This document shows positions 1 to 64,000 of a stretch of 64,000 bases of DNA, one piece after another. The first letter of the stretch is position 1, and each line of letters begins with the position of its first letter. The stretch is taken from contig OZ244651.1 in NCBI GenBank assembly GCA_965218695.1, forward strand, positions 672,001-736,000. Reading direction: 5' to 3'. The position numbers and the translations under genes are program-made. The DNA is from Nitrosopumilus sp. (lineage in GTDB: Archaea; Thermoproteota; Nitrososphaeria; Nitrososphaerales; Nitrosopumilaceae). Under the pieces are notes generated by a model. That model saw only the letters and a list, made by a program, of their open reading frames with translations, made no database searches and was not told the origin of the DNA.

Positions 1-278
1 TGGTTCTTGTAGACAAGAGAATCCTTGGGGGGGGCATTGCAATGATAACTGTGGGGGTGATCCTGACCACCCTTCTCTCTGCCTCGGTTCCCGCAGGACA
101 GGCCGGGATGACAGAAGAGGAGATAATCGATCTCCTGACGGCGCAGCAGGAGATAGATGACTACAACACCCTGTCAGGAATACTGATCGGGGTGGGGTTC
201 CTGTTGGTGCTGATAAGCTTTGGCGCCAGAAGACGAAACAGCGCCAAAAAGATTGAGAAAAAGACTGCTGCAGAGTGA
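1..278 (+). CDS. Small 2-TM membrane protein, 5'-partial at the window edge
   Basis: The frame stays open upstream of the ATG at 42 to the edge ((M)VLVDKRILGGGIAMITVGVIL...). Two hydrophobic helices and a basic C-terminal tail. Confidence 0.7.
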   Translation, partial: VLVDKRILGGGIAMITVGVILTTLLSASVPAGQAGMTEEEIIDLLTAQQEIDDYNTLSGILIGVGFLLVLISFGARRRNSAKKIEKKTAAE

Positions 279-571
279 CTGCGCAGTAGGCGGCATGACG
301 TTTCACTCGTTTGGGGGGGGGGGTGAACAGGCACCGCTTTGCAGCCGAAAAGTCTTGATCCTGGGGTGCGTTGAAAATCAGTGTGACGTCTTTAAACGCG
401 CTGTACAGGCAAGCAGGTTAACCCAGATGAGACAGGTTCCAGTGGTAAGCCGGGTGGTTGACCAGAGACAGTCAGGCAGGGCATGTGGACACAGGCTACA
501 AGAGAAGAGGTAGAACGAGCCGGCGTACTGCATGCAACATGTTGAAAAACCTCCATGACGCAACAATTCAC

Positions 572-877
572 ATGATACACGCCGAGATCAGCATATACCC
601 CATGGCCACAAAGGATGCCAGCGTGAGCTTTTACATCGCAAAGGCGATAGAGTCCATACGGGACATGGACGGCCTCAGGTACGAGATCAACCCCATGGGG
701 ACGGTCCTGGAGTCAGAGGATATAGGCGCCATACACGAGGCCACAGACAGGATGATGGAGGTTGTCCACAACCTGGGGGTGGGCAGGGTGGAGGTAGTGC
801 TCAAGATAGACTCCCGGAGGGACAGGAACACAAGCATGGAGGAAAAGGTAGAGTCGGTAAAGAGGCACATGTGCTAA
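572..877 (+). CDS. MTH1187/YkoF-like thiamine-binding protein
   Basis: MIHAEISIYPM...SVSFYIAKAIE...YEINPMGTVLE...RV...LKIDSRRD...MEEKVESV matches the family pattern. ATG 572 is the likely start. Confidence 0.85.
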   Translation: MIHAEISIYPMATKDASVSFYIAKAIESIRDMDGLRYEINPMGTVLESEDIGAIHEATDRMMEVVHNLGVGRVEVVLKIDSRRDRNTSMEEKVESVKRHMC

Positions 878-1971
878 AAGCGTCTTAGGATGCCAAAGTG
901 CGTGTTCCTCTGGGCCGGACTGCGTCCAATCTCCTTTGCCATTACTGCCAGCTCGTCGACTGAGGACGAGGTGGGTTTTCCTGCAGCACGGTAGATCTCC
1001 TCTGAGAACGCGGTGCCCACCAGGTCGCTGCCGCCGTTGGAGAGTGCGACCTGTGCGAGTTTTTTGCCGTAGGCCACCCAGTACACGGATATGTTGTCAA
1101 GGACGCCTGCAAGCATGAGCCTCGAGAGGGCAATTACCCTCAGGTCGTACACCGACGAGCACTCGTGATCCACGAGGTGCTCCTGCTCAAGTTCGGTGTT
1201 GTCCATGCTGAACTTTAGCGGAATCAGGGTGAGGAACCCGCCGGTCTTTTTCTGCAGATCACGGATCTTTATCAGATGGTCCACTATGTGCTCCGGCTTC
1301 TCTATGTGCCCGTACAGCATGGTGACGTTGCTCCGGATTCCAATGTCGTGCGCCTCCCCGATGACGTCAAGCCACTCCTGTCCGGAGCACTTGCCGCGGA
1401 CTATCCTGTTTCGTATGTCCGGGTGAAACAGCTCCGCGCCGCCGCCTGGCATCGAGTCAAGGCCCGCATCCTTGAACCTGTGCAGGATCTCCTTTGTGGA
1501 GTTTTTGGTAAGCTTTGAAAGATAGAATATCTCGGCTGCAGTAAGAGCCTTGATGTTAAGGTCCGGGTGCCGTTCCTTGATGGTCCTCATCATGTCCTCG
1601 TAGTACTCCAAGGGCAGCTTGGGATGAAACCCTCCCACTATGTGTACCTCTGTGGCGCCCATCTGCTTGGCAATTCCGACCCTCTGCACTATCTCTTCGG
1701 GGGTCAGCGTGTATGCATCGTCTGCGCCGTCCTTTCTGTAAAACGCGCACATCTGGCAGCTGGCCGCACAGACGTTTGTATAGTTCATATAGTATGATGC
1801 TGCAAAGGTCACAGTGTCGCCCACCAGCCTCCTGCGGATAGCATCCCCCACGGCTCCAAGAAGATGAATGTTGTCATAGTCCATCAGTTCGACGCCGTCC
1901 TTGTACGAGAGCTCCTCTCCGGCAATGGCACGATCCAGCGCACGCGAGTCGCCTGCAAGCCCATTCAACAT
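874..1971 (-). CDS. mqnE: Radical SAM protein, CofH/MqnC/MqnE family; most like aminofutalosine synthase MqnE
   Basis: NYTNVCAASCQMCAF (CX3CX2C), EVHIVGGFHP, SMPGGGAE, TMLYGHIE, YWV and AQVALSNG motifs. Confidence 0.75.
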   Translation of the reverse strand: MLNGLAGDSRALDRAIAGEELSYKDGVELMDYDNIHLLGAVGDAIRRRLVGDTVTFAASYYMNYTNVCAASCQMCAFYRKDGADDAYTLTPEEIVQRVGIAKQMGATEVHIVGGFHPKLPLEYYEDMMRTIKERHPDLNIKALTAAEIFYLSKLTKNSTKEILHRFKDAGLDSMPGGGAELFHPDIRNRIVRGKCSGQEWLDVIGEAHDIGIRSNVTMLYGHIEKPEHIVDHLIKIRDLQKKTGGFLTLIPLKFSMDNTELEQEHLVDHECSSVYDLRVIALSRLMLAGVLDNISVYWVAYGKKLAQVALSNGGSDLVGTAFSEEIYRAAGKPTSSSVDELAVMAKEIGRSPAQRNTHFGILRRF

Positions 1972-2148
1972 TGCTCATCACACCTTCGGTTCTTATATAA
2001 TCCTTGAAATCCGGCCTCGCGTATCTGGCTGCATCGAGCACTGCAGGGGCATGGCCACGCCCGTCACGAGATGGGTTTCAGCACCTGAAAGGCAGGACCG
2101 TGCCCTGAAATCTCAAAGGATAAGTACCCGAATGACGTCATCCCCCGT

Positions 2149-2316
2149 ATGGTACTTCCAATCGTAGAGGAGTCCCGCCCAAAGTGCTACCTGTGCCATG
2201 AGGGGTTTGAGGATCTGGAAAAGCTAAGAGAGCACCAGCGCATGGCACACGAGGATTCCGAGGTGCAAGTAAGGCCAGAACGCGAGCCTGCACCCGGGGA
2301 CGTGACTGTATTTTAG
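2149..2316 (+). CDS. Small C2H2 zinc-finger protein (55 aa; not in the ORF track)
   Basis: Manual translation MVLPIVEESRPKCYLCHEGFEDLEKLREHQRMAHEDSEVQVRPEREPAPGDVTVF*, with C-x2-C-x12-H-x4-H. Confidence 0.8.
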   Translation: MVLPIVEESRPKCYLCHEGFEDLEKLREHQRMAHEDSEVQVRPEREPAPGDVTVF

Positions 2317-2373
2317 GAAATAATCGGCATCCGGGCAGCGCAGGATGCCATGGCGTATAGCACAATCATGGCA

Positions 2374-2610
2374 TCAAGACGAGTGCCTGTCCCGCGGGTC
2401 TATCTGGAGTGAACGCTCAAAACACCGCGCCGACTCCTCGTACCTGCCCATCCCCCTGAGCGCGACTCCCTTGAGGTTCCAAAGATCAGGATCGCCTGGT
2501 TTGAGGGCAAGCGCCTGCTCAAATAGATCAAGTGCCTCATCAAACCGTCCCGCCTCGATACACCGCTCCCCCTCTAGGATAACCTTGGATGTGTCAGTCA
2601 CAGGTACCAT
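2374..2610 (-). CDS. Small tetratricopeptide-repeat protein
   Basis: GRFDEALDLFEQALALKPGDPDLWNLKGVALRGMGRYEESARCFERSLQIDP gives two TPRs. ATG 2610 is the likely start. Confidence 0.85.
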   Translation of the reverse strand: MVPVTDTSKVILEGERCIEAGRFDEALDLFEQALALKPGDPDLWNLKGVALRGMGRYEESARCFERSLQIDPRDRHSS

Positions 2611-2885
2611 TACTGCTTGCGTGTATTTAATACAGTCTGGTTTTGACTGCGCCCCCAGATCCATGTTGATGCCTCGGCGCGCTCTGGAATGATTCATGGG
2701 AGGGGGGTCCGCGTATGGCTTGATTCAAGGGTATTCACGATTTGTCGTCATTGAAGTGGATTGTCGCCGGGAAGGGCCGCATCCGGATGCGGCATTTCCC
2801 TGTCACAAGACGGCCGCACGGTGGGGGATTAAAGATTGAGTTAGTTTGATCGAATGTTTAAATAAATTTGTTAGATACATACAAT

Positions 2886-3329
2886 ATGAAACTTGATGAA
2901 AAGGACGCAGTCATTCTTAAGAATCTGACAGTGGATGCGCGGCTCTCGGCAAGAAAGATAGCACACATGGTCGGAGTCTCCACGGTGACGGTACTCTCCA
3001 AGATAAGAAAGATGGAGAAGGCAGGAATTATCAGCGGGTACACGGCAGTCGTAGACCATGAGAAGATCGGATATTCCCTGACTGCGGTAATCGAGATCGT
3101 CTCCCAGAAGAGCAAGATTATTGAAGTCGAGGCCGGCATGGCAAAACTTGAAAACGTCTGCGCAGTCTACGACGTTACCGGATCCACAGACATGATGATC
3201 ATAGCAAAATTCAAAGCAAGGGAGGATCTGAGCAGGTTCGTAAAGAAGTTGGCAGCAACCCCCAATGTGGATAATACCATAACTCATGTGGTCCTAGACA
3301 CGGCAAAGGAAGATTTCAGACTGGTGTAG
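2886..3329 (+). CDS. Lrp/AsnC family transcriptional regulator
   Basis: [42 protein letters not shown], plus the [12 protein letters not shown]-domain motif. Confidence 0.95.
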
Positions 3330-3333
3330 GCAC

Positions 3334-3894
3334 ATGATGGCCTTTGTCATTCTCCTTGTGCCCATAGCCATCTCAGGGATGGTCCAGGTCTCCTTTGCGC
3401 AGACTGGGCAGGCGCCGGACATGGTTCTTGAGGTATCGGATCTTGAAAAGACCGTTCTGTTTGGAGGTTTTGCAGTTGCCGTAATCGGGGTGTTTTTGTT
3501 TCTTGCGCGGGATGTCATACTGCGCAAAAGGACGTCGTATGACTCGGAGGATCTCGAGTCAAAGAGGGAGAAGACGTATGAAAAGTATCACTCGGACTGG
3601 GGGGACGACTATGAGGAGATTGGCAGCAGGAAGAACACTAGGATGGACAAGGAGTTTCGCAGTGCTGCGGCAAGCGGGGATCTTCCGGACTATTACGGGA
3701 TTTTGGGAGTTGCCACAGACGCCACGCCAGAGGACATAAAGAAGAGGTTCAGGGAGCTTGCAAAGAAGACGCATCCGGACAAGGCAGGCGGCGACTCTGA
3801 GGAGATGATGGCCGAGATCAACGAGGCATACGAGGTACTCTCCGACAAGGAGAGCAGGGACAGGTATGACAGGCACTCTTCCAGGCTAGGCTGA
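3334..3894 (+). CDS. Membrane-anchored DnaJ-domain protein
   Basis: N-terminal TM helices and a C-terminal J-domain: DYYGILGV...[16 protein letters not shown]...[11 protein letters not shown] (HPD motif). Confidence 0.9.
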
Positions 3895-4290
3895 TTCCAG
3901 ACCCACGATGGTCATGCCAAGCTCCATCGAATCCGGAGTCTGGACGCTGTTGGTAAGGTGGGTCGTGATTGCAAGGCGGACGGGCCTGCCACTGCAGGCA
4001 ATCTCTGCATCAATCCGGAGCACCTCAAACTCGGTGCTTGGCCCGAGCATCTTTCCGGTAAGGGACGGCGCCAGATTGGTGCCGAGCACGGTTCCGGTGA
4101 TGCGGTGGGCGGACCTGCCTGAAAAGTATACGCCGCCGCGCGTCGTGGGCCTATTAACAGGGGTGGGGGAATCTGCAACGGTGACATTCTCCATCGGGTA
4201 CGAGGCATCGTCCAGACGCAGCATAAACCTTGGGGTGGGTTTCTGGTCAGGCCGCATCAGGATGTCAAGCAGGGCAGAATCTACTGTCAC
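3886..4290 (-). CDS. Hypothetical protein
   Basis: Protein-like ORF containing [16 protein letters not shown]. Start assumed at GTG 4290. Confidence 0.6.
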
Positions 4291-4712
4291 GCAGTGACAA
4301 AGAGTGCCAATTCTATTGAACCTTTGCACCCGGCTTTGTTGCCTTTTTGTATTTGAGTTATATGCGTGTTATGTGAAAATTAGTTCCGCTAGTCATTAAC
4401 ATCTTCCTTCCTGGTATCCGCACTTGACACGTGATTCTGATCTTTGTAGATCCTTGCGCTGGGCCGAAACGTGTACAATTGCGAGTCAAGCCTATTATAT
4501 ATACAGCAGCCATCAAATGGTGTCATGTTTACAAAGGATTGCCCACATTGTGGACATGAATGGGAATCGTGGGATCCTACAGCCGACCCGCATTGTGAAG
4601 AATTGGGGAAGCGGTTCTACAATCTCTTCGGTGAGTCCTGATGGACACTCTCTTACCCGTACTTGTAGCAGATTCCATCTCTCTTACCGTATATCCCCAA
4701 TCGTACAGCCTG

Positions 4713-5720
4713 ATGGACGTTCTCTTACCCATACTTGTAACGGCCGGAGGGATCGCCGTACTGGTGTTTGGCGGCAATCTCTTGATTCGAGGGGCGGTGG
4801 GAATATCCCGTCTGGTCGGCCTGTCCGGGTTTGTAGTCGGCATGACGGTGGTTGCGTACGGCACGTCTGCGCCTGAACTGGCCGCAAGCATTGCCGCGCT
4901 GGATCCGCACCCGGGGATGGTATTGGGAAATGTCGCAGGCTCCAACGTGGCAAACGTGGGAATGGTTGCCGCCGTCGCACTGATACTGGGCGCAGGGTTT
5001 GGGAGATGGCGCAAATACAAAGAAGAGTTTCTCGTGGTAGTGGGCTGTTCTGCCGGGATCGTGCTTTTGGTGGCAGACGGTGACGTGTCTTTCTTTGACG
5101 GGGCAATCCTGCTTGCTGCAGCCGTCGCATCCACTACCATTCTTCTGCATCGCCACACCAAAAAGAGGGAGAAGGTCGTCGACATGCTTGCAGACAGGAC
5201 CACAACAGATACTGCCACAGGGGACGCCGTGGCAGACGGCGTAATATCTGACAACGAACCCCCGCGACGGAAAGGCGGTCTGGCGAAATCCATCCTGATG
5301 ACAGCCGGCGGCGCGGGCCTGCTGTGGGTAGGCGCCGTATTTGCCGTGAACGGGGCAGCATCGCTGGGAAGCCTTGCCGGCCTGTCGGATCACACCATTG
5401 GGATAACGGTCATAGCAGTCGGCACATCCCTTCCGGAACTTGTCACGACAATAATGGCTGTCAAGAAAAAAGAGTACGGCATCGGCCTTGGCAACGTCAT
5501 AGGATCCAACATCGCAAACATCCTGCTGATTGGCGGGGCAGCAGCACTTCTTTCAGGCGGACTTGCCGCAGGACCTGGCGTCTCGTGGGATCTTGCCATT
5601 GCCGCGGCATTTACCATCGTGTTTGTTGCCGCAACAATACTGGGGAAGATGTCACGCGTCTGGGGGCTTGTGTTTGTGGCAGCCTATGTTGCATGGCTGA
5701 CCATATCCCTGGTTGCCTGA
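4713..5720 (+). CDS. Ca2+/Na+ antiporter (YrbG/CaCA family)
   Basis: Alpha-repeats GTSAPEL...GNVAGSNVAN and GTSLPEL...GNVIGSNIAN. An alternative start at 4641 lies in a duplicated 5' segment. Confidence 0.93.
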   Translation: MDVLLPILVTAGGIAVLVFGGNLLIRGAVGISRLVGLSGFVVGMTVVAYGTSAPELAASIAALDPHPGMVLGNVAGSNVANVGMVAAVALILGAGFGRWRKYKEEFLVVVGCSAGIVLLVADGDVSFFDGAILLAAAVASTTILLHRHTKKREKVVDMLADRTTTDTATGDAVADGVISDNEPPRRKGGLAKSILMTAGGAGLLWVGAVFAVNGAASLGSLAGLSDHTIGITVIAVGTSLPELVTTIMAVKKKEYGIGLGNVIGSNIANILLIGGAAALLSGGLAAGPGVSWDLAIAAAFTIVFVAATILGKMSRVWGLVFVAAYVAWLTISLVA

Positions 5721-5810
5721 TAGACAGAATCTGGGACTCTGCCGAAACCATACGCAAAATTCCACGGTACCGCACCATGGCAGCCATTGCCCCGTTTTCA
5801 TTCGTGCACA

Positions 5811-5848
5811 CGGTGGTGGTGGTGGTGGTGTTGTTGTTGTTGTTGTTG
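5811..5848. repeat. Compound trinucleotide microsatellite (GGT)n(GTT)n
   Basis: Intergenic run ggtggtggtggtggtggtgttgttgttgttgttgttg. Confidence 0.8.
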
Positions 5849-5957
5849 AGCATGAATCTTTGACTGCAGGGCCAACATGCCGGTAGAGAGATTTGAAAGA
5901 AAGAGTCCAAGATTGCGCTCTAATGATTTTTAATGCGGGGTCTTGTTACGACGCGTG

Positions 5958-6617
5958 ATGAAACGCGTGATGGTCGCAGGTGCGCTTGCGGCCGTGGCTG
6001 TAACTACGGTGATCTTTGGCATAATGTATGCCGAGCAGGCAGATTCCAGATCCGTTGCCAGGATCGCGCTGGACTACAGGACGCCCCTTGGGGATTACGA
6101 GGTATTGCATGCCGACAAGTACGAGCTTGAATTGCCCGCCGACTGGCAGAGCCAGTCCTCGAACGTGTTGTCTGACTTGGAGACTGACGGGATAATCAGG
6201 GAAGCCACCGGAGGCAGGGTGCATGACAACAAGTTTTATGGGCATGCCGAGCCTGAATCGCTTGCGGATGGCGTCTTTCCGACTAACATCATGATACACA
6301 CGGCAGAGTCGGATTTGGCACAAGACGAATACGAGGGCGCGCTGCTTGACATAATGGCAGCATCCGAGACTCATTACGGCATAGACGTCAGGATCCTCGA
6401 CAGCAGATGGGGCGAATTGGGCGGGAGGCCTGCCATAACCATGGAATATACAATAGGCGACACGCAAGACTCCGACCTGCCGACCATCAAGGCCGTGGAG
6501 ACGATCACTGTCACTGGCTCCACCATGTATTCGATATCGTACGGGAGCGAGATTGATGGCTACTATGAAAACCTGCACCATTTTGATCATGCCGTCAAGA
6601 CGTTCAAATTCAGATAA
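5958..6617 (+). CDS. Membrane-anchored PsbP/Mog1p-like protein
   Basis: N-terminal TM, YELELPADW, ELGGRPA...MYSISY...FDHAVKTFKF. Confidence 0.7.
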   Translation: MKRVMVAGALAAVAVTTVIFGIMYAEQADSRSVARIALDYRTPLGDYEVLHADKYELELPADWQSQSSNVLSDLETDGIIREATGGRVHDNKFYGHAEPESLADGVFPTNIMIHTAESDLAQDEYEGALLDIMAASETHYGIDVRILDSRWGELGGRPAITMEYTIGDTQDSDLPTIKAVETITVTGSTMYSISYGSEIDGYYENLHHFDHAVKTFKFR

Positions 6618-6694
6618 TTCCAGTTGAGTACGAAACCATGCAGACCGCCGCATAATACAGAGAGCTTAAAAGAGTCAATCGTGATAGATGTGTA

Positions 6695-8002
6695 TTGCAG
6701 CAGATTGCTAGCATCCAGTCCCTAAGAGATGAGATTCTCGACCTGATGGCACGAAAGGGACTCGACGACAAGTGCTATGCGGAGATGCTGGACTATACCA
6801 TCAACCTGTTTGAGACCCGGGGGCTGGGAAAGATGTACTACGGGTACCACAACATCAACCACGAGCTGGAGGTGACGTACGTCTCGCTGCTCTCCACTGA
6901 GCAAAACGAGGTTCAGATAAGCAAGGAGGACGTAAAGTACATGTATGTCGCCGCCCTGCTGCACGACTTTGACCCGCAAAAGAACGTAGACAAGCCGCAC
7001 GAGGCCAGCGTCATAAGGTTCGTCGGCGTAGACGAGAAGCTGCAGGAGATGATGCAGGCAGCCGGGATTGACTTTGAGATAATCAAGGTGATGATTCTGA
7101 GGACCGGATACCCGTGGAGGGGCGAGTTGAAGAGCGATGCAGAAAAGCAGATAATGCAGTGCTTTGAGAGATCGAACATCCCCGAGGACAGGCAAAGGTA
7201 CATCATGGACATGGGTATGTGCCTGTCGGTGGCAGACAGGATCAGCGGGTATGCGATGGGAGACTTTACAAGATCGATGGAGCGGGCCAAGATGAACGCG
7301 CATGCAAACGCGATGAGGCCCTCGCTCATAGTGAGGAATACGGTGGCATACTTTGAGGAGCTCCTGGATACGGAGAAGAGGATGACAAAGGCCGTCCTCA
7401 GATGCCTTCCAAAGGCCATGAGGAAGAATTTTTTCAACGCGGTCCTGTCATTTATGAAGATAAGGGAGCAGGAGATCCTCATACAGGCAGACCACGCCTA
7501 CGAGAACCTCAAGCTTGTGCCCACCATAGAGATGATGGGCACGAGAAGGGATCCGAACTTTATCAAGACGCTTTATGACATATTCAAGGAGATCCCCACG
7601 CCGCTGCAGTTTGAAAAGGACAGGTTCGGCGAATCGGTCATGGATCCCAGGACCATTCTGAACACCCTGAGGCTCAATGACAAAAACGGCGTGATTGTGG
7701 GGTTTGCAAAGGGCGGCCCGCTGGAGAGGTACCAGATTCGGGAGGACGTAACAGACAAAAACCGCGGTCGCGGAAACACCGTGTTCCTGGAACCGCTGGT
7801 GCTCAAGATGGGATACTGGGGCCTCAGGGGCGGAAGCGAGATGAGGCACCTGTTCATCATGCAGGCCCAGTCCAAAAAATACCAGTACCTGACAAGTTTT
7901 GCGCTGCGCGACGTAATCCGGGCCCGGATGGAAAAGGAGAATGCAGAGTTTGTCCGGTATTGTGATCCGGAGAGATGGGATTACTATCGAGTCAGGGTCT
8001 AG
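6695..8002 (+). CDS. HD-domain protein
   Basis: YHNINHELEV...AALLHDFDP...KPHE...ADR motifs. Confidence 0.85.
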   Translation: MQQIASIQSLRDEILDLMARKGLDDKCYAEMLDYTINLFETRGLGKMYYGYHNINHELEVTYVSLLSTEQNEVQISKEDVKYMYVAALLHDFDPQKNVDKPHEASVIRFVGVDEKLQEMMQAAGIDFEIIKVMILRTGYPWRGELKSDAEKQIMQCFERSNIPEDRQRYIMDMGMCLSVADRISGYAMGDFTRSMERAKMNAHANAMRPSLIVRNTVAYFEELLDTEKRMTKAVLRCLPKAMRKNFFNAVLSFMKIREQEILIQADHAYENLKLVPTIEMMGTRRDPNFIKTLYDIFKEIPTPLQFEKDRFGESVMDPRTILNTLRLNDKNGVIVGFAKGGPLERYQIREDVTDKNRGRGNTVFLEPLVLKMGYWGLRGGSEMRHLFIMQAQSKKYQYLTSFALRDVIRARMEKENAEFVRYCDPERWDYYRVRV

Positions 8003-8018
8003 GAGAGGGGGGAGACGC

Positions 8019-9410
8019 ATGAAGGGGACGGCCAAGGCGCTTGAGAGGGCGGTCCGCGGAGACGTGCTGGTGCAAGATGAGATGATGAATCTGTACTCTG
8101 TTGATGCAAGCATGTACCAGGTGGTTCCAGACGCGGTGGTCATTCCAAGGGACGAGGACGACGTCATCGGGGCGGTGAATGTGGCAGCAGAATCAAACCT
8201 GCCGGTAACCGTGCGCGGGGCAGGGACCGGACTCGTCGGAGGCGCGCTGAACAGGGGGATCATACTCGACATGAAAAATTTGGACAGGATCGGCCCTGGC
8301 GGGGTCGACGTGGGTGCGGGGGCCACCATCGGGCGCCTCGGTATGGTTCTGGAGGGCCAGGGAAGGTTCTTTGCCCCAAACCCGTCAGTCGGGGCATTCT
8401 GCTCCGTGGGGGGAATGATCGGGTGCAATGCAGGCGGGAGCAGGAGCCTCAAGTACGGCAGCATGATCGACAACGTTGCCCGGATCACGTTCATCGACGG
8501 GAGAGGCGACAGGGTGACGCTTCCGGACGATGAGGATGTGGGACGGAGCGTTCTTGGGATGGCATCCAAGATTCAGAGGGACAGGTTCCCCCGGGTGACA
8601 AAGAACGCCTCTGGGTACAGGCTGGATGCAGTAAGGGCGATTGGGGACTCCCACAGGATTCTCATCGGCTCGGAGGGGACGCTTGGGATAGTCACGTCAG
8701 CAGAACTCAAGATACGCGACATCCCGGAGTACCGGCTCCTTGTCGTGATGGGGTATGATTCCATCCGTGCCGCACTGCAGGACTGCAGCATCATTCGCAG
8801 GACGAACCCGGCGGCAATCGAGTTTGTGGACAGGGCGATACTTGCGCATATTGATGCCGGAATCGATCATGCCACAGAGTGTCTGCTGTTTGTAGAGTAC
8901 GATGAGGAGGGGCATCCAGAGCCAGAGACTGCAGGCAGGGTTGTTGCACGGACAGAAGACGATGCAGAGATTCTCAGATGGCAGAGGTACAGGGGCTCGG
9001 CGCTCCACTACAGCCTAAAGGATACAGGAAAAGCGTACAGGGTCCCCCACATCATCGAGGATGCAGCAGTTCCCCCCGAGAGGCTGCCGGACCTGTTTGC
9101 AGCACTCGAGGGAATCAACAAGAGGCATCATACCCGCACCATCACGTACGGGCATGCGGGGGACGCAAACATACACGTCCGTCTGATATCTGAGGGCAGC
9201 ATCGGGTCAGTCCAAGACATTGCAGGGGAGTACTTTGGGGAGATAGTCCGGCTTGGCGGAACCATGTCTGCAGAGCACGGGGACGGACTGGCGCGCTCCG
9301 GATTCGTCAGGATGCAGTACGGCGAAAGGAACTGCCAGGCGTTTGCAGACACAAAGCGGCTGTTTGATCCCAAGGGCATACTCAACCCGGGCAAGATAGT
9401 CACGGCGTAG
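8019..9410 (+). CDS. FAD-binding oxidoreductase (GlcD/D-lactate dehydrogenase-like)
   Basis: RGAGTGLVGGA, GGMIGCNAGG, GSEGTLGIVT, GHAGDANIH, SAEHGDG and FDPKGILNPGKI. Confidence 0.92.
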   Translation: MKGTAKALERAVRGDVLVQDEMMNLYSVDASMYQVVPDAVVIPRDEDDVIGAVNVAAESNLPVTVRGAGTGLVGGALNRGIILDMKNLDRIGPGGVDVGAGATIGRLGMVLEGQGRFFAPNPSVGAFCSVGGMIGCNAGGSRSLKYGSMIDNVARITFIDGRGDRVTLPDDEDVGRSVLGMASKIQRDRFPRVTKNASGYRLDAVRAIGDSHRILIGSEGTLGIVTSAELKIRDIPEYRLLVVMGYDSIRAALQDCSIIRRTNPAAIEFVDRAILAHIDAGIDHATECLLFVEYDEEGHPEPETAGRVVARTEDDAEILRWQRYRGSALHYSLKDTGKAYRVPHIIEDAAVPPERLPDLFAALEGINKRHHTRTITYGHAGDANIHVRLISEGSIGSVQDIAGEYFGEIVRLGGTMSAEHGDGLARSGFVRMQYGERNCQAFADTKRLFDPKGILNPGKIVTA

Positions 9411-9634
9411 GCAGGAGGATGTCTCAGGCGGCTCAGGAGCGGGCCGCGCCGGTCCCTTTTACGCCGGGATTGTGCATGTGGCGCGTGCGGGGGTTGATCC
9501 TGCTGATTGCGCATGGGCGATGCCAGATGCCCCGAAAGGGCCCGGGCCGCGCCGGCAACCTGCATCCAAAGCTTGTCTGTTGGTAAAAAAAAATCAACAT
9601 GAGCCGCTAATAGCGCTGCAGGCGTCCTTTAACC

Positions 9635-9778
9635 ATGACAATTGGATATTGTGTCAAATGTAGGGACAAGCGCAGCATGAGTAGTGCCAGGCCATATACC
9701 ATGAAGAATGGAAGGCCCGCAGTCAGAGGTACCTGTCCTGCATGCAGCACTACAATCTTTAGAATCGGCAGCGGATAA
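9635..9778 (+). CDS. Small zinc-ribbon protein, DUF5679-like (47 aa; not in the ORF track)
   Basis: MTIGYCVKCRDKRSMSSARPYTMKNGRPAVRGTCPACSTTIFRIGSG*. Confidence 0.85.
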   Translation: MTIGYCVKCRDKRSMSSARPYTMKNGRPAVRGTCPACSTTIFRIGSG

Positions 9779-9789
9779 TACCCGGGCAT

Positions 9790-9925
9790 TTGCCTGCCTG
9801 TAAATCCATTCCGCAGCCGGAATGGCTCCAATCCTATTTCCCGTAAAATTTGTTTCTTCAGGGTATTTTTAGACACATGACAAGTTTGGACACCCAATAT
9901 TCTGCAGGCACTTCGGTTCTGTGGG
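9790..9925 (-). pseudogene. Degenerate tandem copy of the neighbouring 9934-10185 gene
   Basis: LKKQILREIGLEP---FRLRNGFTG aligns with LKNRITQEIGLDPSPMRRLWNGFTD. DNA ctgtaaatccattccgcagccgg vs ctgtaaatccgttccacagccgg. Confidence 0.6.
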
Positions 9926-9933
9926 GAGCGGTG

Positions 9934-10185
9934 CTAGTGCTGCCACTCGTCTGTAAATCCGTTCCACAGCCGGCGCATCGGGGAGGGATCCAGTCCTATC
10001 TCCTGCGTGATCCTGTTCTTTAAGACGAAGGCAAAGTTCTCAAGCGCGTCAACGCCTCCGTCGTCGTACAGTTCCCTGCCAATCTCGGTGATGCGCAGGT
10101 GTTTTTGTGCGACTTCTGGCGAGTCTGGGTTCTGTAGGCAGAACGTCATCAGGTCGATAAGCTCCTCTTCAAGCATGAAATCCAT
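9934..10185 (-). CDS. Hypothetical protein
   Basis: MDFMLEEELIDLMTFCLQNPDS...IGRELYDDGGVDAL...LWNG, a compact protein-like ORF. Confidence 0.7.
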   Translation of the reverse strand: MDFMLEEELIDLMTFCLQNPDSPEVAQKHLRITEIGRELYDDGGVDALENFAFVLKNRITQEIGLDPSPMRRLWNGFTDEWQH

Positions 10186-10417
10186 TACAGATACGGTGTT
10201 TGGCTTGGATTTAGGTATTTGGGGTTTTGCGTGTTTTGGCACGGGACAGGTGCAATGGATGCGGCTGCCACGTCCGGATTGAGCCTCTGCCGGGGAATGC
10301 TGCCGGATGAACAGGCAAATCCGGCATGGTGGCGTGGTGTCCGGATTCCTTCACGGGTACGGCTGAGCGGCACGGCATGCCCGGAGATAGAATAAAAAAA
10401 AGTAGGTTAGGTTTCTC

Positions 10418-11680
10418 CTACTGGAACGGATCAATGAATGGGCAGTTGACGATATGGTCGCTGTCCATCGGACGGGCTACGTTGATGTTGATCAGCCCCT
10501 CCTCCTGGTGCGCCTGTATGTCGCCTATGCTCTCTAGAAGCAGTGCCTGTTCTGGGTTCTCCCACCCTACCATGAAGATTCTCCACATGGGGGAGTAGTT
10601 GATGTCGCCTGGGGCGCCGGATGCTATTCCCGGCTGGAATCCGAGCGGGCCGGAGCCCGTGATTCCGTTTCTGAACTGGAACAGGTCAACTGCGGCTGCA
10701 TTTGCAATCATGTTTGCAGAGGTTGGTGTGTAAACTACGCCCATGCCGCCTGCAGGTCCGCTTGGAGTGGCGTCCGTGACGATGTAGTATATTGTCCTGC
10801 CGTCAGGTCCCCATCCGCGGTGGGCGATGAACGTGACTGTCATCTCCTCGGTGTCGATGTCGAGCACCTGCCCTCCGCCGTACGGCGTGTCGTGTTCCAG
10901 ATTTTCAGCCTCATTTATCATCATCTGGCCTTCTGGCCATACGATGTGCGGCATGTTCATGATGACCGGAAGCTCGGACAGCGTAACTTCGCCGCCTTCG
11001 ACTGCATCCAGTACCGCAGCCTCCGAGTCAAGTACCCTCGGAACCGTGTCTGCATGCCACGTCACGTGTATGTGCGCAGTCAGCGCGCTGTATGTGTCTG
11101 TCTGTGCGGGGGTGCTCGTGAAGATCTCTCCTTGGAACCTATGCACGCCGTCGCCTTCGATGCCGTTGGTGAACAGGTATGTCGTTGAGAGCGCCTCCTC
11201 GGGGGCGTGCTTCAGCAGGGGAGCAAGTTCCACCTGCCATCCCTGGCTTGCGGTGACTATATCCGCATGCGTGGGATCACTGGAATCGGTGATGATGAAG
11301 TAAACCTCCTCACCGTCATAGTAGCCCTGGTGCATCGGGATCGTCGCCGGAACGTTTGCCCTTGAGAGCTTGAGCACGGAACCCGGGTCAGCCTCAACGG
11401 CATCCCCGGTCGTCTCCTCGACCACCTCTTCTGGCATCGGTTCGGTCATCATCTCGTCAGTTGCCTCATCGGGCACAGGAACCGGGTTCGAATAGGTGGA
11501 CACGCCAAGTTGTGCAATCCATGCATCCCTTCCTCCGGGGAAGTCAGAGCACAGCTGCAGTCCGCATATTTCTGCAGAGCCGGACGAGGCCGCCTCTGCG
11601 CCGGTATAGTCTGTTCCCAGCCCCGTTAGAAACAGGGGCAGCACCGCAAGAACTGCGATGTATTTAAGACTTGTAGTCAT
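10418..11680 (-). CDS. Secreted protein with two repeated domains (GYYDG..VYFIITD / GWGPDG..IYYIVTD; YS.L / YSPMW; VNCP). Its start codon is cut off from the native upstream region by three ISs
   Basis: Signal peptide MTTSLKYIAVLAVLPLFLTG. The ATG at 11680 lies inside the IS target duplications. Confidence 0.8.
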   Translation of the reverse strand: MTTSLKYIAVLAVLPLFLTGLGTDYTGAEAASSGSAEICGLQLCSDFPGGRDAWIAQLGVSTYSNPVPVPDEATDEMMTEPMPEEVVEETTGDAVEADPGSVLKLSRANVPATIPMHQGYYDGEEVYFIITDSSDPTHADIVTASQGWQVELAPLLKHAPEEALSTTYLFTNGIEGDGVHRFQGEIFTSTPAQTDTYSALTAHIHVTWHADTVPRVLDSEAAVLDAVEGGEVTLSELPVIMNMPHIVWPEGQMMINEAENLEHDTPYGGGQVLDIDTEEMTVTFIAHRGWGPDGRTIYYIVTDATPSGPAGGMGVVYTPTSANMIANAAAVDLFQFRNGITGSGPLGFQPGIASGAPGDINYSPMWRIFMVGWENPEQALLLESIGDIQAHQEEGLININVARPMDSDHIVNCPFIDPFQ

Positions 11681-11686
11681 GAGGTT

Positions 11687-13225
11687 GTATGAATTCACCT
11701 GCCCCTTATATCAGTCGACCAACTTCTTCGGCCACGCTCTTGCCATGTGCCCTCCACGTGAGGACGCACGTGACAAAATCTGCAAGGCGCTTCATGGCCT
11801 TGGAGCCGCCCTTGGTCTGCCCGCTTATCTTGCGGAACACCACCAGGTAGCGCAGCGCCCTCTCGCTGGCGTTGTTTGTAGGCTCGACGCCGGGATGCTC
11901 CAGGAACGCAAACATGCGGTGCAGGTGCCTCTCGAGCTTGTCCAGCACCTTTTGCATGTCGTCATCGTCACCACCACCACCGGCATCGCGGTACCGGTCA
12001 AGCACGTCCTGCATGGTGCGGTTCATCGTATGCCGCAGCTGTGGCGAGCGCGCCTCCTGCGCGGCCAGCAGTTTTGCCCTCTCAAACACCCACTTGTGGT
12101 CCTCGTGGAGCTGCTGCTGCCGCCGCCGGACACGTTTGGTCTCGGGAGGCACGGCGCAGTATTTTTCTGCCAGGTGCCTTGTCTGCCGGAGGTCGTGCGC
12201 CCAGCACGACTGGTGCATGCCGTCCTTGTCAAACCTGTCATATCCGGTGTACCCGTCAGTTATCGCCACCCCGTCAAATTTGTCCATGGCATCGAGCATG
12301 AGCGTGGCCCTGCTCTGGCTGATGTTTATTGCGATGTTTTTGCCCGACTGTGCCACGTTTGCGTGTACCTTCTGGCCGTCGTTTCGCCAGCTGGTTTCGT
12401 CAAACCCGGCACAGTCAGAAGCCTCCACTTCCCCGAGGATCCTGCCTGCCTCGTGGCCCGAGGCGTCCCCGACGCGTGCCATGATGTTGTTGACGGTGGA
12501 TCCTGCAAGCATAATGCCCGTTATGGAGCGCACCGCGACCGAGATTCCCTTGAGCGGCACCCGTGCCGCGCGCAGTTCTGAGACGAGTCCGACCATGCCC
12601 TTGCCGAAGTTGCCCCGCCGCGGCAGGTCGTTTGGAGCATCTTCCCTGCGGCCGCATGAGCCGCATACTGCAGTCTCCACGCGGTGCCGCGTCTCGCACG
12701 CAGTCACCCTGATGTCCGTGATGTCCCGCACGCGCGGACTGCCAATCGCCATCCGGCCGCCGCCGCACCCGCATTCCGGGAGCACCGGCACCCGCCTCCT
12801 GCCCGACTTCCTGCGCCCGAACCTGTGGGATACGGTCCTTTCCGGGTCGTGGGGGCGCGACGCCCCCGCGTGTCCCTTTCTTCCCCCGCGCTTGGATTTG
12901 CCCTCCTTTTCCTGTTTTTTTGCCCGCTCCCTCTTCTGGGCCTTCCATTCCAGGGATTCAGATGAGGGCGGCGTGTTGGGGTTTGTATAGTATGTCATGA
13001 GGCGTTCGCTGTACCCCAAGGCCCTTTCAAGACGTTCTATCCTGCCAAGTGCCTTCTCAAGATCGGATTTGAGGGTGGCAATCTCCCGGTTCCGTGCTAG
13101 GAGTTCCTCTTTTAGCTGGTCCCTGCTCATGTGCCGTGAATTTACCATGTAAAGTGATGTGTATTGCCAGCATATGGATCAGTATGATCATTTTTTTGTG
13201 ACAGGAAGGACAGGTGAATTCATAC
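11687..13225 (-). mobile_element. IS66 family, single-ORF (ISBst12-like) element
   Basis: 15-bp TIR gtatgaattcacctg / caggtgaattcatac and 8-bp TSD atgaggtt (11679-11686 and 13226-13233). Confidence 0.95.
11706..13148 (-). CDS. IS66 family transposase (TnpC-like)
   Basis: Coiled coil, NTPPSS, GGRKGHAG, Zn finger, DETSW, TDGY, QSCWAH and PTNNASERALR. Confidence 0.95.
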   Translation of the reverse strand: MVNSRHMSRDQLKEELLARNREIATLKSDLEKALGRIERLERALGYSERLMTYYTNPNTPPSSESLEWKAQKRERAKKQEKEGKSKRGGRKGHAGASRPHDPERTVSHRFGRRKSGRRRVPVLPECGCGGGRMAIGSPRVRDITDIRVTACETRHRVETAVCGSCGRREDAPNDLPRRGNFGKGMVGLVSELRAARVPLKGISVAVRSITGIMLAGSTVNNIMARVGDASGHEAGRILGEVEASDCAGFDETSWRNDGQKVHANVAQSGKNIAINISQSRATLMLDAMDKFDGVAITDGYTGYDRFDKDGMHQSCWAHDLRQTRHLAEKYCAVPPETKRVRRRQQQLHEDHKWVFERAKLLAAQEARSPQLRHTMNRTMQDVLDRYRDAGGGGDDDDMQKVLDKLERHLHRMFAFLEHPGVEPTNNASERALRYLVVFRKISGQTKGGSKAMKRLADFVTCVLTWRAHGKSVAEEVGRLI

Positions 13226-13429
13226 ATGAGGTTCTCCTGCATCATCGGTTGGTGGCACAAATTCAGGATCTTCTCCAGATTTACTTGCCTGTTTTACGCA
13301 CCGTTATGCCATTCCCCATTAAATCATAATTCCTCTAGGGAGAATCTGCCAGTTGTGATGGATAATCCCAGTCATTGCCATGACATGCATTGATGGGACA
13401 TCCATCACGCCAAGGCCAGTCTGGGCTAC

Positions 13430-13508
13430 GTGTGTCGCTGCCGTTGCTACAGCTGCCGTTGCTACTGCTGCTGCTGCGACTACGCTGCTGCTGCAGCAGC
13501 TGCTGCAT
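13430..13508. repeat. Low-complexity GCT/GCA-rich tract at the 3' end of the IS6 transposase (poly-Ala tail)
   Basis: gctgccgttgctacagctgccgttgctactgctgctgctg...gctgctgctgcagcagctgctgc. Confidence 0.6.
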
Positions 13509-14625
13509 TACTGATGAGGGTGATCTGCTTGTCCGTTCCAGATATGACGATCCCTGCGGCCTCTGCGGGTGTAATTTTGCCAATGCCGCCATGGGGGCGG
13601 AAAAAGTTGTGGTGGACGATCATCAGCCGCACAAGCGCGGGACTTTCTGTCCCGAACTCGCGGGCGGTCTTGATGCGATCCTTGAATTCGCCGTTAAGCC
13701 TCTCGTGCTTGTTGTTATGACTGAAGCGGTTCTTCAGGTGAATCTCCCGGACGTGGATCAGCCTGAAGCCGTTGCGTCTCCAAAACGCCCTGCGGGCGGC
13801 AGGACAAAACGCCTGCAGGCCGTCTGTTACCAGCACCCACGGGGTGGTTCCGGCCAGATTCCTTGCGGCTGCAAACAGGGGGGCGGGTCTGTAGTTGAGT
13901 TTTGTCTCAGACACGTCATGGGACAGTATGAACCTGCTGGCGCCGTCCATGACGGCAAAAAGCCACCGCGCCTGCGCGCGAACCTTGAAATGTATCTCGT
14001 CGCAGTGCCACTTGTAGCTCGTGCGCGGCTGCAGCCGCCTTGAATATTCATCCATCAGCGTCGAATAATGTGCAGTCCACCTGTATATCGTGCTTGAATG
14101 CACGGTTGTTCCGTCCTGTGCCATCACTGCCTGCACCGCAGCGCAGGACAGCCCGTACGCTGCCTCCCTGAGTGCCCGGGATATCGCCTCTGGGCCGGCA
14201 TGGCGCTTCTTGAAGCCCGGCCGTCCGGAGAATGTCCGGCCGCACGGCTTACACCGGTACCGCCGGATCGGCCCGTACGCGTTGTGTCGGTGCCCGTTGC
14301 GTGCAAACACAGTCGACTTGCAATGGTGGCATGCAGTCTGAGGCATGCTAATGACAATTGTATTTTGGTTCCTGCACCGGTCCCACATCCGGCCAAGCAA
14401 CACGTCCACTGCCCGCACGTGCTTGCACAGGCCGTCACAATTGACGTAATGCTGGCACGCGCATACAAACCCGGCAGAGCCAAGAATCACCAGATACCAC
14501 AGTCCTGGAATAGACTGCGATGCCACATTCCATCGTCTGAGACTTGTCATCCTCACCTGCTTTGGGTCGTTGCTGATCACCTGTCCCTGCCTTGCCGCCG
14601 TTTTGGCGCGTTTTGCCCTGTTCAT
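13480..14625 (-). CDS. IS6 family DDE transposase with N-terminal SWIM-like and Zn-ribbon domains
   Basis: CACQH...CKH, CHHC...YRCKPCGRTF, TIYRW, WHCDE, VTDGL, NNKHERLNGEFK and HNFFRPH...TPAEAAG. Confidence 0.9.
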   Translation of the reverse strand: MNRAKRAKTAARQGQVISNDPKQVRMTSLRRWNVASQSIPGLWYLVILGSAGFVCACQHYVNCDGLCKHVRAVDVLLGRMWDRCRNQNTIVISMPQTACHHCKSTVFARNGHRHNAYGPIRRYRCKPCGRTFSGRPGFKKRHAGPEAISRALREAAYGLSCAAVQAVMAQDGTTVHSSTIYRWTAHYSTLMDEYSRRLQPRTSYKWHCDEIHFKVRAQARWLFAVMDGASRFILSHDVSETKLNYRPAPLFAAARNLAGTTPWVLVTDGLQAFCPAARRAFWRRNGFRLIHVREIHLKNRFSHNNKHERLNGEFKDRIKTAREFGTESPALVRLMIVHHNFFRPHGGIGKITPAEAAGIVISGTDKQITLISNAAAAAAAA

Positions 14626-14696
14626 AAATAAACCAATTGGTATTATTACATAGATCTTTCTACCAGTCTTAAATAACAGGCAGCTAAAAAAAATTC

Positions 14697-14873
14697 ATGA
14701 CCCAGTGGGCCAAAGACGCCAAGGAATTTACCGTTTCTGTGATCAAAAACGAGAAGCGTCTGACAAACTACAGCTACATACCAAAACCGATACTTGAAAT
14801 GCTTGGCAATCCCGACAAACTAAAGTTTGTCATTTCCGGTGATGACATAATGGTGCGCAGGCCAGACGAGTGA
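14697..14873 (+). CDS. 58-aa AbrB/SpoVT-like small protein carried inside the IS6 (not in the ORF track)
   Basis: MTQWAKDAKEFTVSVIKNEKRLTNYSYIPKPILEMLGNPDKLKFVISGDDIMVRRPDE*. Divergent from the transposase; the stop abuts the TIR. Confidence 0.7.
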   Translation: MTQWAKDAKEFTVSVIKNEKRLTNYSYIPKPILEMLGNPDKLKFVISGDDIMVRRPDE

Positions 14874-14941
14874 ATCTGGAGAAGATCCTGATTTTGTGTC
14901 ACCAACCGATGATGCAGGAGAACCTAGTCATGATGAAAAAC

Positions 14942-16373
14942 TGTATAGTCCCGAAAGTTGTTCACCCCCCACATGAGGCTCCGGCCCGGGGTGGACATGC
15001 CCAATGAAGGACATTATCCGCGGCATGGCATCGCGTGCAAGATTACTGGGAAATGCAGTCAGCCTGTCCCTTACCAGAAACGACGGTGTGTGGGTTTCCC
15101 GTCGGTGGAGACGCTCGGCCGTGTGGCGTCATATAGGAAGACGGAGAGTGCGAGTGATGAAAAAGCTTGACCAGTCCAAAGTCGAATGGATCATACAAGA
15201 AAAGCGCAAGAATTCCCGCAACAAAGAGATTGCAGCAAGCATGGGAGTGTCGGTCCGCTGGGTCCAAAAGCTGTGGAAGAGGTACAGGGACAAGGATCGG
15301 ATCGCGTATCCTGCTCCCATGGGCAGGCCCAAAAAGTGCGCGCCCGGGAGGCGGGATCATTCGGCGGTTTTATCGGCTGCGTCCACTGCAGTCCACGGGG
15401 CAGCGTCCCTGGAGCGCATCATAAAGTCGCTTACAGGAATACATATCCCACACAACGTCCTGCACAGGATATTGAAGGATGCCGATTTTGCAGACACCCA
15501 GCCAAGGAAGAGCCAGCGCCGCAAGTGGATCCGCTACGAGCGCGAGCACTCCAACTCGATGTGGCACACAGACTACAAACAGCTTGACGACGGCAGGTGG
15601 TTCCTGTGCTATGAAGACGACGCCTCGCGCTTCGTGACCGGATTTGGGGTATTTGAGGAGGCGACAACCGAAAACGCCCTGAAGGTGCTCGACGAGGCCA
15701 TAAAAAATTACGGCAAGCCCGCATCGATCCTGACTGACCGCGGCGCCCAGTTCTATGCCACGGAATCCGAGGTCAAGAAGAAGGGAGCCTCCAGGTTCGA
15801 GCAGAGGCTAGTCGAGCTTGGAATCAGGCACATACTGGCGCGCGTGCGGCACCCCCAAACCAACGGCAAGCTGGAGCGCCTGCACGGGGAGATGCAGCGC
15901 AAGCTGCGCCGGTTCGAGGCGGCATCTTCTGCCAAGACCAGGCGCGGCGCCTCAGGGGATTCCCACGTTGGAGGGCCGTTTTGCACCGCGCCAGCAAAGG
16001 ATCCCGTGGAGCGGTTCATGGAGTGGTACAACCACGACCGGCCGCACATGTCCCTTGACTGGGACAACCTCGAGACCCCGGCGCAGGCATTCGAAAGAAA
16101 GATGCCCCCTGCAGGAGAGATGGTAGTGGACGGCCAGACCGGTGAGGAATACCGCGCAGAATAGCTGTCCGGCACGACGTCACAACCGCGCCCCATCCTG
16201 GGGGATGTTGCGCACAATTTTTTGAAAGTCGCCATGCGTGGAGTGGAAATGACAAAAATTCATGATTCCGGACGCAGGATCCAACACAAGACAATTATGC
16301 AACAGCCGGCAACATCAAACATGGAAGTACCTCCAAGTCTTGGAGGGGGGCGAACTACTTTCGGGATCCCACA
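14942..16373 (+). mobile_element. IS481 family element
   Basis: TGT...ACA ends. Imperfect TIR tgtatagtcccgaaagttgttcacccccc / tgtgggatcccgaaagtagttcgcccccc. 15-bp TSD gtcatgatgaaaaac (14927-14941 and 16374-16388). Confidence 0.92.
15004..16164 (+). CDS. IS481 family (rve) transposase; true start uncertain, possibly near 15157
   Basis: HTH, RYER..SNSMWHTD, EDDASR, ILTDRG.QF, PQTNGKLERLH and YN.DRPHMSL. Confidence 0.93.
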   Translation: MKDIIRGMASRARLLGNAVSLSLTRNDGVWVSRRWRRSAVWRHIGRRRVRVMKKLDQSKVEWIIQEKRKNSRNKEIAASMGVSVRWVQKLWKRYRDKDRIAYPAPMGRPKKCAPGRRDHSAVLSAASTAVHGAASLERIIKSLTGIHIPHNVLHRILKDADFADTQPRKSQRRKWIRYEREHSNSMWHTDYKQLDDGRWFLCYEDDASRFVTGFGVFEEATTENALKVLDEAIKNYGKPASILTDRGAQFYATESEVKKKGASRFEQRLVELGIRHILARVRHPQTNGKLERLHGEMQRKLRRFEAASSAKTRRGASGDSHVGGPFCTAPAKDPVERFMEWYNHDRPHMSLDWDNLETPAQAFERKMPPAGEMVVDGQTGEEYRAE

Positions 16374-16490
16374 GTCATGATGAAAAACTTCTGCGATGTC
16401 TTAAAACAGTTTATCCCAATTTGTGGCAGGGCTGCCAGTACCCGGATTCATGCTTGGGATTGCCGGCCTGCCACACATTCGTAGACCCCA

Positions 16491-17111
16491 TCATCCAAGC
16501 CCCGAGAACCTATTTTCCACATAGTCCCAGTTGACAGCATCCCACCACGCATCCACGTAGTCAGGTGTCCTGTCCTGGTATCTGGAACAGTACGCGTGTT
16601 CCCACACGTCAAGGCACAGGAGGGGCGTCCTCTGGAACATCCAGGGGCTGTCGTTGTTTTGGGTCGTCATGATCTCAATCCTGCTGTACGTGGGATTGAA
16701 TGCAAGCCAGCACCATCCGCTGCCCGCAATGCCTGATGCCTCTTGTGAAAATGTACTCCTAAAGTCTTCAAAGCCGTCAAAGTAGACGTCGATGGCGTCC
16801 CCCAGCAGGCCGCCCGGGGAGCCGCCGCCGTCAGGCCCCAGCACGTCCCAGAACATCCTGTGGTTCTCAAAGCCCCCTCCAAAGAAGCGCACCGCGTCCC
16901 GTGCGGATTCGGGCACGGATCCCAGGTCCGACAGGATTGCCGAGATGTGCTTCGGGTGCGACCTGCCGCCAATCTCGTCCAAGGCGCGGTTCAGCCCGTC
17001 GACGCATTCCTGGTGGAACGCTTCATGGTGAATCCTCAGCGTCTCCGAATCCACAAACGGCTCCAGGCAGTCATGCCCGTAGGCCAGCCTGGGAAGCTCG
17101 TAGAGGACCAT
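16491..17111 (-). CDS. sod: Fe/Mn superoxide dismutase homolog with atypical second-sphere residues
   Basis: YELPRLAY...LEP...ETLRIHH, GGGFENHRMFW, GSGWCWL, TTQNND and DVWEHAY. Confidence 0.88.
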   Translation of the reverse strand: MVLYELPRLAYGHDCLEPFVDSETLRIHHEAFHQECVDGLNRALDEIGGRSHPKHISAILSDLGSVPESARDAVRFFGGGFENHRMFWDVLGPDGGGSPGGLLGDAIDVYFDGFEDFRSTFSQEASGIAGSGWCWLAFNPTYSRIEIMTTQNNDSPWMFQRTPLLCLDVWEHAYCSRYQDRTPDYVDAWWDAVNWDYVENRFSGLG

Positions 17112-17267
17112 GCACCGGGTTAACCCGCGCCACATATAATCCCAAATACGCATCGTCCCCGTCTGGACCAGGCATGCCATTCGGGTGCAGGCAGTCCCCT
17201 GCACGTCCCCCGGAATCATTCCAACCTGTGGAAAGGATGATAAATCCTGCACGCCGCCACACACACC

Positions 17268-17885
17268 ATGAGAAGACTTGGCACCACGGATCTGGAGATT
17301 CTGCATCTTGCGGTGAGCCGCGGCGGCACGTTTAATGAAAACGATCTTGAACGCTCCAGCCTGAAGAGGCTCGGGGTGGGAAGGATCCTGGATGCGCTGG
17401 CATCGCTCAAGGACAGGGACATGATATCACTCAACCGAGACAGGACGTTTTCGATCACCAGGCAGGCAAGGGCGATACTGTGGACTCTGGACGTTCCGGT
17501 ATGGGCAAGGGTGCTGCGCCTGCTTCAGATAAGATCGTGCAGCATGGCACAGGCATCAGACATACTCAGAGTCGGCCAGGACAGGCTTGAGCCAGTCATG
17601 GAGGAACTGAGAAGGAGGCAGTACGTGCTGATGTCCCCGCAGAGGCGGGAGGGGAGCCTGCTCAGGATGTACGAGATACTTCCCGACGGGGTGCAGAGGA
17701 TAGACAGGACAGAGTCGGAGGGCTTTGGAGAGGATGGGCTTGGAGGTGCAGGATCCGAGGGATCAGAGGCCACGGTCCTAATCGACGAGATTCAGGCGGC
17801 AGTCTCAAAGTCTGCAATGAGCCAGGCAGAAAAGGACAAAATCACAGAAAGGATCGCCGCACTGAAGAAGAGTATCGGGATCTGA
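17268..17885 (+). CDS. Hypothetical protein with probable winged-helix domains
   Basis: Long ORF with RILDALASLKDRDMISL and EELRRRQYV...MYEILPDG wHTH-like segments. Confidence 0.7.
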   Translation: MRRLGTTDLEILHLAVSRGGTFNENDLERSSLKRLGVGRILDALASLKDRDMISLNRDRTFSITRQARAILWTLDVPVWARVLRLLQIRSCSMAQASDILRVGQDRLEPVMEELRRRQYVLMSPQRREGSLLRMYEILPDGVQRIDRTESEGFGEDGLGGAGSEGSEATVLIDEIQAAVSKSAMSQAEKDKITERIAALKKSIGI

Positions 17886-17888
17886 GAC

Positions 17889-19613
17889 CTACTTTGAGTA
17901 GATCCGGTCCTGGATCTGCGCCAGTATCAGTTCGGCCTTCTCCTTGTTCTCAAAGCTCTCAGAGGATTCGTCCATTATCTCGTCAATCTCGTACGTCTTG
18001 TCGACAAGCACGTCGGCCACGTGGTCGTCTAGGGTGCCGCTTCCGATGAGATAGTATGCAAATACAGTGTTCTTCTGGCCGATCCTGTGAAGCCTGTCTT
18101 CTGCCTGCCTGTGGATTGCAGGGCTCCAGTCAAGCTCGGCAAAGATCACGTACTTTGCCTGGGTCAGGTTGATTCCCACGTTTCCGGCCCGGATCCCTGC
18201 AATCATCAGTTTTGATGCGCCGCTTTGGAACGTGTCTATGCTGACCTGCCTGTCTGCGTCTGACTGCCCCCCGATGATCGAGACCGGCGAGAACTCGTGC
18301 AGGTTCTCGTGGAGGAGCCGGTGTATCAGCCTGTGGTGGCAGAACACCACCACGCTCTCCTCGATCTCCATGATGTTCTTGACAAAGTTTATCACGTGGG
18401 GCAGCTTTGCGACCCCGGCTATCTGCCGCTCGCTCTGAATCGCCCGGTAGTATGAGGCGGACTTTGAAAACTCGGTGTCTGCCTTCTTTTGCTCCTCCTC
18501 GAGGGTCTTCCATATCTTGTCCAACTCCTCGAGGTAGTACTCGGTGTCGGATGCTATGATCTCCTTGTAGCGTACCTTGTCCTTGAGCTCCTTGAGCACG
18601 TCGGATTTCTTTCTCCGGAGCATGACGTGCTTTTGCAGCTCGTTTCGAAGCGAGGCGCGCTTGTTCTCAAGGACTATCGCCCTGCCCTTGTCATTCACAT
18701 AGCAGAAATATTCGCAAAACTCCTTGAAGCTTCCAAGCAGGCCGGGCCGTATTATGTCGATGATCGGCCATATCTCCGAGCCGCGGTTGTAGATCGGGGT
18801 TCCTGACAGGCCTATCCTGTACAGTACGGAGGGCAGGGCTGCAAGCTTTTTGACTGCCTTGTACTTCTGGGTCGTCTTTGATCTCAGGTTGTGCACCTCG
18901 TCGCACACTATGGTCCGGATTCCAAGCCGGGCTATGTCGCCGCACCGCTTGAAGAGCAGGTCGTAGTTTATCAGGTAAATGTCAGTCTTTGGCAGCTTCT
19001 CGGACTTTCCCGTGCGGATGGTCGTGACGCTGGGGGAACGCGACTCTTGTATCCTGCCGTTTCTGCTCTTCTTTTTGAGAAACTTTTCAATCTCCCTCTC
19101 CCAGTTGTTCAGGGTTACCAGCGGGGCCACCACGAGTATGGGAAGCGTCTGTTTCTCCGTGGCCGCGTACGCCAGGGTCTGGACCGTCTTGCCAAGGCCC
19201 ATCTCGTCTGCCAGCAGCGCGTTGCCTGAGGACTTTATCAGAAAGTCCAGGCCCTCCTTTTGAAAGTTCAGCAGCCTGCCCCGAAACTGCGGGCCCGGTT
19301 TTGCGCGGCTGAGGTTGTACCGGGGGGATGGCGCAACGGGCTTGGGTTTTATGGTCTTTATTATCTTCCTCTGCCAGACCGACTTTGAGAGGATCGCAAG
19401 CGGGTACCTGTCCAAGATGAACTTGAGGTGCCTGACGTTCTCTGTGCTGTCAGGCACTATCACCTCGCCTGCGCTCTCGCCGTACCATGCCTCAGGAACC
19501 AGCCTTGCAATCATGTTCACCGCCCGATCGCCTGTAATCTTCCAGCTCCACACCTTGGAGTACCTGTCAAGAACGTACTCTAGCGTACCGATTGTCTTCA
19601 TGGATGTTTCCAT
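17889..19613 (-). CDS. SNF2-family helicase/ATPase
   Basis: LLADEMGLGKT, DEVH, LSGTP, MLRRKK and QAEDRLHRIGQ. Confidence 0.96.
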   Translation of the reverse strand: METSMKTIGTLEYVLDRYSKVWSWKITGDRAVNMIARLVPEAWYGESAGEVIVPDSTENVRHLKFILDRYPLAILSKSVWQRKIIKTIKPKPVAPSPRYNLSRAKPGPQFRGRLLNFQKEGLDFLIKSSGNALLADEMGLGKTVQTLAYAATEKQTLPILVVAPLVTLNNWEREIEKFLKKKSRNGRIQESRSPSVTTIRTGKSEKLPKTDIYLINYDLLFKRCGDIARLGIRTIVCDEVHNLRSKTTQKYKAVKKLAALPSVLYRIGLSGTPIYNRGSEIWPIIDIIRPGLLGSFKEFCEYFCYVNDKGRAIVLENKRASLRNELQKHVMLRRKKSDVLKELKDKVRYKEIIASDTEYYLEELDKIWKTLEEEQKKADTEFSKSASYYRAIQSERQIAGVAKLPHVINFVKNIMEIEESVVVFCHHRLIHRLLHENLHEFSPVSIIGGQSDADRQVSIDTFQSGASKLMIAGIRAGNVGINLTQAKYVIFAELDWSPAIHRQAEDRLHRIGQKNTVFAYYLIGSGTLDDHVADVLVDKTYEIDEIMDESSESFENKEKAELILAQIQDRIYSK

Positions 19614-20086
19614 AGTTTGAGGTTAGGGTGTTGTTTTGATTTATGAATCTTGGGTATTGGCAAGCGTGGGGGGGGGGCTCGTCCGGCAGTCGTCGTCTGG
19701 TCCTCCAACCGCATGCTCTTGGCGCCACGACAGGCACCAGTCAGGCACAAGCTGCGCTGTGTCCTGACTGGCCTCAACGGCTTGGAGGGCGTGTGAGGCC
19801 GGGAATCAGTGGGAACGTCCGACCGGATGGGATTTTGTGTTCTCGTCATGGCAGTCACAGGAACACAGGTAGGTCTTGTGGCTGTTCAGGCAGTCAATAC
19901 ATTCAAAGTGTCTTCTCGTCTCGCATGCAGCACAGATCATCCAATAGTATTGGAGACGGATGAATTTAGTTTTTTCCAGGCAGGTGGCCGCGTACGTGCC
20001 CAGACTTCAGTCAGGCACACGAGTGAATGCCGGGAACGCTCGTGCCCAGGCTTGGCGTGGAGCCGGGCACGCGAAAGGCCGCATGC

Positions 20087-20746
20087 TCAATACCGGACTT
20101 CGCTCCTCTGGAGAAGATCGCCGGTCATGTCCAGGTATCCCTGCGGATCCACCTCCCTTGCAAACCCCCTGTCTATATTGATAAGATATACCGAATGCAG
20201 GCGGGCATGAAGGATGTCGTCGTATCCGATGCGCGGGTTCCTGTAATAGCGGTCGCACAGGTCTCTGACTGCCTGCACGTCGCTGCCGCTTCTTGCATTG
20301 GGTGGCAGCAGAAAGATGGCCGGAATTGGCAGGATGCCCATGACCGGGGTTGCCAGGGAGAACTTTGAGCAGTGTCTGCTGTACCTGGCAATCTTGCTCA
20401 TGATTCTGGCCGCATAGTAGTCGACGGTGTCCAGTGCATGATCCGGGGGAGTGAAGCCGGTCTCTATCTCCACAATGGTGCTGCCGTCGCCCTTTTGGGC
20501 GTAAATGTCGCACACCAGAATCTCAGAGACGCGCTTTTCGACGTCGACTGTATAGCCCCTCGATATGAGGCCGGCAGCGCAGATGATCTCTAGCACGGAG
20601 TGGTTTATCTTGACGAGGTTCTTTTGATACATGTCAACCAGCTGGTGTCTGACATGGCCAAGTTTGGGGATGTCTGAACCGTCGAGGTTTCCGGAGAGCC
20701 TGTCAGTTATCTCGTCGACGTCGTTGCGAAATTTTTCTAGATCCAC
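20087..20746 (-). CDS. Hypothetical protein, possible PD-(D/E)xK fold
   Basis: VDVEK...LVCDIYA...IVEIETG pattern. Confidence 0.7.
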   Translation of the reverse strand: MDLEKFRNDVDEITDRLSGNLDGSDIPKLGHVRHQLVDMYQKNLVKINHSVLEIICAAGLISRGYTVDVEKRVSEILVCDIYAQKGDGSTIVEIETGFTPPDHALDTVDYYAARIMSKIARYSRHCSKFSLATPVMGILPIPAIFLLPPNARSGSDVQAVRDLCDRYYRNPRIGYDDILHARLHSVYLINIDRGFAREVDPQGYLDMTGDLLQRSEVRY

Positions 20747-20903
20747 TGATCATGCTTGAGCATACTTGCTGATTTAGTTTTTTACGGGACGTGGCTGCCG
20801 GGCATGACCCGGCAAACCGGTCGGCGGTCTTTCAGGGTTGCAGTGGTTCCCGTTTACCGGCCCCCGTCGTCCAAACAATTTTTAGCCCAGGCCTGCACAC
20901 GGC

Positions 20904-21233
20904 ATGTGGTTGAAGGTATATCACAAGTCCTCGTGCATCACGTGCAAAAGGGCCATAGCAGGCATCGAGCAGTCAGGCGCATCCATTGAAAAGAGGGACT
21001 TTTTCAAGCAGCCGTTTTCAGAGGCGGAGATAACAGAGATAGTGCAGATGAGCGGCAAGAGGCCGTCGGAGCTTTTGAGAAAGAGGGACAGGATGTACAA
21101 GGAGCTCAAACTGGACGGCGCCGAAAACACGGACTCGCAGATAATCAGGCTGATGGCAAAACATCCGGGGCTGATCATGCGTCCGATAATCGTTACAAAG
21201 GGCAAGGCAAGCGTAGGAAAGACTGGCTTGTGA
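20904..21233 (+). CDS. ArsC/Spx family protein
   Basis: YHKSSCITCKRA...RDFFKQP...HPGLIMRPII. Confidence 0.88.
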   Translation: MWLKVYHKSSCITCKRAIAGIEQSGASIEKRDFFKQPFSEAEITEIVQMSGKRPSELLRKRDRMYKELKLDGAENTDSQIIRLMAKHPGLIMRPIIVTKGKASVGKTGL

Positions 21234-21293
21234 AAGGCCGTTACCGGCATGCGCAGAATGTCCGGATTCTGCCTGCTCAAATGATACGAGGCA

Positions 21294-21584
21294 TCACCGT
21301 CTGGGGCCGACTTTCTTCATGGTGTCTGTCCACTGCGCGTCCTGTGCCATTGCATTCTCGTACAGTAGATCAAAGGTCCACGCCAGGATCTCGCCCCAGA
21401 TCATCTTGAGGGACTCCTCATCGGTCCACAGTACGCTGGTCCGGACTGCATTCATTGCAAGTATGCCGTTTGCGTGCTTTGAGGGGTTCTCGTTCCACTT
21501 CTTCAGCACACGATCACAAAACCCGACGATCTCGGGCTTTGTCAGTACAAGGCCGTCGGGGTCAAACTGTGGCTTCTCGGTCAC
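21294..21584 (-). CDS. Hypothetical protein
   Basis: Protein-like ORF (FDPDGLVLTKPEI...WTDEESLKMIW). GTG start assumed. Confidence 0.6.
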   Translation of the reverse strand: MTEKPQFDPDGLVLTKPEIVGFCDRVLKKWNENPSKHANGILAMNAVRTSVLWTDEESLKMIWGEILAWTFDLLYENAMAQDAQWTDTMKKVGPRR

Positions 21585-21830
21585 GACATGCCCAGAACCT
21601 GCCAGAATTATAACATTTCTGATGGGGTAGCGGCTTTGCAGGGTTTGTGCAGGCATCACACGGGAGCCAGGCAGGCAGGCGGCTTCAGGCACGCGAACTT
21701 CGGACTGCCCAAACAATTACGAAGAGTTTCAAACTACGGTACATGTATGCAGTGCTTTGTTTTTGGATCGTGTGCAGATTGTGATAGTGAAGACGGTCTG
21801 GTTTAAATATTACAATAACGTATGCATAAT

Positions 21831-21971
21831 ATGACGAAACGAGTCACATTCATGATTAATGATGAGTTGGATCGTAAGATACGCCAGTTTCAGGCCAAGA
21901 CCATGCTTGGCAGCAACAAGGCATACAGTTACTCGGATGCCGTCAACGATTTACTAACAAGAAGCATCTGA
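21831..21971 (+). CDS. Small ribbon-helix-helix-like protein (46 aa; not in the ORF track)
   Basis: MTKRVTFMINDELDRKIRQFQAKTMLGSNKAYSYSDAVNDLLTRSI*, preceded by a TTTAAATA box. Confidence 0.75.
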   Translation: MTKRVTFMINDELDRKIRQFQAKTMLGSNKAYSYSDAVNDLLTRSI

Positions 21972-22277
21972 CGGATGCGACTGCACACAGGACACGGCTG
22001 CGTAGGGGCAGCCAAGGCCACTCCCGTTAGTCTTTTTTATCTTATTAATGGAAAATCATACCGCTGTTGTCCCACGACAACGCATCACAAACCGGACGCC
22101 TGCTGCAGCCGGCAGTACAGCGGCAATGCCGGAGCCCCGTAAATAATCAGATGGTACGCGAAGGTGCTGCCGTACAAGAGTGCGTGCGCGGCTTGCCATC
22201 CCAGGCCATGGCCGGACGGCCGCAGGACGCATCGATCCGGCCGATGCAGTCGGCACGGATGGACCTGCCACCGAACC

Positions 22278-23633
22278 AACTTTGTTTCCTAATTACTCTC
22301 GACACAGATACCAGTCTGTGCAATTCTGTCTATGTCATCGTCTTGTCCCCTCATCCCTTGCAGTTTTTGGACCGGGCTTGTAGACTTGCACGATCCTTGG
22401 CGTGCCGTACCCGCCGTCGATCGCAGTATCGATCATCTGGTTGTACAGCTGCACTTTTCCGTATATCTCGGCCTTGACGTTCTCCCACTTGCGCGCGCTT
22501 ATGCACTCGCCCAACACCCGCTTGAACGTGGAAAATACAATCTCGACTGACCACCGGTCGTTGTACCCGGACTCCCTGCGCCACGCCTTCTGGAATTCCC
22601 TCTTTTGTTCGCGCGTGAGGCCTGCAAACTTGAGTCCTGCCGTCTTGTCCATGCAGTCCATGCCACCCAGCTGCCTGAATCCTGCCTCCTTGCGGGGCAT
22701 GCACCCGTCTGCCTTTCCGGCAAAGTCGATGCGGACGGGAATCAGCGGCTCGATTCCCTGTTCGTCGCAGTACCTGCGGATCTTCTTGGTGTCGTACGCG
22801 CCGTCGGCTGCCGTCTTGGTGCTTGCAGAAGTCTCTACGTTTGGGGATTTTTTTGCATTTGCAAGGGCCTGCCCCACCAGTTCCTCAAACTGCGGAGAGT
22901 CCCCGCACTTGTCGTCGGTTATGGCCACGGCGTAGATCTTTTTGGTTTTGGCATCCACCCCGACGTGCAGCTTTATGAAGCCCCGCCTGGTCCCCCACTT
23001 TTTTGTCATCCAGTCGCCGCGGTTTGTGGGCTTGAGTCCAGTGGAGTCGAAGGCAAACAGCTTGATCTCTGCTCTGGTGTTGCCGTCTGAGAACCACGCA
23101 GAAGCCGTGCCGCTGCCATCATCATTATCTGCAACAGTGCAGCCCAACCTGGTCATCCTCTTCTGGAACACCGAATACGTGGGCGCGTCTTCCCTGCCGA
23201 CTATCGTCTCTGCCACGCCCTGGAGCTGCCTGTACCTTATGCCGGTGGCGTTTCTGAACAGGGATGCTGCTGCAAAGCACGCGTTTGAAAATACGTACGG
23301 GCGGCCGACCTTCCCGCAGTTTAGCTTCTCGACTCCCTGAGTCAGGATCTCCGGGCTTATCTGGAGCGTCCACAGCTGGCCGCGGTCTATGTACCTGCGG
23401 TCATCGTATTGGAACCGGCGTTCTTTGGATTTGAAAGATTTTTTAGCCTCATGCGTGCCCGTTTTGTCTGGAGAGGATGTGTTTTCAGTCATGGCTGTAA
23501 CCTGACTGTCTGCACACCTCTCTGATCAATGCAGTTTTCTATTGAAAATGTTTGATATTATGTTCAAATTCAGCTGATCTGGCCTAATTCTGGACATGTT
23601 GGGCGTGGTTGGGAATAATTAGGAAACAAAGTT
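22278..23633 (-). mobile_element. IS5 family (IS903-like group) element
   Basis: 18-bp TIR aactttgtttcctaatta and 8-bp TSD accgaacc (22270-22277 and 23634-23641). Confidence 0.92.
22335..23492 (-). CDS. IS5 family transposase
   Basis: DRGQL, GRPYVFS, DSTGLK...G.W...KW, KLHVGVD, ADGAYDT and Y..RW.VE..FS..K. Confidence 0.93.
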   Translation of the reverse strand: MTENTSSPDKTGTHEAKKSFKSKERRFQYDDRRYIDRGQLWTLQISPEILTQGVEKLNCGKVGRPYVFSNACFAAASLFRNATGIRYRQLQGVAETIVGREDAPTYSVFQKRMTRLGCTVADNDDGSGTASAWFSDGNTRAEIKLFAFDSTGLKPTNRGDWMTKKWGTRRGFIKLHVGVDAKTKKIYAVAITDDKCGDSPQFEELVGQALANAKKSPNVETSASTKTAADGAYDTKKIRRYCDEQGIEPLIPVRIDFAGKADGCMPRKEAGFRQLGGMDCMDKTAGLKFAGLTREQKREFQKAWRRESGYNDRWSVEIVFSTFKRVLGECISARKWENVKAEIYGKVQLYNQMIDTAIDGGYGTPRIVQVYKPGPKTARDEGTRR

Positions 23634-23662
23634 ACCGAACCGGCCAACATAATGATTATAAC

Positions 23663-24736
23663 GTGATCCGTCCAATCACAGACACGTCCCTCAAGAGATA
23701 TGTGGCAACCAGGGTGGCTACGATGTTTGGAGTGTTGATGATTACCCTGCTAATCACAATCGCCCTCGTAGGCTCCAACATGGATGTCATCTTGAAGCAC
23801 GGCATAGCGTTTCAGGTCAGGTCGGAGATGACGGAGAACCCGAGGATGATCGAGGGCTTTGCGTCCATCGAGGAGTTTGAAAAGGTGGTCCAGGATACCA
23901 TAGACCAGAGGATCAAGAACCTCGGGCTCGACGAGCCGTGGTACTCGCCGCAGAGGATAGGGCTTACTATGTACAAGATACTGATTCTGGACTTTGGGTA
24001 CGCCACGTTTCTTACCAGCGATGCGGGCTCGTCGGATGTAAGGGACATCATATTTGAAAAGATGCCAAGGACCATCCTCCTCTTCACCACTGCGACCATA
24101 GTGATATCGCTGCTGGGAATATTCCTGGGCGCGCTGGCAGGAAGCAGGGTGGGATCCCCAGTAGACAGGATCACGTCAAGCTTTGCAGTGATAAGCTCCA
24201 GCTTTCCGGTATGGTGGATAGGGATGCTGATGATATTCCTGTTCTCGTTCATATACCACATATTTCCGGCAAGAGCCACGCCGGACATCCCGTCCTCGGA
24301 CCCGGCATACCTGGGATCCCTCCTGTACCACATGACGCTTCCGCTGATCACCATAGTGCTGATTGGCTTTGGGTCGTGGGCGTACATAGTGAGAAACTTC
24401 ATGGTGGGAATCATGCAGGAGGACTTTGTCATGGCAAAGAAGGCCATAGGGATCAAGAGGAGGAAGATAGTCTACTCGCACGCGCTAAAGAACGCGGCTC
24501 CCCCCATCATCACCATACTGGCACTCAGCCTTTCAGGCTCCCTCGGGGGGGCGATAATTACAGAGGCGGTGTTTGACTGGCCCGGAATGGGCAGGCTGTA
24601 CTTTGAGGCCATCACCGTGATGGACCTGCCGGTGATAGTGGGGGCCACGTACATCCTTACTGCCTTCTTTTTGGTCAGCGTCTTTTTTGCGGACCTGCTC
24701 ATAGGCTACTTTGATCCGAGGGTGAGGATAGGCTAG
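23663..24736 (+). CDS. dppB: Peptide/nickel ABC transporter permease (DppB/OppB-like); start uncertain because the ORF-track start lies inside the IS
   Basis: LGLDEP, ILDFG, SFPVWW, EAA-like loop FVMAKKAIGI...HALKNA, ITEAVFDWPGMG and DPRVR. Confidence 0.88.
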   Translation: MIRPITDTSLKRYVATRVATMFGVLMITLLITIALVGSNMDVILKHGIAFQVRSEMTENPRMIEGFASIEEFEKVVQDTIDQRIKNLGLDEPWYSPQRIGLTMYKILILDFGYATFLTSDAGSSDVRDIIFEKMPRTILLFTTATIVISLLGIFLGALAGSRVGSPVDRITSSFAVISSSFPVWWIGMLMIFLFSFIYHIFPARATPDIPSSDPAYLGSLLYHMTLPLITIVLIGFGSWAYIVRNFMVGIMQEDFVMAKKAIGIKRRKIVYSHALKNAAPPIITILALSLSGSLGGAIITEAVFDWPGMGRLYFEAITVMDLPVIVGATYILTAFFLVSVFFADLLIGYFDPRVRIG

Positions 24737-26106
24737 TGAGCGCCACCACATTCCAGGAGATACGGCGGGAGTTCTTTAGGAGCAAGATGGGCATTGCCGG
24801 CGTGTGCATCCTTGCAATCCTTGCCTCCACGTCCGTGATTGCGCTGGTTGCAATCCCGCTTGACACCCTCCAGCAGTGGAACAACCCGGAGAAATGGATA
24901 GAGTATCCAAGGGCCGCGGTTCCGTCATGGGTAAACCTGTTTACAGCAGAGAAGATTCCGGAACACCAGATCCTGGAGTCGCCTGCCGTCCAGCAGAGCG
25001 CCGACGGGGGAATCTCGATAACATCGCACAGGTTCCAGGTGCAGTTTGACTATGACGATTTTCCTGACGACTTTATCTACGAGTTCACGTCCGAGTATGT
25101 CGGGTCCCCCCTGATGCAGGTCTCGGTGCTCAGGCCCGACGGGATCGAGCTGGAACTGATCTCAAGGTCGCTTCCGCAGTCGGATGACATGACGTCGCAC
25201 AGCGGAAGGATATTCTCGACTGACAGCCTGATAAGGCAGAACCTCAACCTGCACACGGAGCCGTTCGGGTTTGACATCAGAAATGCCCCGGTCAGCGACA
25301 CGATCTTTTCACAGGCGCAGGCAAACATCCCCCTGAAGGGAGACTATGTCTTTTCAATGAACTTTTACGGGGTGGGCGCAGGCGCAGTGGAGGTATCAGA
25401 GTCCAAACTGATCATAGGGGGAAAGGCCTTCGGCGTCATGGGAACAGACGAGCTCAGGCGCGACCTGGCAGTGGGGCTGCTCTGGGGAACGCCGCTTGCC
25501 CTGTTTATAGGGCTTGTCGTGTCCATCGCGTCGGTGGTGATGGGGCTGCTCTACGGGGTCTATGCGGGGTTTCGGGGCAAAAAGACCGACGAGTCCATGA
25601 TGAGGGTGAACGACGTGGTGTACGCCCTGCCTGCCCTGCCGTTCCTGGTGATACTCTCGGTGACAGTCAGCAACAGCATATTTGTGATGGTCGGATTCCT
25701 GATGATATTCGGGTGGGTGGGCATTGCAAAGGTCTCAAGGAGCATGTCGCTGCAGATCAAGACCAGGGGGTACGTGGATGCAGCAGAGATCATGGGACAG
25801 AAGAGATCCAGCATAATGTTCAAGCACATCCTGCCCCAGCTGCTCCCCTATGCCTTTGCAAGCATCGCCATCTCGGTTCCTGCGGCCATCACTACCGAGG
25901 CAGGGCTCAGCTTTCTCGGACTGGGGGATCCGTCGTTTCCAACATGGGGCCAGATACTGCACGATGCAAACACGTTTGGGGCATCTCCCAGGGGGCTGTG
26001 GTGGTGGATAATGCCGCCGGGAATCATGATTGCGATTACGGGCCTGGCGTTTGTGTTCATAGGAAACGCCCTGGACACGATAGCAAACCCGAGGCTCAGA
26101 AGGTGA
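24736..26106 (+). CDS. dppC: Peptide ABC transporter permease (DppC/OppC-like)
   Basis: MGTDELRRD, YVDAAEIMG...KHILPQ, EAGLSFLGLGDP..PTWG and WWWIMPPG. Confidence 0.9.
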   Translation: MSATTFQEIRREFFRSKMGIAGVCILAILASTSVIALVAIPLDTLQQWNNPEKWIEYPRAAVPSWVNLFTAEKIPEHQILESPAVQQSADGGISITSHRFQVQFDYDDFPDDFIYEFTSEYVGSPLMQVSVLRPDGIELELISRSLPQSDDMTSHSGRIFSTDSLIRQNLNLHTEPFGFDIRNAPVSDTIFSQAQANIPLKGDYVFSMNFYGVGAGAVEVSESKLIIGGKAFGVMGTDELRRDLAVGLLWGTPLALFIGLVVSIASVVMGLLYGVYAGFRGKKTDESMMRVNDVVYALPALPFLVILSVTVSNSIFVMVGFLMIFGWVGIAKVSRSMSLQIKTRGYVDAAEIMGQKRSSIMFKHILPQLLPYAFASIAISVPAAITTEAGLSFLGLGDPSFPTWGQILHDANTFGASPRGLWWWIMPPGIMIAITGLAFVFIGNALDTIANPRLRR

Positions 26107-26115
26107 CGATGATGA

Positions 26116-26424
26116 TCAGGAGTACCCGCGGATGAGATCCAGCGCGGAGTTGCTCAGCCTGATGGTGTAGTTTAGGGAGCAGGGATCGTCTTTTGCCTGC
26201 GCAAGCAGATCTGCAAACTGCGTCTTTGCCTCGTCTGTGGCGCCTGCCTCGTGCGCGCACAGGTTGAACGCCTTGAGGTGGAGGTTGTTTTTGAGCAGAT
26301 ACGCGATGAACTTTCTGTAGTCGTCCGGGTTGGTCCAGTCGGCGTCCCTTTCACGGCACGCGGCGATCCAGACGTCCACGGAGTTGTGGAATGCCACCCT
26401 CTTGCGTAGATCATCTAGGGACAT
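26116..26424 (-). CDS. Hypothetical protein
   Basis: 102-aa ORF directly downstream of the 26431-26754 gene. Confidence 0.65.
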   Translation of the reverse strand: MSLDDLRKRVAFHNSVDVWIAACRERDADWTNPDDYRKFIAYLLKNNLHLKAFNLCAHEAGATDEAKTQFADLLAQAKDDPCSLNYTIRLSNSALDLIRGYS

Positions 26425-26430
26425 CTCGTC

Positions 26431-26754
26431 TCAGAAATCTGCGCGCTGCATCTTTGAGCCGCAGCGCGGACAGGAGCCGCCCTTGTGCTTGTTGTTGCAC
26501 ACAAGACAGACGTACTTTACGCTGCCGGAGCCTTCCTGGGAGCCCATTCCGAAGAACCCGCCACCCCGCGTGCCCGAGTCTCCGCCGTAACCGCGCATGC
26601 GGCTCATGTATCTCCTTCTGAGGAAGAGCGGGAACAGTATGAAGATTCCAAGGGCCGCAGCCAACCCGTACGGGAAGGGAAGAACCATCTGGAGACCTAT
26701 GCTGATTGCCAAGGAGGCAAGCAGAAAGATCAGATAAACCTTGTAGTTAAACAA
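26431..26754 (-). CDS. Membrane protein with a Gly-rich linker and C-terminal Zn ribbon
   Basis: TTG start (MFNYKVYLIFLL...), two TMs, YVCLVCNNKHKGGSCPRCGSK. A TTTATAT box lies about 25 nt upstream. Confidence 0.75.
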   Translation of the reverse strand: MFNYKVYLIFLLASLAISIGLQMVLPFPYGLAAALGIFILFPLFLRRRYMSRMRGYGGDSGTRGGGFFGMGSQEGSGSVKYVCLVCNNKHKGGSCPRCGSKMQRADF

Positions 26755-27164
26755 TCTGTTGAATGTACGCCTAAAATGGATATAAAGTTTGTTCCCATGC
26801 ATTTTTTTTGCTTTTATAGATTTTATGGCGCATGCGCGCGTGTGGGGTCTGCAGAAAGGCTGTGCCCGAGGACTTGGAAGGGGTGCAGGCACGGTTTGCG
26901 GGGATGATTGCCGATCCGGTGGCAATGGTGGGGGGGGGGGTGTGGGGTGTCGGCAGACTTGAACTGGAAACCGTGCAGGCAGCACGGACAGGCCGCAGCG
27001 ATTCTGCACCATTCGGCTTGCGGCGATTGCGCCTGACTGTACGACCCACGTTCCCGGCAACATCATGTTGGCCATGATCCCTCCGGCTCGGTGTTGGAAG
27101 GAGGACACGCCAGATCCTGGAAACACTTATGGTAGTCCGTTTGGCACACTGGCCGTAGGATACC

Positions 27165-27659
27165 ATGGAAAGACTGTCAAAATTTGCAATTTATCTGGGA
27201 ATCGGGATTGGCGTGACCGTCTTTGTGTTGTTTTTGATCGCGGCGGTGCCAAGCATACTTGAAAACTCTGTCAGGGATTGGGAACGCCTTGACAGGGGCA
27301 CCCACTCTGAAGAAGAACTGCGTGCAAAGTTTGCAGAACATCCGTCATACGAGGCAATGTATGAGAGGTTTCCGGACGCAAAGGAAGATTTCACGCATTA
27401 CGGAAGAGGCGACGGGAGCATGAGGGTGGGCGTGATAAATTTTGAGAACAACAACCAACTGATACTAGAGTTGGACTATCACGACCATGGGGACAAGGTC
27501 CGTGCACGCGCATACTGCGAAACGGAGTCAGACCGCGACGGACTGTATGCAGACAGCTTGTTTGCAGAGGACTTTATACGAAATACCGACTGCCTGGAAT
27601 TGACAGATGGCGACAGCAAGCCAGTCGAGTCCCAGGGCGCGGCGTTGTCCACCTTTTGA
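27165..27659 (+). CDS. Membrane-anchored hypothetical protein whose last codons are replaced by IS sequence
   Basis: N-terminal TM. The IS begins at 27641; removing it restores the C-terminus ...ESQGAVAMPPRAGHAAN*. Confidence 0.75.
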   Translation: MERLSKFAIYLGIGIGVTVFVLFLIAAVPSILENSVRDWERLDRGTHSEEELRAKFAEHPSYEAMYERFPDAKEDFTHYGRGDGSMRVGVINFENNNQLILELDYHDHGDKVRARAYCETESDRDGLYADSLFAEDFIRNTDCLELTDGDSKPVESQGAALSTF

Positions 27660-28875
27660 TAATCCTGCTCTATTTCACACTATTTTTGGTTCATTTTGGC
27701 ATCCCAAACCTGGACTCTGAAGGGGTTTCTGGTGTCGGCAGGCTTGCGGTTGGTCGTTTTTGAGCCGTTTTCATCTAGTGGTGCATGGCATCCGCTGGAA
27801 CCGGAAACCGGCATTCTGCCCCTACCGGGACCCCTATGCTATCAGGTTGTAGCAGATGCTTCGCAGGATTATCTGGAGTCTCTGCATGGGAAACGTCTTT
27901 GCGGCCACGACGGAACCGAACCTCTCCTTCATGGATGAGAACACGGACTCGACAAGACTGCGCTGGTGGTACACCTTCTCGAACCCTTCCCGATCCCGCC
28001 TGAACCAGCGGAGCATCTCTGCCCTGGGATTGAAGCCCTTTGCGGTGTGGTTCTTGCGGGGCCAGATCACCGGTTTTCTGCCGCTGTCGTAGATCATCTT
28101 GCAGTTTGCGTGCGCGTCATACGCCGAATCCAGCATGACGTGCCCGTCGCCGTCTGGCGTGCGGGCAAACATCTTCCGGAATATCGGCGAGTCGTGGGCA
28201 AGTCCGGGCGTCACCATGCATGCGGCGATCCTTCCGTGCGGGGCTACCAGTATGTGCAGCTTGACGAACTGACGCCTGGGTATGATGCCCTTCTTGGCAT
28301 CCTCCCAGTCGGCGTAGATGTTGATGGAAAATCCGCTTGCGTCCCCAAGGAGCGGACCGTGAGCGTCACTCCCTGCCTGTCCCAGGATCACTTCCATCAG
28401 AATCTTCTGCTTTTCTGCCAGCCTCTTGGCTGCCGCATGCAGGCACGATTTGGACGGAACGGCTTTTAAGCCGCAGACGTGCAGTGAACCTGGGTTTGCC
28501 TCGAGGTACGAGACGTGTTCCCGGTACGAGTTGCCGCGAAACTCCTTGTCCATGAGGCAGATCAAGTAGGAGATCATGCGCCGGTCCTTGTCGGACTTGG
28601 GCTTGCAGATCTCGTACAGGATGGTGGTAAGGGCGAGGATTCCGATTGACACTCGTTTCTCCTCCCCACTCCTTCGCATCTCGTATTTTTTGCTGTAGCC
28701 TTTCGGGCGCACCCATTTCTTCTTGTCTTCCTTGTCTCTGTTCTTTGCTTTCCTCTTTTTTCTATTGGAATTCATTAATTGTGGGCAGGATCGGTGATCC
28801 AAAACTTTTCGGATGTCTGACGCTAATGATCTTTAAGCGTAACGCTGCTTTTTTGAGGAAGATGTGGACAACGCC
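27641..28875 (-). mobile_element. IS5-like (DDE_Tnp_1-type) element
   Basis: 12-bp TIR ggcgttgtccac and 10-bp TSD cccagggcgc (27631-27640 and 28876-28885). Confidence 0.9.
27834..28802 (-). CDS. IS5-like DDE transposase
   Basis: DASGF, KLHI, HDSP, LDSAYD and YHQRSLVESVFSSMK. Confidence 0.9.
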   Translation of the reverse strand: MDHRSCPQLMNSNRKKRKAKNRDKEDKKKWVRPKGYSKKYEMRRSGEEKRVSIGILALTTILYEICKPKSDKDRRMISYLICLMDKEFRGNSYREHVSYLEANPGSLHVCGLKAVPSKSCLHAAAKRLAEKQKILMEVILGQAGSDAHGPLLGDASGFSINIYADWEDAKKGIIPRRQFVKLHILVAPHGRIAACMVTPGLAHDSPIFRKMFARTPDGDGHVMLDSAYDAHANCKMIYDSGRKPVIWPRKNHTAKGFNPRAEMLRWFRRDREGFEKVYHQRSLVESVFSSMKERFGSVVAAKTFPMQRLQIILRSICYNLIA

Positions 28876-29252
28876 CCCAGGGCGCCGTTGCGATGCCGCC
28901 ACGTGCGGGGCATGCGGCGAACTGACTAAGATTTTGGCAATCGCCTGTAACTGTTAAGGAGTTCATGCCGATGCCGGATCCCGGCAGCCGCATCCTGCCA
29001 GGTCGTGGCAGGACTACACAACCAGACGGCGTACCGAAGGGTCATCGCCAAGTTGGGAGCCGGTCCAATCGTGAACGTTTGGGCGTGAACGCGCGCAAGG
29101 GAAGCGGTAATTTGCCCCTTATACCATTATTCGGCCCTTGCTGGCACGATGAATGGCGCATGTGCACGTGTAACTATGATGGCATATCGCGCTGCATTGG
29201 CCCAGCCCCGCACCAGAGACGCCAGGCATCCGGAGGCTGCGCCATAATGCTG

Positions 29253-30424
29253 AGACATAATCCGTAATTAGAAATTGTACATATTTTCCTATACTGTGTA
29301 GGTTTTTTGACTCCTATCAGGTTGCTTCCCGGACTAGGAGAACCCTGAGGTTGGCAAATCCGCAGACGATGTCATTGACGGTGTCGTATTTTTTCAGGCG
29401 GTTTCGGTAGACACCGCTCATTATGCGAAACCGTTTGACCCTGCGGATGGCATGCTTCACATACACCCGTGCCTTTGAGTGCTTTTTGTTGAATTCCTTC
29501 TGCTCGGGGGACAATTCTGCGCCTTTTTGCTTCTTGTACGGCACTACTGCATCCCGGTCAGGAAATTCTTTGTTGATCCCCTGGTATCCGTTGTCCAGGA
29601 TCTCTCTGACTTTGATCCTTTCCTTGTCCTTGCTCCCGTCCTTGCGTGGAAGGTTGTCAGGGAATGTCGGGTGTTTCTTCTTGAATACTGCAAAGTCGTG
29701 GATCCTGCCCGGGGAATGCCGGGTCTTGTGAAGGATGAGGCCGTCCGTGGCCGACGTGTACTGGACCTTGGACGTGTGCCTGTGTGCCTTGCCCGAGTAG
29801 TGGGACCGTTCCATGTCCTTGCGTCCGGGACGCTGTATCTGCTGCTCGGAGGCATCAATCAGGGCAGTCAGGCCAGGAATGATCTCCTCAAGATCGTCAA
29901 GCGTCTTGGTGGCCTTGATGTTGGCGTAGATCTTTGACGGAAGCGGAACGCACTGCCGGATCGACGGCTCCAGTGCCCCCATGCTGCGGGACACACTGGC
30001 CTGACCCACATGGAACGTCAGGGCAAGAAGATCCTGCGTAGCGTATGTCCTGTAATAAAACAGGACCAGAAGAAACCTGTTTTTCAGATCCAGTTTCCAC
30101 CTGCGTCCGGCACCAATGCCGCGCACCCTGCTTCTTTTGGCGAGTCGCTTTTGCTCTGCCTTGGGGTATTTTTTTGCCAGCCGCCCTGCCACCAAATTAA
30201 ATTCGGAGACTGTCAGTCCAGTGCACCGGATGAACAGTTTGGGCTTTTTTGCTAATTTGTCGTATAATGACATGCTTTGACATTGGCAATCAGAATAAAA
30301 CACGGCTGACGTATAGTTTTGATCATCGGGCAAGTTCGAATTGACATGCAATTCCATGCAGTCAGCCAGATTTGTCCTGCAATGCGTCCAATCTCGTGAT
30401 TATGCCCAATTACGGATGATGTCT
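29253..30424 (-). mobile_element. IS5 family ISL2-like element (type a)
   Basis: TIR agacat(a/c)atccgtaatt and 3-bp TSD ctg (29250-29252 and 30425-30427). Confidence 0.85.
29317..30273 (-). CDS. ISL2-like (DDE_Tnp_4) transposase, probably inactive
   Basis: TGL...F, IDASEQ.I.RP, YSGK, G..HD and DNGYQG. It reads RVYVKHAI where the family has R..VEH.I. Confidence 0.88.
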   Translation of the reverse strand: MSLYDKLAKKPKLFIRCTGLTVSEFNLVAGRLAKKYPKAEQKRLAKRSRVRGIGAGRRWKLDLKNRFLLVLFYYRTYATQDLLALTFHVGQASVSRSMGALEPSIRQCVPLPSKIYANIKATKTLDDLEEIIPGLTALIDASEQQIQRPGRKDMERSHYSGKAHRHTSKVQYTSATDGLILHKTRHSPGRIHDFAVFKKKHPTFPDNLPRKDGSKDKERIKVREILDNGYQGINKEFPDRDAVVPYKKQKGAELSPEQKEFNKKHSKARVYVKHAIRRVKRFRIMSGVYRNRLKKYDTVNDIVCGFANLRVLLVREAT

Positions 30425-30760
30425 CTGGTCTCTGGAATAGCCATCATCATCCTGGTGGTGGCAGGCGTGGCAGTCATGTTTGTAATCATGCAGGAGAATG
30501 CAGACGTTGCAGACAATGTAGTTGATGTTGCAAATCACAACAACGAGCGCATCAAGGAAGACGTAGACATCGTGTGGAACGGCCAAGACTTGAAGATGCA
30601 CAACGCCGGCCCGGAGATAGACATACTGGAATACAGGGTGTTGGACGATGACGGCGCCATACTCCGCATCTGTCCAGTCGAGCAGGAAGTCGGCTCGTCA
30701 AAGAAGGAAGTCGTGGACACCACGCCATTCGATGAATGCTGGAGGGAATTCTTGACATGA
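30416..30760 (+). CDS. Pilin/archaellin-like small protein; the native ATG at 29247 is separated by the IS
   Basis: Hydrophobic N-terminal helix LVSGIAIIILVVAGVAVMFVI, then ERIKEDVDI and MHNAGPEIDI (pilin-like N-x-G strand). ATGA overlap with the next gene. Confidence 0.6.
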   Translation: MMSLVSGIAIIILVVAGVAVMFVIMQENADVADNVVDVANHNNERIKEDVDIVWNGQDLKMHNAGPEIDILEYRVLDDDGAILRICPVEQEVGSSKKEVVDTTPFDECWREFLT

Positions 30761-33393
30761 GGGCAAAACTGGCTGCAGCCGTCGTCGTGTTTGCCGTAAT
30801 TGGCGCGGCGTACGCCGGACTTGCAGAGGACGCGTTTGCCAAACAGCTCCAGATAACGACGGCCCGCGGCAACGTCTTTACCGTAAAGGTTGACATGCCG
30901 GTCAACAGCACGCACACGATCCAAATAATCAACAACATGCAGGTAATCAACAACACCGACCCCGGGATAACCTTCCCGATGGACATAGTCACGAAGAACG
31001 CAGAGGGCCACGTCGTCTACGGGAACGGCACGATTGGTGCAGAAAAGCCGCTGGACCCGTACACGTTTCCCGGAGAGTTTGAGTTTGTCGCGGCCGTGCT
31101 GGACACAGACGCCAAGAATACCATGCCCATACCCAAACTCTTGGCAAAATACGAGATGATTAATGACGACTCGCTGAACTGGATAGAGGACACCGACGCC
31201 GGGGACAACATCCTGGTTCCGCTTGACGTGGATCCTGCAACATACGGGAACGGATGGAAGGTGGAAGGAGATTGGACAGTACTGGACAACTCCCCCGGGG
31301 AAAACCGCAAGACACGGGCCAGCATAGACCTCCCGCTAAACGAGATGCTTACGATGAAGGGCGAGATTTCAAGCGGCATGACGGTTCAAATCATATCAGT
31401 CGTGCAACCTTTCAATCCCAACACAGTCTATAGTTACAATAAACACGTAACGTCGTCTTCTTTGTCTTTGGAAAAAAATTACATAGAGTATGACGGCCCG
31501 ACGTACAATGGCCGCATACCCAACCAATGTTCATGGTGGCCAAGCGAATTGACGAAGCAGGGATTCAAGACCAATTATCCAAGCCCCGGAGACGGACTCG
31601 GACCCAATCCAACCGTCTATTATGGGCACAATGAGGTAGCCACGAGCGCGGGCTGCGCCATAGAGTCGCACCTGAATCCTAATAATTTCAATGGTGCCTG
31701 GGATACGGGTCATACGATATACGCAGAGACACTACGCGGCGCCTACGGGCTCACCATTTATCCAAACGTCTACGCCCTTGGTTGCCAATCATCAACCCAC
31801 GTGAGCGTGTCGGCAAGCTACCGCATGGGCACGACCAGCGGCACGACCAGCGTGTCTGTACCGTATACGGGCACGCCGACGGTAAACTGTGTCAGTGAAC
31901 ACGGATACCAAAAAATCACGAGCATCAGCATCCCAAGCCAGTCAATAGAAAAAGAGATAGATCGTGTTGATTTGTTTGATTACACAAAAACGCTCTACAT
32001 ACCCTTGAGCGCGTCTGTCAGGATCGACATACCGCAAATACCGCCCACAATACAGGTGCTGCACTCGTTCAGCGGACAAGATTTCAGCCATCCTTTCACG
32101 ATGCAGTCATACAGCGGAAACCTGTATCTCAGGATTGTCGGCGGCGATGCCACGTCGACGGCGCAGATCAAGGCATTCGAGGGCGAGGATATCCCGCCGG
32201 CCTTCATAGTCACCAACATGCCGCCAAACGCGCCGTACAGGATAACGGCCGACGGCATTACCATAATATCCGGCCTGACGTCGAGCACAGGCGGCATAGA
32301 AATCATTCAGGCAGACATGGATTTTGACTTTTTTGGGGACAAGGATCTCGAGCTTGTGATATGGCCCGACTCCATGTCCAAGCGCGGGGGTAGCGACGCC
32401 GTGATGTTTGACGCATACAACAAAGAAATCAAGGACATCAGGTGGCACGTTCCAATCATATACGTCGCTGAATCCATGCTGCAGGTAAGCATAGATCAAG
32501 ACGGCATGGACATTGCCGGAGTCATATTGGAAGGCGGGTCTGACATCAGTTTCGATGAGCGCCAGGGGTTGTACAATGACGGGGACGAGTTGTTTGTCCC
32601 GCTGTATTCCGATGCCAATGCGATTGCAATCAGGGTCAACGGGGAATGGGCAGACGGCATCCTGGCAGATATCCAGCAGTTTCCGCATTCTGCACGAATG
32701 TCAGACGCTGAAAACACCGCGACCAAATACGCTTTCAGTGATGACATGGGATTCACGGTGGCGCGCGCGTCTGACAGGATCTCCGCGTTTGCCAACAGCA
32801 CCGGCGACATGCAGGTCAGGTTCGTCAACGCCAAGGCGTCTGGATACACAGAATTCCCGTTTGACTCCTATTACTATGGAAACTTTACCCCGCCCGGGGC
32901 ACCAAACACGGAGGAGTGTTTCGTACACGACAGGTGCGGTGTATGGGTGGACAGTGCCACGCATGCAGACCCGACCAGCGTCAGTTGGGGTTCGATAACG
33001 CAGTGGGTAATAGACAACAATCCGGCGGGGGTGCAGCAGGTGATGGCAGCACAGGGGCCGCTCACGGTACATGTCAACGCGTACGTAAACGGCGAATGGG
33101 TCCAAGGCCAGACGATATTTGAAAGCACGGACGTCACTGTCGTGCCCGGCGACTTTCTGGACAGGCGCCTCGTATACCAGTACAACGGCGGCCTGGAGTA
33201 CGGCATGGAAGACGACGATGCAACCATGCGCGTGCCGGTCCAGGCAGGCGACTTTGTGGAGTTTGTGGTGAGCTCCAGAACAATGGCGGCCTCGACCCCG
33301 GTGTATGCGGGCAGTGGCACTTCAGCAGACGTGTGGTGGGGAAACAGCACGTCGCGAATCCACAGCGGCCTCATGCTAGTCAGCATGCCGTGA
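30757..33393 (+). CDS. Large secreted beta-rich protein (about 878 aa), candidate adhesin or pilus-associated protein
   Basis: Signal peptide MRAKLAAAVVVFAVIGAAYAGLAEDAFA; T/S/G/Y/N-rich; no catalytic motif seen. Confidence 0.75.
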   Translation: MRAKLAAAVVVFAVIGAAYAGLAEDAFAKQLQITTARGNVFTVKVDMPVNSTHTIQIINNMQVINNTDPGITFPMDIVTKNAEGHVVYGNGTIGAEKPLDPYTFPGEFEFVAAVLDTDAKNTMPIPKLLAKYEMINDDSLNWIEDTDAGDNILVPLDVDPATYGNGWKVEGDWTVLDNSPGENRKTRASIDLPLNEMLTMKGEISSGMTVQIISVVQPFNPNTVYSYNKHVTSSSLSLEKNYIEYDGPTYNGRIPNQCSWWPSELTKQGFKTNYPSPGDGLGPNPTVYYGHNEVATSAGCAIESHLNPNNFNGAWDTGHTIYAETLRGAYGLTIYPNVYALGCQSSTHVSVSASYRMGTTSGTTSVSVPYTGTPTVNCVSEHGYQKITSISIPSQSIEKEIDRVDLFDYTKTLYIPLSASVRIDIPQIPPTIQVLHSFSGQDFSHPFTMQSYSGNLYLRIVGGDATSTAQIKAFEGEDIPPAFIVTNMPPNAPYRITADGITIISGLTSSTGGIEIIQADMDFDFFGDKDLELVIWPDSMSKRGGSDAVMFDAYNKEIKDIRWHVPIIYVAESMLQVSIDQDGMDIAGVILEGGSDISFDERQGLYNDGDELFVPLYSDANAIAIRVNGEWADGILADIQQFPHSARMSDAENTATKYAFSDDMGFTVARASDRISAFANSTGDMQVRFVNAKASGYTEFPFDSYYYGNFTPPGAPNTEECFVHDRCGVWVDSATHADPTSVSWGSITQWVIDNNPAGVQQVMAAQGPLTVHVNAYVNGEWVQGQTIFESTDVTVVPGDFLDRRLVYQYNGGLEYGMEDDDATMRVPVQAGDFVEFVVSSRTMAASTPVYAGSGTSADVWWGNSTSRIHSGLMLVSMP

Positions 33394-33513
33394 TTGGCCA
33401 AAACGCGGCATAATTGAAAGATGATACACCATACTGTACCAATAGCCGTACATGCCATGTTTACTTATCGTGAGTACACATCCCTTTATCACTGACGGAA
33501 CACCAATAATGTC

Positions 33514-34249
33514 ATGAACCTGACCAACCCACGGATCTTCATCCCGCTGGCGTGGCTTGGCTTGACTTGGCTGCACGGCCGCGTATTTCGTGGCGGCGTT
33601 CTGGCTGCCGAGGCCTGACTTTGCAGTCCAGGAGACGGCAGTGTCGGTAAGCAGCATACTTGAGATTTGGTGGCACGAGATAATGGGGAGCGCGCCAGTG
33701 CTGATACCGGGGTTCGGCGCACTTTGGGGCATTCTTTCCAGCATGGGCTTTGCCCACTCCGTGTTCTTCATGTCAGAGAACGGTATGTTTGCCATGGGAC
33801 CGCAGTTCATGTTCGTGACGTTCCCGTTCCTTTCACTGTACTTGTTGGCGCAGTGCATCATGATCAGGCGCGGAATCCTGATACTCATGGCCTTGCGGCA
33901 GCCTGCAGAGACAGAAGAGGTGACAGCAGCGTACCACGAGCCCGAACAAACCGCTGGATGGAGCGAAAGTGGCAACGGGTATGGCATATCCATGCTTGTG
34001 GACAAGCTTGCTCCGATGGCCAAACCGTTCCTGCGAGATGCCGGCATATTCTTCGCTCTGCTGTTTGTCTCGGCAATACTGACGTTCGTGGCGTGAGGCG
34101 ATGTTCCGTCAAGCACGACACTCCAGGCATACTGGACGTACGACGGCATGCTCGACTATTTGGTGATGCTGCCAGACAAGATTGGGGAATTCGTGCCCGC
34201 CGTTGATTGGGATGCCGTGACCGGCATTATGTGGGATTCGCTTGCCTGA
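33514..34249 (+). pseudogene. SpoIIM-like multi-TM membrane protein pseudogene (frameshift plus premature stop)
   Basis: ATG 33514 is 10 nt out of frame across CTTGG-CTTGA-CTTGG (33556-33570). IPGFGALWG motif. The frame stays open for 50 codons after TGA 34094-34096. Confidence 0.6.
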
Positions 34250-34344
34250 TCCCCGGCCGGCGTGTCATAAGGAATTGATCTGCTGCCGCGTGAACAATCC
34301 GTAATGGGATCATGGCGGCATGCATAACTCACGTTAGACCATAT

Positions 34345-34378
34345 TCAAAATAAAAAAAAGAAAAGGGGTGTGTGTTTT
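34345..34378 (-). terminator. Oligo(T) terminator after the S-layer gene
   Basis: The minus strand reads ccccttttctttttttttatttt just after the stop. Confidence 0.6.
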
Positions 34379-36285
34379 CTAGTTTACAGTTATTGCTATC
34401 GTTGCGGTCGGTGAGAGTGCAGTTGGGTTGTTGATGGATTCCCAGACGAACGCAGTCACGTCATACGTGCCTGCCTCATCTGGAGTCCAAGAGACTGCCA
34501 CACTGAGTGACTGTCCTTCTGTCAGCGAACCCTTGATCCAGTCAAGTGAGACCGTTACGCCGTTTTCATCCTGTACCTGTATGAGGTAGGCAAACTCTTG
34601 TGCCTTGTCCTGTCCGTTGGTCACGTCAGACTCTAGCTGAATCTGGGTGTCAACGGATACGGTGTCAAGCGTGTTGCCGAACGAATCGACTGCTCGCAGG
34701 TCAGATATTGGTGCCCTCTCCAATGGTGGTACGATAGTACCAATCAGAGTGGTGGCGCCTACCCTGAGCCTTTCTGTCTCCTTGAACGGTGCCGGTAGCG
34801 TGTTGTCGTAGTACTGCGCGGTAACGGTGTCGCCCTCTACTACCCTGAGCCTGTGGCCGCTGGTGTCAACTCCAACACCAAAGAAGACGGTGCCTTCAAA
34901 GATGCCGGTTGCAGCATTGGTCTCAGTCACGGTGAGGTCGATTCCGCCTCCGTCAGAGTCGGACCAGACGGTCACGTCGAAGTTGTCGACTGCCTCCGGG
35001 TTCAGGTTCATGTCAGGATCGATGATCCTCACTATTCCTGATCCGCTGGCAGGATAACTTGCCTCGAGCCACTGGACCTCGCCCACGTTCCACCTGATTA
35101 GGGCGGAGCTGCTGACAGTCTCGCCGTCAGAGAACTTGAAGGATACGGATATCCCGCTTTCACTGTCGGTTTCTATCTGACCGTCTGTAGGTCCGGTTCC
35201 ATCGGTTATTCCCGATGCGTCGCCGTCGTTGCCGTCGCCGTCTGCGTCATGGGTGCCAAATCCTGTCAGGATCACCTCGCCGGTAAATATGCCGGTGTCG
35301 GCGCCAGTCTCGACGAGCTTGTACTGTTCAAGCTCGTTTCCACGGGTTGATATCCTTACCGGATAGTCGTCGGTGTTGCCCACCTCGTCTACCTGGTCTG
35401 AGTCGGTGTTGTGGTCAGGTGCGACTACTGTCACGTAGACCTTGTCAGTCCACGTGTAGACGCGCTGGTCCAGCTCGATGGTTGCTCCAAAGTTAGACGT
35501 GTAGATGGTGGTGGAGACTTCCTCGTCCTTGTCTCCGACAAAGTCAGAGCCGGACGGTCCCCAGTCGTTGTACGTCAGGGTGATCTCCTCGCCTCGTTGT
35601 AGCGTGCTGCCGTCTATCTCGTCTGGAATCGTGACCACTACCTGGAAGATTCCAGTGTTGGATCCGGTTTCAAGGAGATTGGAGGGCGTCGCGCCGAACG
35701 CGCCATCGTTAAGCGTTTTTGTGCCTGCATCAGAGTCCCATTCGATCAGGTCAAGGACGTATGTCTCTGTGGTGTCGCTGTCAAGGTTCAAGTCTGGTTC
35801 GATGAGCGTCAGTATCGCGTCGCTTCCGAGGATGTACGCAGTCTGGTCGGACTGGAGTACGCCGTTTCGCAAGTCGAAGGTTGCAGAGTCAGTCACGGTG
35901 TTTGAACTGCCGGATGCGTCAGACGGGTCGTTGTATATCACGTGGAGAATGTCTCCCTGCAGTATACAGCCCGGAGATTCCAGTGAAACCTCGTCTAGGA
36001 GGTCAGGTCTCGGTTCCTCGACGTCGTTGCTAGTATTATCGTCGACGTTGTTCGCCTCTCGAATCGCTGTGACGTCGGTGACATATGTGGCATATCTTAT
36101 TGCGTTCTCTGCTTCAATCCTGTCATTTATGTCGTCAATTGTGTTTGCGTTTATTTCGTATTCCACTCCGTTGATGTCTATTGTGTCAGCCAATACGGCC
36201 ACGGGACAGTTGCTGTCAGACGGGCCTTTGTCGAATGAGACTTTCACCTCGTGCTCGAATATGCCCGAGTCAGGGGCAGTCTCTA

Positions 36286-37387
36286 TAGTGAAAAGTGAAA
36301 GTTCGTTCCAAGTTCAGCACCTCAGACCGAAAACTATGTAGATCAGCCGGTCGCCTAACGCGGCATGATCAAAGTAACACGGGAAGAACTCGAAGTAGCA
36401 TACAAAAAAGAAAAGGACCTCAGGGTGGGAGCCAGAATGCTTGCAGTACACATGGTACATTTTCGTAAAATGAGCATAGATGATGCGGCCGTCAATCTTC
36501 TGCGATGTCCCAGGTGGGTACGCAACTGGCTGGAACGCTTCGAGAATGGAGGTCTACAAGGCCTCCGGGATCTTCCCAGATCCGGCAGGCCGCCCAAGAT
36601 TTCACCTGAAGCAATGGACGGCATACTGGACAAGGTAGACCGGTTCAAGACCACTCCTGCCGAACTGCAACAGGTCATACACAGGGAGACGGGAACAAAG
36701 ATGCACAGGACGAACATCAGGAAAATCATGCAAAAATACGGTCTGTCCCCCAAGGGGTCGCAAAGGATCCACATCAACAGGGCCACCAAGGCAGCCGTAA
36801 AAAGCTGGCAATATCGCCTCAAAAAGAGAATTTCACGCCTAGAAAAAGACGGTTTTGTCCTGGCCGTGCAAGACGAGGCGTTCTTCATACACGACGTAAA
36901 ATCTGGCCGCAAGTATTGGTCCCCCGTGGGGGTGCCAATAACCGTGCCATACACTGGAAGCCACAAAAGAATTACCGCGTACGGTTCAATTACAATGGAT
37001 GGCAGGCAGTTCTTCAGGACTGCCAGCGGGTTTAACGCGCCCACTTTTGTTGCTTATCTCAAGGCCATGCAGAGGCATTTTGGGAAGGTTGCCGTCCTGG
37101 TGGACAGGGCGTCCCCGCACCGCGCAAAAGCCGTCCGGACGCTGCTGCGCGAGAACAAGAACATCAGGATCATATACCTGCCAAAAGGCTCACCGTATCT
37201 CAACGCCGTGGAAGAATGCTGGCACCAGGGAAAACGGAACCTGCTTGTTTCAGAATACTACAAAACCTTCTTGGACATGCACAGTGCCGTCTCCCAGTAC
37301 TATCGAACTGCGAGATTCAATCTGGATTTGATCAAATTCTTTAACAGAAAAGCCGAATTATTTTGCAAGAACTTTTGATCGCCACTA
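36286..37387 (+). mobile_element. IS630 family element a
   Basis: TA duplication (36284-5 and 37388-9) at a CTAG target. Imperfect TIRs tagtg...aaagttc. Confidence 0.92.
36365..37378 (+). CDS. IS630 family transposase
   Basis: DLPRSGRPPK, QDEA, VDRASPH and LPKGSPYLNAVEECW. Confidence 0.95.
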   Translation: MIKVTREELEVAYKKEKDLRVGARMLAVHMVHFRKMSIDDAAVNLLRCPRWVRNWLERFENGGLQGLRDLPRSGRPPKISPEAMDGILDKVDRFKTTPAELQQVIHRETGTKMHRTNIRKIMQKYGLSPKGSQRIHINRATKAAVKSWQYRLKKRISRLEKDGFVLAVQDEAFFIHDVKSGRKYWSPVGVPITVPYTGSHKRITAYGSITMDGRQFFRTASGFNAPTFVAYLKAMQRHFGKVAVLVDRASPHRAKAVRTLLRENKNIRIIYLPKGSPYLNAVEECWHQGKRNLLVSEYYKTFLDMHSAVSQYYRTARFNLDLIKFFNRKAELFCKNF

Positions 37388-40109
37388 TAGTATTGGTGTG
37401 CCGTCCTGTCCTGCCGTCTCCAATGGGTACGTCTGGGAACCGCGGATTACTGAGACGCTCAAGAGTGAGGTGTCGTCGTCCGTCTCGATGCGGTCTATGC
37501 CGTTGGCTGACTGGTCAAAGTCGGCATCGTTGATGCTGACGTATACGGTCAGGCTGCCATCGTCAATAACCACGCCGTCGGTATGTGTTTCGAATACGGA
37601 GTTGTTCTCGGCGGTGCTGCCCATGGTTCCAAACGGTACCGGATAGACGGTCCTGTCAAGGCTTACGGATCCGGTGTTGGATCGTATTCCCGCAGAAGCG
37701 CTTACCGATATGGTTGAGCCGGAGTCGTCCCTGAAGTCAATGTACTCGACTGAGATGTCCTTGCCCGTGATGGACTCAACGTCGTCTGCATCCGTACAGT
37801 GCTCTGCCGGAGCCGCGAAGGTGCCGACAAACACGCCGGTGGCCGCTCCGGTCTCCTGAAGCGTGAACTGGGTGTCTGCAAGTCCATAGTTGCTGGTGGC
37901 ATCAGAGAAGTCTGATTCTGCACAACCGTGGTTGGTCCATAGCTCGCCGTCAAAGGATACACTGAGCAGTGCACCGAACTCGTCGTCGTCGTTGAGCGTG
38001 TGTACGAGCAGCAGGTCGCTGCCGACCCTGTCGTTGAGATTTTGCGTTTCCATCACTGCGGCTTTTGCCTCAACAGGTGGGTCAGCATCAGTATCTGCTG
38101 CTACAGCAGGTTCTGTTTCGATCATGCCAGAGACCACCGTATAGACGTCGGCCTTTCCGCTGTCAACGTTCAGGTCTGCGTCCTCTACCGTGACTACTAC
38201 CGTGTCGGCTACCCTGTAGCCGTCAGAGCCAAGTGACACCACGCCAGAGTGTGTCGGGGTGTCGGCCTCGGCCGTAAACAGCGTGGTTCCGCCGGTGGAG
38301 TCAAGGTCTAGGTATTCCACGGAAACAGAACCGTCGTCAGAGATCAGTATGATGGAGTCGCCGGATACATCGATGTTGCCGTACGTCGCTTCATCAAGTA
38401 TGTTGATCTGGCTGAGTCCGATGTACTCCAGAGTGCCTGTAAAGTCACTGCTGTCGTCTCCGTCCTCGTCGAGTTCAAGCCTGTAGATGGCGTCGTTGAC
38501 GTTAGTCTCTAGATCGGCTTCGAGGCCGAAGGTAAAGACGTCAAATGTTACTGCGCTGGTTTCAAGTGCGTCGTCTTCAGCGAATGTAAGCGTTATTCGG
38601 TTAGGCATCATTTTGTCCTCAGTGACAATATATCTGTCAGCATGGCTGGTCGAAATAGAGGTATTTATCTCATCAGCTTCCTCATTTACGTCGTCAGTAT
38701 CTGGATCATCTATAACTGCAGCTCTGAAGTAATTAACCGCAATAGTGGCGTCTTCAAATGCGCTAAAGTCATAGTTTACCACTTGGAATGTGGTATCGGG
38801 GTAGTCAGCAGCAGTCATGCCAGTCAAATCGATTGTTAGCGTACCTACCCTGGTTGCGTCGTCATCAACGGTTATCAGAGCTCTTTGACTGACAGCCACG
38901 TCCCTAACTTCGTCCGAGGAGGTGTTGCTAACACCAACAAGGTCGTCAGAGGTCAGGGTCGCTTTTATGTTGGTGGTAAGGGTCTGCGGTGTTCCAATCG
39001 TTATGGTTGGAATCATGTGGTCCGGATTTGAAATGTCAAGATCGTCGGCATTCCCCGTGTTGGTGTTGGCGTCGGCGTCAGTCAGCGTAATGCCGATCTC
39101 CTCGCCTGAGCTCCATTCGTCGCCTGCGTCTATCACGACGCGGGCAGTGCTGAACCCAATGGAACTTGTAGAGGTGCTGTCGTATGTGACTGAAAATGAC
39201 AATCCTCTTGCAGCGGCTGCAGTAGTGCTAAGTTCGTCGTTGATGAATTGGGTCTCGTTGTTGCCATCCTCCGTAAAGGTTATCGTGGCAATGGCGTCAG
39301 TTCTCTCGAAGATGTTGGTGCCCTGATTATCAGGATCGTCAACACCTGTATCTCTCATAACAAATGTGATGCTGTCGTCGGTAGTCTTGTTACTGCCATC
39401 GTCAACCAACAGGGAATCACCTCTCTGGTTGTGCGTGGTGATGCTGAGATCCTCGATATCGTCATCAGCAGCAGCATCGGCATCGGCAGTGAAATCGGCA
39501 GCACCGTTACCTAGGTAGGTTGCAGCACCGTTTTCGTCAAATCTCCATACGTCGTCGTCTGTTGGGTCGACGTTGAGTGCCATGTCGTCAAGCGTGATCT
39601 CCACGGCGGTGTTCTGCGGGTACGAGTTCCTGTCAAGGCTTACGCCGGATGCTGGATTGTCAAGATCCAGAGTCACTGTCTGATCGCCTCCAGGCCTCTG
39701 GTAAACGACGTCGAATTCGCCGGCGTCTGCATCAATTCTCATGACGGCGTCAACCGTAAGTGCAGGCTCAGTTGTTGGTGCGTTCCTGATATGGTTCTCC
39801 AAACTAACCGTACCGAATGGGAAGTCGTCTGATACAAAGTATCCGTACCAAGCACTACCCCTGAATCCCATTGTGAGATCTTCATCGTTAACTGTTACCA
39901 ATGGCTGCGTACCGGCTACATCCGTCAGTTCATCAAGGATCACGACCTGCACGATGTTGGTGTGGGCAATCTCGTTGCCCGCGTTTTGTCCCTCCGCTGA
40001 AACCTTCAGGTTCGGGTTGCTTGATATCTGTGCGGCCTGTGCCGGCTCCATGCCGGGTATGGCAAACGTGAGTCCGCCTGCCACCATTATCGTCATTAGC
40101 GTTAAACTA

Positions 40110-41210
40110 TACTGACACGCAAAAGTCTTTGAGCAAATGCCCTAGCCAACCGCAAAGTTTCTAGATCAGACTTTCTTTCATGGAGACATGGACGACTCCA
40201 AACTGGAAGAACTAAAAAAAGCGTGCAAAAAAGAAAAAGACCACAAGGTTCGGGCTAGGATGGTCACGGTACGCATGGTTCGCGTGTTCAACATGACCGT
40301 GGAGGAGACTGCCGACATCCAAGGACGGAGCCCAAACTGGGTCCGCAACTGGTTGAGCCGCTTCGATGACGGAGGCCTGCAAGGCCTCCGTGATCTTCCC
40401 AGATGCGGACGGCCCAGAAAGATCCCGCAAGACGTCATCGACGGAATAATTGCAAAGACGGCATGCCATAAAATCACGCCCTCGGAACTGCAACAGAACA
40501 TACACCATGACACGGGCGTAAAGCTTCACATCACGTACGTCAGGAAGATCATGCACCAGTACGGCCTGTCCCCGAAGGCACCACGGAAAGTCCATGTTAA
40601 CAGGGCCAACAAAAAGGCCGTGCAGAACTGGAAATACCGCTTCAACAAGCGCGTTTCACGCCTAGAAAAGGAGGGATTTACCACGGTAATGGAGGACGAG
40701 GCAATCTTCATACACGACGTGATAGTCGGCCGTAAATATTGGTCCCTGGTGGGCCATCCCATAAGCGTGCCGTACACCGGCAGCCACAAGAGGATCGCAG
40801 CGTACGGCTCGATCGCAAAAGACGGCAGGCAGTTTTTCCGGACGTACGAGAAATTTGACGGACCCACGTTTGTCAGATACCTCAAGGATCTGCACCGGCA
40901 TTTTGGCAAGGTGGTAGTGACGGCAGACCGGGCCCCGCAGCACCGCTCAAAACTGGTAAAGGAATTTCTGCGCAGCAACAGGGATGTCAAGATGATCTAT
41001 CTGCCAAAGGGCTCGCCGTACCTCAACGCGATGGAGGAATGCTGGCACCAAGGAAAGCGCGTCCTGCTCGTCTCGGAATATTACCGGACATTTCAGGACA
41101 TGCACCGGGCAGTTTCGTTGTATTATCGAACCGCCAGGTTCAAGCTTGACATCCTCAAATTTACCAGCCGAAAATATGAGGCATTGTGCACAAACTTTTG
41201 ATCGTCAGTA
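40110..41210 (+). mobile_element. IS630 family element b, a diverged relative of a
   Basis: TA duplication (40108-9 and 41211-2) at a CTAG target. TIRs tactgac...caaaagt. Confidence 0.92.
40188..41201 (+). CDS. IS630 family transposase
   Basis: DLPRCGRPRK, EDEA, ADRAPQH and LPKGSPYLNAMEECW. Confidence 0.95.
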   Translation: MDDSKLEELKKACKKEKDHKVRARMVTVRMVRVFNMTVEETADIQGRSPNWVRNWLSRFDDGGLQGLRDLPRCGRPRKIPQDVIDGIIAKTACHKITPSELQQNIHHDTGVKLHITYVRKIMHQYGLSPKAPRKVHVNRANKKAVQNWKYRFNKRVSRLEKEGFTTVMEDEAIFIHDVIVGRKYWSLVGHPISVPYTGSHKRIAAYGSIAKDGRQFFRTYEKFDGPTFVRYLKDLHRHFGKVVVTADRAPQHRSKLVKEFLRSNRDVKMIYLPKGSPYLNAMEECWHQGKRVLLVSEYYRTFQDMHRAVSLYYRTARFKLDILKFTSRKYEALCTNF

Positions 41211-41362
41211 TAGTTAATTTGAATAATCACACCACTGCTTCAGACCTTACGCGTGACCGGTGCGCAGACGCGCACCTTCCTGTATCGGACAAACATCGAC
41301 TAGCCGTACTGTCCTGCCCGAGAATTCCTTCACCCTTAAACGTAAAGGAATGACTCGGTTTC

Positions 41363-41836
41363 GTGAACCAGATACTGGCCTTCATGTTGCTGATTGCAGT
41401 CTCCATGGCGATAGGATTTCCGCTGGTCTTCTTTGGTACCGAGAGGTTTGGGGACGCGGCACTGAGCTACCGCGACTTTGCCGAACAGTCAAGGATCAGA
41501 TCAGGGCAGTCCATAGCCGTGACATATCTGTGCAATGCCGATGGCCCTGTCAGCGGAACCGTGATCAATGTGGGACTTCAGGACATTACTATATTTGCCG
41601 CCTTGGCAGACGACGAGGTGCTGTGCACCAACGGCGGCCCCAACAAGTGTCCAGGCGGCGATTTTGACCTCACAAGTTACGGCGATACCGTTGGCAAGGA
41701 CGGTGAGCCATTTATGCCAGAACAGATTGCAAACTTTACGACCGGGACGAAGAACGTGACTGATGCGGTGCGGTTTGTCACAGAGAGCGGCAAGCTCTTT
41801 GAGATTCCGATATCTGACGTGACTGCCACGTGCTGA
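41363..41836 (+). CDS. Archaeal type IV pilin/archaellin-like protein
   Basis: N-terminus (V/M)NQILAFMLLIAVSMAIG, VINVGLQDITI and C-terminal RFVTESGKLFE, which are archaeal pilin-like motifs. Confidence 0.65.
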   Translation: MNQILAFMLLIAVSMAIGFPLVFFGTERFGDAALSYRDFAEQSRIRSGQSIAVTYLCNADGPVSGTVINVGLQDITIFAALADDEVLCTNGGPNKCPGGDFDLTSYGDTVGKDGEPFMPEQIANFTTGTKNVTDAVRFVTESGKLFEIPISDVTATC

Positions 41837-42522
41837 TCTTGGACATTCCCACCTTTTGTCAGACAGACACAATCCATTCCGGATACTGTTGTCTGGCCTG
41901 TTCCAAAGAATCCTGCCAAGTGCCCTGGACGGAACTGCTCTTCTTGCGGGTCAGCGCCATGAGCAGTGCGGACCTAGCGTGCAGTTTGCAGCGGTTCTAG
42001 GAGTGTGGTGCCTAATCTGCGGTGATCTGGTGCACGCCGAGTGCGACTGACCCGTTTGTAACTGATCATGGCATGCAGATGGTCAAAAGCCAGACACGCA
42101 TCGATTCTGCCTGCAAGGACACAGCAGGAGACACGCATCAGCAAAATGAAATGAAATAGAACAAAATCATGTGCCGCCTGCGGTCACGGCAATCTTTATA
42201 CCGTACGGTAATGTACGGTAAAATTATGGGCTTATATGCTAATCCCGATTTGATGGTAGCCGACCATCCCAAACTTGGTGAGTATGGATCAAGAAGCAAT
42301 TCCTGAAATGTGGCCGGCTACCAGCTGTGCTTTGCTCCCCAGAGAATTTATGCTTTCAGTAGTATGCCGATAGCGTTCTGATGGCGAATTAATGGATAAA
42401 TACCCCAAACTCCAAACCCTAATTGGTGAGTATGGGTACAAGGAGGCTAACTATAGATTTTGTCAAGTAAGGCAACTTTAACTGCCGCGATCAATACCAA
42501 AGGATGCAAAATCATCGACGAG

Positions 42523-43350
42523 ATGATGGCAGAGTCGGCTGCCTCAAGGGGGATCGGCCTGTTGAGGAAACTTTCCGGAGGCCCGTGCCTCTGCAGTGCG
42601 GCGACTGCGATAAATGACGAGGTTGCAGGCGAGACACTGTGCGGGGTCTGCGGGGTCGTATTGCATGAGAGGGAGGCGCGTATGGTGTGGGATGGAATGG
42701 GAGGTTGGCACGATGTACGGCGCGCTACCGGGCGAAGCGGAAGGAGCATTACTGAATTTGTAACTACCCAGAGGATGGTCAGCGGCGCAACCGATGTCCG
42801 GCGGGATGCCCTGATGCGAACGATAATACCCATGCTGGAGCACGTGTCTGCCTCTGCAGTAATAAAAAACGAGGCAGAGTCGCTGGTAAGACGCATGACA
42901 TCAGACGGGTTTGCCAAAGGCAGGCACCGACTGACATTGTGCGCAGGGACGGTTCTGGCGGCATGCCGCGTGCACGGCCGCATGATAAGGCGCGAGGATC
43001 TGGCAATGCTCACGGGCACCAGTTTCAAGGGGGTGAGTCGGATTTCAAGGGGCATAATGGAGCGATACGGCCTGAAACCGCTCTCCATAGAGGACAGGAC
43101 AAGGCGCGTACTGTCCCGGATGTGTATCGATGTCGGCGCTCCCGGTCTGCTGCGCCCGGCGCTTGACACGTATGATGCCATGCTGCTTGCAGGGCATGCC
43201 TCGGGCAAGAGCCCGTATGTAGTGGCAGCGTACGTGCTCCGCCTCCACACGAGGCGCATAATGTCAGAAGAAAAGTTTGCAGAGAGGGTGGGAGTGCCGC
43301 ACCAAAGCATGCAGAGATATGTTGGGGGATTGATGCCCAATGCCTGCTAG
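42523..43350 (+). CDS. Divergent transcription initiation factor IIB (TFB)-like protein
   Basis: Zn ribbon C.C...DEVAGETLCGVCGVVL. Cyclin repeat 1 KGRHRLTLCAGTVLAACRVHG and repeat 2 SGKSPYVVAAYVL...FAERVGV. TTG 42460 is an alternative start. Confidence 0.8.
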   Translation: MMAESAASRGIGLLRKLSGGPCLCSAATAINDEVAGETLCGVCGVVLHEREARMVWDGMGGWHDVRRATGRSGRSITEFVTTQRMVSGATDVRRDALMRTIIPMLEHVSASAVIKNEAESLVRRMTSDGFAKGRHRLTLCAGTVLAACRVHGRMIRREDLAMLTGTSFKGVSRISRGIMERYGLKPLSIEDRTRRVLSRMCIDVGAPGLLRPALDTYDAMLLAGHASGKSPYVVAAYVLRLHTRRIMSEEKFAERVGVPHQSMQRYVGGLMPNAC

Positions 43351-43578
43351 GTTTTGCGGCGATTTTGCCGGCGGATGTAAAGGATGCAGGCAAGCAGGAG
43401 AATAGACGCCCGTGCAGTTTCGTGTTTTGTGCCATGAGGAAAAGACACCACATATGCGCGCGCGATATGCGGGAGGAAACCAGAACAGTCTGATGGAATG
43501 TTTAGTAATCGGATTGGAGTGGCATGCCATGTCTGATGCACGATATAAATATTTAAGATAGCCAATCATGGAATTGAC

Positions 43579-43839
43579 ATGGGAAAAGTAACCATAATAA
43601 CTGAATCCTTGTTGGCGTGGTGCGACAACTGCGAGGCAGAATTCACTCCCAGGATAGTGCGCAAGATCCACACCTGCCCAAGATGCAGAACGGCTGTGCT
43701 TGGCGCCGAAGACGTGCCGCTTCGAGGCCCGGGCGTACACAAGGTGATTAAAAAGACGATCAAAAAGGCCGACGGGGCCAGCTCCGTGATCAGCAAAAAG
43801 CCTGCACCCAAGCGGGCCAAAAAACCCGCCTCCAAATAG
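43579..43839 (+). CDS. Small Zn-ribbon protein with a Lys/Ala/Pro-rich tail (paralog 1)
   Basis: CDNCEAEFTPR...TCPRCR and tail KKPAPKRAKKPASK. AT-rich TATA-like region upstream. Confidence 0.75.
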   Translation: MGKVTIITESLLAWCDNCEAEFTPRIVRKIHTCPRCRTAVLGAEDVPLRGPGVHKVIKKTIKKADGASSVISKKPAPKRAKKPASK

Positions 43840-44114
43840 GCCAAGAGGCATTCCGGGTTTTTATTGGAATCGTGCATGAACCGCATGTGCACGATGGCTC
43901 GGTTCTACGCCCTGGCAGAAGATGATCAGAAGAGACCCATAGAGGATGCCAAAGCAAGATGGCATCCGGCATGATTTTTTTGTACCGTCAGTGCCGGGCT
44001 CATAACTACTCTCCTGCTGCAAAACAGATGCAAACCACAACATGGATGACTGTGCGCCGTGTTTATATTGGATACTTGTTGTAACTATTTAAATTAGTTA
44101 CGTATTAACAATAC

Positions 44115-44309
44115 ATGGGAAAGGTAACCATAACCACAGAATCGGTTCTGGCGCACTGCGATGCATGCGGAAAGGACTTTACGCCCAGGATAGCCCGCAG
44201 GATCCACACCTGTCCAAACTGCCGGACCGCCGTTACCGGGGCAGAAGACGTCCCGCTTCGCGGCAGCGGGGTTGACAGGGTGATTGGCAGAAAGGTAGAG
44301 ACTGCGTAG
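44115..44309 (+). CDS. Small Zn-ribbon protein (paralog 2)
   Basis: MGKVTITTESVLAHCDACGKDFTPRIARRIHTCPNCRTAV, colinear with paralog 1. Followed by a T-tract. Confidence 0.75.
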   Translation: MGKVTITTESVLAHCDACGKDFTPRIARRIHTCPNCRTAVTGAEDVPLRGSGVDRVIGRKVETA

Positions 44310-44596
44310 TGACCGGAGTTTTTTTTTTGTGATGCCGGCTGCGTGCTCTTCTGGCGGAGTCTGGCCGTGCAATCGTCCGGACACGCCCGACTCCCCCTCC
44401 CCTCTCCGCTGACAGGCATCCTCTGTCTGGGATGATGGCCGTTCTCCCCCTCCCCATCTGCAGACGCCACCACCGAGCCAAGCCACGGCACCCCACCGGA
44501 GGTTTGAGGCGAGCCAGAGCAAAAGATTCCTTGGGATTCCAGCACCCTGACGACACTCCGGTTCCCCCTTTATATCAAAACCATCTCATGCGCGTA

Positions 44597-44938
44597 ATGT
44601 TACACAAGACAGAAAATGATGACACGGACATAGGCGGCATCCTGAAGAAGGTCATCATAGGCGCGGCCTTTTTACTGGTACTGCCAATAGCCGTTCCGGC
44701 ACTCACCGGAGTCGACATCTACGAACTCTGCATATCTGACGGCGACGGCGGCTGCAAGGAACCCGCTGCAGCAGAGGGCGACGCAAACAAGCTGAGGGAC
44801 GGGTTTGAGCAGCTCAAGCCGATACTGGTGGTGATGCTGGATATCTTCTTTGTCGTCATAGGGCTGGCAATACTGTTCGGGCCGGGCATGTCGCTCATCA
44901 GGTACCAGTTCGTGGCACGCAATGCGACATCGCATTGA
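44597..44938 (+). CDS. Small 2-TM protein, candidate VirB2/CedA1-like conjugative pilin
   Basis: Two hydrophobic helices (KKVIIGAAFLLVLPIAV and ILVVMLDIFFVVIGLAILFG) around a Cys-pair loop. TTTATA upstream. The pilin call is inference only. Confidence 0.55.
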   Translation: MLHKTENDDTDIGGILKKVIIGAAFLLVLPIAVPALTGVDIYELCISDGDGGCKEPAAAEGDANKLRDGFEQLKPILVVMLDIFFVVIGLAILFGPGMSLIRYQFVARNATSH

Positions 44939-45314
44939 CAAGCCAGCCGCCCTGGCAGCAGCTGTCCTGATTTTTTATTTCGTCTTGGATCAGGGGTATC
45001 ACGCCGCGTGGATCCCGGTGCTGGCAGGAATCTGGATATGCGGGATGCGCGCCGATCTCGTCTCCACTTTCAGGCACGCTGACATGATAAAGTACGAATC
45101 AAACAGACTGCTGGCAGGATGCGTGCGGCGGTACGGCGCAAGGCGAGCCGTGCCAGTGTGCCTGGCATGCGAGGCAGGATTCATCCTGATGGTATCGGTA
45201 CTGCTGAACAGGCCGGTCGGGTTTGATGTGGCGGATTTCATGTTCATTGCCGGGGTTGTTGGCGCATGCCACATGCATTGCGCCAAGTCAAACGAGAACT
45301 TCAAGCCGGCATGA
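44922..45314 (+). CDS. Multi-TM membrane protein
   Basis: About four hydrophobic segments and a D..ST...YESN.L motif. Confidence 0.6.
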   Translation: MRHRIDKPAALAAAVLIFYFVLDQGYHAAWIPVLAGIWICGMRADLVSTFRHADMIKYESNRLLAGCVRRYGARRAVPVCLACEAGFILMVSVLLNRPVGFDVADFMFIAGVVGACHMHCAKSNENFKPA

Positions 45315-45315
45315 T

Positions 45316-45978
45316 TCACTTGGATGTGGCCTTTGCAGCGCATACCGTATCGTCTGATCTTGCCTCTGCCAGATAGTCTGATCTTTTGCTTGTCTGGTTG
45401 CCGAATTCCTGCGTGGCGCTCCAGACGTGCGATTCAAACTCGGCAAGGCTTTGGGGTAGGGGGTCCTCCTTCCATTCCCCGTCTTCTGCCCGAATGCGCA
45501 TGGAGAACTCGGCTTCTTGGGTTCCGCTGTTTTGTGCCTCCACCACGTAGTATGCGTGACCAGAACCGATCTCAAACACGTCAAAGCGCAGTATCTGGCA
45601 TGACGACTCCCTCGTAAGCGAGTCTGCCAGCCCGCCGCCAAAAGTGTATGCGATTGCAGCGCCGGTTATGGAGATGCCGACTAGCAGCATGACGCCGGTG
45701 ATCTCCGAGACCATCCTGACACGCCTGCCGCGGCGGGGCGGGTTCAGAAAGCACGGGCTGCGCCTGATCAGCCTGCCATAATAGTACAGGTCAAGGGTGT
45801 AAAGCCTGCCGTCTGGCGTGTTCTTCACCGAGACAAGCCTCAGCACTTGATTATTGACCCAGATAGAGTCGTCAGGTCCAAGTTCCCGCACGAGTTCTGC
45901 GAGCCTTTCGGGCCTGAAGCCGAGGTGGCCGCAGAGTCGGAGAAAGTGTTCGTGCCGCTTGTTTTTTTGGTTCATCAT
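45316..45978 (-). CDS. ORF whose C-terminal 132 aa (from ATG 45714) is an archaeal type IV pilin-like protein
   Basis: MVSEITGVMLLVGISITGAAIAY resembles a mature pilin N-terminus; VEAQNSG strand. The start overlaps the VirB4 stop. Confidence 0.65.
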   Translation of the reverse strand: MMNQKNKRHEHFLRLCGHLGFRPERLAELVRELGPDDSIWVNNQVLRLVSVKNTPDGRLYTLDLYYYGRLIRRSPCFLNPPRRGRRVRMVSEITGVMLLVGISITGAAIAYTFGGGLADSLTRESSCQILRFDVFEIGSGHAYYVVEAQNSGTQEAEFSMRIRAEDGEWKEDPLPQSLAEFESHVWSATQEFGNQTSKRSDYLAEARSDDTVCAAKATSK

Positions 45979-47483
45979 TCCACCGCGGTGTTGAAATACG
46001 TCTCAGTCTCTTCTTTTGTCGCCTCGAACTTTACCTTGACCCGGTGTTTTTCAGTTATTATCAGTCCCTGACCCTTGGCAAACCTCATCAGGCGTTCGGT
46101 CTCCTCGTCTGTGAGATTCATTATGTTTTGGGCCGACCTTGCCGCGTCCTCTTCGAGCCTCATCAGAATCTTGGTTCCCATGTTGTCTATCATCTTGCCC
46201 TCTGCGCCCTTTTCCTGCGCGATGTCATCGACCCTTTGCGAGATGAAGACGAACTTTACGTTCAGTTTCCTGCCCATGCGGACGATCTGTTCTATGTACG
46301 CCATGGCGCCGGGCATCTTTGTGAGTAGCCAGCCCTCGTCGACTACGATTATCTTCTGGCGGGACTCGGGCATCTCTATGACCCTCTTCCATATCTTGTT
46401 CAGGACCAGCAGCAGTATCAGGACTTCATGCGGCTTGCCGGTGGCGCCGCTCAGCGATATTATTGTGCGGTCTGTAATCTGGGACTGCCCCTGCATGATC
46501 TTTGCCAGCGGACCCTCCACGAGGTGCTGCAGGTATTTTTTGGAATGCTCGCTTACCTGGTCGTACAAGTCATGCACGGACTTTACCTTGTCGGCAAACC
46601 TGAAGAACTCGTTGGATACTGCCTTGTCCTTGTCTTCTGCCTGCGTGACACCGGCAAGTATGGATGCAGCGTCTGCGGGATCCAGGATCTTGAACGGGTC
46701 GATGCCCAGCTTCTCATCGCCTGTAATCATCATGCCGTCAAGGCCGTAGTACCGGCGGTGCCGGTAGTACTCGTTCATCGGATCCAGCACGAATACTGCG
46801 GGGCCCTCTTCTGTCTCGTCCTCGTCTAGCAGCCTCTGGATGAGCCGTTTGACAAATATCTTTGCCGTAAACGACTTGCCCGAGCCAGACGTGCCTATTA
46901 TGGCGACGTTTCCGTTGGTGCGGCGGACGATGTCGTATATTGCAGGACCGTGCGAGTCCATGTTGTACCCCAGCAGCACGCCGTTTGGCATCTCTATCAT
47001 CTCTGCGGAGACAAACGGGTACACTATGCTCATGAATGACTGGTCTACTGTTATGTAGTGGACCCACCTGCCATGGTACAGGCTTCCCTGGCGGCTCATC
47101 GTGGCATCGAACTTGCCTCCCGTGATGCGCGTGTGCCTGAAGAATTCCTTTGTGTTTGCGTTTAGTTCCTTGAGGGTCTTGCCGTAGAGCATCACAGTCA
47201 TGCCAAACCGGTACATCTTGCCGACGCCGTTGTTTAGCATGTCCTCGACGGACTCTGCCTTGGCGTACTCGTCGGCTGCCCTCCTGTCTGTCTGGGAGCG
47301 CTTAAACAGCATCGAGCGCTTTTGCCTCAACAGGTTCAGCGACTGCTCCCTCTCCAGCGGATCCACCCACACGTCAATCTGGTTGCATGCAGAAAACACG
47401 CCGTGCACCCACGCCCACTGGAGTTGCGAGGGAACGTCGTAGAGTACCATGCACCTGACAAACCCCCCAGAATACTCCATGTG

Positions 47484-48819
47484 CAGTAATCCCAGATGTG
47501 CTCACGGAGCCACGGGATCTGGCGGTGGCTCGGGCTGAATCGTAATATTCCGATAGATTGCTATTAGCGTGACAATTTTCATATACAGCTGCGTCACCGG
47601 AAGGACTCCGTCACGCAGCTTCAGAAAGCTGGCCAGCTGCGCGTTTACCAGCACCCACGCATTGAATAGCATCAGCGAGTACAGAAAGCAGAAAAGCCGG
47701 GCAGGCCTACTGCTGCCGAACGATTTCGCCCTGGCATTCTCTACCAGTCTGTAGCATGTCTCGATGGTCCACCTTTTGGAATATTCCTCTACATCCATCC
47801 ACGGGGCATTGGTGGCAAACGCAATGTATCGATCTTCCGGCGCACCTGCCTTCTTGTCCCCGTTCTTCGCCCCCTCACTTTCCTTCCTTACTCTCTTCTT
47901 CTCTGCTATGATCATGTGGTACTGAACCGTTGCCTTGTCAGAATTCGTCATGTCGGATTTTGAGATGGGGCCGAGCGTTTTGGCCACGAACTTGCGCAGC
48001 GAGTCTTTCACCCTACTGGTTCTGGTGCACGGCATCAGGTACTCAAGGCTAAGACGCTCAATCTCGGATATTGAGTTCACTGAAAAGAAGCCCCTGTCAA
48101 CCAGGATCAGTCCCAGCCTGGATCCGACGGCGGAGACGTTTTCTAGGCACGAATTGAGGATTTCACGCAGGGATTCGTGCACGGATGAGGACTTGTCCAC
48201 GTATAGGGCCGCAAGGATAAGCCGCGATTTGGAGTTGACGCACTGCGCCGTGATGTACGCCTCGAATCTGTTGGTGCCGCTCTTGCGCTCTCCGCCTCTC
48301 AGGTCAGAGCCAAGTTTCTTGCTGTGGCACGGTATCAGGTGCATGTCGATGGCCACATCAAGCACATCAGGCAGCCTGCCAAACAGGTAAAGCTCATCCA
48401 GCTGTGCCCTTACCGCCTGGTTAAAAGTCTCAAGCGCCTTACCCTCGTCCGTCTTGGACAGGATATCGCGAAACCACTCGTCGCTTGGAGAATGACGTGA
48501 ATATCTTGGATTCTCGATGGACTGCGCCGTGATTTCTCTCATGGCGAAGCTGCATCCGCCGACCGAAGTGTCAAGCATCGCGGCATGCAGCATGCCGACG
48601 TTAAAGTCGCTTGCGCCATATGTCGCGTTGTACCTTTTGGAGACCTCGGCGGACGGCACGATGCTTTCTCTCAGCACCTTCTCAACAGATTCATATATTT
48701 TGCCATTGTTCATCATATCGCGTCTCAGGCGATCTTTTTGGTGGTACATAAGGATCGTCTGGGCGTGCCCCCATTGATCTGTTTGCATCAGGTGCTAGAT
48801 GGCACATCTGGGATTACTG
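47484..48819 (-). mobile_element. ISH3-like (IS4 superfamily) element
   Basis: 18-bp TIR cagtaatcccagatgtgc and TSD catgtg (47478-47483 and 48820-48825). The TSD is 4 bp if the TIRs extend one base. Confidence 0.88.
47502..48788 (-). CDS. ISH3/IS4-like DDE transposase
   Basis: VAID.HLIP, K.GT....YIT, VDRGFFS, FATN, YSKRWTIETCYR and FNAW. Confidence 0.9.
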   Translation of the reverse strand: MQTDQWGHAQTILMYHQKDRLRRDMMNNGKIYESVEKVLRESIVPSAEVSKRYNATYGASDFNVGMLHAAMLDTSVGGCSFAMREITAQSIENPRYSRHSPSDEWFRDILSKTDEGKALETFNQAVRAQLDELYLFGRLPDVLDVAIDMHLIPCHSKKLGSDLRGGERKSGTNRFEAYITAQCVNSKSRLILAALYVDKSSSVHESLREILNSCLENVSAVGSRLGLILVDRGFFSVNSISEIERLSLEYLMPCTRTSRVKDSLRKFVAKTLGPISKSDMTNSDKATVQYHMIIAEKKRVRKESEGAKNGDKKAGAPEDRYIAFATNAPWMDVEEYSKRWTIETCYRLVENARAKSFGSSRPARLFCFLYSLMLFNAWVLVNAQLASFLKLRDGVLPVTQLYMKIVTLIAIYRNITIQPEPPPDPVAP

Positions 48820-49415
48820 CATGTGCCCCAGCCTCTCCCGCTCAAAGGTTATCCTTGCATGCTCGTCGTCGACGGTATACTCGTACATCAGTGTATCCAG
48901 CATGCCTGTGAGCGGCTCGTTGGAGGCGACTAGCACCTGCAGCACCAGGCGCATCTCGGTCCTGCCGCCTACCATGAGGGGGACCGACTTGCGCGAGAAC
49001 GTTATGCGGATCGGCTTTTCAATGGAGCGCAGCAGATCCAGAAATTCGCCAATCCTCTGCTTTTGCCTATCCTCCGGAAGGGAGTGAAAGTTGGACGGAT
49101 CTATGGTGTAAAAGTATTCGAATCTGTTCTTCTTTTTTGCCGGCACCCTTTGAAGATTCGTGTGGGTTAAAAAGGGGGGCTTGGGCCGGGACTTGTTCCC
49201 TCTTGACACCGACTGTTATTCCCGGCACTACGCGTAGTACTGGACAAAAAATCTGATCATTATCCAGCAAAATCAGGCATATATTTAAAGAAAAAAGAGC
49301 GAAACATTCTGTCTGCTACTGCGCGTAGCAGAAGAATGCATGTGTAATTACAGGAGATTCAGATTCCAATAGAGCTAAATCACATATGTCATGACGGATC
49401 CCAATGCAGTACATT

Positions 49416-50963
49416 AGAAGCCATGCGTAATCCCTCCATTTCGTTGGGTTAAACCAGAAAAACCCAGAAAATATTAAAAATTCTGATTTAATTCTCGCCA
49501 TGTTAGCCATGTGGGGATCCTGTCCTGCCAGAAATACAAAATAACGTGCGCAACCTTGCAGCACCACGATGTGCACGGAATTAATTGTTTGAAACGGCGC
49601 TGCCGGGGACGTTTGCCTCTTCCCAGTTTATTACCGGCCCCAGCGTGCTACCTGAAGGAGGTCCTTTCTTCATCTGGTTCCACAGGAGGTCCAGGTTTAC
49701 GAGTCCGGTTATTATGTTAAATTCCCTGTTAAAGTCGCCAATCTTTCCCTTGTATGGCGCGGTAAGCCGGCCGTACCGCTTCAGCCTGCCGATGGAGTGC
49801 TCCACCTTTACCCTGGCCGAGTTGACGGCGTGGTTGTGCTCCTTTTCCTCCTTTGTAAAGCGCTTGTGGTTCTTGGTCTTCTTGTGCGGCTGCAGGGTGT
49901 TTGTGCCGGGCAGATCCTTTGCGATTCCCTTGTAGCCGCGGTCAGTAAGGGTGTGGATCCTGTCCTCTTCGGGGGTGTCCTCGTCGCACATGCGGTCCCA
50001 CCATTTTCCAAACGGCAGCGGGCTCTCCCTGAGCAGCGTAATGTCGTGGACGGATCCCACGGTGCTGCCGGATATGGCAACTATCACCCCGTTTTCATTT
50101 ATGCAGACTGTGGTGTTGAGCGTGAATTTCTTCTTCTTGCCCGAATACATCATGCTCCTCATCTGTTTTTCGTCCGGCCTCTGTATGGGGCAGTGCGTGC
50201 CGTCGATCATCATGATGCCCCCGTCAGGCCCGGAAATTATTTTTTTGAGATCCTCTTTTGTCTCCGTGCCTGCTATCTCCTTTGATATGTTGGCAGCAGT
50301 GGGCAGCGCCGCCTCGAGTACCGCGTCCATGACGTCGATGTACCTGGACACGGTCGCCTGGTCTATTCCAAAGAATGCCGCAAGCGCGCCCTGCGTGGGG
50401 TTGCCCTTTTTGTACATCAGTGACATGAGTAGCGCGTGCCTTGGGTACAGCTTGCAGCGGTTCCCGGGATCCGACGCCCTCGTCTCGTCGTTCCTGAAGA
50501 GCGGGGATTTGCCGCTTTGTCTTATCCATGCCTCGGCCCTGTCAAGTATGTACTGGAATTGCCCCCTGCCCTTCAGCGTCGCGTCATGAAGCTTCTTCCC
50601 GACGCCGATGACGTCGTCAAACACCTCCACGCGGTGCAGCAGGGCGGGCTCCCCTGCGGCTCCGGACTCGGAGCCGTCCCGCGTGCTCCACAGGCTTTGC
50701 TCGTGCTTGGCGGCTGCCTCCAAGCGCTTGATGTCAGCGTCCTGGCGCTTGATGTCAGCGTCCTGGCGCTTGATGTCAGCGTCCTGGCGCTTGATCATGT
50801 ATCTGAGAGCCTTGTTCTCTTTTTGCAGGTCACTTGTTTCCTGATTCGACAACAGTATGAACCGGCATATTCTGGTTTTAATTGGATGGATCATAAATTT
50901 TTGACAGCAGGGCTAACATGTCAGCGCGGAGTTTGAAAAAGTTCCGGATTACGCATATTTTCT
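49416..50963 (-). mobile_element. ISL2-like element type b, copy 1 (1548 bp, intact)
   Basis: TIR agaa(gcc/aat)atgcgtaatcc and 3-bp TSD att (49413-5 and 50964-6). Confidence 0.92.
49581..50894 (-). CDS. ISL2-like (DDE_Tnp_4) transposase with an N-terminal heptad repeat
   Basis: IDGTHCPIQRP, YSGKKK, GSVHD, DRGYKG, RVKVEHSIGRLK and (IKRQDAD)x3. Confidence 0.93.
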   Translation of the reverse strand: MIHPIKTRICRFILLSNQETSDLQKENKALRYMIKRQDADIKRQDADIKRQDADIKRLEAAAKHEQSLWSTRDGSESGAAGEPALLHRVEVFDDVIGVGKKLHDATLKGRGQFQYILDRAEAWIRQSGKSPLFRNDETRASDPGNRCKLYPRHALLMSLMYKKGNPTQGALAAFFGIDQATVSRYIDVMDAVLEAALPTAANISKEIAGTETKEDLKKIISGPDGGIMMIDGTHCPIQRPDEKQMRSMMYSGKKKKFTLNTTVCINENGVIVAISGSTVGSVHDITLLRESPLPFGKWWDRMCDEDTPEEDRIHTLTDRGYKGIAKDLPGTNTLQPHKKTKNHKRFTKEEKEHNHAVNSARVKVEHSIGRLKRYGRLTAPYKGKIGDFNREFNIITGLVNLDLLWNQMKKGPPSGSTLGPVINWEEANVPGSAVSNN

Positions 50964-51161
50964 ATTAAGCAATAGGCTCGTCAGGGAAATAGCTGCATAG
51001 CCAGGACGCTTGAAAACTCTAGTCCTCGTTGACTCGTAGCTTTTCAAATATTTTAGGATCCATCCAATATTCTGGTCTTTGATGAAATTCTTTACCTGCA
51101 AAGTCCTCCGGCTTTAATTCATGTATTCCTGTACCCGCTCTCGCTCTGCCTTCGTTCTTTG

Positions 51162-52687
51162 GTAAGTGTTCACGTGGTTTAACTCATTTTTAGGCGTATT
51201 TTGCAATCTCCGCCAAGTAATCCAATTTCTTGTTTTTCCATGTCATTACACATGAAAAGAAATTCGCCATCCACGTCATCGTCTCCTCTGCCCTTATGCT
51301 GCCCCGTATTTTTCTGTGCACGACTATCTCGCGCAACCCGCGTTCTGCAGCATTGTTTGTAGGCGGGATCTTTGGGTTCAGCACGAACCGGAACAGGTCG
51401 CTGCCAGCATTGCTGATCTTGACCATGAATTTTTCCAATATTGGATCGTCGGCGTACCTTGCAACGATCTTTTCGATGCATGACGTCAGCATGGCAGACG
51501 CGTTGTCCCGGAGAGAGCGCGAGCGTTTCCTGCTTGCCCTTCTGGCATAATCATAGATTATGCGCAGGTGCTTCAGGACGTTGCGCGCGCCTGGGCAGTC
51601 CGGATTGCGGTTGCAGATGTCCCTGGCCTCGCGTATTATGTGCGACCAGCAGCGCTGGACGCGGTATTTTCCGTACGCCGTCCAGCCGTCGCACACTAAC
51701 GTGCCGTCCCAACCCCCAAGCGCTTCTTTCAGAACCTTTGCCCCCCGGCTGTCCCGTATCACGTACAGCGCGTGCCCGGTCAGCGGATCGTGCAGTATCC
51801 ACACCCAGACGTTGCGGCCGTTTAGGTGAATCGATGTCTCGTCGGCGTGCAGTATCTTGGCCTTGCGTATCATGGCGGCAATGGCTGCCGCAGGGGCGCC
51901 CAGCGACGTTCCCAGCCTGCGCATTATGTTGTGCGCCGTGCCCGAGGAGAGTGTAATTCCGTACCGCGACATGCGGTCTGCGATCATCCTAAACGGCATG
52001 CGACACACGTAATCGTCTGCAACATCAGTCGTTATGCTCGGATCGTAGCTGCCCTTGTCTGGAAGGCCGGTCTCGGGCTTGATGTCCACCAGACCGCAGG
52101 AGCAGCGACACGTGTTTATGGTGTGGCGCGTGGTGATGACCTTTATCGTGCGCTCCACCTTGGTAATGTCGCGTTTTTCTGACTGCACTATGGAAAGGCT
52201 ACCCGAGCCGCATTCGGGGCAGGCCTCCGGGGTGTGTTCCTCAAACTCGGTGGGTTTTGGCTTGCGGGTGCGGCCCATGTGGCCTTTTTGCCCCCCGCGC
52301 GACTTCCCGCTGCCGGCCGCATCCACGCGGTCCTTTTGATCCCGGGAGGCTTTTGTGGATTTATTGTAGGCATTCTTTTCGTCGCCTTTTCCCTTTGTGT
52401 CAGGCCATCCGGGCCCCCTTTTTTGTGATGACGGGGTGTTGTAATTGTCATGCCGCACCAGCCTGCGCTTAAGATCAGCAACTGCCAGATTCAATTCCTC
52501 AATTATCTGCCCTTGCATCTCAATCGTCTGCTTGAGCTTGATGTTCTCAGTCTTGAGATCCGTGTACATCTTTTTGAGTTCAGCCTGGCTTTTCACATCG
52601 GGTTTGGATTACCATCCTATTTGGATCTGTGGTTTGCACAAAATTTACCCAAGAGTGAACTGAATTAGGCACGACGTGAACACTTAC
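51162..52687 (-). mobile_element. IS66 single-ORF element type b, copy 1 (1526 bp)
   Basis: 14-bp TIR gtaagtgttcacgt and 8-bp TSD gttctttg (51154-61 and 52688-95). Confidence 0.95.
51190..52596 (-). CDS. IS66 family transposase
   Basis: NTPSS, GGQKGH.G, CPECG, HADET, CDGW..Y, QRCWSH and PTNNAAERGLR. Confidence 0.95.
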   Translation of the reverse strand: MKSQAELKKMYTDLKTENIKLKQTIEMQGQIIEELNLAVADLKRRLVRHDNYNTPSSQKRGPGWPDTKGKGDEKNAYNKSTKASRDQKDRVDAAGSGKSRGGQKGHMGRTRKPKPTEFEEHTPEACPECGSGSLSIVQSEKRDITKVERTIKVITTRHTINTCRCSCGLVDIKPETGLPDKGSYDPSITTDVADDYVCRMPFRMIADRMSRYGITLSSGTAHNIMRRLGTSLGAPAAAIAAMIRKAKILHADETSIHLNGRNVWVWILHDPLTGHALYVIRDSRGAKVLKEALGGWDGTLVCDGWTAYGKYRVQRCWSHIIREARDICNRNPDCPGARNVLKHLRIIYDYARRASRKRSRSLRDNASAMLTSCIEKIVARYADDPILEKFMVKISNAGSDLFRFVLNPKIPPTNNAAERGLREIVVHRKIRGSIRAEETMTWMANFFSCVMTWKNKKLDYLAEIAKYA

Positions 52688-52821
52688 GTTCTTTGTATCT
52701 GGATTTGCCTTCAGATATGTGCCTGCCATGAAAAATTCCTTCGTGCTTGAATAGAAAATATGCGTAATCCGGAACTTTTTCAAACTCCGCGCTGACATGT
52801 TAGCCCTGCTGTCAAAAATTT

Positions 52822-54075
52822 ATGATCCATCCAATTAAAACCAGAATATGCCGGTTCATACTGTTGTCGAATCAGGAAACAAGTGACCTGCAAAAAGAGA
52901 ACAAGGCTCTCAGATACATGATCAAGCGCCAGGACGCTGACATCAAGCGCCAGGACGCTGACATCAAGCGCCAGGACGCTGACATCAAGCGCTTGGAGGC
53001 AGCCGCCAAGCACGAGCAAAGCCTGTGGAGCACGCGGGACGGCTCCGAGTCCGGAGCCGCAGGGGAGCCCGCCCTGCTGCACCGCGTGGAGGTGTTTGAC
53101 GACGTCATCGGCGTCGGGAAGAAGCTTCATGACGCGACGCTGAAGGGCAGGGGGCAATTCCAGTACATACTTGACAGGGCCGAGGCATGGATAAGACAAA
53201 GCGGCAAATCCCCGCTCTTCAGGAACGACGAGACGAGGGCGTCGGATCCCGGGAACCGCTGCAAGCTGTACCCAAGGCACGCGCTACTCATGTCACTGAT
53301 GTACAAAAAGGGCAACCCCACGCAGGGCGCGCTTGCGGCATTCTTTGGAATAGACCAGGCGACCGTGTCCAGGTACATCGACGTCATGGACGCGGTACTC
53401 GAGGCGGTGCTGCCCACCGCTGCCAACATCTCAAAGGAGATAGAGGACACGGAGACAAAAGAGGATCTCAAAAAAATAATTTCCGGGCCTGACGGGGGCA
53501 TCATGATGATCGACGGCACGCACTGCCCCATACAGAGGCCGGACGAAAAACAGATGAGGAGCATGATGTATTCGGGCAAGAAGAAGAAATTCACGCTCAA
53601 CACCACAGTCTGCATAAATGAAAACGGGGTGATAGTTGCCATATCCGGCAGCACCGTGGGATCCGTCCACGACATTACGCTGCTCAGGGAGAGCCCGCTG
53701 CCGTTTGGAAAATGGTGGGACCGCATGTGCGACGAGGACACCCCCGAAGAGGACAGGATCCACACCCTTACTGACCGCGGCTACAAGGGAATCGCAAAGG
53801 ATCTGCCCGGCACAAACACCCTGCAGCCGCACAAGAAGACCAAGAACCACAAGCGCTTTACAAAGGAGGAAAAGGAGCACAACCACGCCGTCAACTCGGC
53901 CAGGGTAAAGGTGGAGCACTCCATCGGCAGGCTGAAGCGGTACGGCCGGCTTACCGCGCCATACAAGGGAAAGATTGGCGACTTTAACAGGGAATTTAAC
54001 ATAATAACCGGACTCGTAAACCTGGACCTCCTGTGGAACCAGAGTAAGTGTTCACGTGGTTTAACTCATTTTTAG
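52822..54075 (+). CDS. ISL2-like transposase whose C-terminal tail is truncated by the IS66
   Basis: Nearly identical to 49581-50894 up to LWNQ. The remainder resumes at 55578. Confidence 0.9.
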   Translation: MIHPIKTRICRFILLSNQETSDLQKENKALRYMIKRQDADIKRQDADIKRQDADIKRLEAAAKHEQSLWSTRDGSESGAAGEPALLHRVEVFDDVIGVGKKLHDATLKGRGQFQYILDRAEAWIRQSGKSPLFRNDETRASDPGNRCKLYPRHALLMSLMYKKGNPTQGALAAFFGIDQATVSRYIDVMDAVLEAVLPTAANISKEIEDTETKEDLKKIISGPDGGIMMIDGTHCPIQRPDEKQMRSMMYSGKKKKFTLNTTVCINENGVIVAISGSTVGSVHDITLLRESPLPFGKWWDRMCDEDTPEEDRIHTLTDRGYKGIAKDLPGTNTLQPHKKTKNHKRFTKEEKEHNHAVNSARVKVEHSIGRLKRYGRLTAPYKGKIGDFNREFNIITGLVNLDLLWNQSKCSRGLTHF

Positions 54076-55569
54076 GCGTATTTTGCAATCTCCGCCAAGT
54101 AATCCAATTTCTTGTTTTTCCATGTCATTACACATGAAAAGAAATTCGCCATCCACGTCATCGTCTCCTCTGCCCTTATGCTGCCCCGTATTTTTCTGTG
54201 CACGACTATCTCGCGCAACCCGCGTTCTGCAGCATTGTTTGTAGGCGGGATCTTTGGGTTCAGCACGAACCGGAACAGGTCGCTGCCAGCATTGCTGATC
54301 TTGACCATGAATTTTTCCAATATTGGATCGTCGGCGTACCTTGCAACGATCTTTTCGATGCATGACGTCAGCATGGCAGACGCGTTGTCCCGGAGAGAGC
54401 GCGAGCGTTTCCTGCTTGCCCTTCTGGCATAATCATAGATTATGCGCAGGTGCTTCAGGACGTTGCGCGCGCCTGGGCAGTCCGGATTGCGGTTGCAGAT
54501 GTCCCTGGCCTCGCGTATTATGTGCGACCAGCAGCGCTGGACGCGGTATTTTCCGTACGCCGTCCAGCCGTCGCACACTAACGTGCCGTCCCAACCCCCA
54601 AGCGCTTCTTTCAGAACCTTTGCCCCCCGGCTGTCCCGTATCACGTACAGCGCGTGCCCGGTCAGCGGATCGTGCAGTATCCACACCCAGACGTTGCGGC
54701 CGTTTAGGTGAATCGATGTCTCGTCGGCGTGCAGTATCTTGGCCTTGCGTATCATGGCGGCAATGGCTGCCGCAGGGGCGCCCAGCGACGTTCCCAGCCT
54801 GCGCATTATGTTGTGCGCCGTGCCCGAGGAGAGTGTAATTCCGTACCGCGACATGCGGTCTGCGATCATCCTAAACGGCATGCGACACACGTAATCGTCT
54901 GCAACATCAGTCGTTATGCTCGGATCGTAGCTGCCCTTGTCTGGAAGGCCGGTCTCGGGCTTGATGTCCACCAGACCGCAGGAGCAGCGACACGTGTTTA
55001 TGGTGTGGCGCGTGGTGATGACCTTTATCGTGCGCTCCACCCTGGTAATGTCGCGTTTTTCTGACTGCACTATGGAAAGGCTACCCGAGCCGCATTCGGG
55101 GCAGGCCTCCGGGGTGTGTTCCTCAAACTCGGTGGGTTTTGGCTTGCGGGTGCGGCCCATGTGGCCTTTTTGCCCCCCGCGCGACTTCCCGCTGCCGGCC
55201 GCATCCACGCGGTCCTTTTGATCCCGGGAGGCTTTTGTGGATTTATTGTAGGCATTCTTTTCGTCGCCTTTTCCCTTTGTGTCAGGCCATCCGGGCCCCC
55301 TTTTTTGTGATGACGGGGTGTTGTAATTGTCATGCCGCACCAGCCTGCGCTTAAGATCAGCAACTGCCAGATTCAATTCCTCAATTATCTGCCCTTGCAT
55401 CTCAATCGTCTGCTTGAGCTTGATGTTCTCAGTCTTGAGATCCGTGTACATCTTTTTGAGTTCAGCCTGGCTTTTCACATCGGGTTTGGATTACCATCCT
55501 ATTTGGATCTGTGGTTTGCACAAAATTTACCCAAGAGTGAACTGAATTAGGCACGACGTGAACACTTAC
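54044..55569 (-). mobile_element. IS66 single-ORF element type b, copy 2
   Basis: Same TIR as copy 1; TSD gaaccaga (54036-43 and 55570-77). Confidence 0.95.
54072..55478 (-). CDS. IS66 family transposase (one K/R difference from copy 1)
   Basis: Translation matches 51190-52596 except DITRVE vs DITKVE. Confidence 0.95.
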   Translation of the reverse strand: MKSQAELKKMYTDLKTENIKLKQTIEMQGQIIEELNLAVADLKRRLVRHDNYNTPSSQKRGPGWPDTKGKGDEKNAYNKSTKASRDQKDRVDAAGSGKSRGGQKGHMGRTRKPKPTEFEEHTPEACPECGSGSLSIVQSEKRDITRVERTIKVITTRHTINTCRCSCGLVDIKPETGLPDKGSYDPSITTDVADDYVCRMPFRMIADRMSRYGITLSSGTAHNIMRRLGTSLGAPAAAIAAMIRKAKILHADETSIHLNGRNVWVWILHDPLTGHALYVIRDSRGAKVLKEALGGWDGTLVCDGWTAYGKYRVQRCWSHIIREARDICNRNPDCPGARNVLKHLRIIYDYARRASRKRSRSLRDNASAMLTSCIEKIVARYADDPILEKFMVKISNAGSDLFRFVLNPKIPPTNNAAERGLREIVVHRKIRGSIRAEETMTWMANFFSCVMTWKNKKLDYLAEIAKYA

Positions 55570-57242
55570 GAACCAGATGAAGAAAGGACCTCCTTCAGGT
55601 AGCACGCTGGGGCCGGTAATAAACTGGGAAGAGGCAAACGTCCCCGGCAGCGCCGTTTCAAACAATTAATTCCGTGCACATCGTGGTGCTGCAAGGTTGC
55701 GCACGTTATTTTGTATTTCTGGCAGGACAGGATCCCCACATGGCTAACATGGCGAGAATTAAATCAGAATTTTTAATATTTTCTGGGTTTTTCTGGTTTA
55801 ACCCAACGAAATGGAGGGATTACGCATGGCTTCTAATACATAAATCTTGTAGATCCCCGAGTCTGCAAGTGGTTTGAATGAATGACATCTGCCTCTTTCA
55901 TCGGGATCATTTCCGAAAATGATTCTTTTCTGTACGTGACTGGATCAAAAAATTCAATCTTTACCGTGGGAGAAAGCGGAATGCACATCTCTATCCCAAT
56001 TGAAAGGAGTCCCAGATTGCCCCCTGAAAACTGTCCAAACTCGTTGTGCAGACTCGCAGGATTATCTGAAGTCCATAGCGGGATTTTTGTAGCGTTTGAA
56101 AGAACCATGACCCCCATCTGACCTAGCACTTTTGCAATTAAGCCAAATGATTCCATTATGCCAAGATGCATTCCAGTTTTGCCTTCTTTAGTAAGTCTCA
56201 TTTTCCAGTCGGTAACCCCTTCAGATTTTGCAATTTCATCCAAAAGTTTTTGAAATGTCTGTTCTGCCCTCGTTTTTCTTTCTAACGTTCTAAGATACTG
56301 CAATGCAACAAAAGAACGAAAATCGTTTTTTTCTTTTTCAGAAATCTTGGAATAGTTTAGCGTCTCGATGATTTTTTAAATCACGACACTTGCGTTTCCC
56401 TCCAGTCTGCTCATCGCGGTTTCCATTGGATGTGATTTGTTTTTACCAGCATGTCCGTAGAAATCTTTTTTTAATGCAAGATTTGCAGGATTGGCTCCTT
56501 TTACTTTTCCGGATGTTTTGTCATAATAGTAGATTTTATCACCAAAATTTCTCAGATAAAACCGGGGTACAAAATGGGATCGTATTGTCAACGCGCGATC
56601 TCCACCGGCATGGTCTTGTAGTGTGTTTTTTAGGTATAAGTAATTAAGCAGTGTTCTTTTGTGATTTTACTAGTCCATCTGAATTCAAATACAAGATCTG
56701 TTGCTTAGGCTTATCAGGTAAGAAATTCTTGGGCAGGCACTACAGAACAGTGCCCAAAAACGAGACTAATGATTGGGTTTGATCTCCAGTCTCACGTACT
56801 GCTGCCAGTCTTTCTGTAAATCTACCCACTCTTTGTTCTGATGTTTTGTAGTCCCTCCCCTTCTTCTGGAAACGACTCAAGATAGCTATTCGCGGCACCG
56901 ACCACAATCCCTGCAAGCTCCAACTCTGTCTCAGCTTGAAGTGTGATTCCCGGAAATTCCATGCATTGTACGCTAAACTTACCCCCATCTTAACTGCACG
57001 CCGTAAAAGGGGGCTCGTTTTTCTGTTTCATGGACATGTTGGCTGGATGCAATACGAGATCAATTTTATCCTGCGGTTCTTCTGCAAGCACGGGCACTGA
57101 TTCAAGACGTCGCACTGAATGCGGTCTGGCCATTCAAGACCGCGTCGCCCCTTGGAGGGGCGGTGGCGATAAGAGGGATTGTGGCCGCATTGGAGGCCGG
57201 ACGCGCCAGGCCCCCTTTTAAAACACGCGGCACCGTTAATCC

Positions 57243-58763
57243 GTGAAGGAGAAGATCTTCAGCTCAAACTTTGCAATCACCAAACTCAAGCCGGCAGACA
57301 CTGATGCCAGGATACTCGAAGAGTATGCAGTCGGGCCGGCAAGGGTAAGCATAACGTCTGACGGTGTCTACAACGTCGTGCTGCCAAAGATCTCCGAGGG
57401 GGCAGAAAGACTCCTCCTCCGCCACATGGACGGCATATACGAAAAATTCTCCGGCGCGACCGACGAGGACCACACGGCCGTCATAGACAGGTACATAGAC
57501 GACGCCGAGATGGACGGGGACGACTTCAGGGTGTGGCAGAGGGAGCGCGAGACTATACGGTACTACCTGCATGCAGAACTTGACGGCTTCCGCAAGATAG
57601 ACGTGCTGATGAACGATCAGGAGATAGAGGACATAATATGCACCGGGTACGGCAAGGCAGTCGCCATAATCCACAAGGGGTTCTCGAACATGCGGATGCT
57701 CAAGACCAACATACGCTTTGGCACGGTGGAGGACGTAAACGAGTTCATCCAGATAATAGCGACCAGGTTCGGCAAGCCGCCGACGTTTGCCGCACCCATA
57801 ACGTACTGCTCCACGCCGGAGAACCACAGGATCACGTTTGTCGGAAAGGACAGGATATCCCCCGACGGCCCCTCCTTTGCGATAAGAAAGTTCCCCGAGT
57901 CCCCGCTGGTGGTTACCCACCTGATTGAAGACGGCGTAATCAGCCTCGAGTTTGCAGCATACGTCTGGATGCTAATAGACGCCACGCCGTTCCTGCTGAT
58001 AGTGGGCGAGACCGGCAGCGGCAAGACCACGCTGATAAACGCCCTCATGTGCCTCTCCGACCCGCGCATGCACGTCATGGTGATTGAGGATACCCGGGAG
58101 CTGAGGATGCCGCACTACTGGGCAGAGTACAACATAGCAGCAGAGGGCGGCGGCGGTCGCTCCAGGGAGGGCGATTCTGTCCACAAAGGCACGAGCGTGA
58201 TGGACCTTGTCCGCATGACTCTCCGGAAAAAACCGCATTTCGTGCTGATAGGGGAGGTTCGGGGAGAGGAGACGCGGGAGATGTTCCAGGGAGCAGTATC
58301 CGGACACGGGGCCATGACCAGCTTTCACGCAGCCGGGGTGCCAGAGACGTTTGCCCGGCTGAGATCCGAGCCGATCAACATCACCGACAACCAGCTGATG
58401 AACCTCTGGGGAGTGCTCCATGTCACCAAGCTAAAGACGCAGACCGGAACGACTGCCAGACGCATGCTGACTTATGCAGAACTGTACGTGGATAAAGACG
58501 GCGGGATACGCCACCAGACCGTCTTCGGGTACGACCACAAGACAGACACGATCATGCCGCGCAGCAACGCCGAGATCATCGGCAACAGCAGGAGGATCCA
58601 GTACGCTGCCAACAGGTTCGGGGTGCCAGACATCGCAGCCGAGCTCGACCGGCGCAAAAGACTGCTGCAGGAGTGCATCGATGCCGGCGCCTACACGGTG
58701 CAGAAGGTCTTTGGCATCACGTCTCGATGCTACGACCATGCCAGCCCCTCAGACCGCCTCTGA
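57243..58763 (+). CDS. Type II/IV secretion ATPase (FlaI/TadA/VirB11-like)
   Basis: IEDIIC.G, SFAIRKF, Walker A GETGSGKTT, IEDTREL, LRKKP..VLIGEVRGEE and SGHGAMTSFHA. Confidence 0.93.
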   Translation: MKEKIFSSNFAITKLKPADTDARILEEYAVGPARVSITSDGVYNVVLPKISEGAERLLLRHMDGIYEKFSGATDEDHTAVIDRYIDDAEMDGDDFRVWQRERETIRYYLHAELDGFRKIDVLMNDQEIEDIICTGYGKAVAIIHKGFSNMRMLKTNIRFGTVEDVNEFIQIIATRFGKPPTFAAPITYCSTPENHRITFVGKDRISPDGPSFAIRKFPESPLVVTHLIEDGVISLEFAAYVWMLIDATPFLLIVGETGSGKTTLINALMCLSDPRMHVMVIEDTRELRMPHYWAEYNIAAEGGGGRSREGDSVHKGTSVMDLVRMTLRKKPHFVLIGEVRGEETREMFQGAVSGHGAMTSFHAAGVPETFARLRSEPINITDNQLMNLWGVLHVTKLKTQTGTTARRMLTYAELYVDKDGGIRHQTVFGYDHKTDTIMPRSNAEIIGNSRRIQYAANRFGVPDIAAELDRRKRLLQECIDAGAYTVQKVFGITSRCYDHASPSDRL

Positions 58764-58859
58764 GCCAAGATTATCCCGTCATGCCTGCCCCGTGTTTTTG
58801 TGTATGTATATAATATAAAGTAATATAATGTTTATATGGATTGGTGCCGTATAACAACC

Positions 58860-59630
58860 ATGAAACGAACCAAGAAATCATACAGGGACGTCATGAGCGA
58901 TCTCCTGGAGTCGTTCAAGGGCGGCGACCTGCCTGAGGCCGTCGCAAGGACGTACATGGACTTTCCGGACGTGCCATGCGCAAGGTATTCTGTAGTGAAC
59001 AGGCTTTTGATCATGTATGCCAGGACAAGCGACGCGCGGGGGTATAGGCAGTGGGAGAAGGCGGGGCGCCGTGTCAAGAAGGGCACCAAGGCGTTTTACA
59101 TATTCGTGCCTAAAATTGTTCCCAGAAGGAACAAGGATGGAGAGGAGAATGAGAAGGAGACTACATGTACGGGGTTTGCAATGGTGCCGATGTTCAGGTT
59201 CGAGGACACCGAAGGCCAGCCGCTTCCAGAACATGCGCCGGTCACGATCCCGCCTCTCGTGGATGTGGCAAAGAAGGCGGGAATAGACGTGACGTGGGGG
59301 AGGAGCGCCGGCGGGGAATACGGATACTTTAGCCCGAGCTCGAACCAGATTAACCTGTCAAGCGAGGATCCGAAGGTGTTCTTTCACGAGCTGGTCCACG
59401 CATACGACAACAAGACTACAAAGCTCAAGGGGGGACAGGATCCGGTGCAGGAGTGCGTGGCAGAGTTCGGCGCATGCGTGCTGGCAATGGTCTTTGGGAT
59501 CTCCGTGGACAAGTCGTCTTACGACTACATCAGGTCTTACACCGGCGAGGTTCCAAACATGTGTCAGAAGGTATTGGCGCGCGTTGACGGGATAGTGAAG
59601 AGAATCCTGAAAGACCACGAGGCCGCCTAA
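58860..59630 (+). CDS. ArdC-like ssDNA-binding/antirestriction protein with an HExxH domain
   Basis: YSVVNRLLI, GYRQWEKAGRRVKKGTKA, F..EDTEG, HELVH, ECVAE and S..YI.SY. Confidence 0.8.
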   Translation: MKRTKKSYRDVMSDLLESFKGGDLPEAVARTYMDFPDVPCARYSVVNRLLIMYARTSDARGYRQWEKAGRRVKKGTKAFYIFVPKIVPRRNKDGEENEKETTCTGFAMVPMFRFEDTEGQPLPEHAPVTIPPLVDVAKKAGIDVTWGRSAGGEYGYFSPSSNQINLSSEDPKVFFHELVHAYDNKTTKLKGGQDPVQECVAEFGACVLAMVFGISVDKSSYDYIRSYTGEVPNMCQKVLARVDGIVKRILKDHEAA

Positions 59631-60044
59631 ACCCCATCTTATTTTGAGGTGTGATTTCTTTGACAAACGCCGCGGGGAGATCCTAGCGGCAGCTGTGTGT
59701 CATTCCTCTGGATCCGCAGGCTGGCGGCTTTCCAATGATAGCTCAAATTGCTCGGAGCCGTCGGATTGCCGGCGGCTCTTGATGAGTTGACAATACCTGC
59801 CAGAAGGTGCTGCTGACCATGGTCGACAAGATGGCCGGGGCGATCCTCAAAGACAACGAATCGGCTCAAGCCGCTTCTTTTTCCTTTTTTATACCGAGTA
59901 ATTTTCAAGTACGTGGACACGCATGTCTGGAAAGACAAGGGGATGGCGTCGGTGCCGGTGCTCGGCGCGGGCATGCTTGCCGTCGGGCTGGCGTTGCACT
60001 ACTACGTGGTTTGAGTTCTTATGTCGGGATTGTCTTGCCCGTTT

Positions 60045-60215
60045 ATGGAACCCAAAACGTTTGCCAGAATGTTGTTGCTCGTGGTGGCGGTGTTGGTCAT
60101 ATTGTCGGTAGCGTGGCAGGTCATTGCGCCTGCCGCGTGTAACGACCCGCCTGAGAGCCTGAAGCATGACTGGTTCGTGTTCCTGTGCGACCAGTACCGT
60201 CCTTCAACCGGGTAA
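60045..60215 (+). CDS. Small single-TM protein
   Basis: MEPKTFARMLLLVVAVLVILSVAWQVIAPAAC...LC; followed by a T-tract. Confidence 0.5.
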   Translation: MEPKTFARMLLLVVAVLVILSVAWQVIAPAACNDPPESLKHDWFVFLCDQYRPSTG

Positions 60216-60248
60216 AATCCCCTTTTATTGTATGCCATAATTCAACCC

Positions 60249-63200
60249 GTGGCCACGATTGTACCCGCGGGGCTGATTGCGTTAATTGTGTTTGCCGCGG
60301 TTCCCGCGCATGCAGACATAGAGTCCGAGCGCCTGGCCAATTTTGAGCACCAGAAGTGGTGGGTCGGCAAAGACCTGGACGTGGGCGACATGTTCATTTA
60401 CGAGTTGTGCGACCCCGACACGTTCTCCGGCCTGTACGGCGGGCAGCCCTGGAATGAACGCTGCTATCACATCTCACTCCACTTCGTCACGCTGCTTTTG
60501 GGCGGTTCCGGGCCCGAATGGGTGGTCCAGGCCGTGGCCGTAAACGGGGCAGGCGACAGGCAGTACGACGTGTACAACATAGACGCCGACACGATGCAGA
60601 TAAACAGGCTGACTGACGACCGCGGGATTGCCAAGGCCGTCCAGCGCACCATATTCGGGCTCACTGATTTTACCACCAAGGGCGCAAAACCGCTGATCGT
60701 CGGTGAAAGCTGGGGCGCGGTAAACTCTGCCATATCCCCGCCAATCAAATTCGTCGTAAGGGACGTGGCAATAGACGACAACGACCGTGAGGTGTTTCGC
60801 GCAGGATACACCACGACGTCCCCGTCGCTGCACAGGATAACGCTAAACGAGCCGTTCCCACTGGGCGCGGACGTGTACAACCCGCACAGGCTGCAGCCCG
60901 GTTCTGACAGGCTTTACAGTTATGATCTCGTGTGGAGGGGCAATTCGTTTTCCGACGACTTTAACGATGATGACTGGTTTGGCGTACTAGGCGGCCTGGA
61001 GGCCGGGGCATTCAAGGGCCTTCCAAAACTGGCCGCGGATCCCGGAGCCGCCGTCTTTGATTTTTGCACGCTTGACGTCCTCGAACCTGCCGCACCCGCC
61101 GCCGATTTGTTCGACGAGTTGGATTTGGTTGACGAGTTGGACGCAGAGTTTCTGGACGATTCCGCCGAGTACGTAGTTGAGGTTGAAGTAGATGGCGAGG
61201 CCGACGTTCCAGAATTGCCGGAAGACACGCCGGCCATCGTGGACGTGATAGAACCGGTCACCGACGTTTATGAGGACGTCACTGTAGACGAGACCGGTCC
61301 GTCAATAGGCGGCACGCCGGCGTTTGAGTACTGCGTCGATCTGCTCAACTCGGAAGGACTGACCGTGGTGCAATACGAGTTTGAACCCTTGCCAGAAGTC
61401 GACATTGACGTGAATTTTGACGGTAAAATCATTGAGGATGAATTATTTGCAGGCGGCTTTCCCAATGAGGAAATTCTTCCAGAGCAGGATTTTGTAGATT
61501 TGGAGGACGATTTGTTTGATTTCCCAGAGGACGACGCGCCACAGGAGTTTGATCCGCCGGAATTTGAAGACGTCCGGCCCGGTCCGAATTTGCCGGAAAT
61601 CGAGGCCGTAGAAGAGCAGGTCGAGGCAGATCAGTTCGGCCCCGAACTGCCAAGCAATTTCACCGGATCTGAAGAAACGCCATCCGTGGCCGAAGTCGTG
61701 ATAATGGAGGAGGTTTCAGACGAAACCGTTCCTGAAGAGAGCGTTCCAGACACCACTTCGGATGAAATTGTTCCCGAGGCCACGGACAAAAACGTGGACA
61801 TTCTGTCTGGGATCATCGATGGAATGACGGGGTTCTTTGACGACATCGTGGGGTTCTTTGACGACATCGTGGGGTTCTTTGACGACATCGTGGGGTTCTT
61901 TGGTGGGTTGGGCGACGTGCTTGCTGGCGTGTTTGTCATGACGGCAAACGTGCTGGAAGTTGCACCTGAAGCATACGCGCAGTCTGACGATGACAACGTG
62001 ATTCAGCGGCTCCTAGATATCATAACCGGAAACAGCACGGCCGACGATATCCGCGACCATATTGAAAAAGAGATCTTGGATTTACAGAATCGGTTGGAAT
62101 CCGAGAATGATGACGGTCCGGCGTTTGACGCGGATGATTTGATATGGATCCCGGGCAAGATGATCGAAGGCTTGCAATACGAGGGAATGGTGTTGTTTGG
62201 TGACGCTGCAAACGACCCTAGGACGGTAATCCTGGCATCGTCTGATTCTGACGTCCTGGAAGTCGAGCGCGAGATAGTCGTGCAGGCGGGCAGGAATTCG
62301 GCCATATTTGGGATAGTCGCAAAGTCAGGCGGCACGGCCAAGGTGTATGCTGCAATGGGCGGGGAGGCCTTGGCGACTGACGACGGCACGGTATACGAGA
62401 TCAACACGGATCCGTACCAGATAATGCTGATTGCCCCGAATACTGACGGTTCGGCAATTCAAGACGACATATTTTCGTTCCCTGACGACATTCAAGTTCC
62501 AGACGGGTTTGATTTTCCGGACGGTACGGATTCATTCAACGATCCAGTGGATTCTGCCGACACGATGGTTGGCACGGATACCGTGCCGGTATTAGTTTAC
62601 GTGTTGGATCAGAACGGATCCCCGGCAGTCGTGGATACAGACATCGTGTTGAATATGGGTGCGTCTGTGGGCATCAGTGTTCCGGAGACAATCACGATTC
62701 CCGCGGGTTCCAGCCATAACAAACTCGTGGCAGGCATAGACCGGAGCGGCAGCATGCACGCGGCGGCCTCCGGCCTCCGGCCACACACCATCAATGTAGA
62801 CCACACGGTTGACAACATCGACGTGATGTTTGCAGTCGCGCCCACCGTAATAGCAGAAGGATCCGCCGCGTACTATTACGTCTGGCTGGAAAATGACGGC
62901 AAGCCGTACAAACCCGGCAGCATTATTGACGTTCAGCTTACTTCGTCAGACAGGGGCGTGGCTGGATTCGGCCGCGCATACACGGACGTGGAATTTGCCG
63001 GGTACGCGAATACGAATACGGTCAGGGACAAGGTACTGACCGTGCAGATGACCGATGGCCTCGCGCGCGGTTTCGTGTATACCGGGGAACGCGGCATCGC
63101 TACCCTGACGGCCTCGGTTTCCCAATATGGGACAGCGTCTTACGGCGTGCACGTGGGGGCAACCAGCATAAGCGATGCCGGACTGTGCACAGAATCCGAT

Positions 63201-64000
63201 GACGGATCCGCGTCTATTGGAAGGCAGAACCCGACCAATCTCATAGTGTGGCTCATGCCGGCCGTCACGGACTCTGTCGCGTACGCCGTGGTGGCGCAAT
63301 ATTCGATCATGAACGTCGAGACCGAATCGGAACAAGACGGATTCGTGCAGGCGCCTCCTGACGAGGACTTGCTACCAGGTGATCTGTCCGACGAGGAGCA
63401 GCAAGGACTTGACTTGATCACGGCGCTGTTCTCGCTTTCACAGGGCGCGCTCGGTGCCGGCATTTTCGAGGAAGGCTGCATAGCCACACCGATGCCGTTT
63501 ACTGAACAGTTCATCACCATGTCGTCCGGCGAAGGGGCGGTGCATGACGGGATATATGACACGCTGAACCCGTATGGAATCCGCAACGCGGCAGTCGAGT
63601 TTCCGATAGAATTCCGGACTACCGGCGAGCACACGATACGCGTGGTCGGCAACGAAATAGGGGTGTTTGGCGAGACCGAGGATCTGATGGGTTCCTGGAC
63701 GGAAGCAGACGAATGGGAGGCCACGATTCGCGTGGAAAACACGCACGCCGACGACTATTCGCTGGGAATCACGACGCTGCCGTTTGGCTCGGACGGATTA
63801 AGCGAGGTCGCGATGGTCTACCTGCAGGACGGCCAAGGCAGTCTGGTGGACACGAATTCCCTGCCGCTGCGCACGCGGGATCTGATAATATCGCAGGCCG
63901 CGTCGGATTTCAAAGTCAACAGGTATAACAACGCGTTCATACTCAGCGCCGACCTGAACAAGACAGACGGCGTGGCGGTCTCGACCACCGGCCTGGCTCC
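60249..64000 (+). CDS. Very large secreted acidic surface protein, 3'-partial (>1250 aa; absent from the ORF track because it has no stop in the window)
   Basis: GTG start, signal peptide MATIVPAGLIALIVFAAVPAHA, WWVGKDLDVGDMFIYELC domain, long D/E/P-rich linker and Ig-like segments (LASSDSDV, LTSSD.GVA, G.ATLTAS). No stop in the segments translated by hand. Confidence 0.82.
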   Translation, partial: MATIVPAGLIALIVFAAVPAHADIESERLANFEHQKWWVGKDLDVGDMFIYELCDPDTFSGLYGGQPWNERCYHISLHFVTLLLGGSGPEWVVQAVAVNGAGDRQYDVYNIDADTMQINRLTDDRGIAKAVQRTIFGLTDFTTKGAKPLIVGESWGAVNSAISPPIKFVVRDVAIDDNDREVFRAGYTTTSPSLHRITLNEPFPLGADVYNPHRLQPGSDRLYSYDLVWRGNSFSDDFNDDDWFGVLGGLEAGAFKGLPKLAADPGAAVFDFCTLDVLEPAAPAADLFDELDLVDELDAEFLDDSAEYVVEVEVDGEADVPELPEDTPAIVDVIEPVTDVYEDVTVDETGPSIGGTPAFEYCVDLLNSEGLTVVQYEFEPLPEVDIDVNFDGKIIEDELFAGGFPNEEILPEQDFVDLEDDLFDFPEDDAPQEFDPPEFEDVRPGPNLPEIEAVEEQVEADQFGPELPSNFTGSEETPSVAEVVIMEEVSDETVPEESVPDTTSDEIVPEATDKNVDILSGIIDGMTGFFDDIVGFFDDIVGFFDDIVGFFGGLGDVLAGVFVMTANVLEVAPEAYAQSDDDNVIQRLLDIITGNSTADDIRDHIEKEILDLQNRLESENDDGPAFDADDLIWIPGKMIEGLQYEGMVLFGDAANDPRTVILASSDSDVLEVEREIVVQAGRNSAIFGIVAKSGGTAKVYAAMGGEALATDDGTVYEINTDPYQIMLIAPNTDGSAIQDDIFSFPDDIQVPDGFDFPDGTDSFNDPVDSADTMVGTDTVPVLVYVLDQNGSPAVVDTDIVLNMGASVGISVPETITIPAGSSHNKLVAGIDRSGSMHAAASGLRPHTINVDHTVDNIDVMFAVAPTVIAEGSAAYYYVWLENDGKPYKPGSIIDVQLTSSDRGVAGFGRAYTDVEFAGYANTNTVRDKVLTVQMTDGLARGFVYTGERGIATLTASVSQYGTASYGVHVGATSISDAGLCTESDDGSASIGRQNPTNLIVWLMPAVTDSVAYAVVAQYSIMNVETESEQDGFVQAPPDEDLLPGDLSDEEQQGLDLITALFSLSQGALGAGIFEEGCIATPMPFTEQFITMSSGEGAVHDGIYDTLNPYGIRNAAVEFPIEFRTTGEHTIRVVGNEIGVFGETEDLMGSWTEADEWEATIRVENTHADDYSLGITTLPFGSDGLSEVAMVYLQDGQGSLVDTNSLPLRTRDLIISQAASDFKVNRYNNAFILSADLNKTDGVAVSTTGLA
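61829..61902 (+). repeat. 21-bp coding tandem repeat x3.5 (GFFDDIV)
   Basis: ggggttctttgacgacatcgt repeated exactly three times plus a partial copy. Confidence 0.92.

Follow-up and report, generated by a model that had tools for sequence, protein, structure and literature searches.

W, the gene under study, is a minus-strand S-layer paralogue in a 64,000-nt stretch of a Nitrosopumilus sp. genome (contig OZ244651.1, positions 672,001 to 736,000; hereafter the window), and its parts and neighbours are collected in Table 1. The ORF list presents W as two separate minus-strand frames, 37385-40096 (903 aa) and 34379-36247. Excision by script of the two IS630 intervals given in Table 1, each comprising one element and one TA, yielded a single frame of 1544 codons plus stop, beginning KLTSLTLMTIMVAGG / KLTSLTLMTIMVAGGLTFAIPG and free of internal stop codons and frameshifts, in agreement with the approximately 1545 codons of the preliminary description. 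That description had also named W as an S-layer gene, which is borne out by matches of both pieces to PDB 8c8k_A, at E 1.9e-242 for the 3′ piece (residues 106-634 of the piece to chain residues 1197-1732) and at E 4.3e-76 for the N-terminal piece (W residues 508-897 to chain residues 710-1114). Judged by its sequence, W is a homologue of the solved S-layer protein of Nitrosopumilus maritimus, a type in which arrayed Ig-like domains build a hexagonal lattice; the S-layer model NF052345 gave a partial match of 74.6 bits, below its cut-off of 1400. The encoded protein would be strongly acidic, with 291 D+E against 60 K+R (net -231) and no steady charge gradient from the N- to the C-terminus.

Table 1. 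Features of the W locus (positions in the window).
Feature	Position	Strand	Remarks
S-layer paralogue W	34379-41220	-	carries two IS630-family insertions
W 3′ piece	34379-36283	-	stop codon 34379-34381; inside the block homogenised among the four paralogues of the genome
IS630-a	36284-37387	+	element plus one TA copy; transposase ORF 36365-37378; in a CTAG site of W
W middle and N-terminal piece	37388-40107	-	signal-peptide core and variable outer domains
IS630-b	40108-41210	+	element plus one TA copy; transposase ORF 40188-41201; within AACTAGTT
Ten-base stub from W's conserved 5′ block	41211-41220	-	codons K, L, T plus TA; severed by IS630-b
Spacer between TnpB-element end and K codon	41221-41241	-	21 bases; TGA 41227-41229 after GTG GTG
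TnpB-element 3′ remnant (IS200/IS605-type)	41242-41327	-	last TnpB codons and right end; same orientation as W
Hydrophobic ORF, 157 aa	41363-41836	+	divergent to the remnant and bounding it; in a non-syntenic, mobile-element-rich flank

While the hydrophobic signal-peptide core, MTIMVAGGLTFAIPG, is retained in W, the Met head (MNNEIGRK-type) that should precede it is missing. The codons 5′ of the first K read GTG GTG TGA TTA TTC, placing an in-frame stop three codons ahead of K, and no start codon (ATG, GTG or TTG) lies between this TGA and the ATG at 40094-40096, the first one left in the gene. A TATA box of the TTTAAATAC type, as seen in paralogues A and B, in G002_1 and in low-GC relatives, is absent from the 150 nt inspected upstream. 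W was thus correctly described as decapitated, with neither start codon nor TATA box, and the head it gave for Nitrosopumilus-type SlaA is indeed typical: an in-frame Met head, mostly MNNEIGRKITSLTLMTIM, is present at 28/28 best-match loci in 28 other genomes of the genus, as well as in 11/11 N-terminal copies of the related genome G128 and in both copies of G129.

The closest relative, G002, carries a pair of S-layer genes arranged tail to tail over 12.6 kb end to end and sharing a near-identical block of ~80 nt in inverted orientation. One of them, G002_1, is headed but frameshifted, although the frameshifts may be assembly errors; the other, G002_2, is headless, with no ATG, GTG or TTG upstream of its MTIM site, yet intact over 1628 codons. 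This latter copy speaks against reading W as a pseudogene, as headlessness may not equal silence. The loss of the head might accordingly never have silenced W, translation starting at the internal ATG (MTIMVAGG...) from a promoter upstream and the IS630 elements being the sole inactivators, which we regard as unlikely. It would fit the open 1544-codon frame with its ortholog-like dN/dS (see below), the G002 pair, and the conservation of the internal ATG in every copy examined; 10/29 best database homologues are also annotated as starting at M[AT]IM, MVAGG or similar, a weak indication as these are gene-caller starts only. Against it stand the conservation of the head, with its K/R residues, in 28/28 other genomes, the lack of a TATA-like box within 150 nt 5′ of W, and the doubt over the G002_1 frameshifts, given which G002_2 need not be expressed.

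Both insertions in W carry the attributes of the IS630 family, to which we assign them: a DDE transposase, a TA duplication, terminal inverted repeats and a CTAG target. The transposases match NF033545 (cut-off 100 bits) at 2e-50 and 172 bits for IS630-a and at 6.7e-50 and 170 bits for IS630-b, and both contain Pfam DDE_3 and HTH domains; the terminal inverted arms of IS630-b extend over 32 nt and are 78% complementary. IS630-a follows codon 903 of the remaining frame, IS630-b sits 15 nt 5′ of the remaining ATG, and TA flanks both ends of each element such that excision reconstitutes the frame. IS630 elements prefer CTAG targets, and across the genome 7/8 copies of IS630-a and 5/7 of IS630-b have cTA at the end of the left flank, and 8/8 and 6/7, respectively, have TAg at the start of the right flank. 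The Thr-Ser codons ACT AGT, conserved in the S-layer leader, happen to create such a site. That the palindrome AACTAGTT, to which the preliminary description had drawn attention, is a special site is not supported; it is simply a CTAG target of the kind that these IS630 copies use.

Of IS630-a, seven copies (that in W included) match at 100% and an eighth at 99.9%, and seven copies of IS630-b, again counting that in W, are identical throughout, which leads us to judge both insertions as very recent. Since its TA duplication is intact, IS630-b did not take away the head, in agreement with the preliminary description. That the IS copies were misplaced into an intact S-layer gene during assembly is highly improbable. 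The dozens of near-identical IS630 copies in the genome are of the kind that typically cause misjoins, but contigs of 4/4 public runs bridge the upstream junction of IS630-b with its flank (41184-41743), both junctions of IS630-a are likewise bridged by contigs (35849-36312; 37363/4-37673), and no joint devoid of the IS is listed among the contigs. It should be noted that these runs may include the sample behind the assembly itself and in that case are not independent.

In place of the head and promoter stand the last 86 nt of a TnpB-type element. This remnant shares 81% identity over its 86 nt with the terminal part of a complete element (G000:C1:925920-927248), whose 320-aa ORF matches PF07282 at 1e-19, and it translates to a TnpB-like C-terminus with a stop codon at the equivalent position; four copies of this element end, other solo remnants included, terminate at 'aaggtct'. 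Elements of this type would encode a guide (omega) RNA at the right end; Rfam gave no match within 33000-46000. The spacer separating the remnant from K does not resemble the heads of A, B, C or G002_1. On the far side, the 157-aa ORF has no Pfam match, its region has a 78% paralogous stretch at C1:524041-524549, and the DNA beyond the remnant is non-syntenic with the S-layer region of G002. In both genomes, IS elements have disrupted the gene order around the S-layer loci, leaving the ancestral flank unrecoverable. The earlier placement of W next to pilus and conjugation genes is roughly right: two ATPases, one HerA/TraG-like and one VirB11-like, occur there along with an ArdC-N-like protein, and there is a weak Pilin_N match under the Pfam cut-off. 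The suggestion that a mobile element had integrated at the 5′ end of W agrees with the TnpB remnant 21 nt from K and with the non-syntenic flank, whereas the further suggestion that this element supplied a new S-layer is not supported, as the other copies are 44-230 kb distant and the orthologue of C (G002_2) adjoins the orthologue of W (G002_1) in G002.

The genome holds four large S-layer paralogues, A, B, C and W, of which W is the only headless copy. W and C, separated by 44 kb, are encoded on the minus strand; A and B are on the plus strand at a distance of more than 200 kb. Apart from W, every copy has an ATG head of its own, with a consensus TATA box in A and B and an altered one in C. 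A and C are intact, which supports the earlier proposal that the expressed S-layer is encoded elsewhere. In paralogue B, TATA box and ATG survive; downstream of them sits a 1599-nt IS, a simple insertion with a duplication of 8 bp, and a second IS interrupts the gene again, both elements being other than those in W. This genome thus does suffer IS insertions within the head or close to it. There is no single expression site of the kind envisaged in the preliminary description, which expected one headed paralogue and the rest truncated at the same base: three of the four are headed, none is cut where W is, the empty-site 24-mer of W has no second occurrence in the genome at up to 4 mismatches, and a fourth, orphan head was not found anywhere in the assembly.

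Within their first ~170-180 nt, W and A, B and C are 84-90% identical, and across copies the 5′ block keeps 81-90% identity, while the outer domains of the paralogues show 37-68% nucleotide identity where alignable and the 3′ piece of W shares 83-90% protein identity with A, B and C. The tree of the middle block pairs W with G002_1 and C with G002_2, and that of the 3′ block separates the two G002 genes from W, A, B and C, each with support of 100/100. Copies thus cluster by genome in the 3′ block but by orthologue in the middle block, gene conversion having homogenised the last 1.65 kb of all copies within each genome, and the outward-facing N-terminal and middle domains diverge between copies. 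Synonymous divergence agrees with this pattern, the dS of the 3′ block being 0.52-0.80 between genomes but 0.03-0.47 within the genome (W-B, B-C), with its minimum over the final ~330 codons. The middle block of W is 78-93% identical to that of G002_1, and the first ~250 codons of W are not orthologous to G002_1 (51-66% identity). The dN/dS of W versus G002_1 (0.24-0.70) is no higher than that of C versus G002_2 (0.28-0.72); together with the open frame, this indicates that W was constrained until recently, which is hard to square with the head having been lost long ago. In G128, nine full-length copies, eight of them distinct, have identical heads, and the nearest neighbour shifts along the gene, L129 being closest to L130, L124, L127 and L125 in turn (patches of 93-100%); only 3/9 keep the consensus TATA box. 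With block trees in conflict and the G128 paralogues mosaic, the S-layer family of this lineage evidently recombines.

Recombination is the basis of surface variation in the slpA/slpB inversion of Lactobacillus acidophilus, in sap switching of Campylobacter fetus and in pilE/pilS of Neisseria, and RecA-dependent systems do not require a dedicated recombinase. By analogy, W could serve, or could have served before the IS630 elements arrived, as a silent cassette for donation or storage, with the conserved 5′ block (from about -30 to +170) and the ~1.6-kb 3′ block as homology arms and with outer-domain segments moving between well-promoted and promoter-poor or headless copies; we consider this proposal unlikely. 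The concerted 3′ block and conserved 5′ block are as it would predict, as are the open frame of W, the tail-to-tail pair of headed and headless genes in G002 with its inverted ~80-nt block, and the G128 mosaics with their identical heads and few consensus TATA boxes. Moreover, head and body are paired differently in the two genomes, the W-type body being headed in G002 and headless here and the C-type body the reverse. A two-state flip nevertheless fails to explain both genomes, given the non-orthologous first ~250 codons of W, and the geometry of opposite orientation bounded by 5′ blocks, seen in G002, does not apply to W and C, which are in direct orientation 44 kb apart and hence form no invertible unit. 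Three of four copies here possess their own heads, the break point of W is shared by no other copy, and W itself is now interrupted in mid-gene by an IS. The recombinase expected near the junction was likewise not encountered: PF00589 has no match in the window (the three in the genome are at C9, C1:1.607 Mb and C1:2.263 Mb), PF00239 has none in the whole genome, the enzymes near W are all DDE transposases, and no site-specific recombinase was found in the stretches around the G002 pair. Nor did the contigs of four public runs contain the alternative junctions that had been anticipated, a weak test as contigs drop rare variants.

We propose that W is probably an IS-driven pseudogene, recently dead, in a four-copy, gene-converting family of the NmSLP type. 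A TnpB element may have inserted in or just ahead of the head of W, and a later deletion or rearrangement would then have removed most of this element along with the start codon and promoter, the order of the two events being the one that we favour. The very recent IS630 insertions would have followed the loss of the head. Such a loss could be tolerated if paralogue A, with its consensus TATA box, and perhaps C, with its altered one, make the S-layer.

Taken alone, W is ordinary, a redundant copy being destroyed in an IS expansion, and the most suitable reading is that of a spare copy in decay, not of a proven switching cassette. Recombination among the S-layer paralogues is nonetheless real here; programmed S-layer switching is possible, and so is the broader cassette idea. 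The S-layer of ammonia-oxidising archaea is an ammonium-concentrating sieve and the surface met by viruses and possibly by hosts; its outward domains diverge between paralogues while gene conversion holds the inner third identical, and relatives have up to eight mosaic copies or a pair of one headed and one headless gene. If exchange between copies were frequent, it would provide the archaeon with a means to change its coat. We hold it to be rather improbable that the S-layer genes of this lineage constitute a recombination-driven surface-variation system with W as one IS-damaged store. In such a system, the conserved head and leader block and the homogenised tail of 1.5-1.6 kb would serve as arms between which outer domains are shuffled, a notion we would equally not favour, and it is no likelier that the G002 pair represents a working two-state version and the eight mosaic paralogues of G128 an expanded one. 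If true, archaeal S-layers would gain their first described antigenic-variation-like system.

Set against known systems, the insertions in W show nothing unusual for the IS630 family. W is homologous along its length, most strongly in the C-terminal third, to NmSLP (Nmar_1547) and Nmar_1201 of N. maritimus, and has the acidity and conserved signal-peptide core of NmSLP; it differs in lacking start codon, head and promoter and in carrying two IS elements. N. maritimus has two S-layer paralogues that are 91% identical, one of which dominates (PMC11153153), whereas the four described here are far more diverged in their outer domains. In sponge-associated ammonia-oxidising archaea, expanded S-layer families and transposase enrichment have been reported, with six S-layer proteins expressed in one symbiont (PMC6790972, PMC7848895). 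Several S-layer paralogues, high G+C and many IS elements are shared with the present genome; headless or IS-split copies, a concerted 3′ third and mosaics are not described in the portions of those two papers that we consulted.

Like the silent copies of the slpA/slpB and sap systems, W is promoterless and startless and shares a conserved 5′ block with putatively expressed copies, and the tail-to-tail arrangement of slpA/slpB recurs in the G002 pair; this genome differs from both systems in its several promoters and in showing no invertible unit, recombinase or inversion variants, and W is additionally broken internally. As for pilE/pilS of Neisseria, there is no evidence here for conversion that is programmed, frequent or directed at a single locus, but the conflicting block trees, the low dS in the converted block and the mosaics of G128 do resemble that system.

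Both pieces of the interrupted S-layer gene (W) match a single PDB sequence, chain 8c8k_A, a 'cell surface protein' of 1734 residues and the S-layer protein (NmSLP) of N. maritimus. The N-terminal piece matches at E 4.3e-76, and the C-terminal piece, aligned to chain residues 1197-1732, at E 1.9e-242. Pfam gave no match for these pieces, for the ORFs immediately downstream, on both strands (33376-34149, 33590-34096, 33667-34206) or for an 885-aa ORF, and Rfam gave none within window 33000-46000. Script excision of 36284-37387 and 40108-41210, each one IS plus one TA (coordinates rechecked), yields a single frame of 1544 codons and a stop, which starts KLTSLTLMTIMVAGGLTFAIPG and encodes a strongly acidic protein (net charge -231). 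The codons 5' of its initial K are GTG GTG TGA TTA TTC, and no start codon follows the in-frame TGA before the ATG at 40094-40096. The preliminary description, a single IS-free frame with TGA-TTA-TTC before the K and no start codon, was therefore accurate.

The two plus-strand ORFs of 337 aa score 172 and 170 bits against NF033545, the IS630 transposase equivalog (cut-off 100), and also match the Pfam DDE_3 and HTH domains. As read at the junctions, each element has TA on both sides, within CTAG; each is 100% identical to six further copies, and these copies use CTAG targets genome-wide. The leader palindrome, previously noted beside the break, is explained in the same way, because the conserved Thr-Ser codons ACT AGT form the CTAG target. 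We found no stops or frameshifts in the restored 1544 codons, and the dN/dS of W against its orthologue resembles that of an intact pair, paralogue C and the second copy of the closest relative (G002_2); hence either the loss of the head of W, that is, its Met-start N-terminal leader segment, is recent, or the gene stayed useful without it.

Features of the S-layer loci and their surroundings (coordinates without prefix are those of the window, which spans G000:C1:672001-736000; G000, genome under study; G002, its closest relative; G128, a related genome)
Feature	Position	Strand	Size	Remark
W, N-terminal piece	37385-40096	minus	903 aa	ORF
W, C-terminal piece	34379-36247	minus		ORF list
Two IS630 transposase ORFs		plus	337 aa each	ORF list; one between the W pieces, one preceding them
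Paralogue A	G000:C1:496153-501390	plus	1737 aa	open frame
Paralogue B	G000:C1:480901-487294	plus	672 and 1052 aa	two frames
Paralogue C	G000:C1:657980-662779	minus	1627 aa	
Conserved post-stop stretches	34318-34378; G000:C1:657922-657976 and G000:C1:487298-487351; G002:C1:1054420-1054482			
Example S-layer loci of G128	G128:C5:36200-41600; G128:C1:857600-863300			
Solo TnpB-element right-end remnants	G000:C1:1594374-1594548 (L073); G000:C1:1529278-1529388 (L072); G000:C1:312534-312594			intergenic
Plasmid- or conjugative-element-like gene set	42460-59630			IS-interrupted
Two IS66-type copies	51190-52596; 54072-55478			bracket another transposase gene
tRNA-Gly(GCC)	60102-60194		93 nt	ARAGORN

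When the whole genome was queried with both pieces of W, four large S-layer paralogues (W, A, B and C) and one distant paralogue of 1057 aa were found. We conclude that W is probably a redundant member of this family that IS elements have turned into a pseudogene. A has an ATG head with a TTTTAAATAC box about 30 nt upstream; that of C is preceded by the conserved 'caataacATG', and a TTTTAAATAC-type box is absent within 60 nt upstream. B exemplifies IS insertion into the same head segment: its first IS (1599 nt with an 8-bp duplication, and with four identical copies elsewhere) lies 21 nt before the conserved ATG, with the TATA box and head undamaged on the far side, and a second (1.29 kb, 5-bp duplication, about 24 copies) divides its body. 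Without both elements, the head and body of B are off by one base at an A6 run (G000:C1:479171-481000, L074), either because of a genuine lesion or slip or because the homopolymer was misassembled. The assembly contains no orphan head of W, as a search with the heads of A, B, C and the headed copy of the closest relative (G002_1), and with the DNA upstream of each, matched only the A, B and C sites.

What now stands in place of the head of W points to a mobile element. The 86 nt at 41242-41327, read in the orientation of W, match the end of an element at C1:925920-927248 with 81% identity; three further sites carry shorter copies, and the likeness of all four aligned copies ends at 'aaggtct'. 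In the full element a 320-aa ORF with PF07282, the Cas12f1-like/TnpB TNB domain (1e-19), has this stretch as its 3' end, and the remnant at W still encodes a similar C-terminal peptide with its stop codon at the same place. TnpB genes carry the guide RNA and the transposon right end at their 3' end. We infer the insertion of a TnpB element into the head of W or immediately ahead of it, and a later deletion that would have taken most of this element together with the start and promoter of W. One of the solo right-end remnants has a DUF4443 gene on one side and the eRF1 gene on the other.

Beyond the remnant lie a divergent 157-aa ORF and, at window 41881-41997, a fragment of a repeat of about 117 nt with more than 25 genome copies at 71-75% identity, which is probably an IS end or MITE since several copies adjoin IS copies. 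The element-like gene set that follows encodes TFIIB-like, HerA/TraG-like ATPase, VirB11/T2SSE-like ATPase and ArdC-N-like proteins, with a weak pilin-like match and at least five DDE transposase genes; no integrase or att repeat was found in it. Integration of the mobile-looking flank (41.3-60 kb) at the tRNA-Gly was considered and rejected, as the tRNA region is not repeated in the window; this tRNA gene is unusually long and may contain an intron. The upstream flank of W is non-syntenic with the S-layer region of the closest relative and the downstream side partly syntenic; the ancestral 5' flank was not recovered through this synteny, IS elements having scrambled both genomes near the S-layer loci.

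Heads are the rule among relatives. In a search that matched 82 of 121 genomes (the one under study included) at E <= 1e-8, all 28 best-match loci, one from each of 28 other genomes of the genus, had an in-frame Met head, most reading MNNEIGRKITSLTLMTIM, and low-GC relatives have a TATA box about 30 nt 5' of the ATG. Heads are also present in all 11 N-terminal copies of G128 and in both copies of another related genome, G129. The exceptions are W and G002_2, an otherwise intact gene of 1628 codons that reads ATG GCA TGA and then has no start codon before MTIM, the peptide at the first remaining ATG of W. Gene callers start 10 of the 29 best database homologues at M[AT]IM, MVAGG or similar, protein calls that are evidence neither way.

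The preliminary description had proposed, as one of two readings, a silent cassette activated by recombination into a single expression site, and the expectations of this model were not borne out: A, B and C have their own ATG heads, no truncation point is shared, and the restored 24-mer across the IS630-b site, the one nearest the headless end of W, is unique in the genome with up to four mismatches allowed. Nor is there a tyrosine recombinase in the window or a resolvase match in the genome. The genome under study has no invertible arrangement, and simple flip states do not describe it and its closest relative, since the opening 250 codons of W lack orthology to G002_1. Contigs of four runs (X1-X4) from one study, perhaps including the source sample, showed neither an alternative head junction nor an IS-free joint across W, contigs being blind to rare variants. 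A weaker form of switching is suggested by the two copies of the closest relative, which lie tail to tail, one headed and one headless (G002:C1:1049755-1062554; L047, L048), with a near-identical leader block in inverted orientation. A recombinase was looked for in the stretches covered around the pair, and only IS630 and IS66 transposases and a thymidylate synthase turned up. Nothing in the window demonstrates programmed S-layer switching, a possible reading that we consider unlikely. As to the pair itself, the headed copy is broken into three frames and has at least one clear +1 frameshift; the copies are separated by an IS66-type transposase gene, and an IS630 lies about 0.4 kb past the headless end.

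Judging from identity profiles and trees of the copies in both genomes, the family of W demonstrably exchanges sequence between its members, one gene having two histories. Over nt ~770-2700 of W, the partner of W is G002_1 (78-93% identity) and that of C is G002_2, and IQ-TREE gives (W,G002_1) and (C,G002_2) with support 100/100; beyond nt ~2950, as far as the stop, the genome under study has four copies that are 79-98% alike and its relative two that are 88-98% alike, with only 61-88% between genomes, and the tree separates (G002_1,G002_2) from (W,A,B,C), again at 100/100. In this 3' block, dS within the genome (W-B, B-C) is 0.03-0.47, with its minimum in the last ~330 codons, whereas comparisons between genomes give 0.52-0.80. 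These patterns show that the membrane-facing third evolves in concert through gene conversion. For 55-63 nt past the stop codon, the 3' flank of G002_1 is 95-98% identical to those of W, C and B (that of A is not among the matches), a likeness indicating that the conversion tract takes in the 3' untranslated or terminator region. G128 has nine full-length copies (L124-L132), eight of them distinct, of 1591-1675 aa with identical heads, and two short N-terminal fragments with the same head. Their last 1.5 kb are 94-100% identical, their middles fall to 37%, and the nearest neighbour shifts along the gene, as in mosaics; a consensus TATA is found in only three of the nine, the other six having point changes in the box.

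In a search of the literature on archaeal S-layer phase variation and gene conversion and on Nmar_1547/Nmar_1201, with most subscription journals outside it, we found no paper on recombination among ammonia-oxidiser S-layer paralogues, nor, within the same kind of coverage, on headless copies, concerted evolution or mosaicism of these genes. According to PMC11153153, NmSLP has ten Ig-like domains; domains 1, 2 and 4, at the N-terminal end, lie farthest out and carry glycans, the C-terminus is on the membrane side, and N. maritimus has a second paralogue, 91% identical. Sponge-associated ammonia oxidisers are described as having an enlarged set of S-layer proteins, of which six are expressed, together with an enrichment of transposases (PMC6790972), and as having genomes of high G+C with many transposases (PMC7848895).
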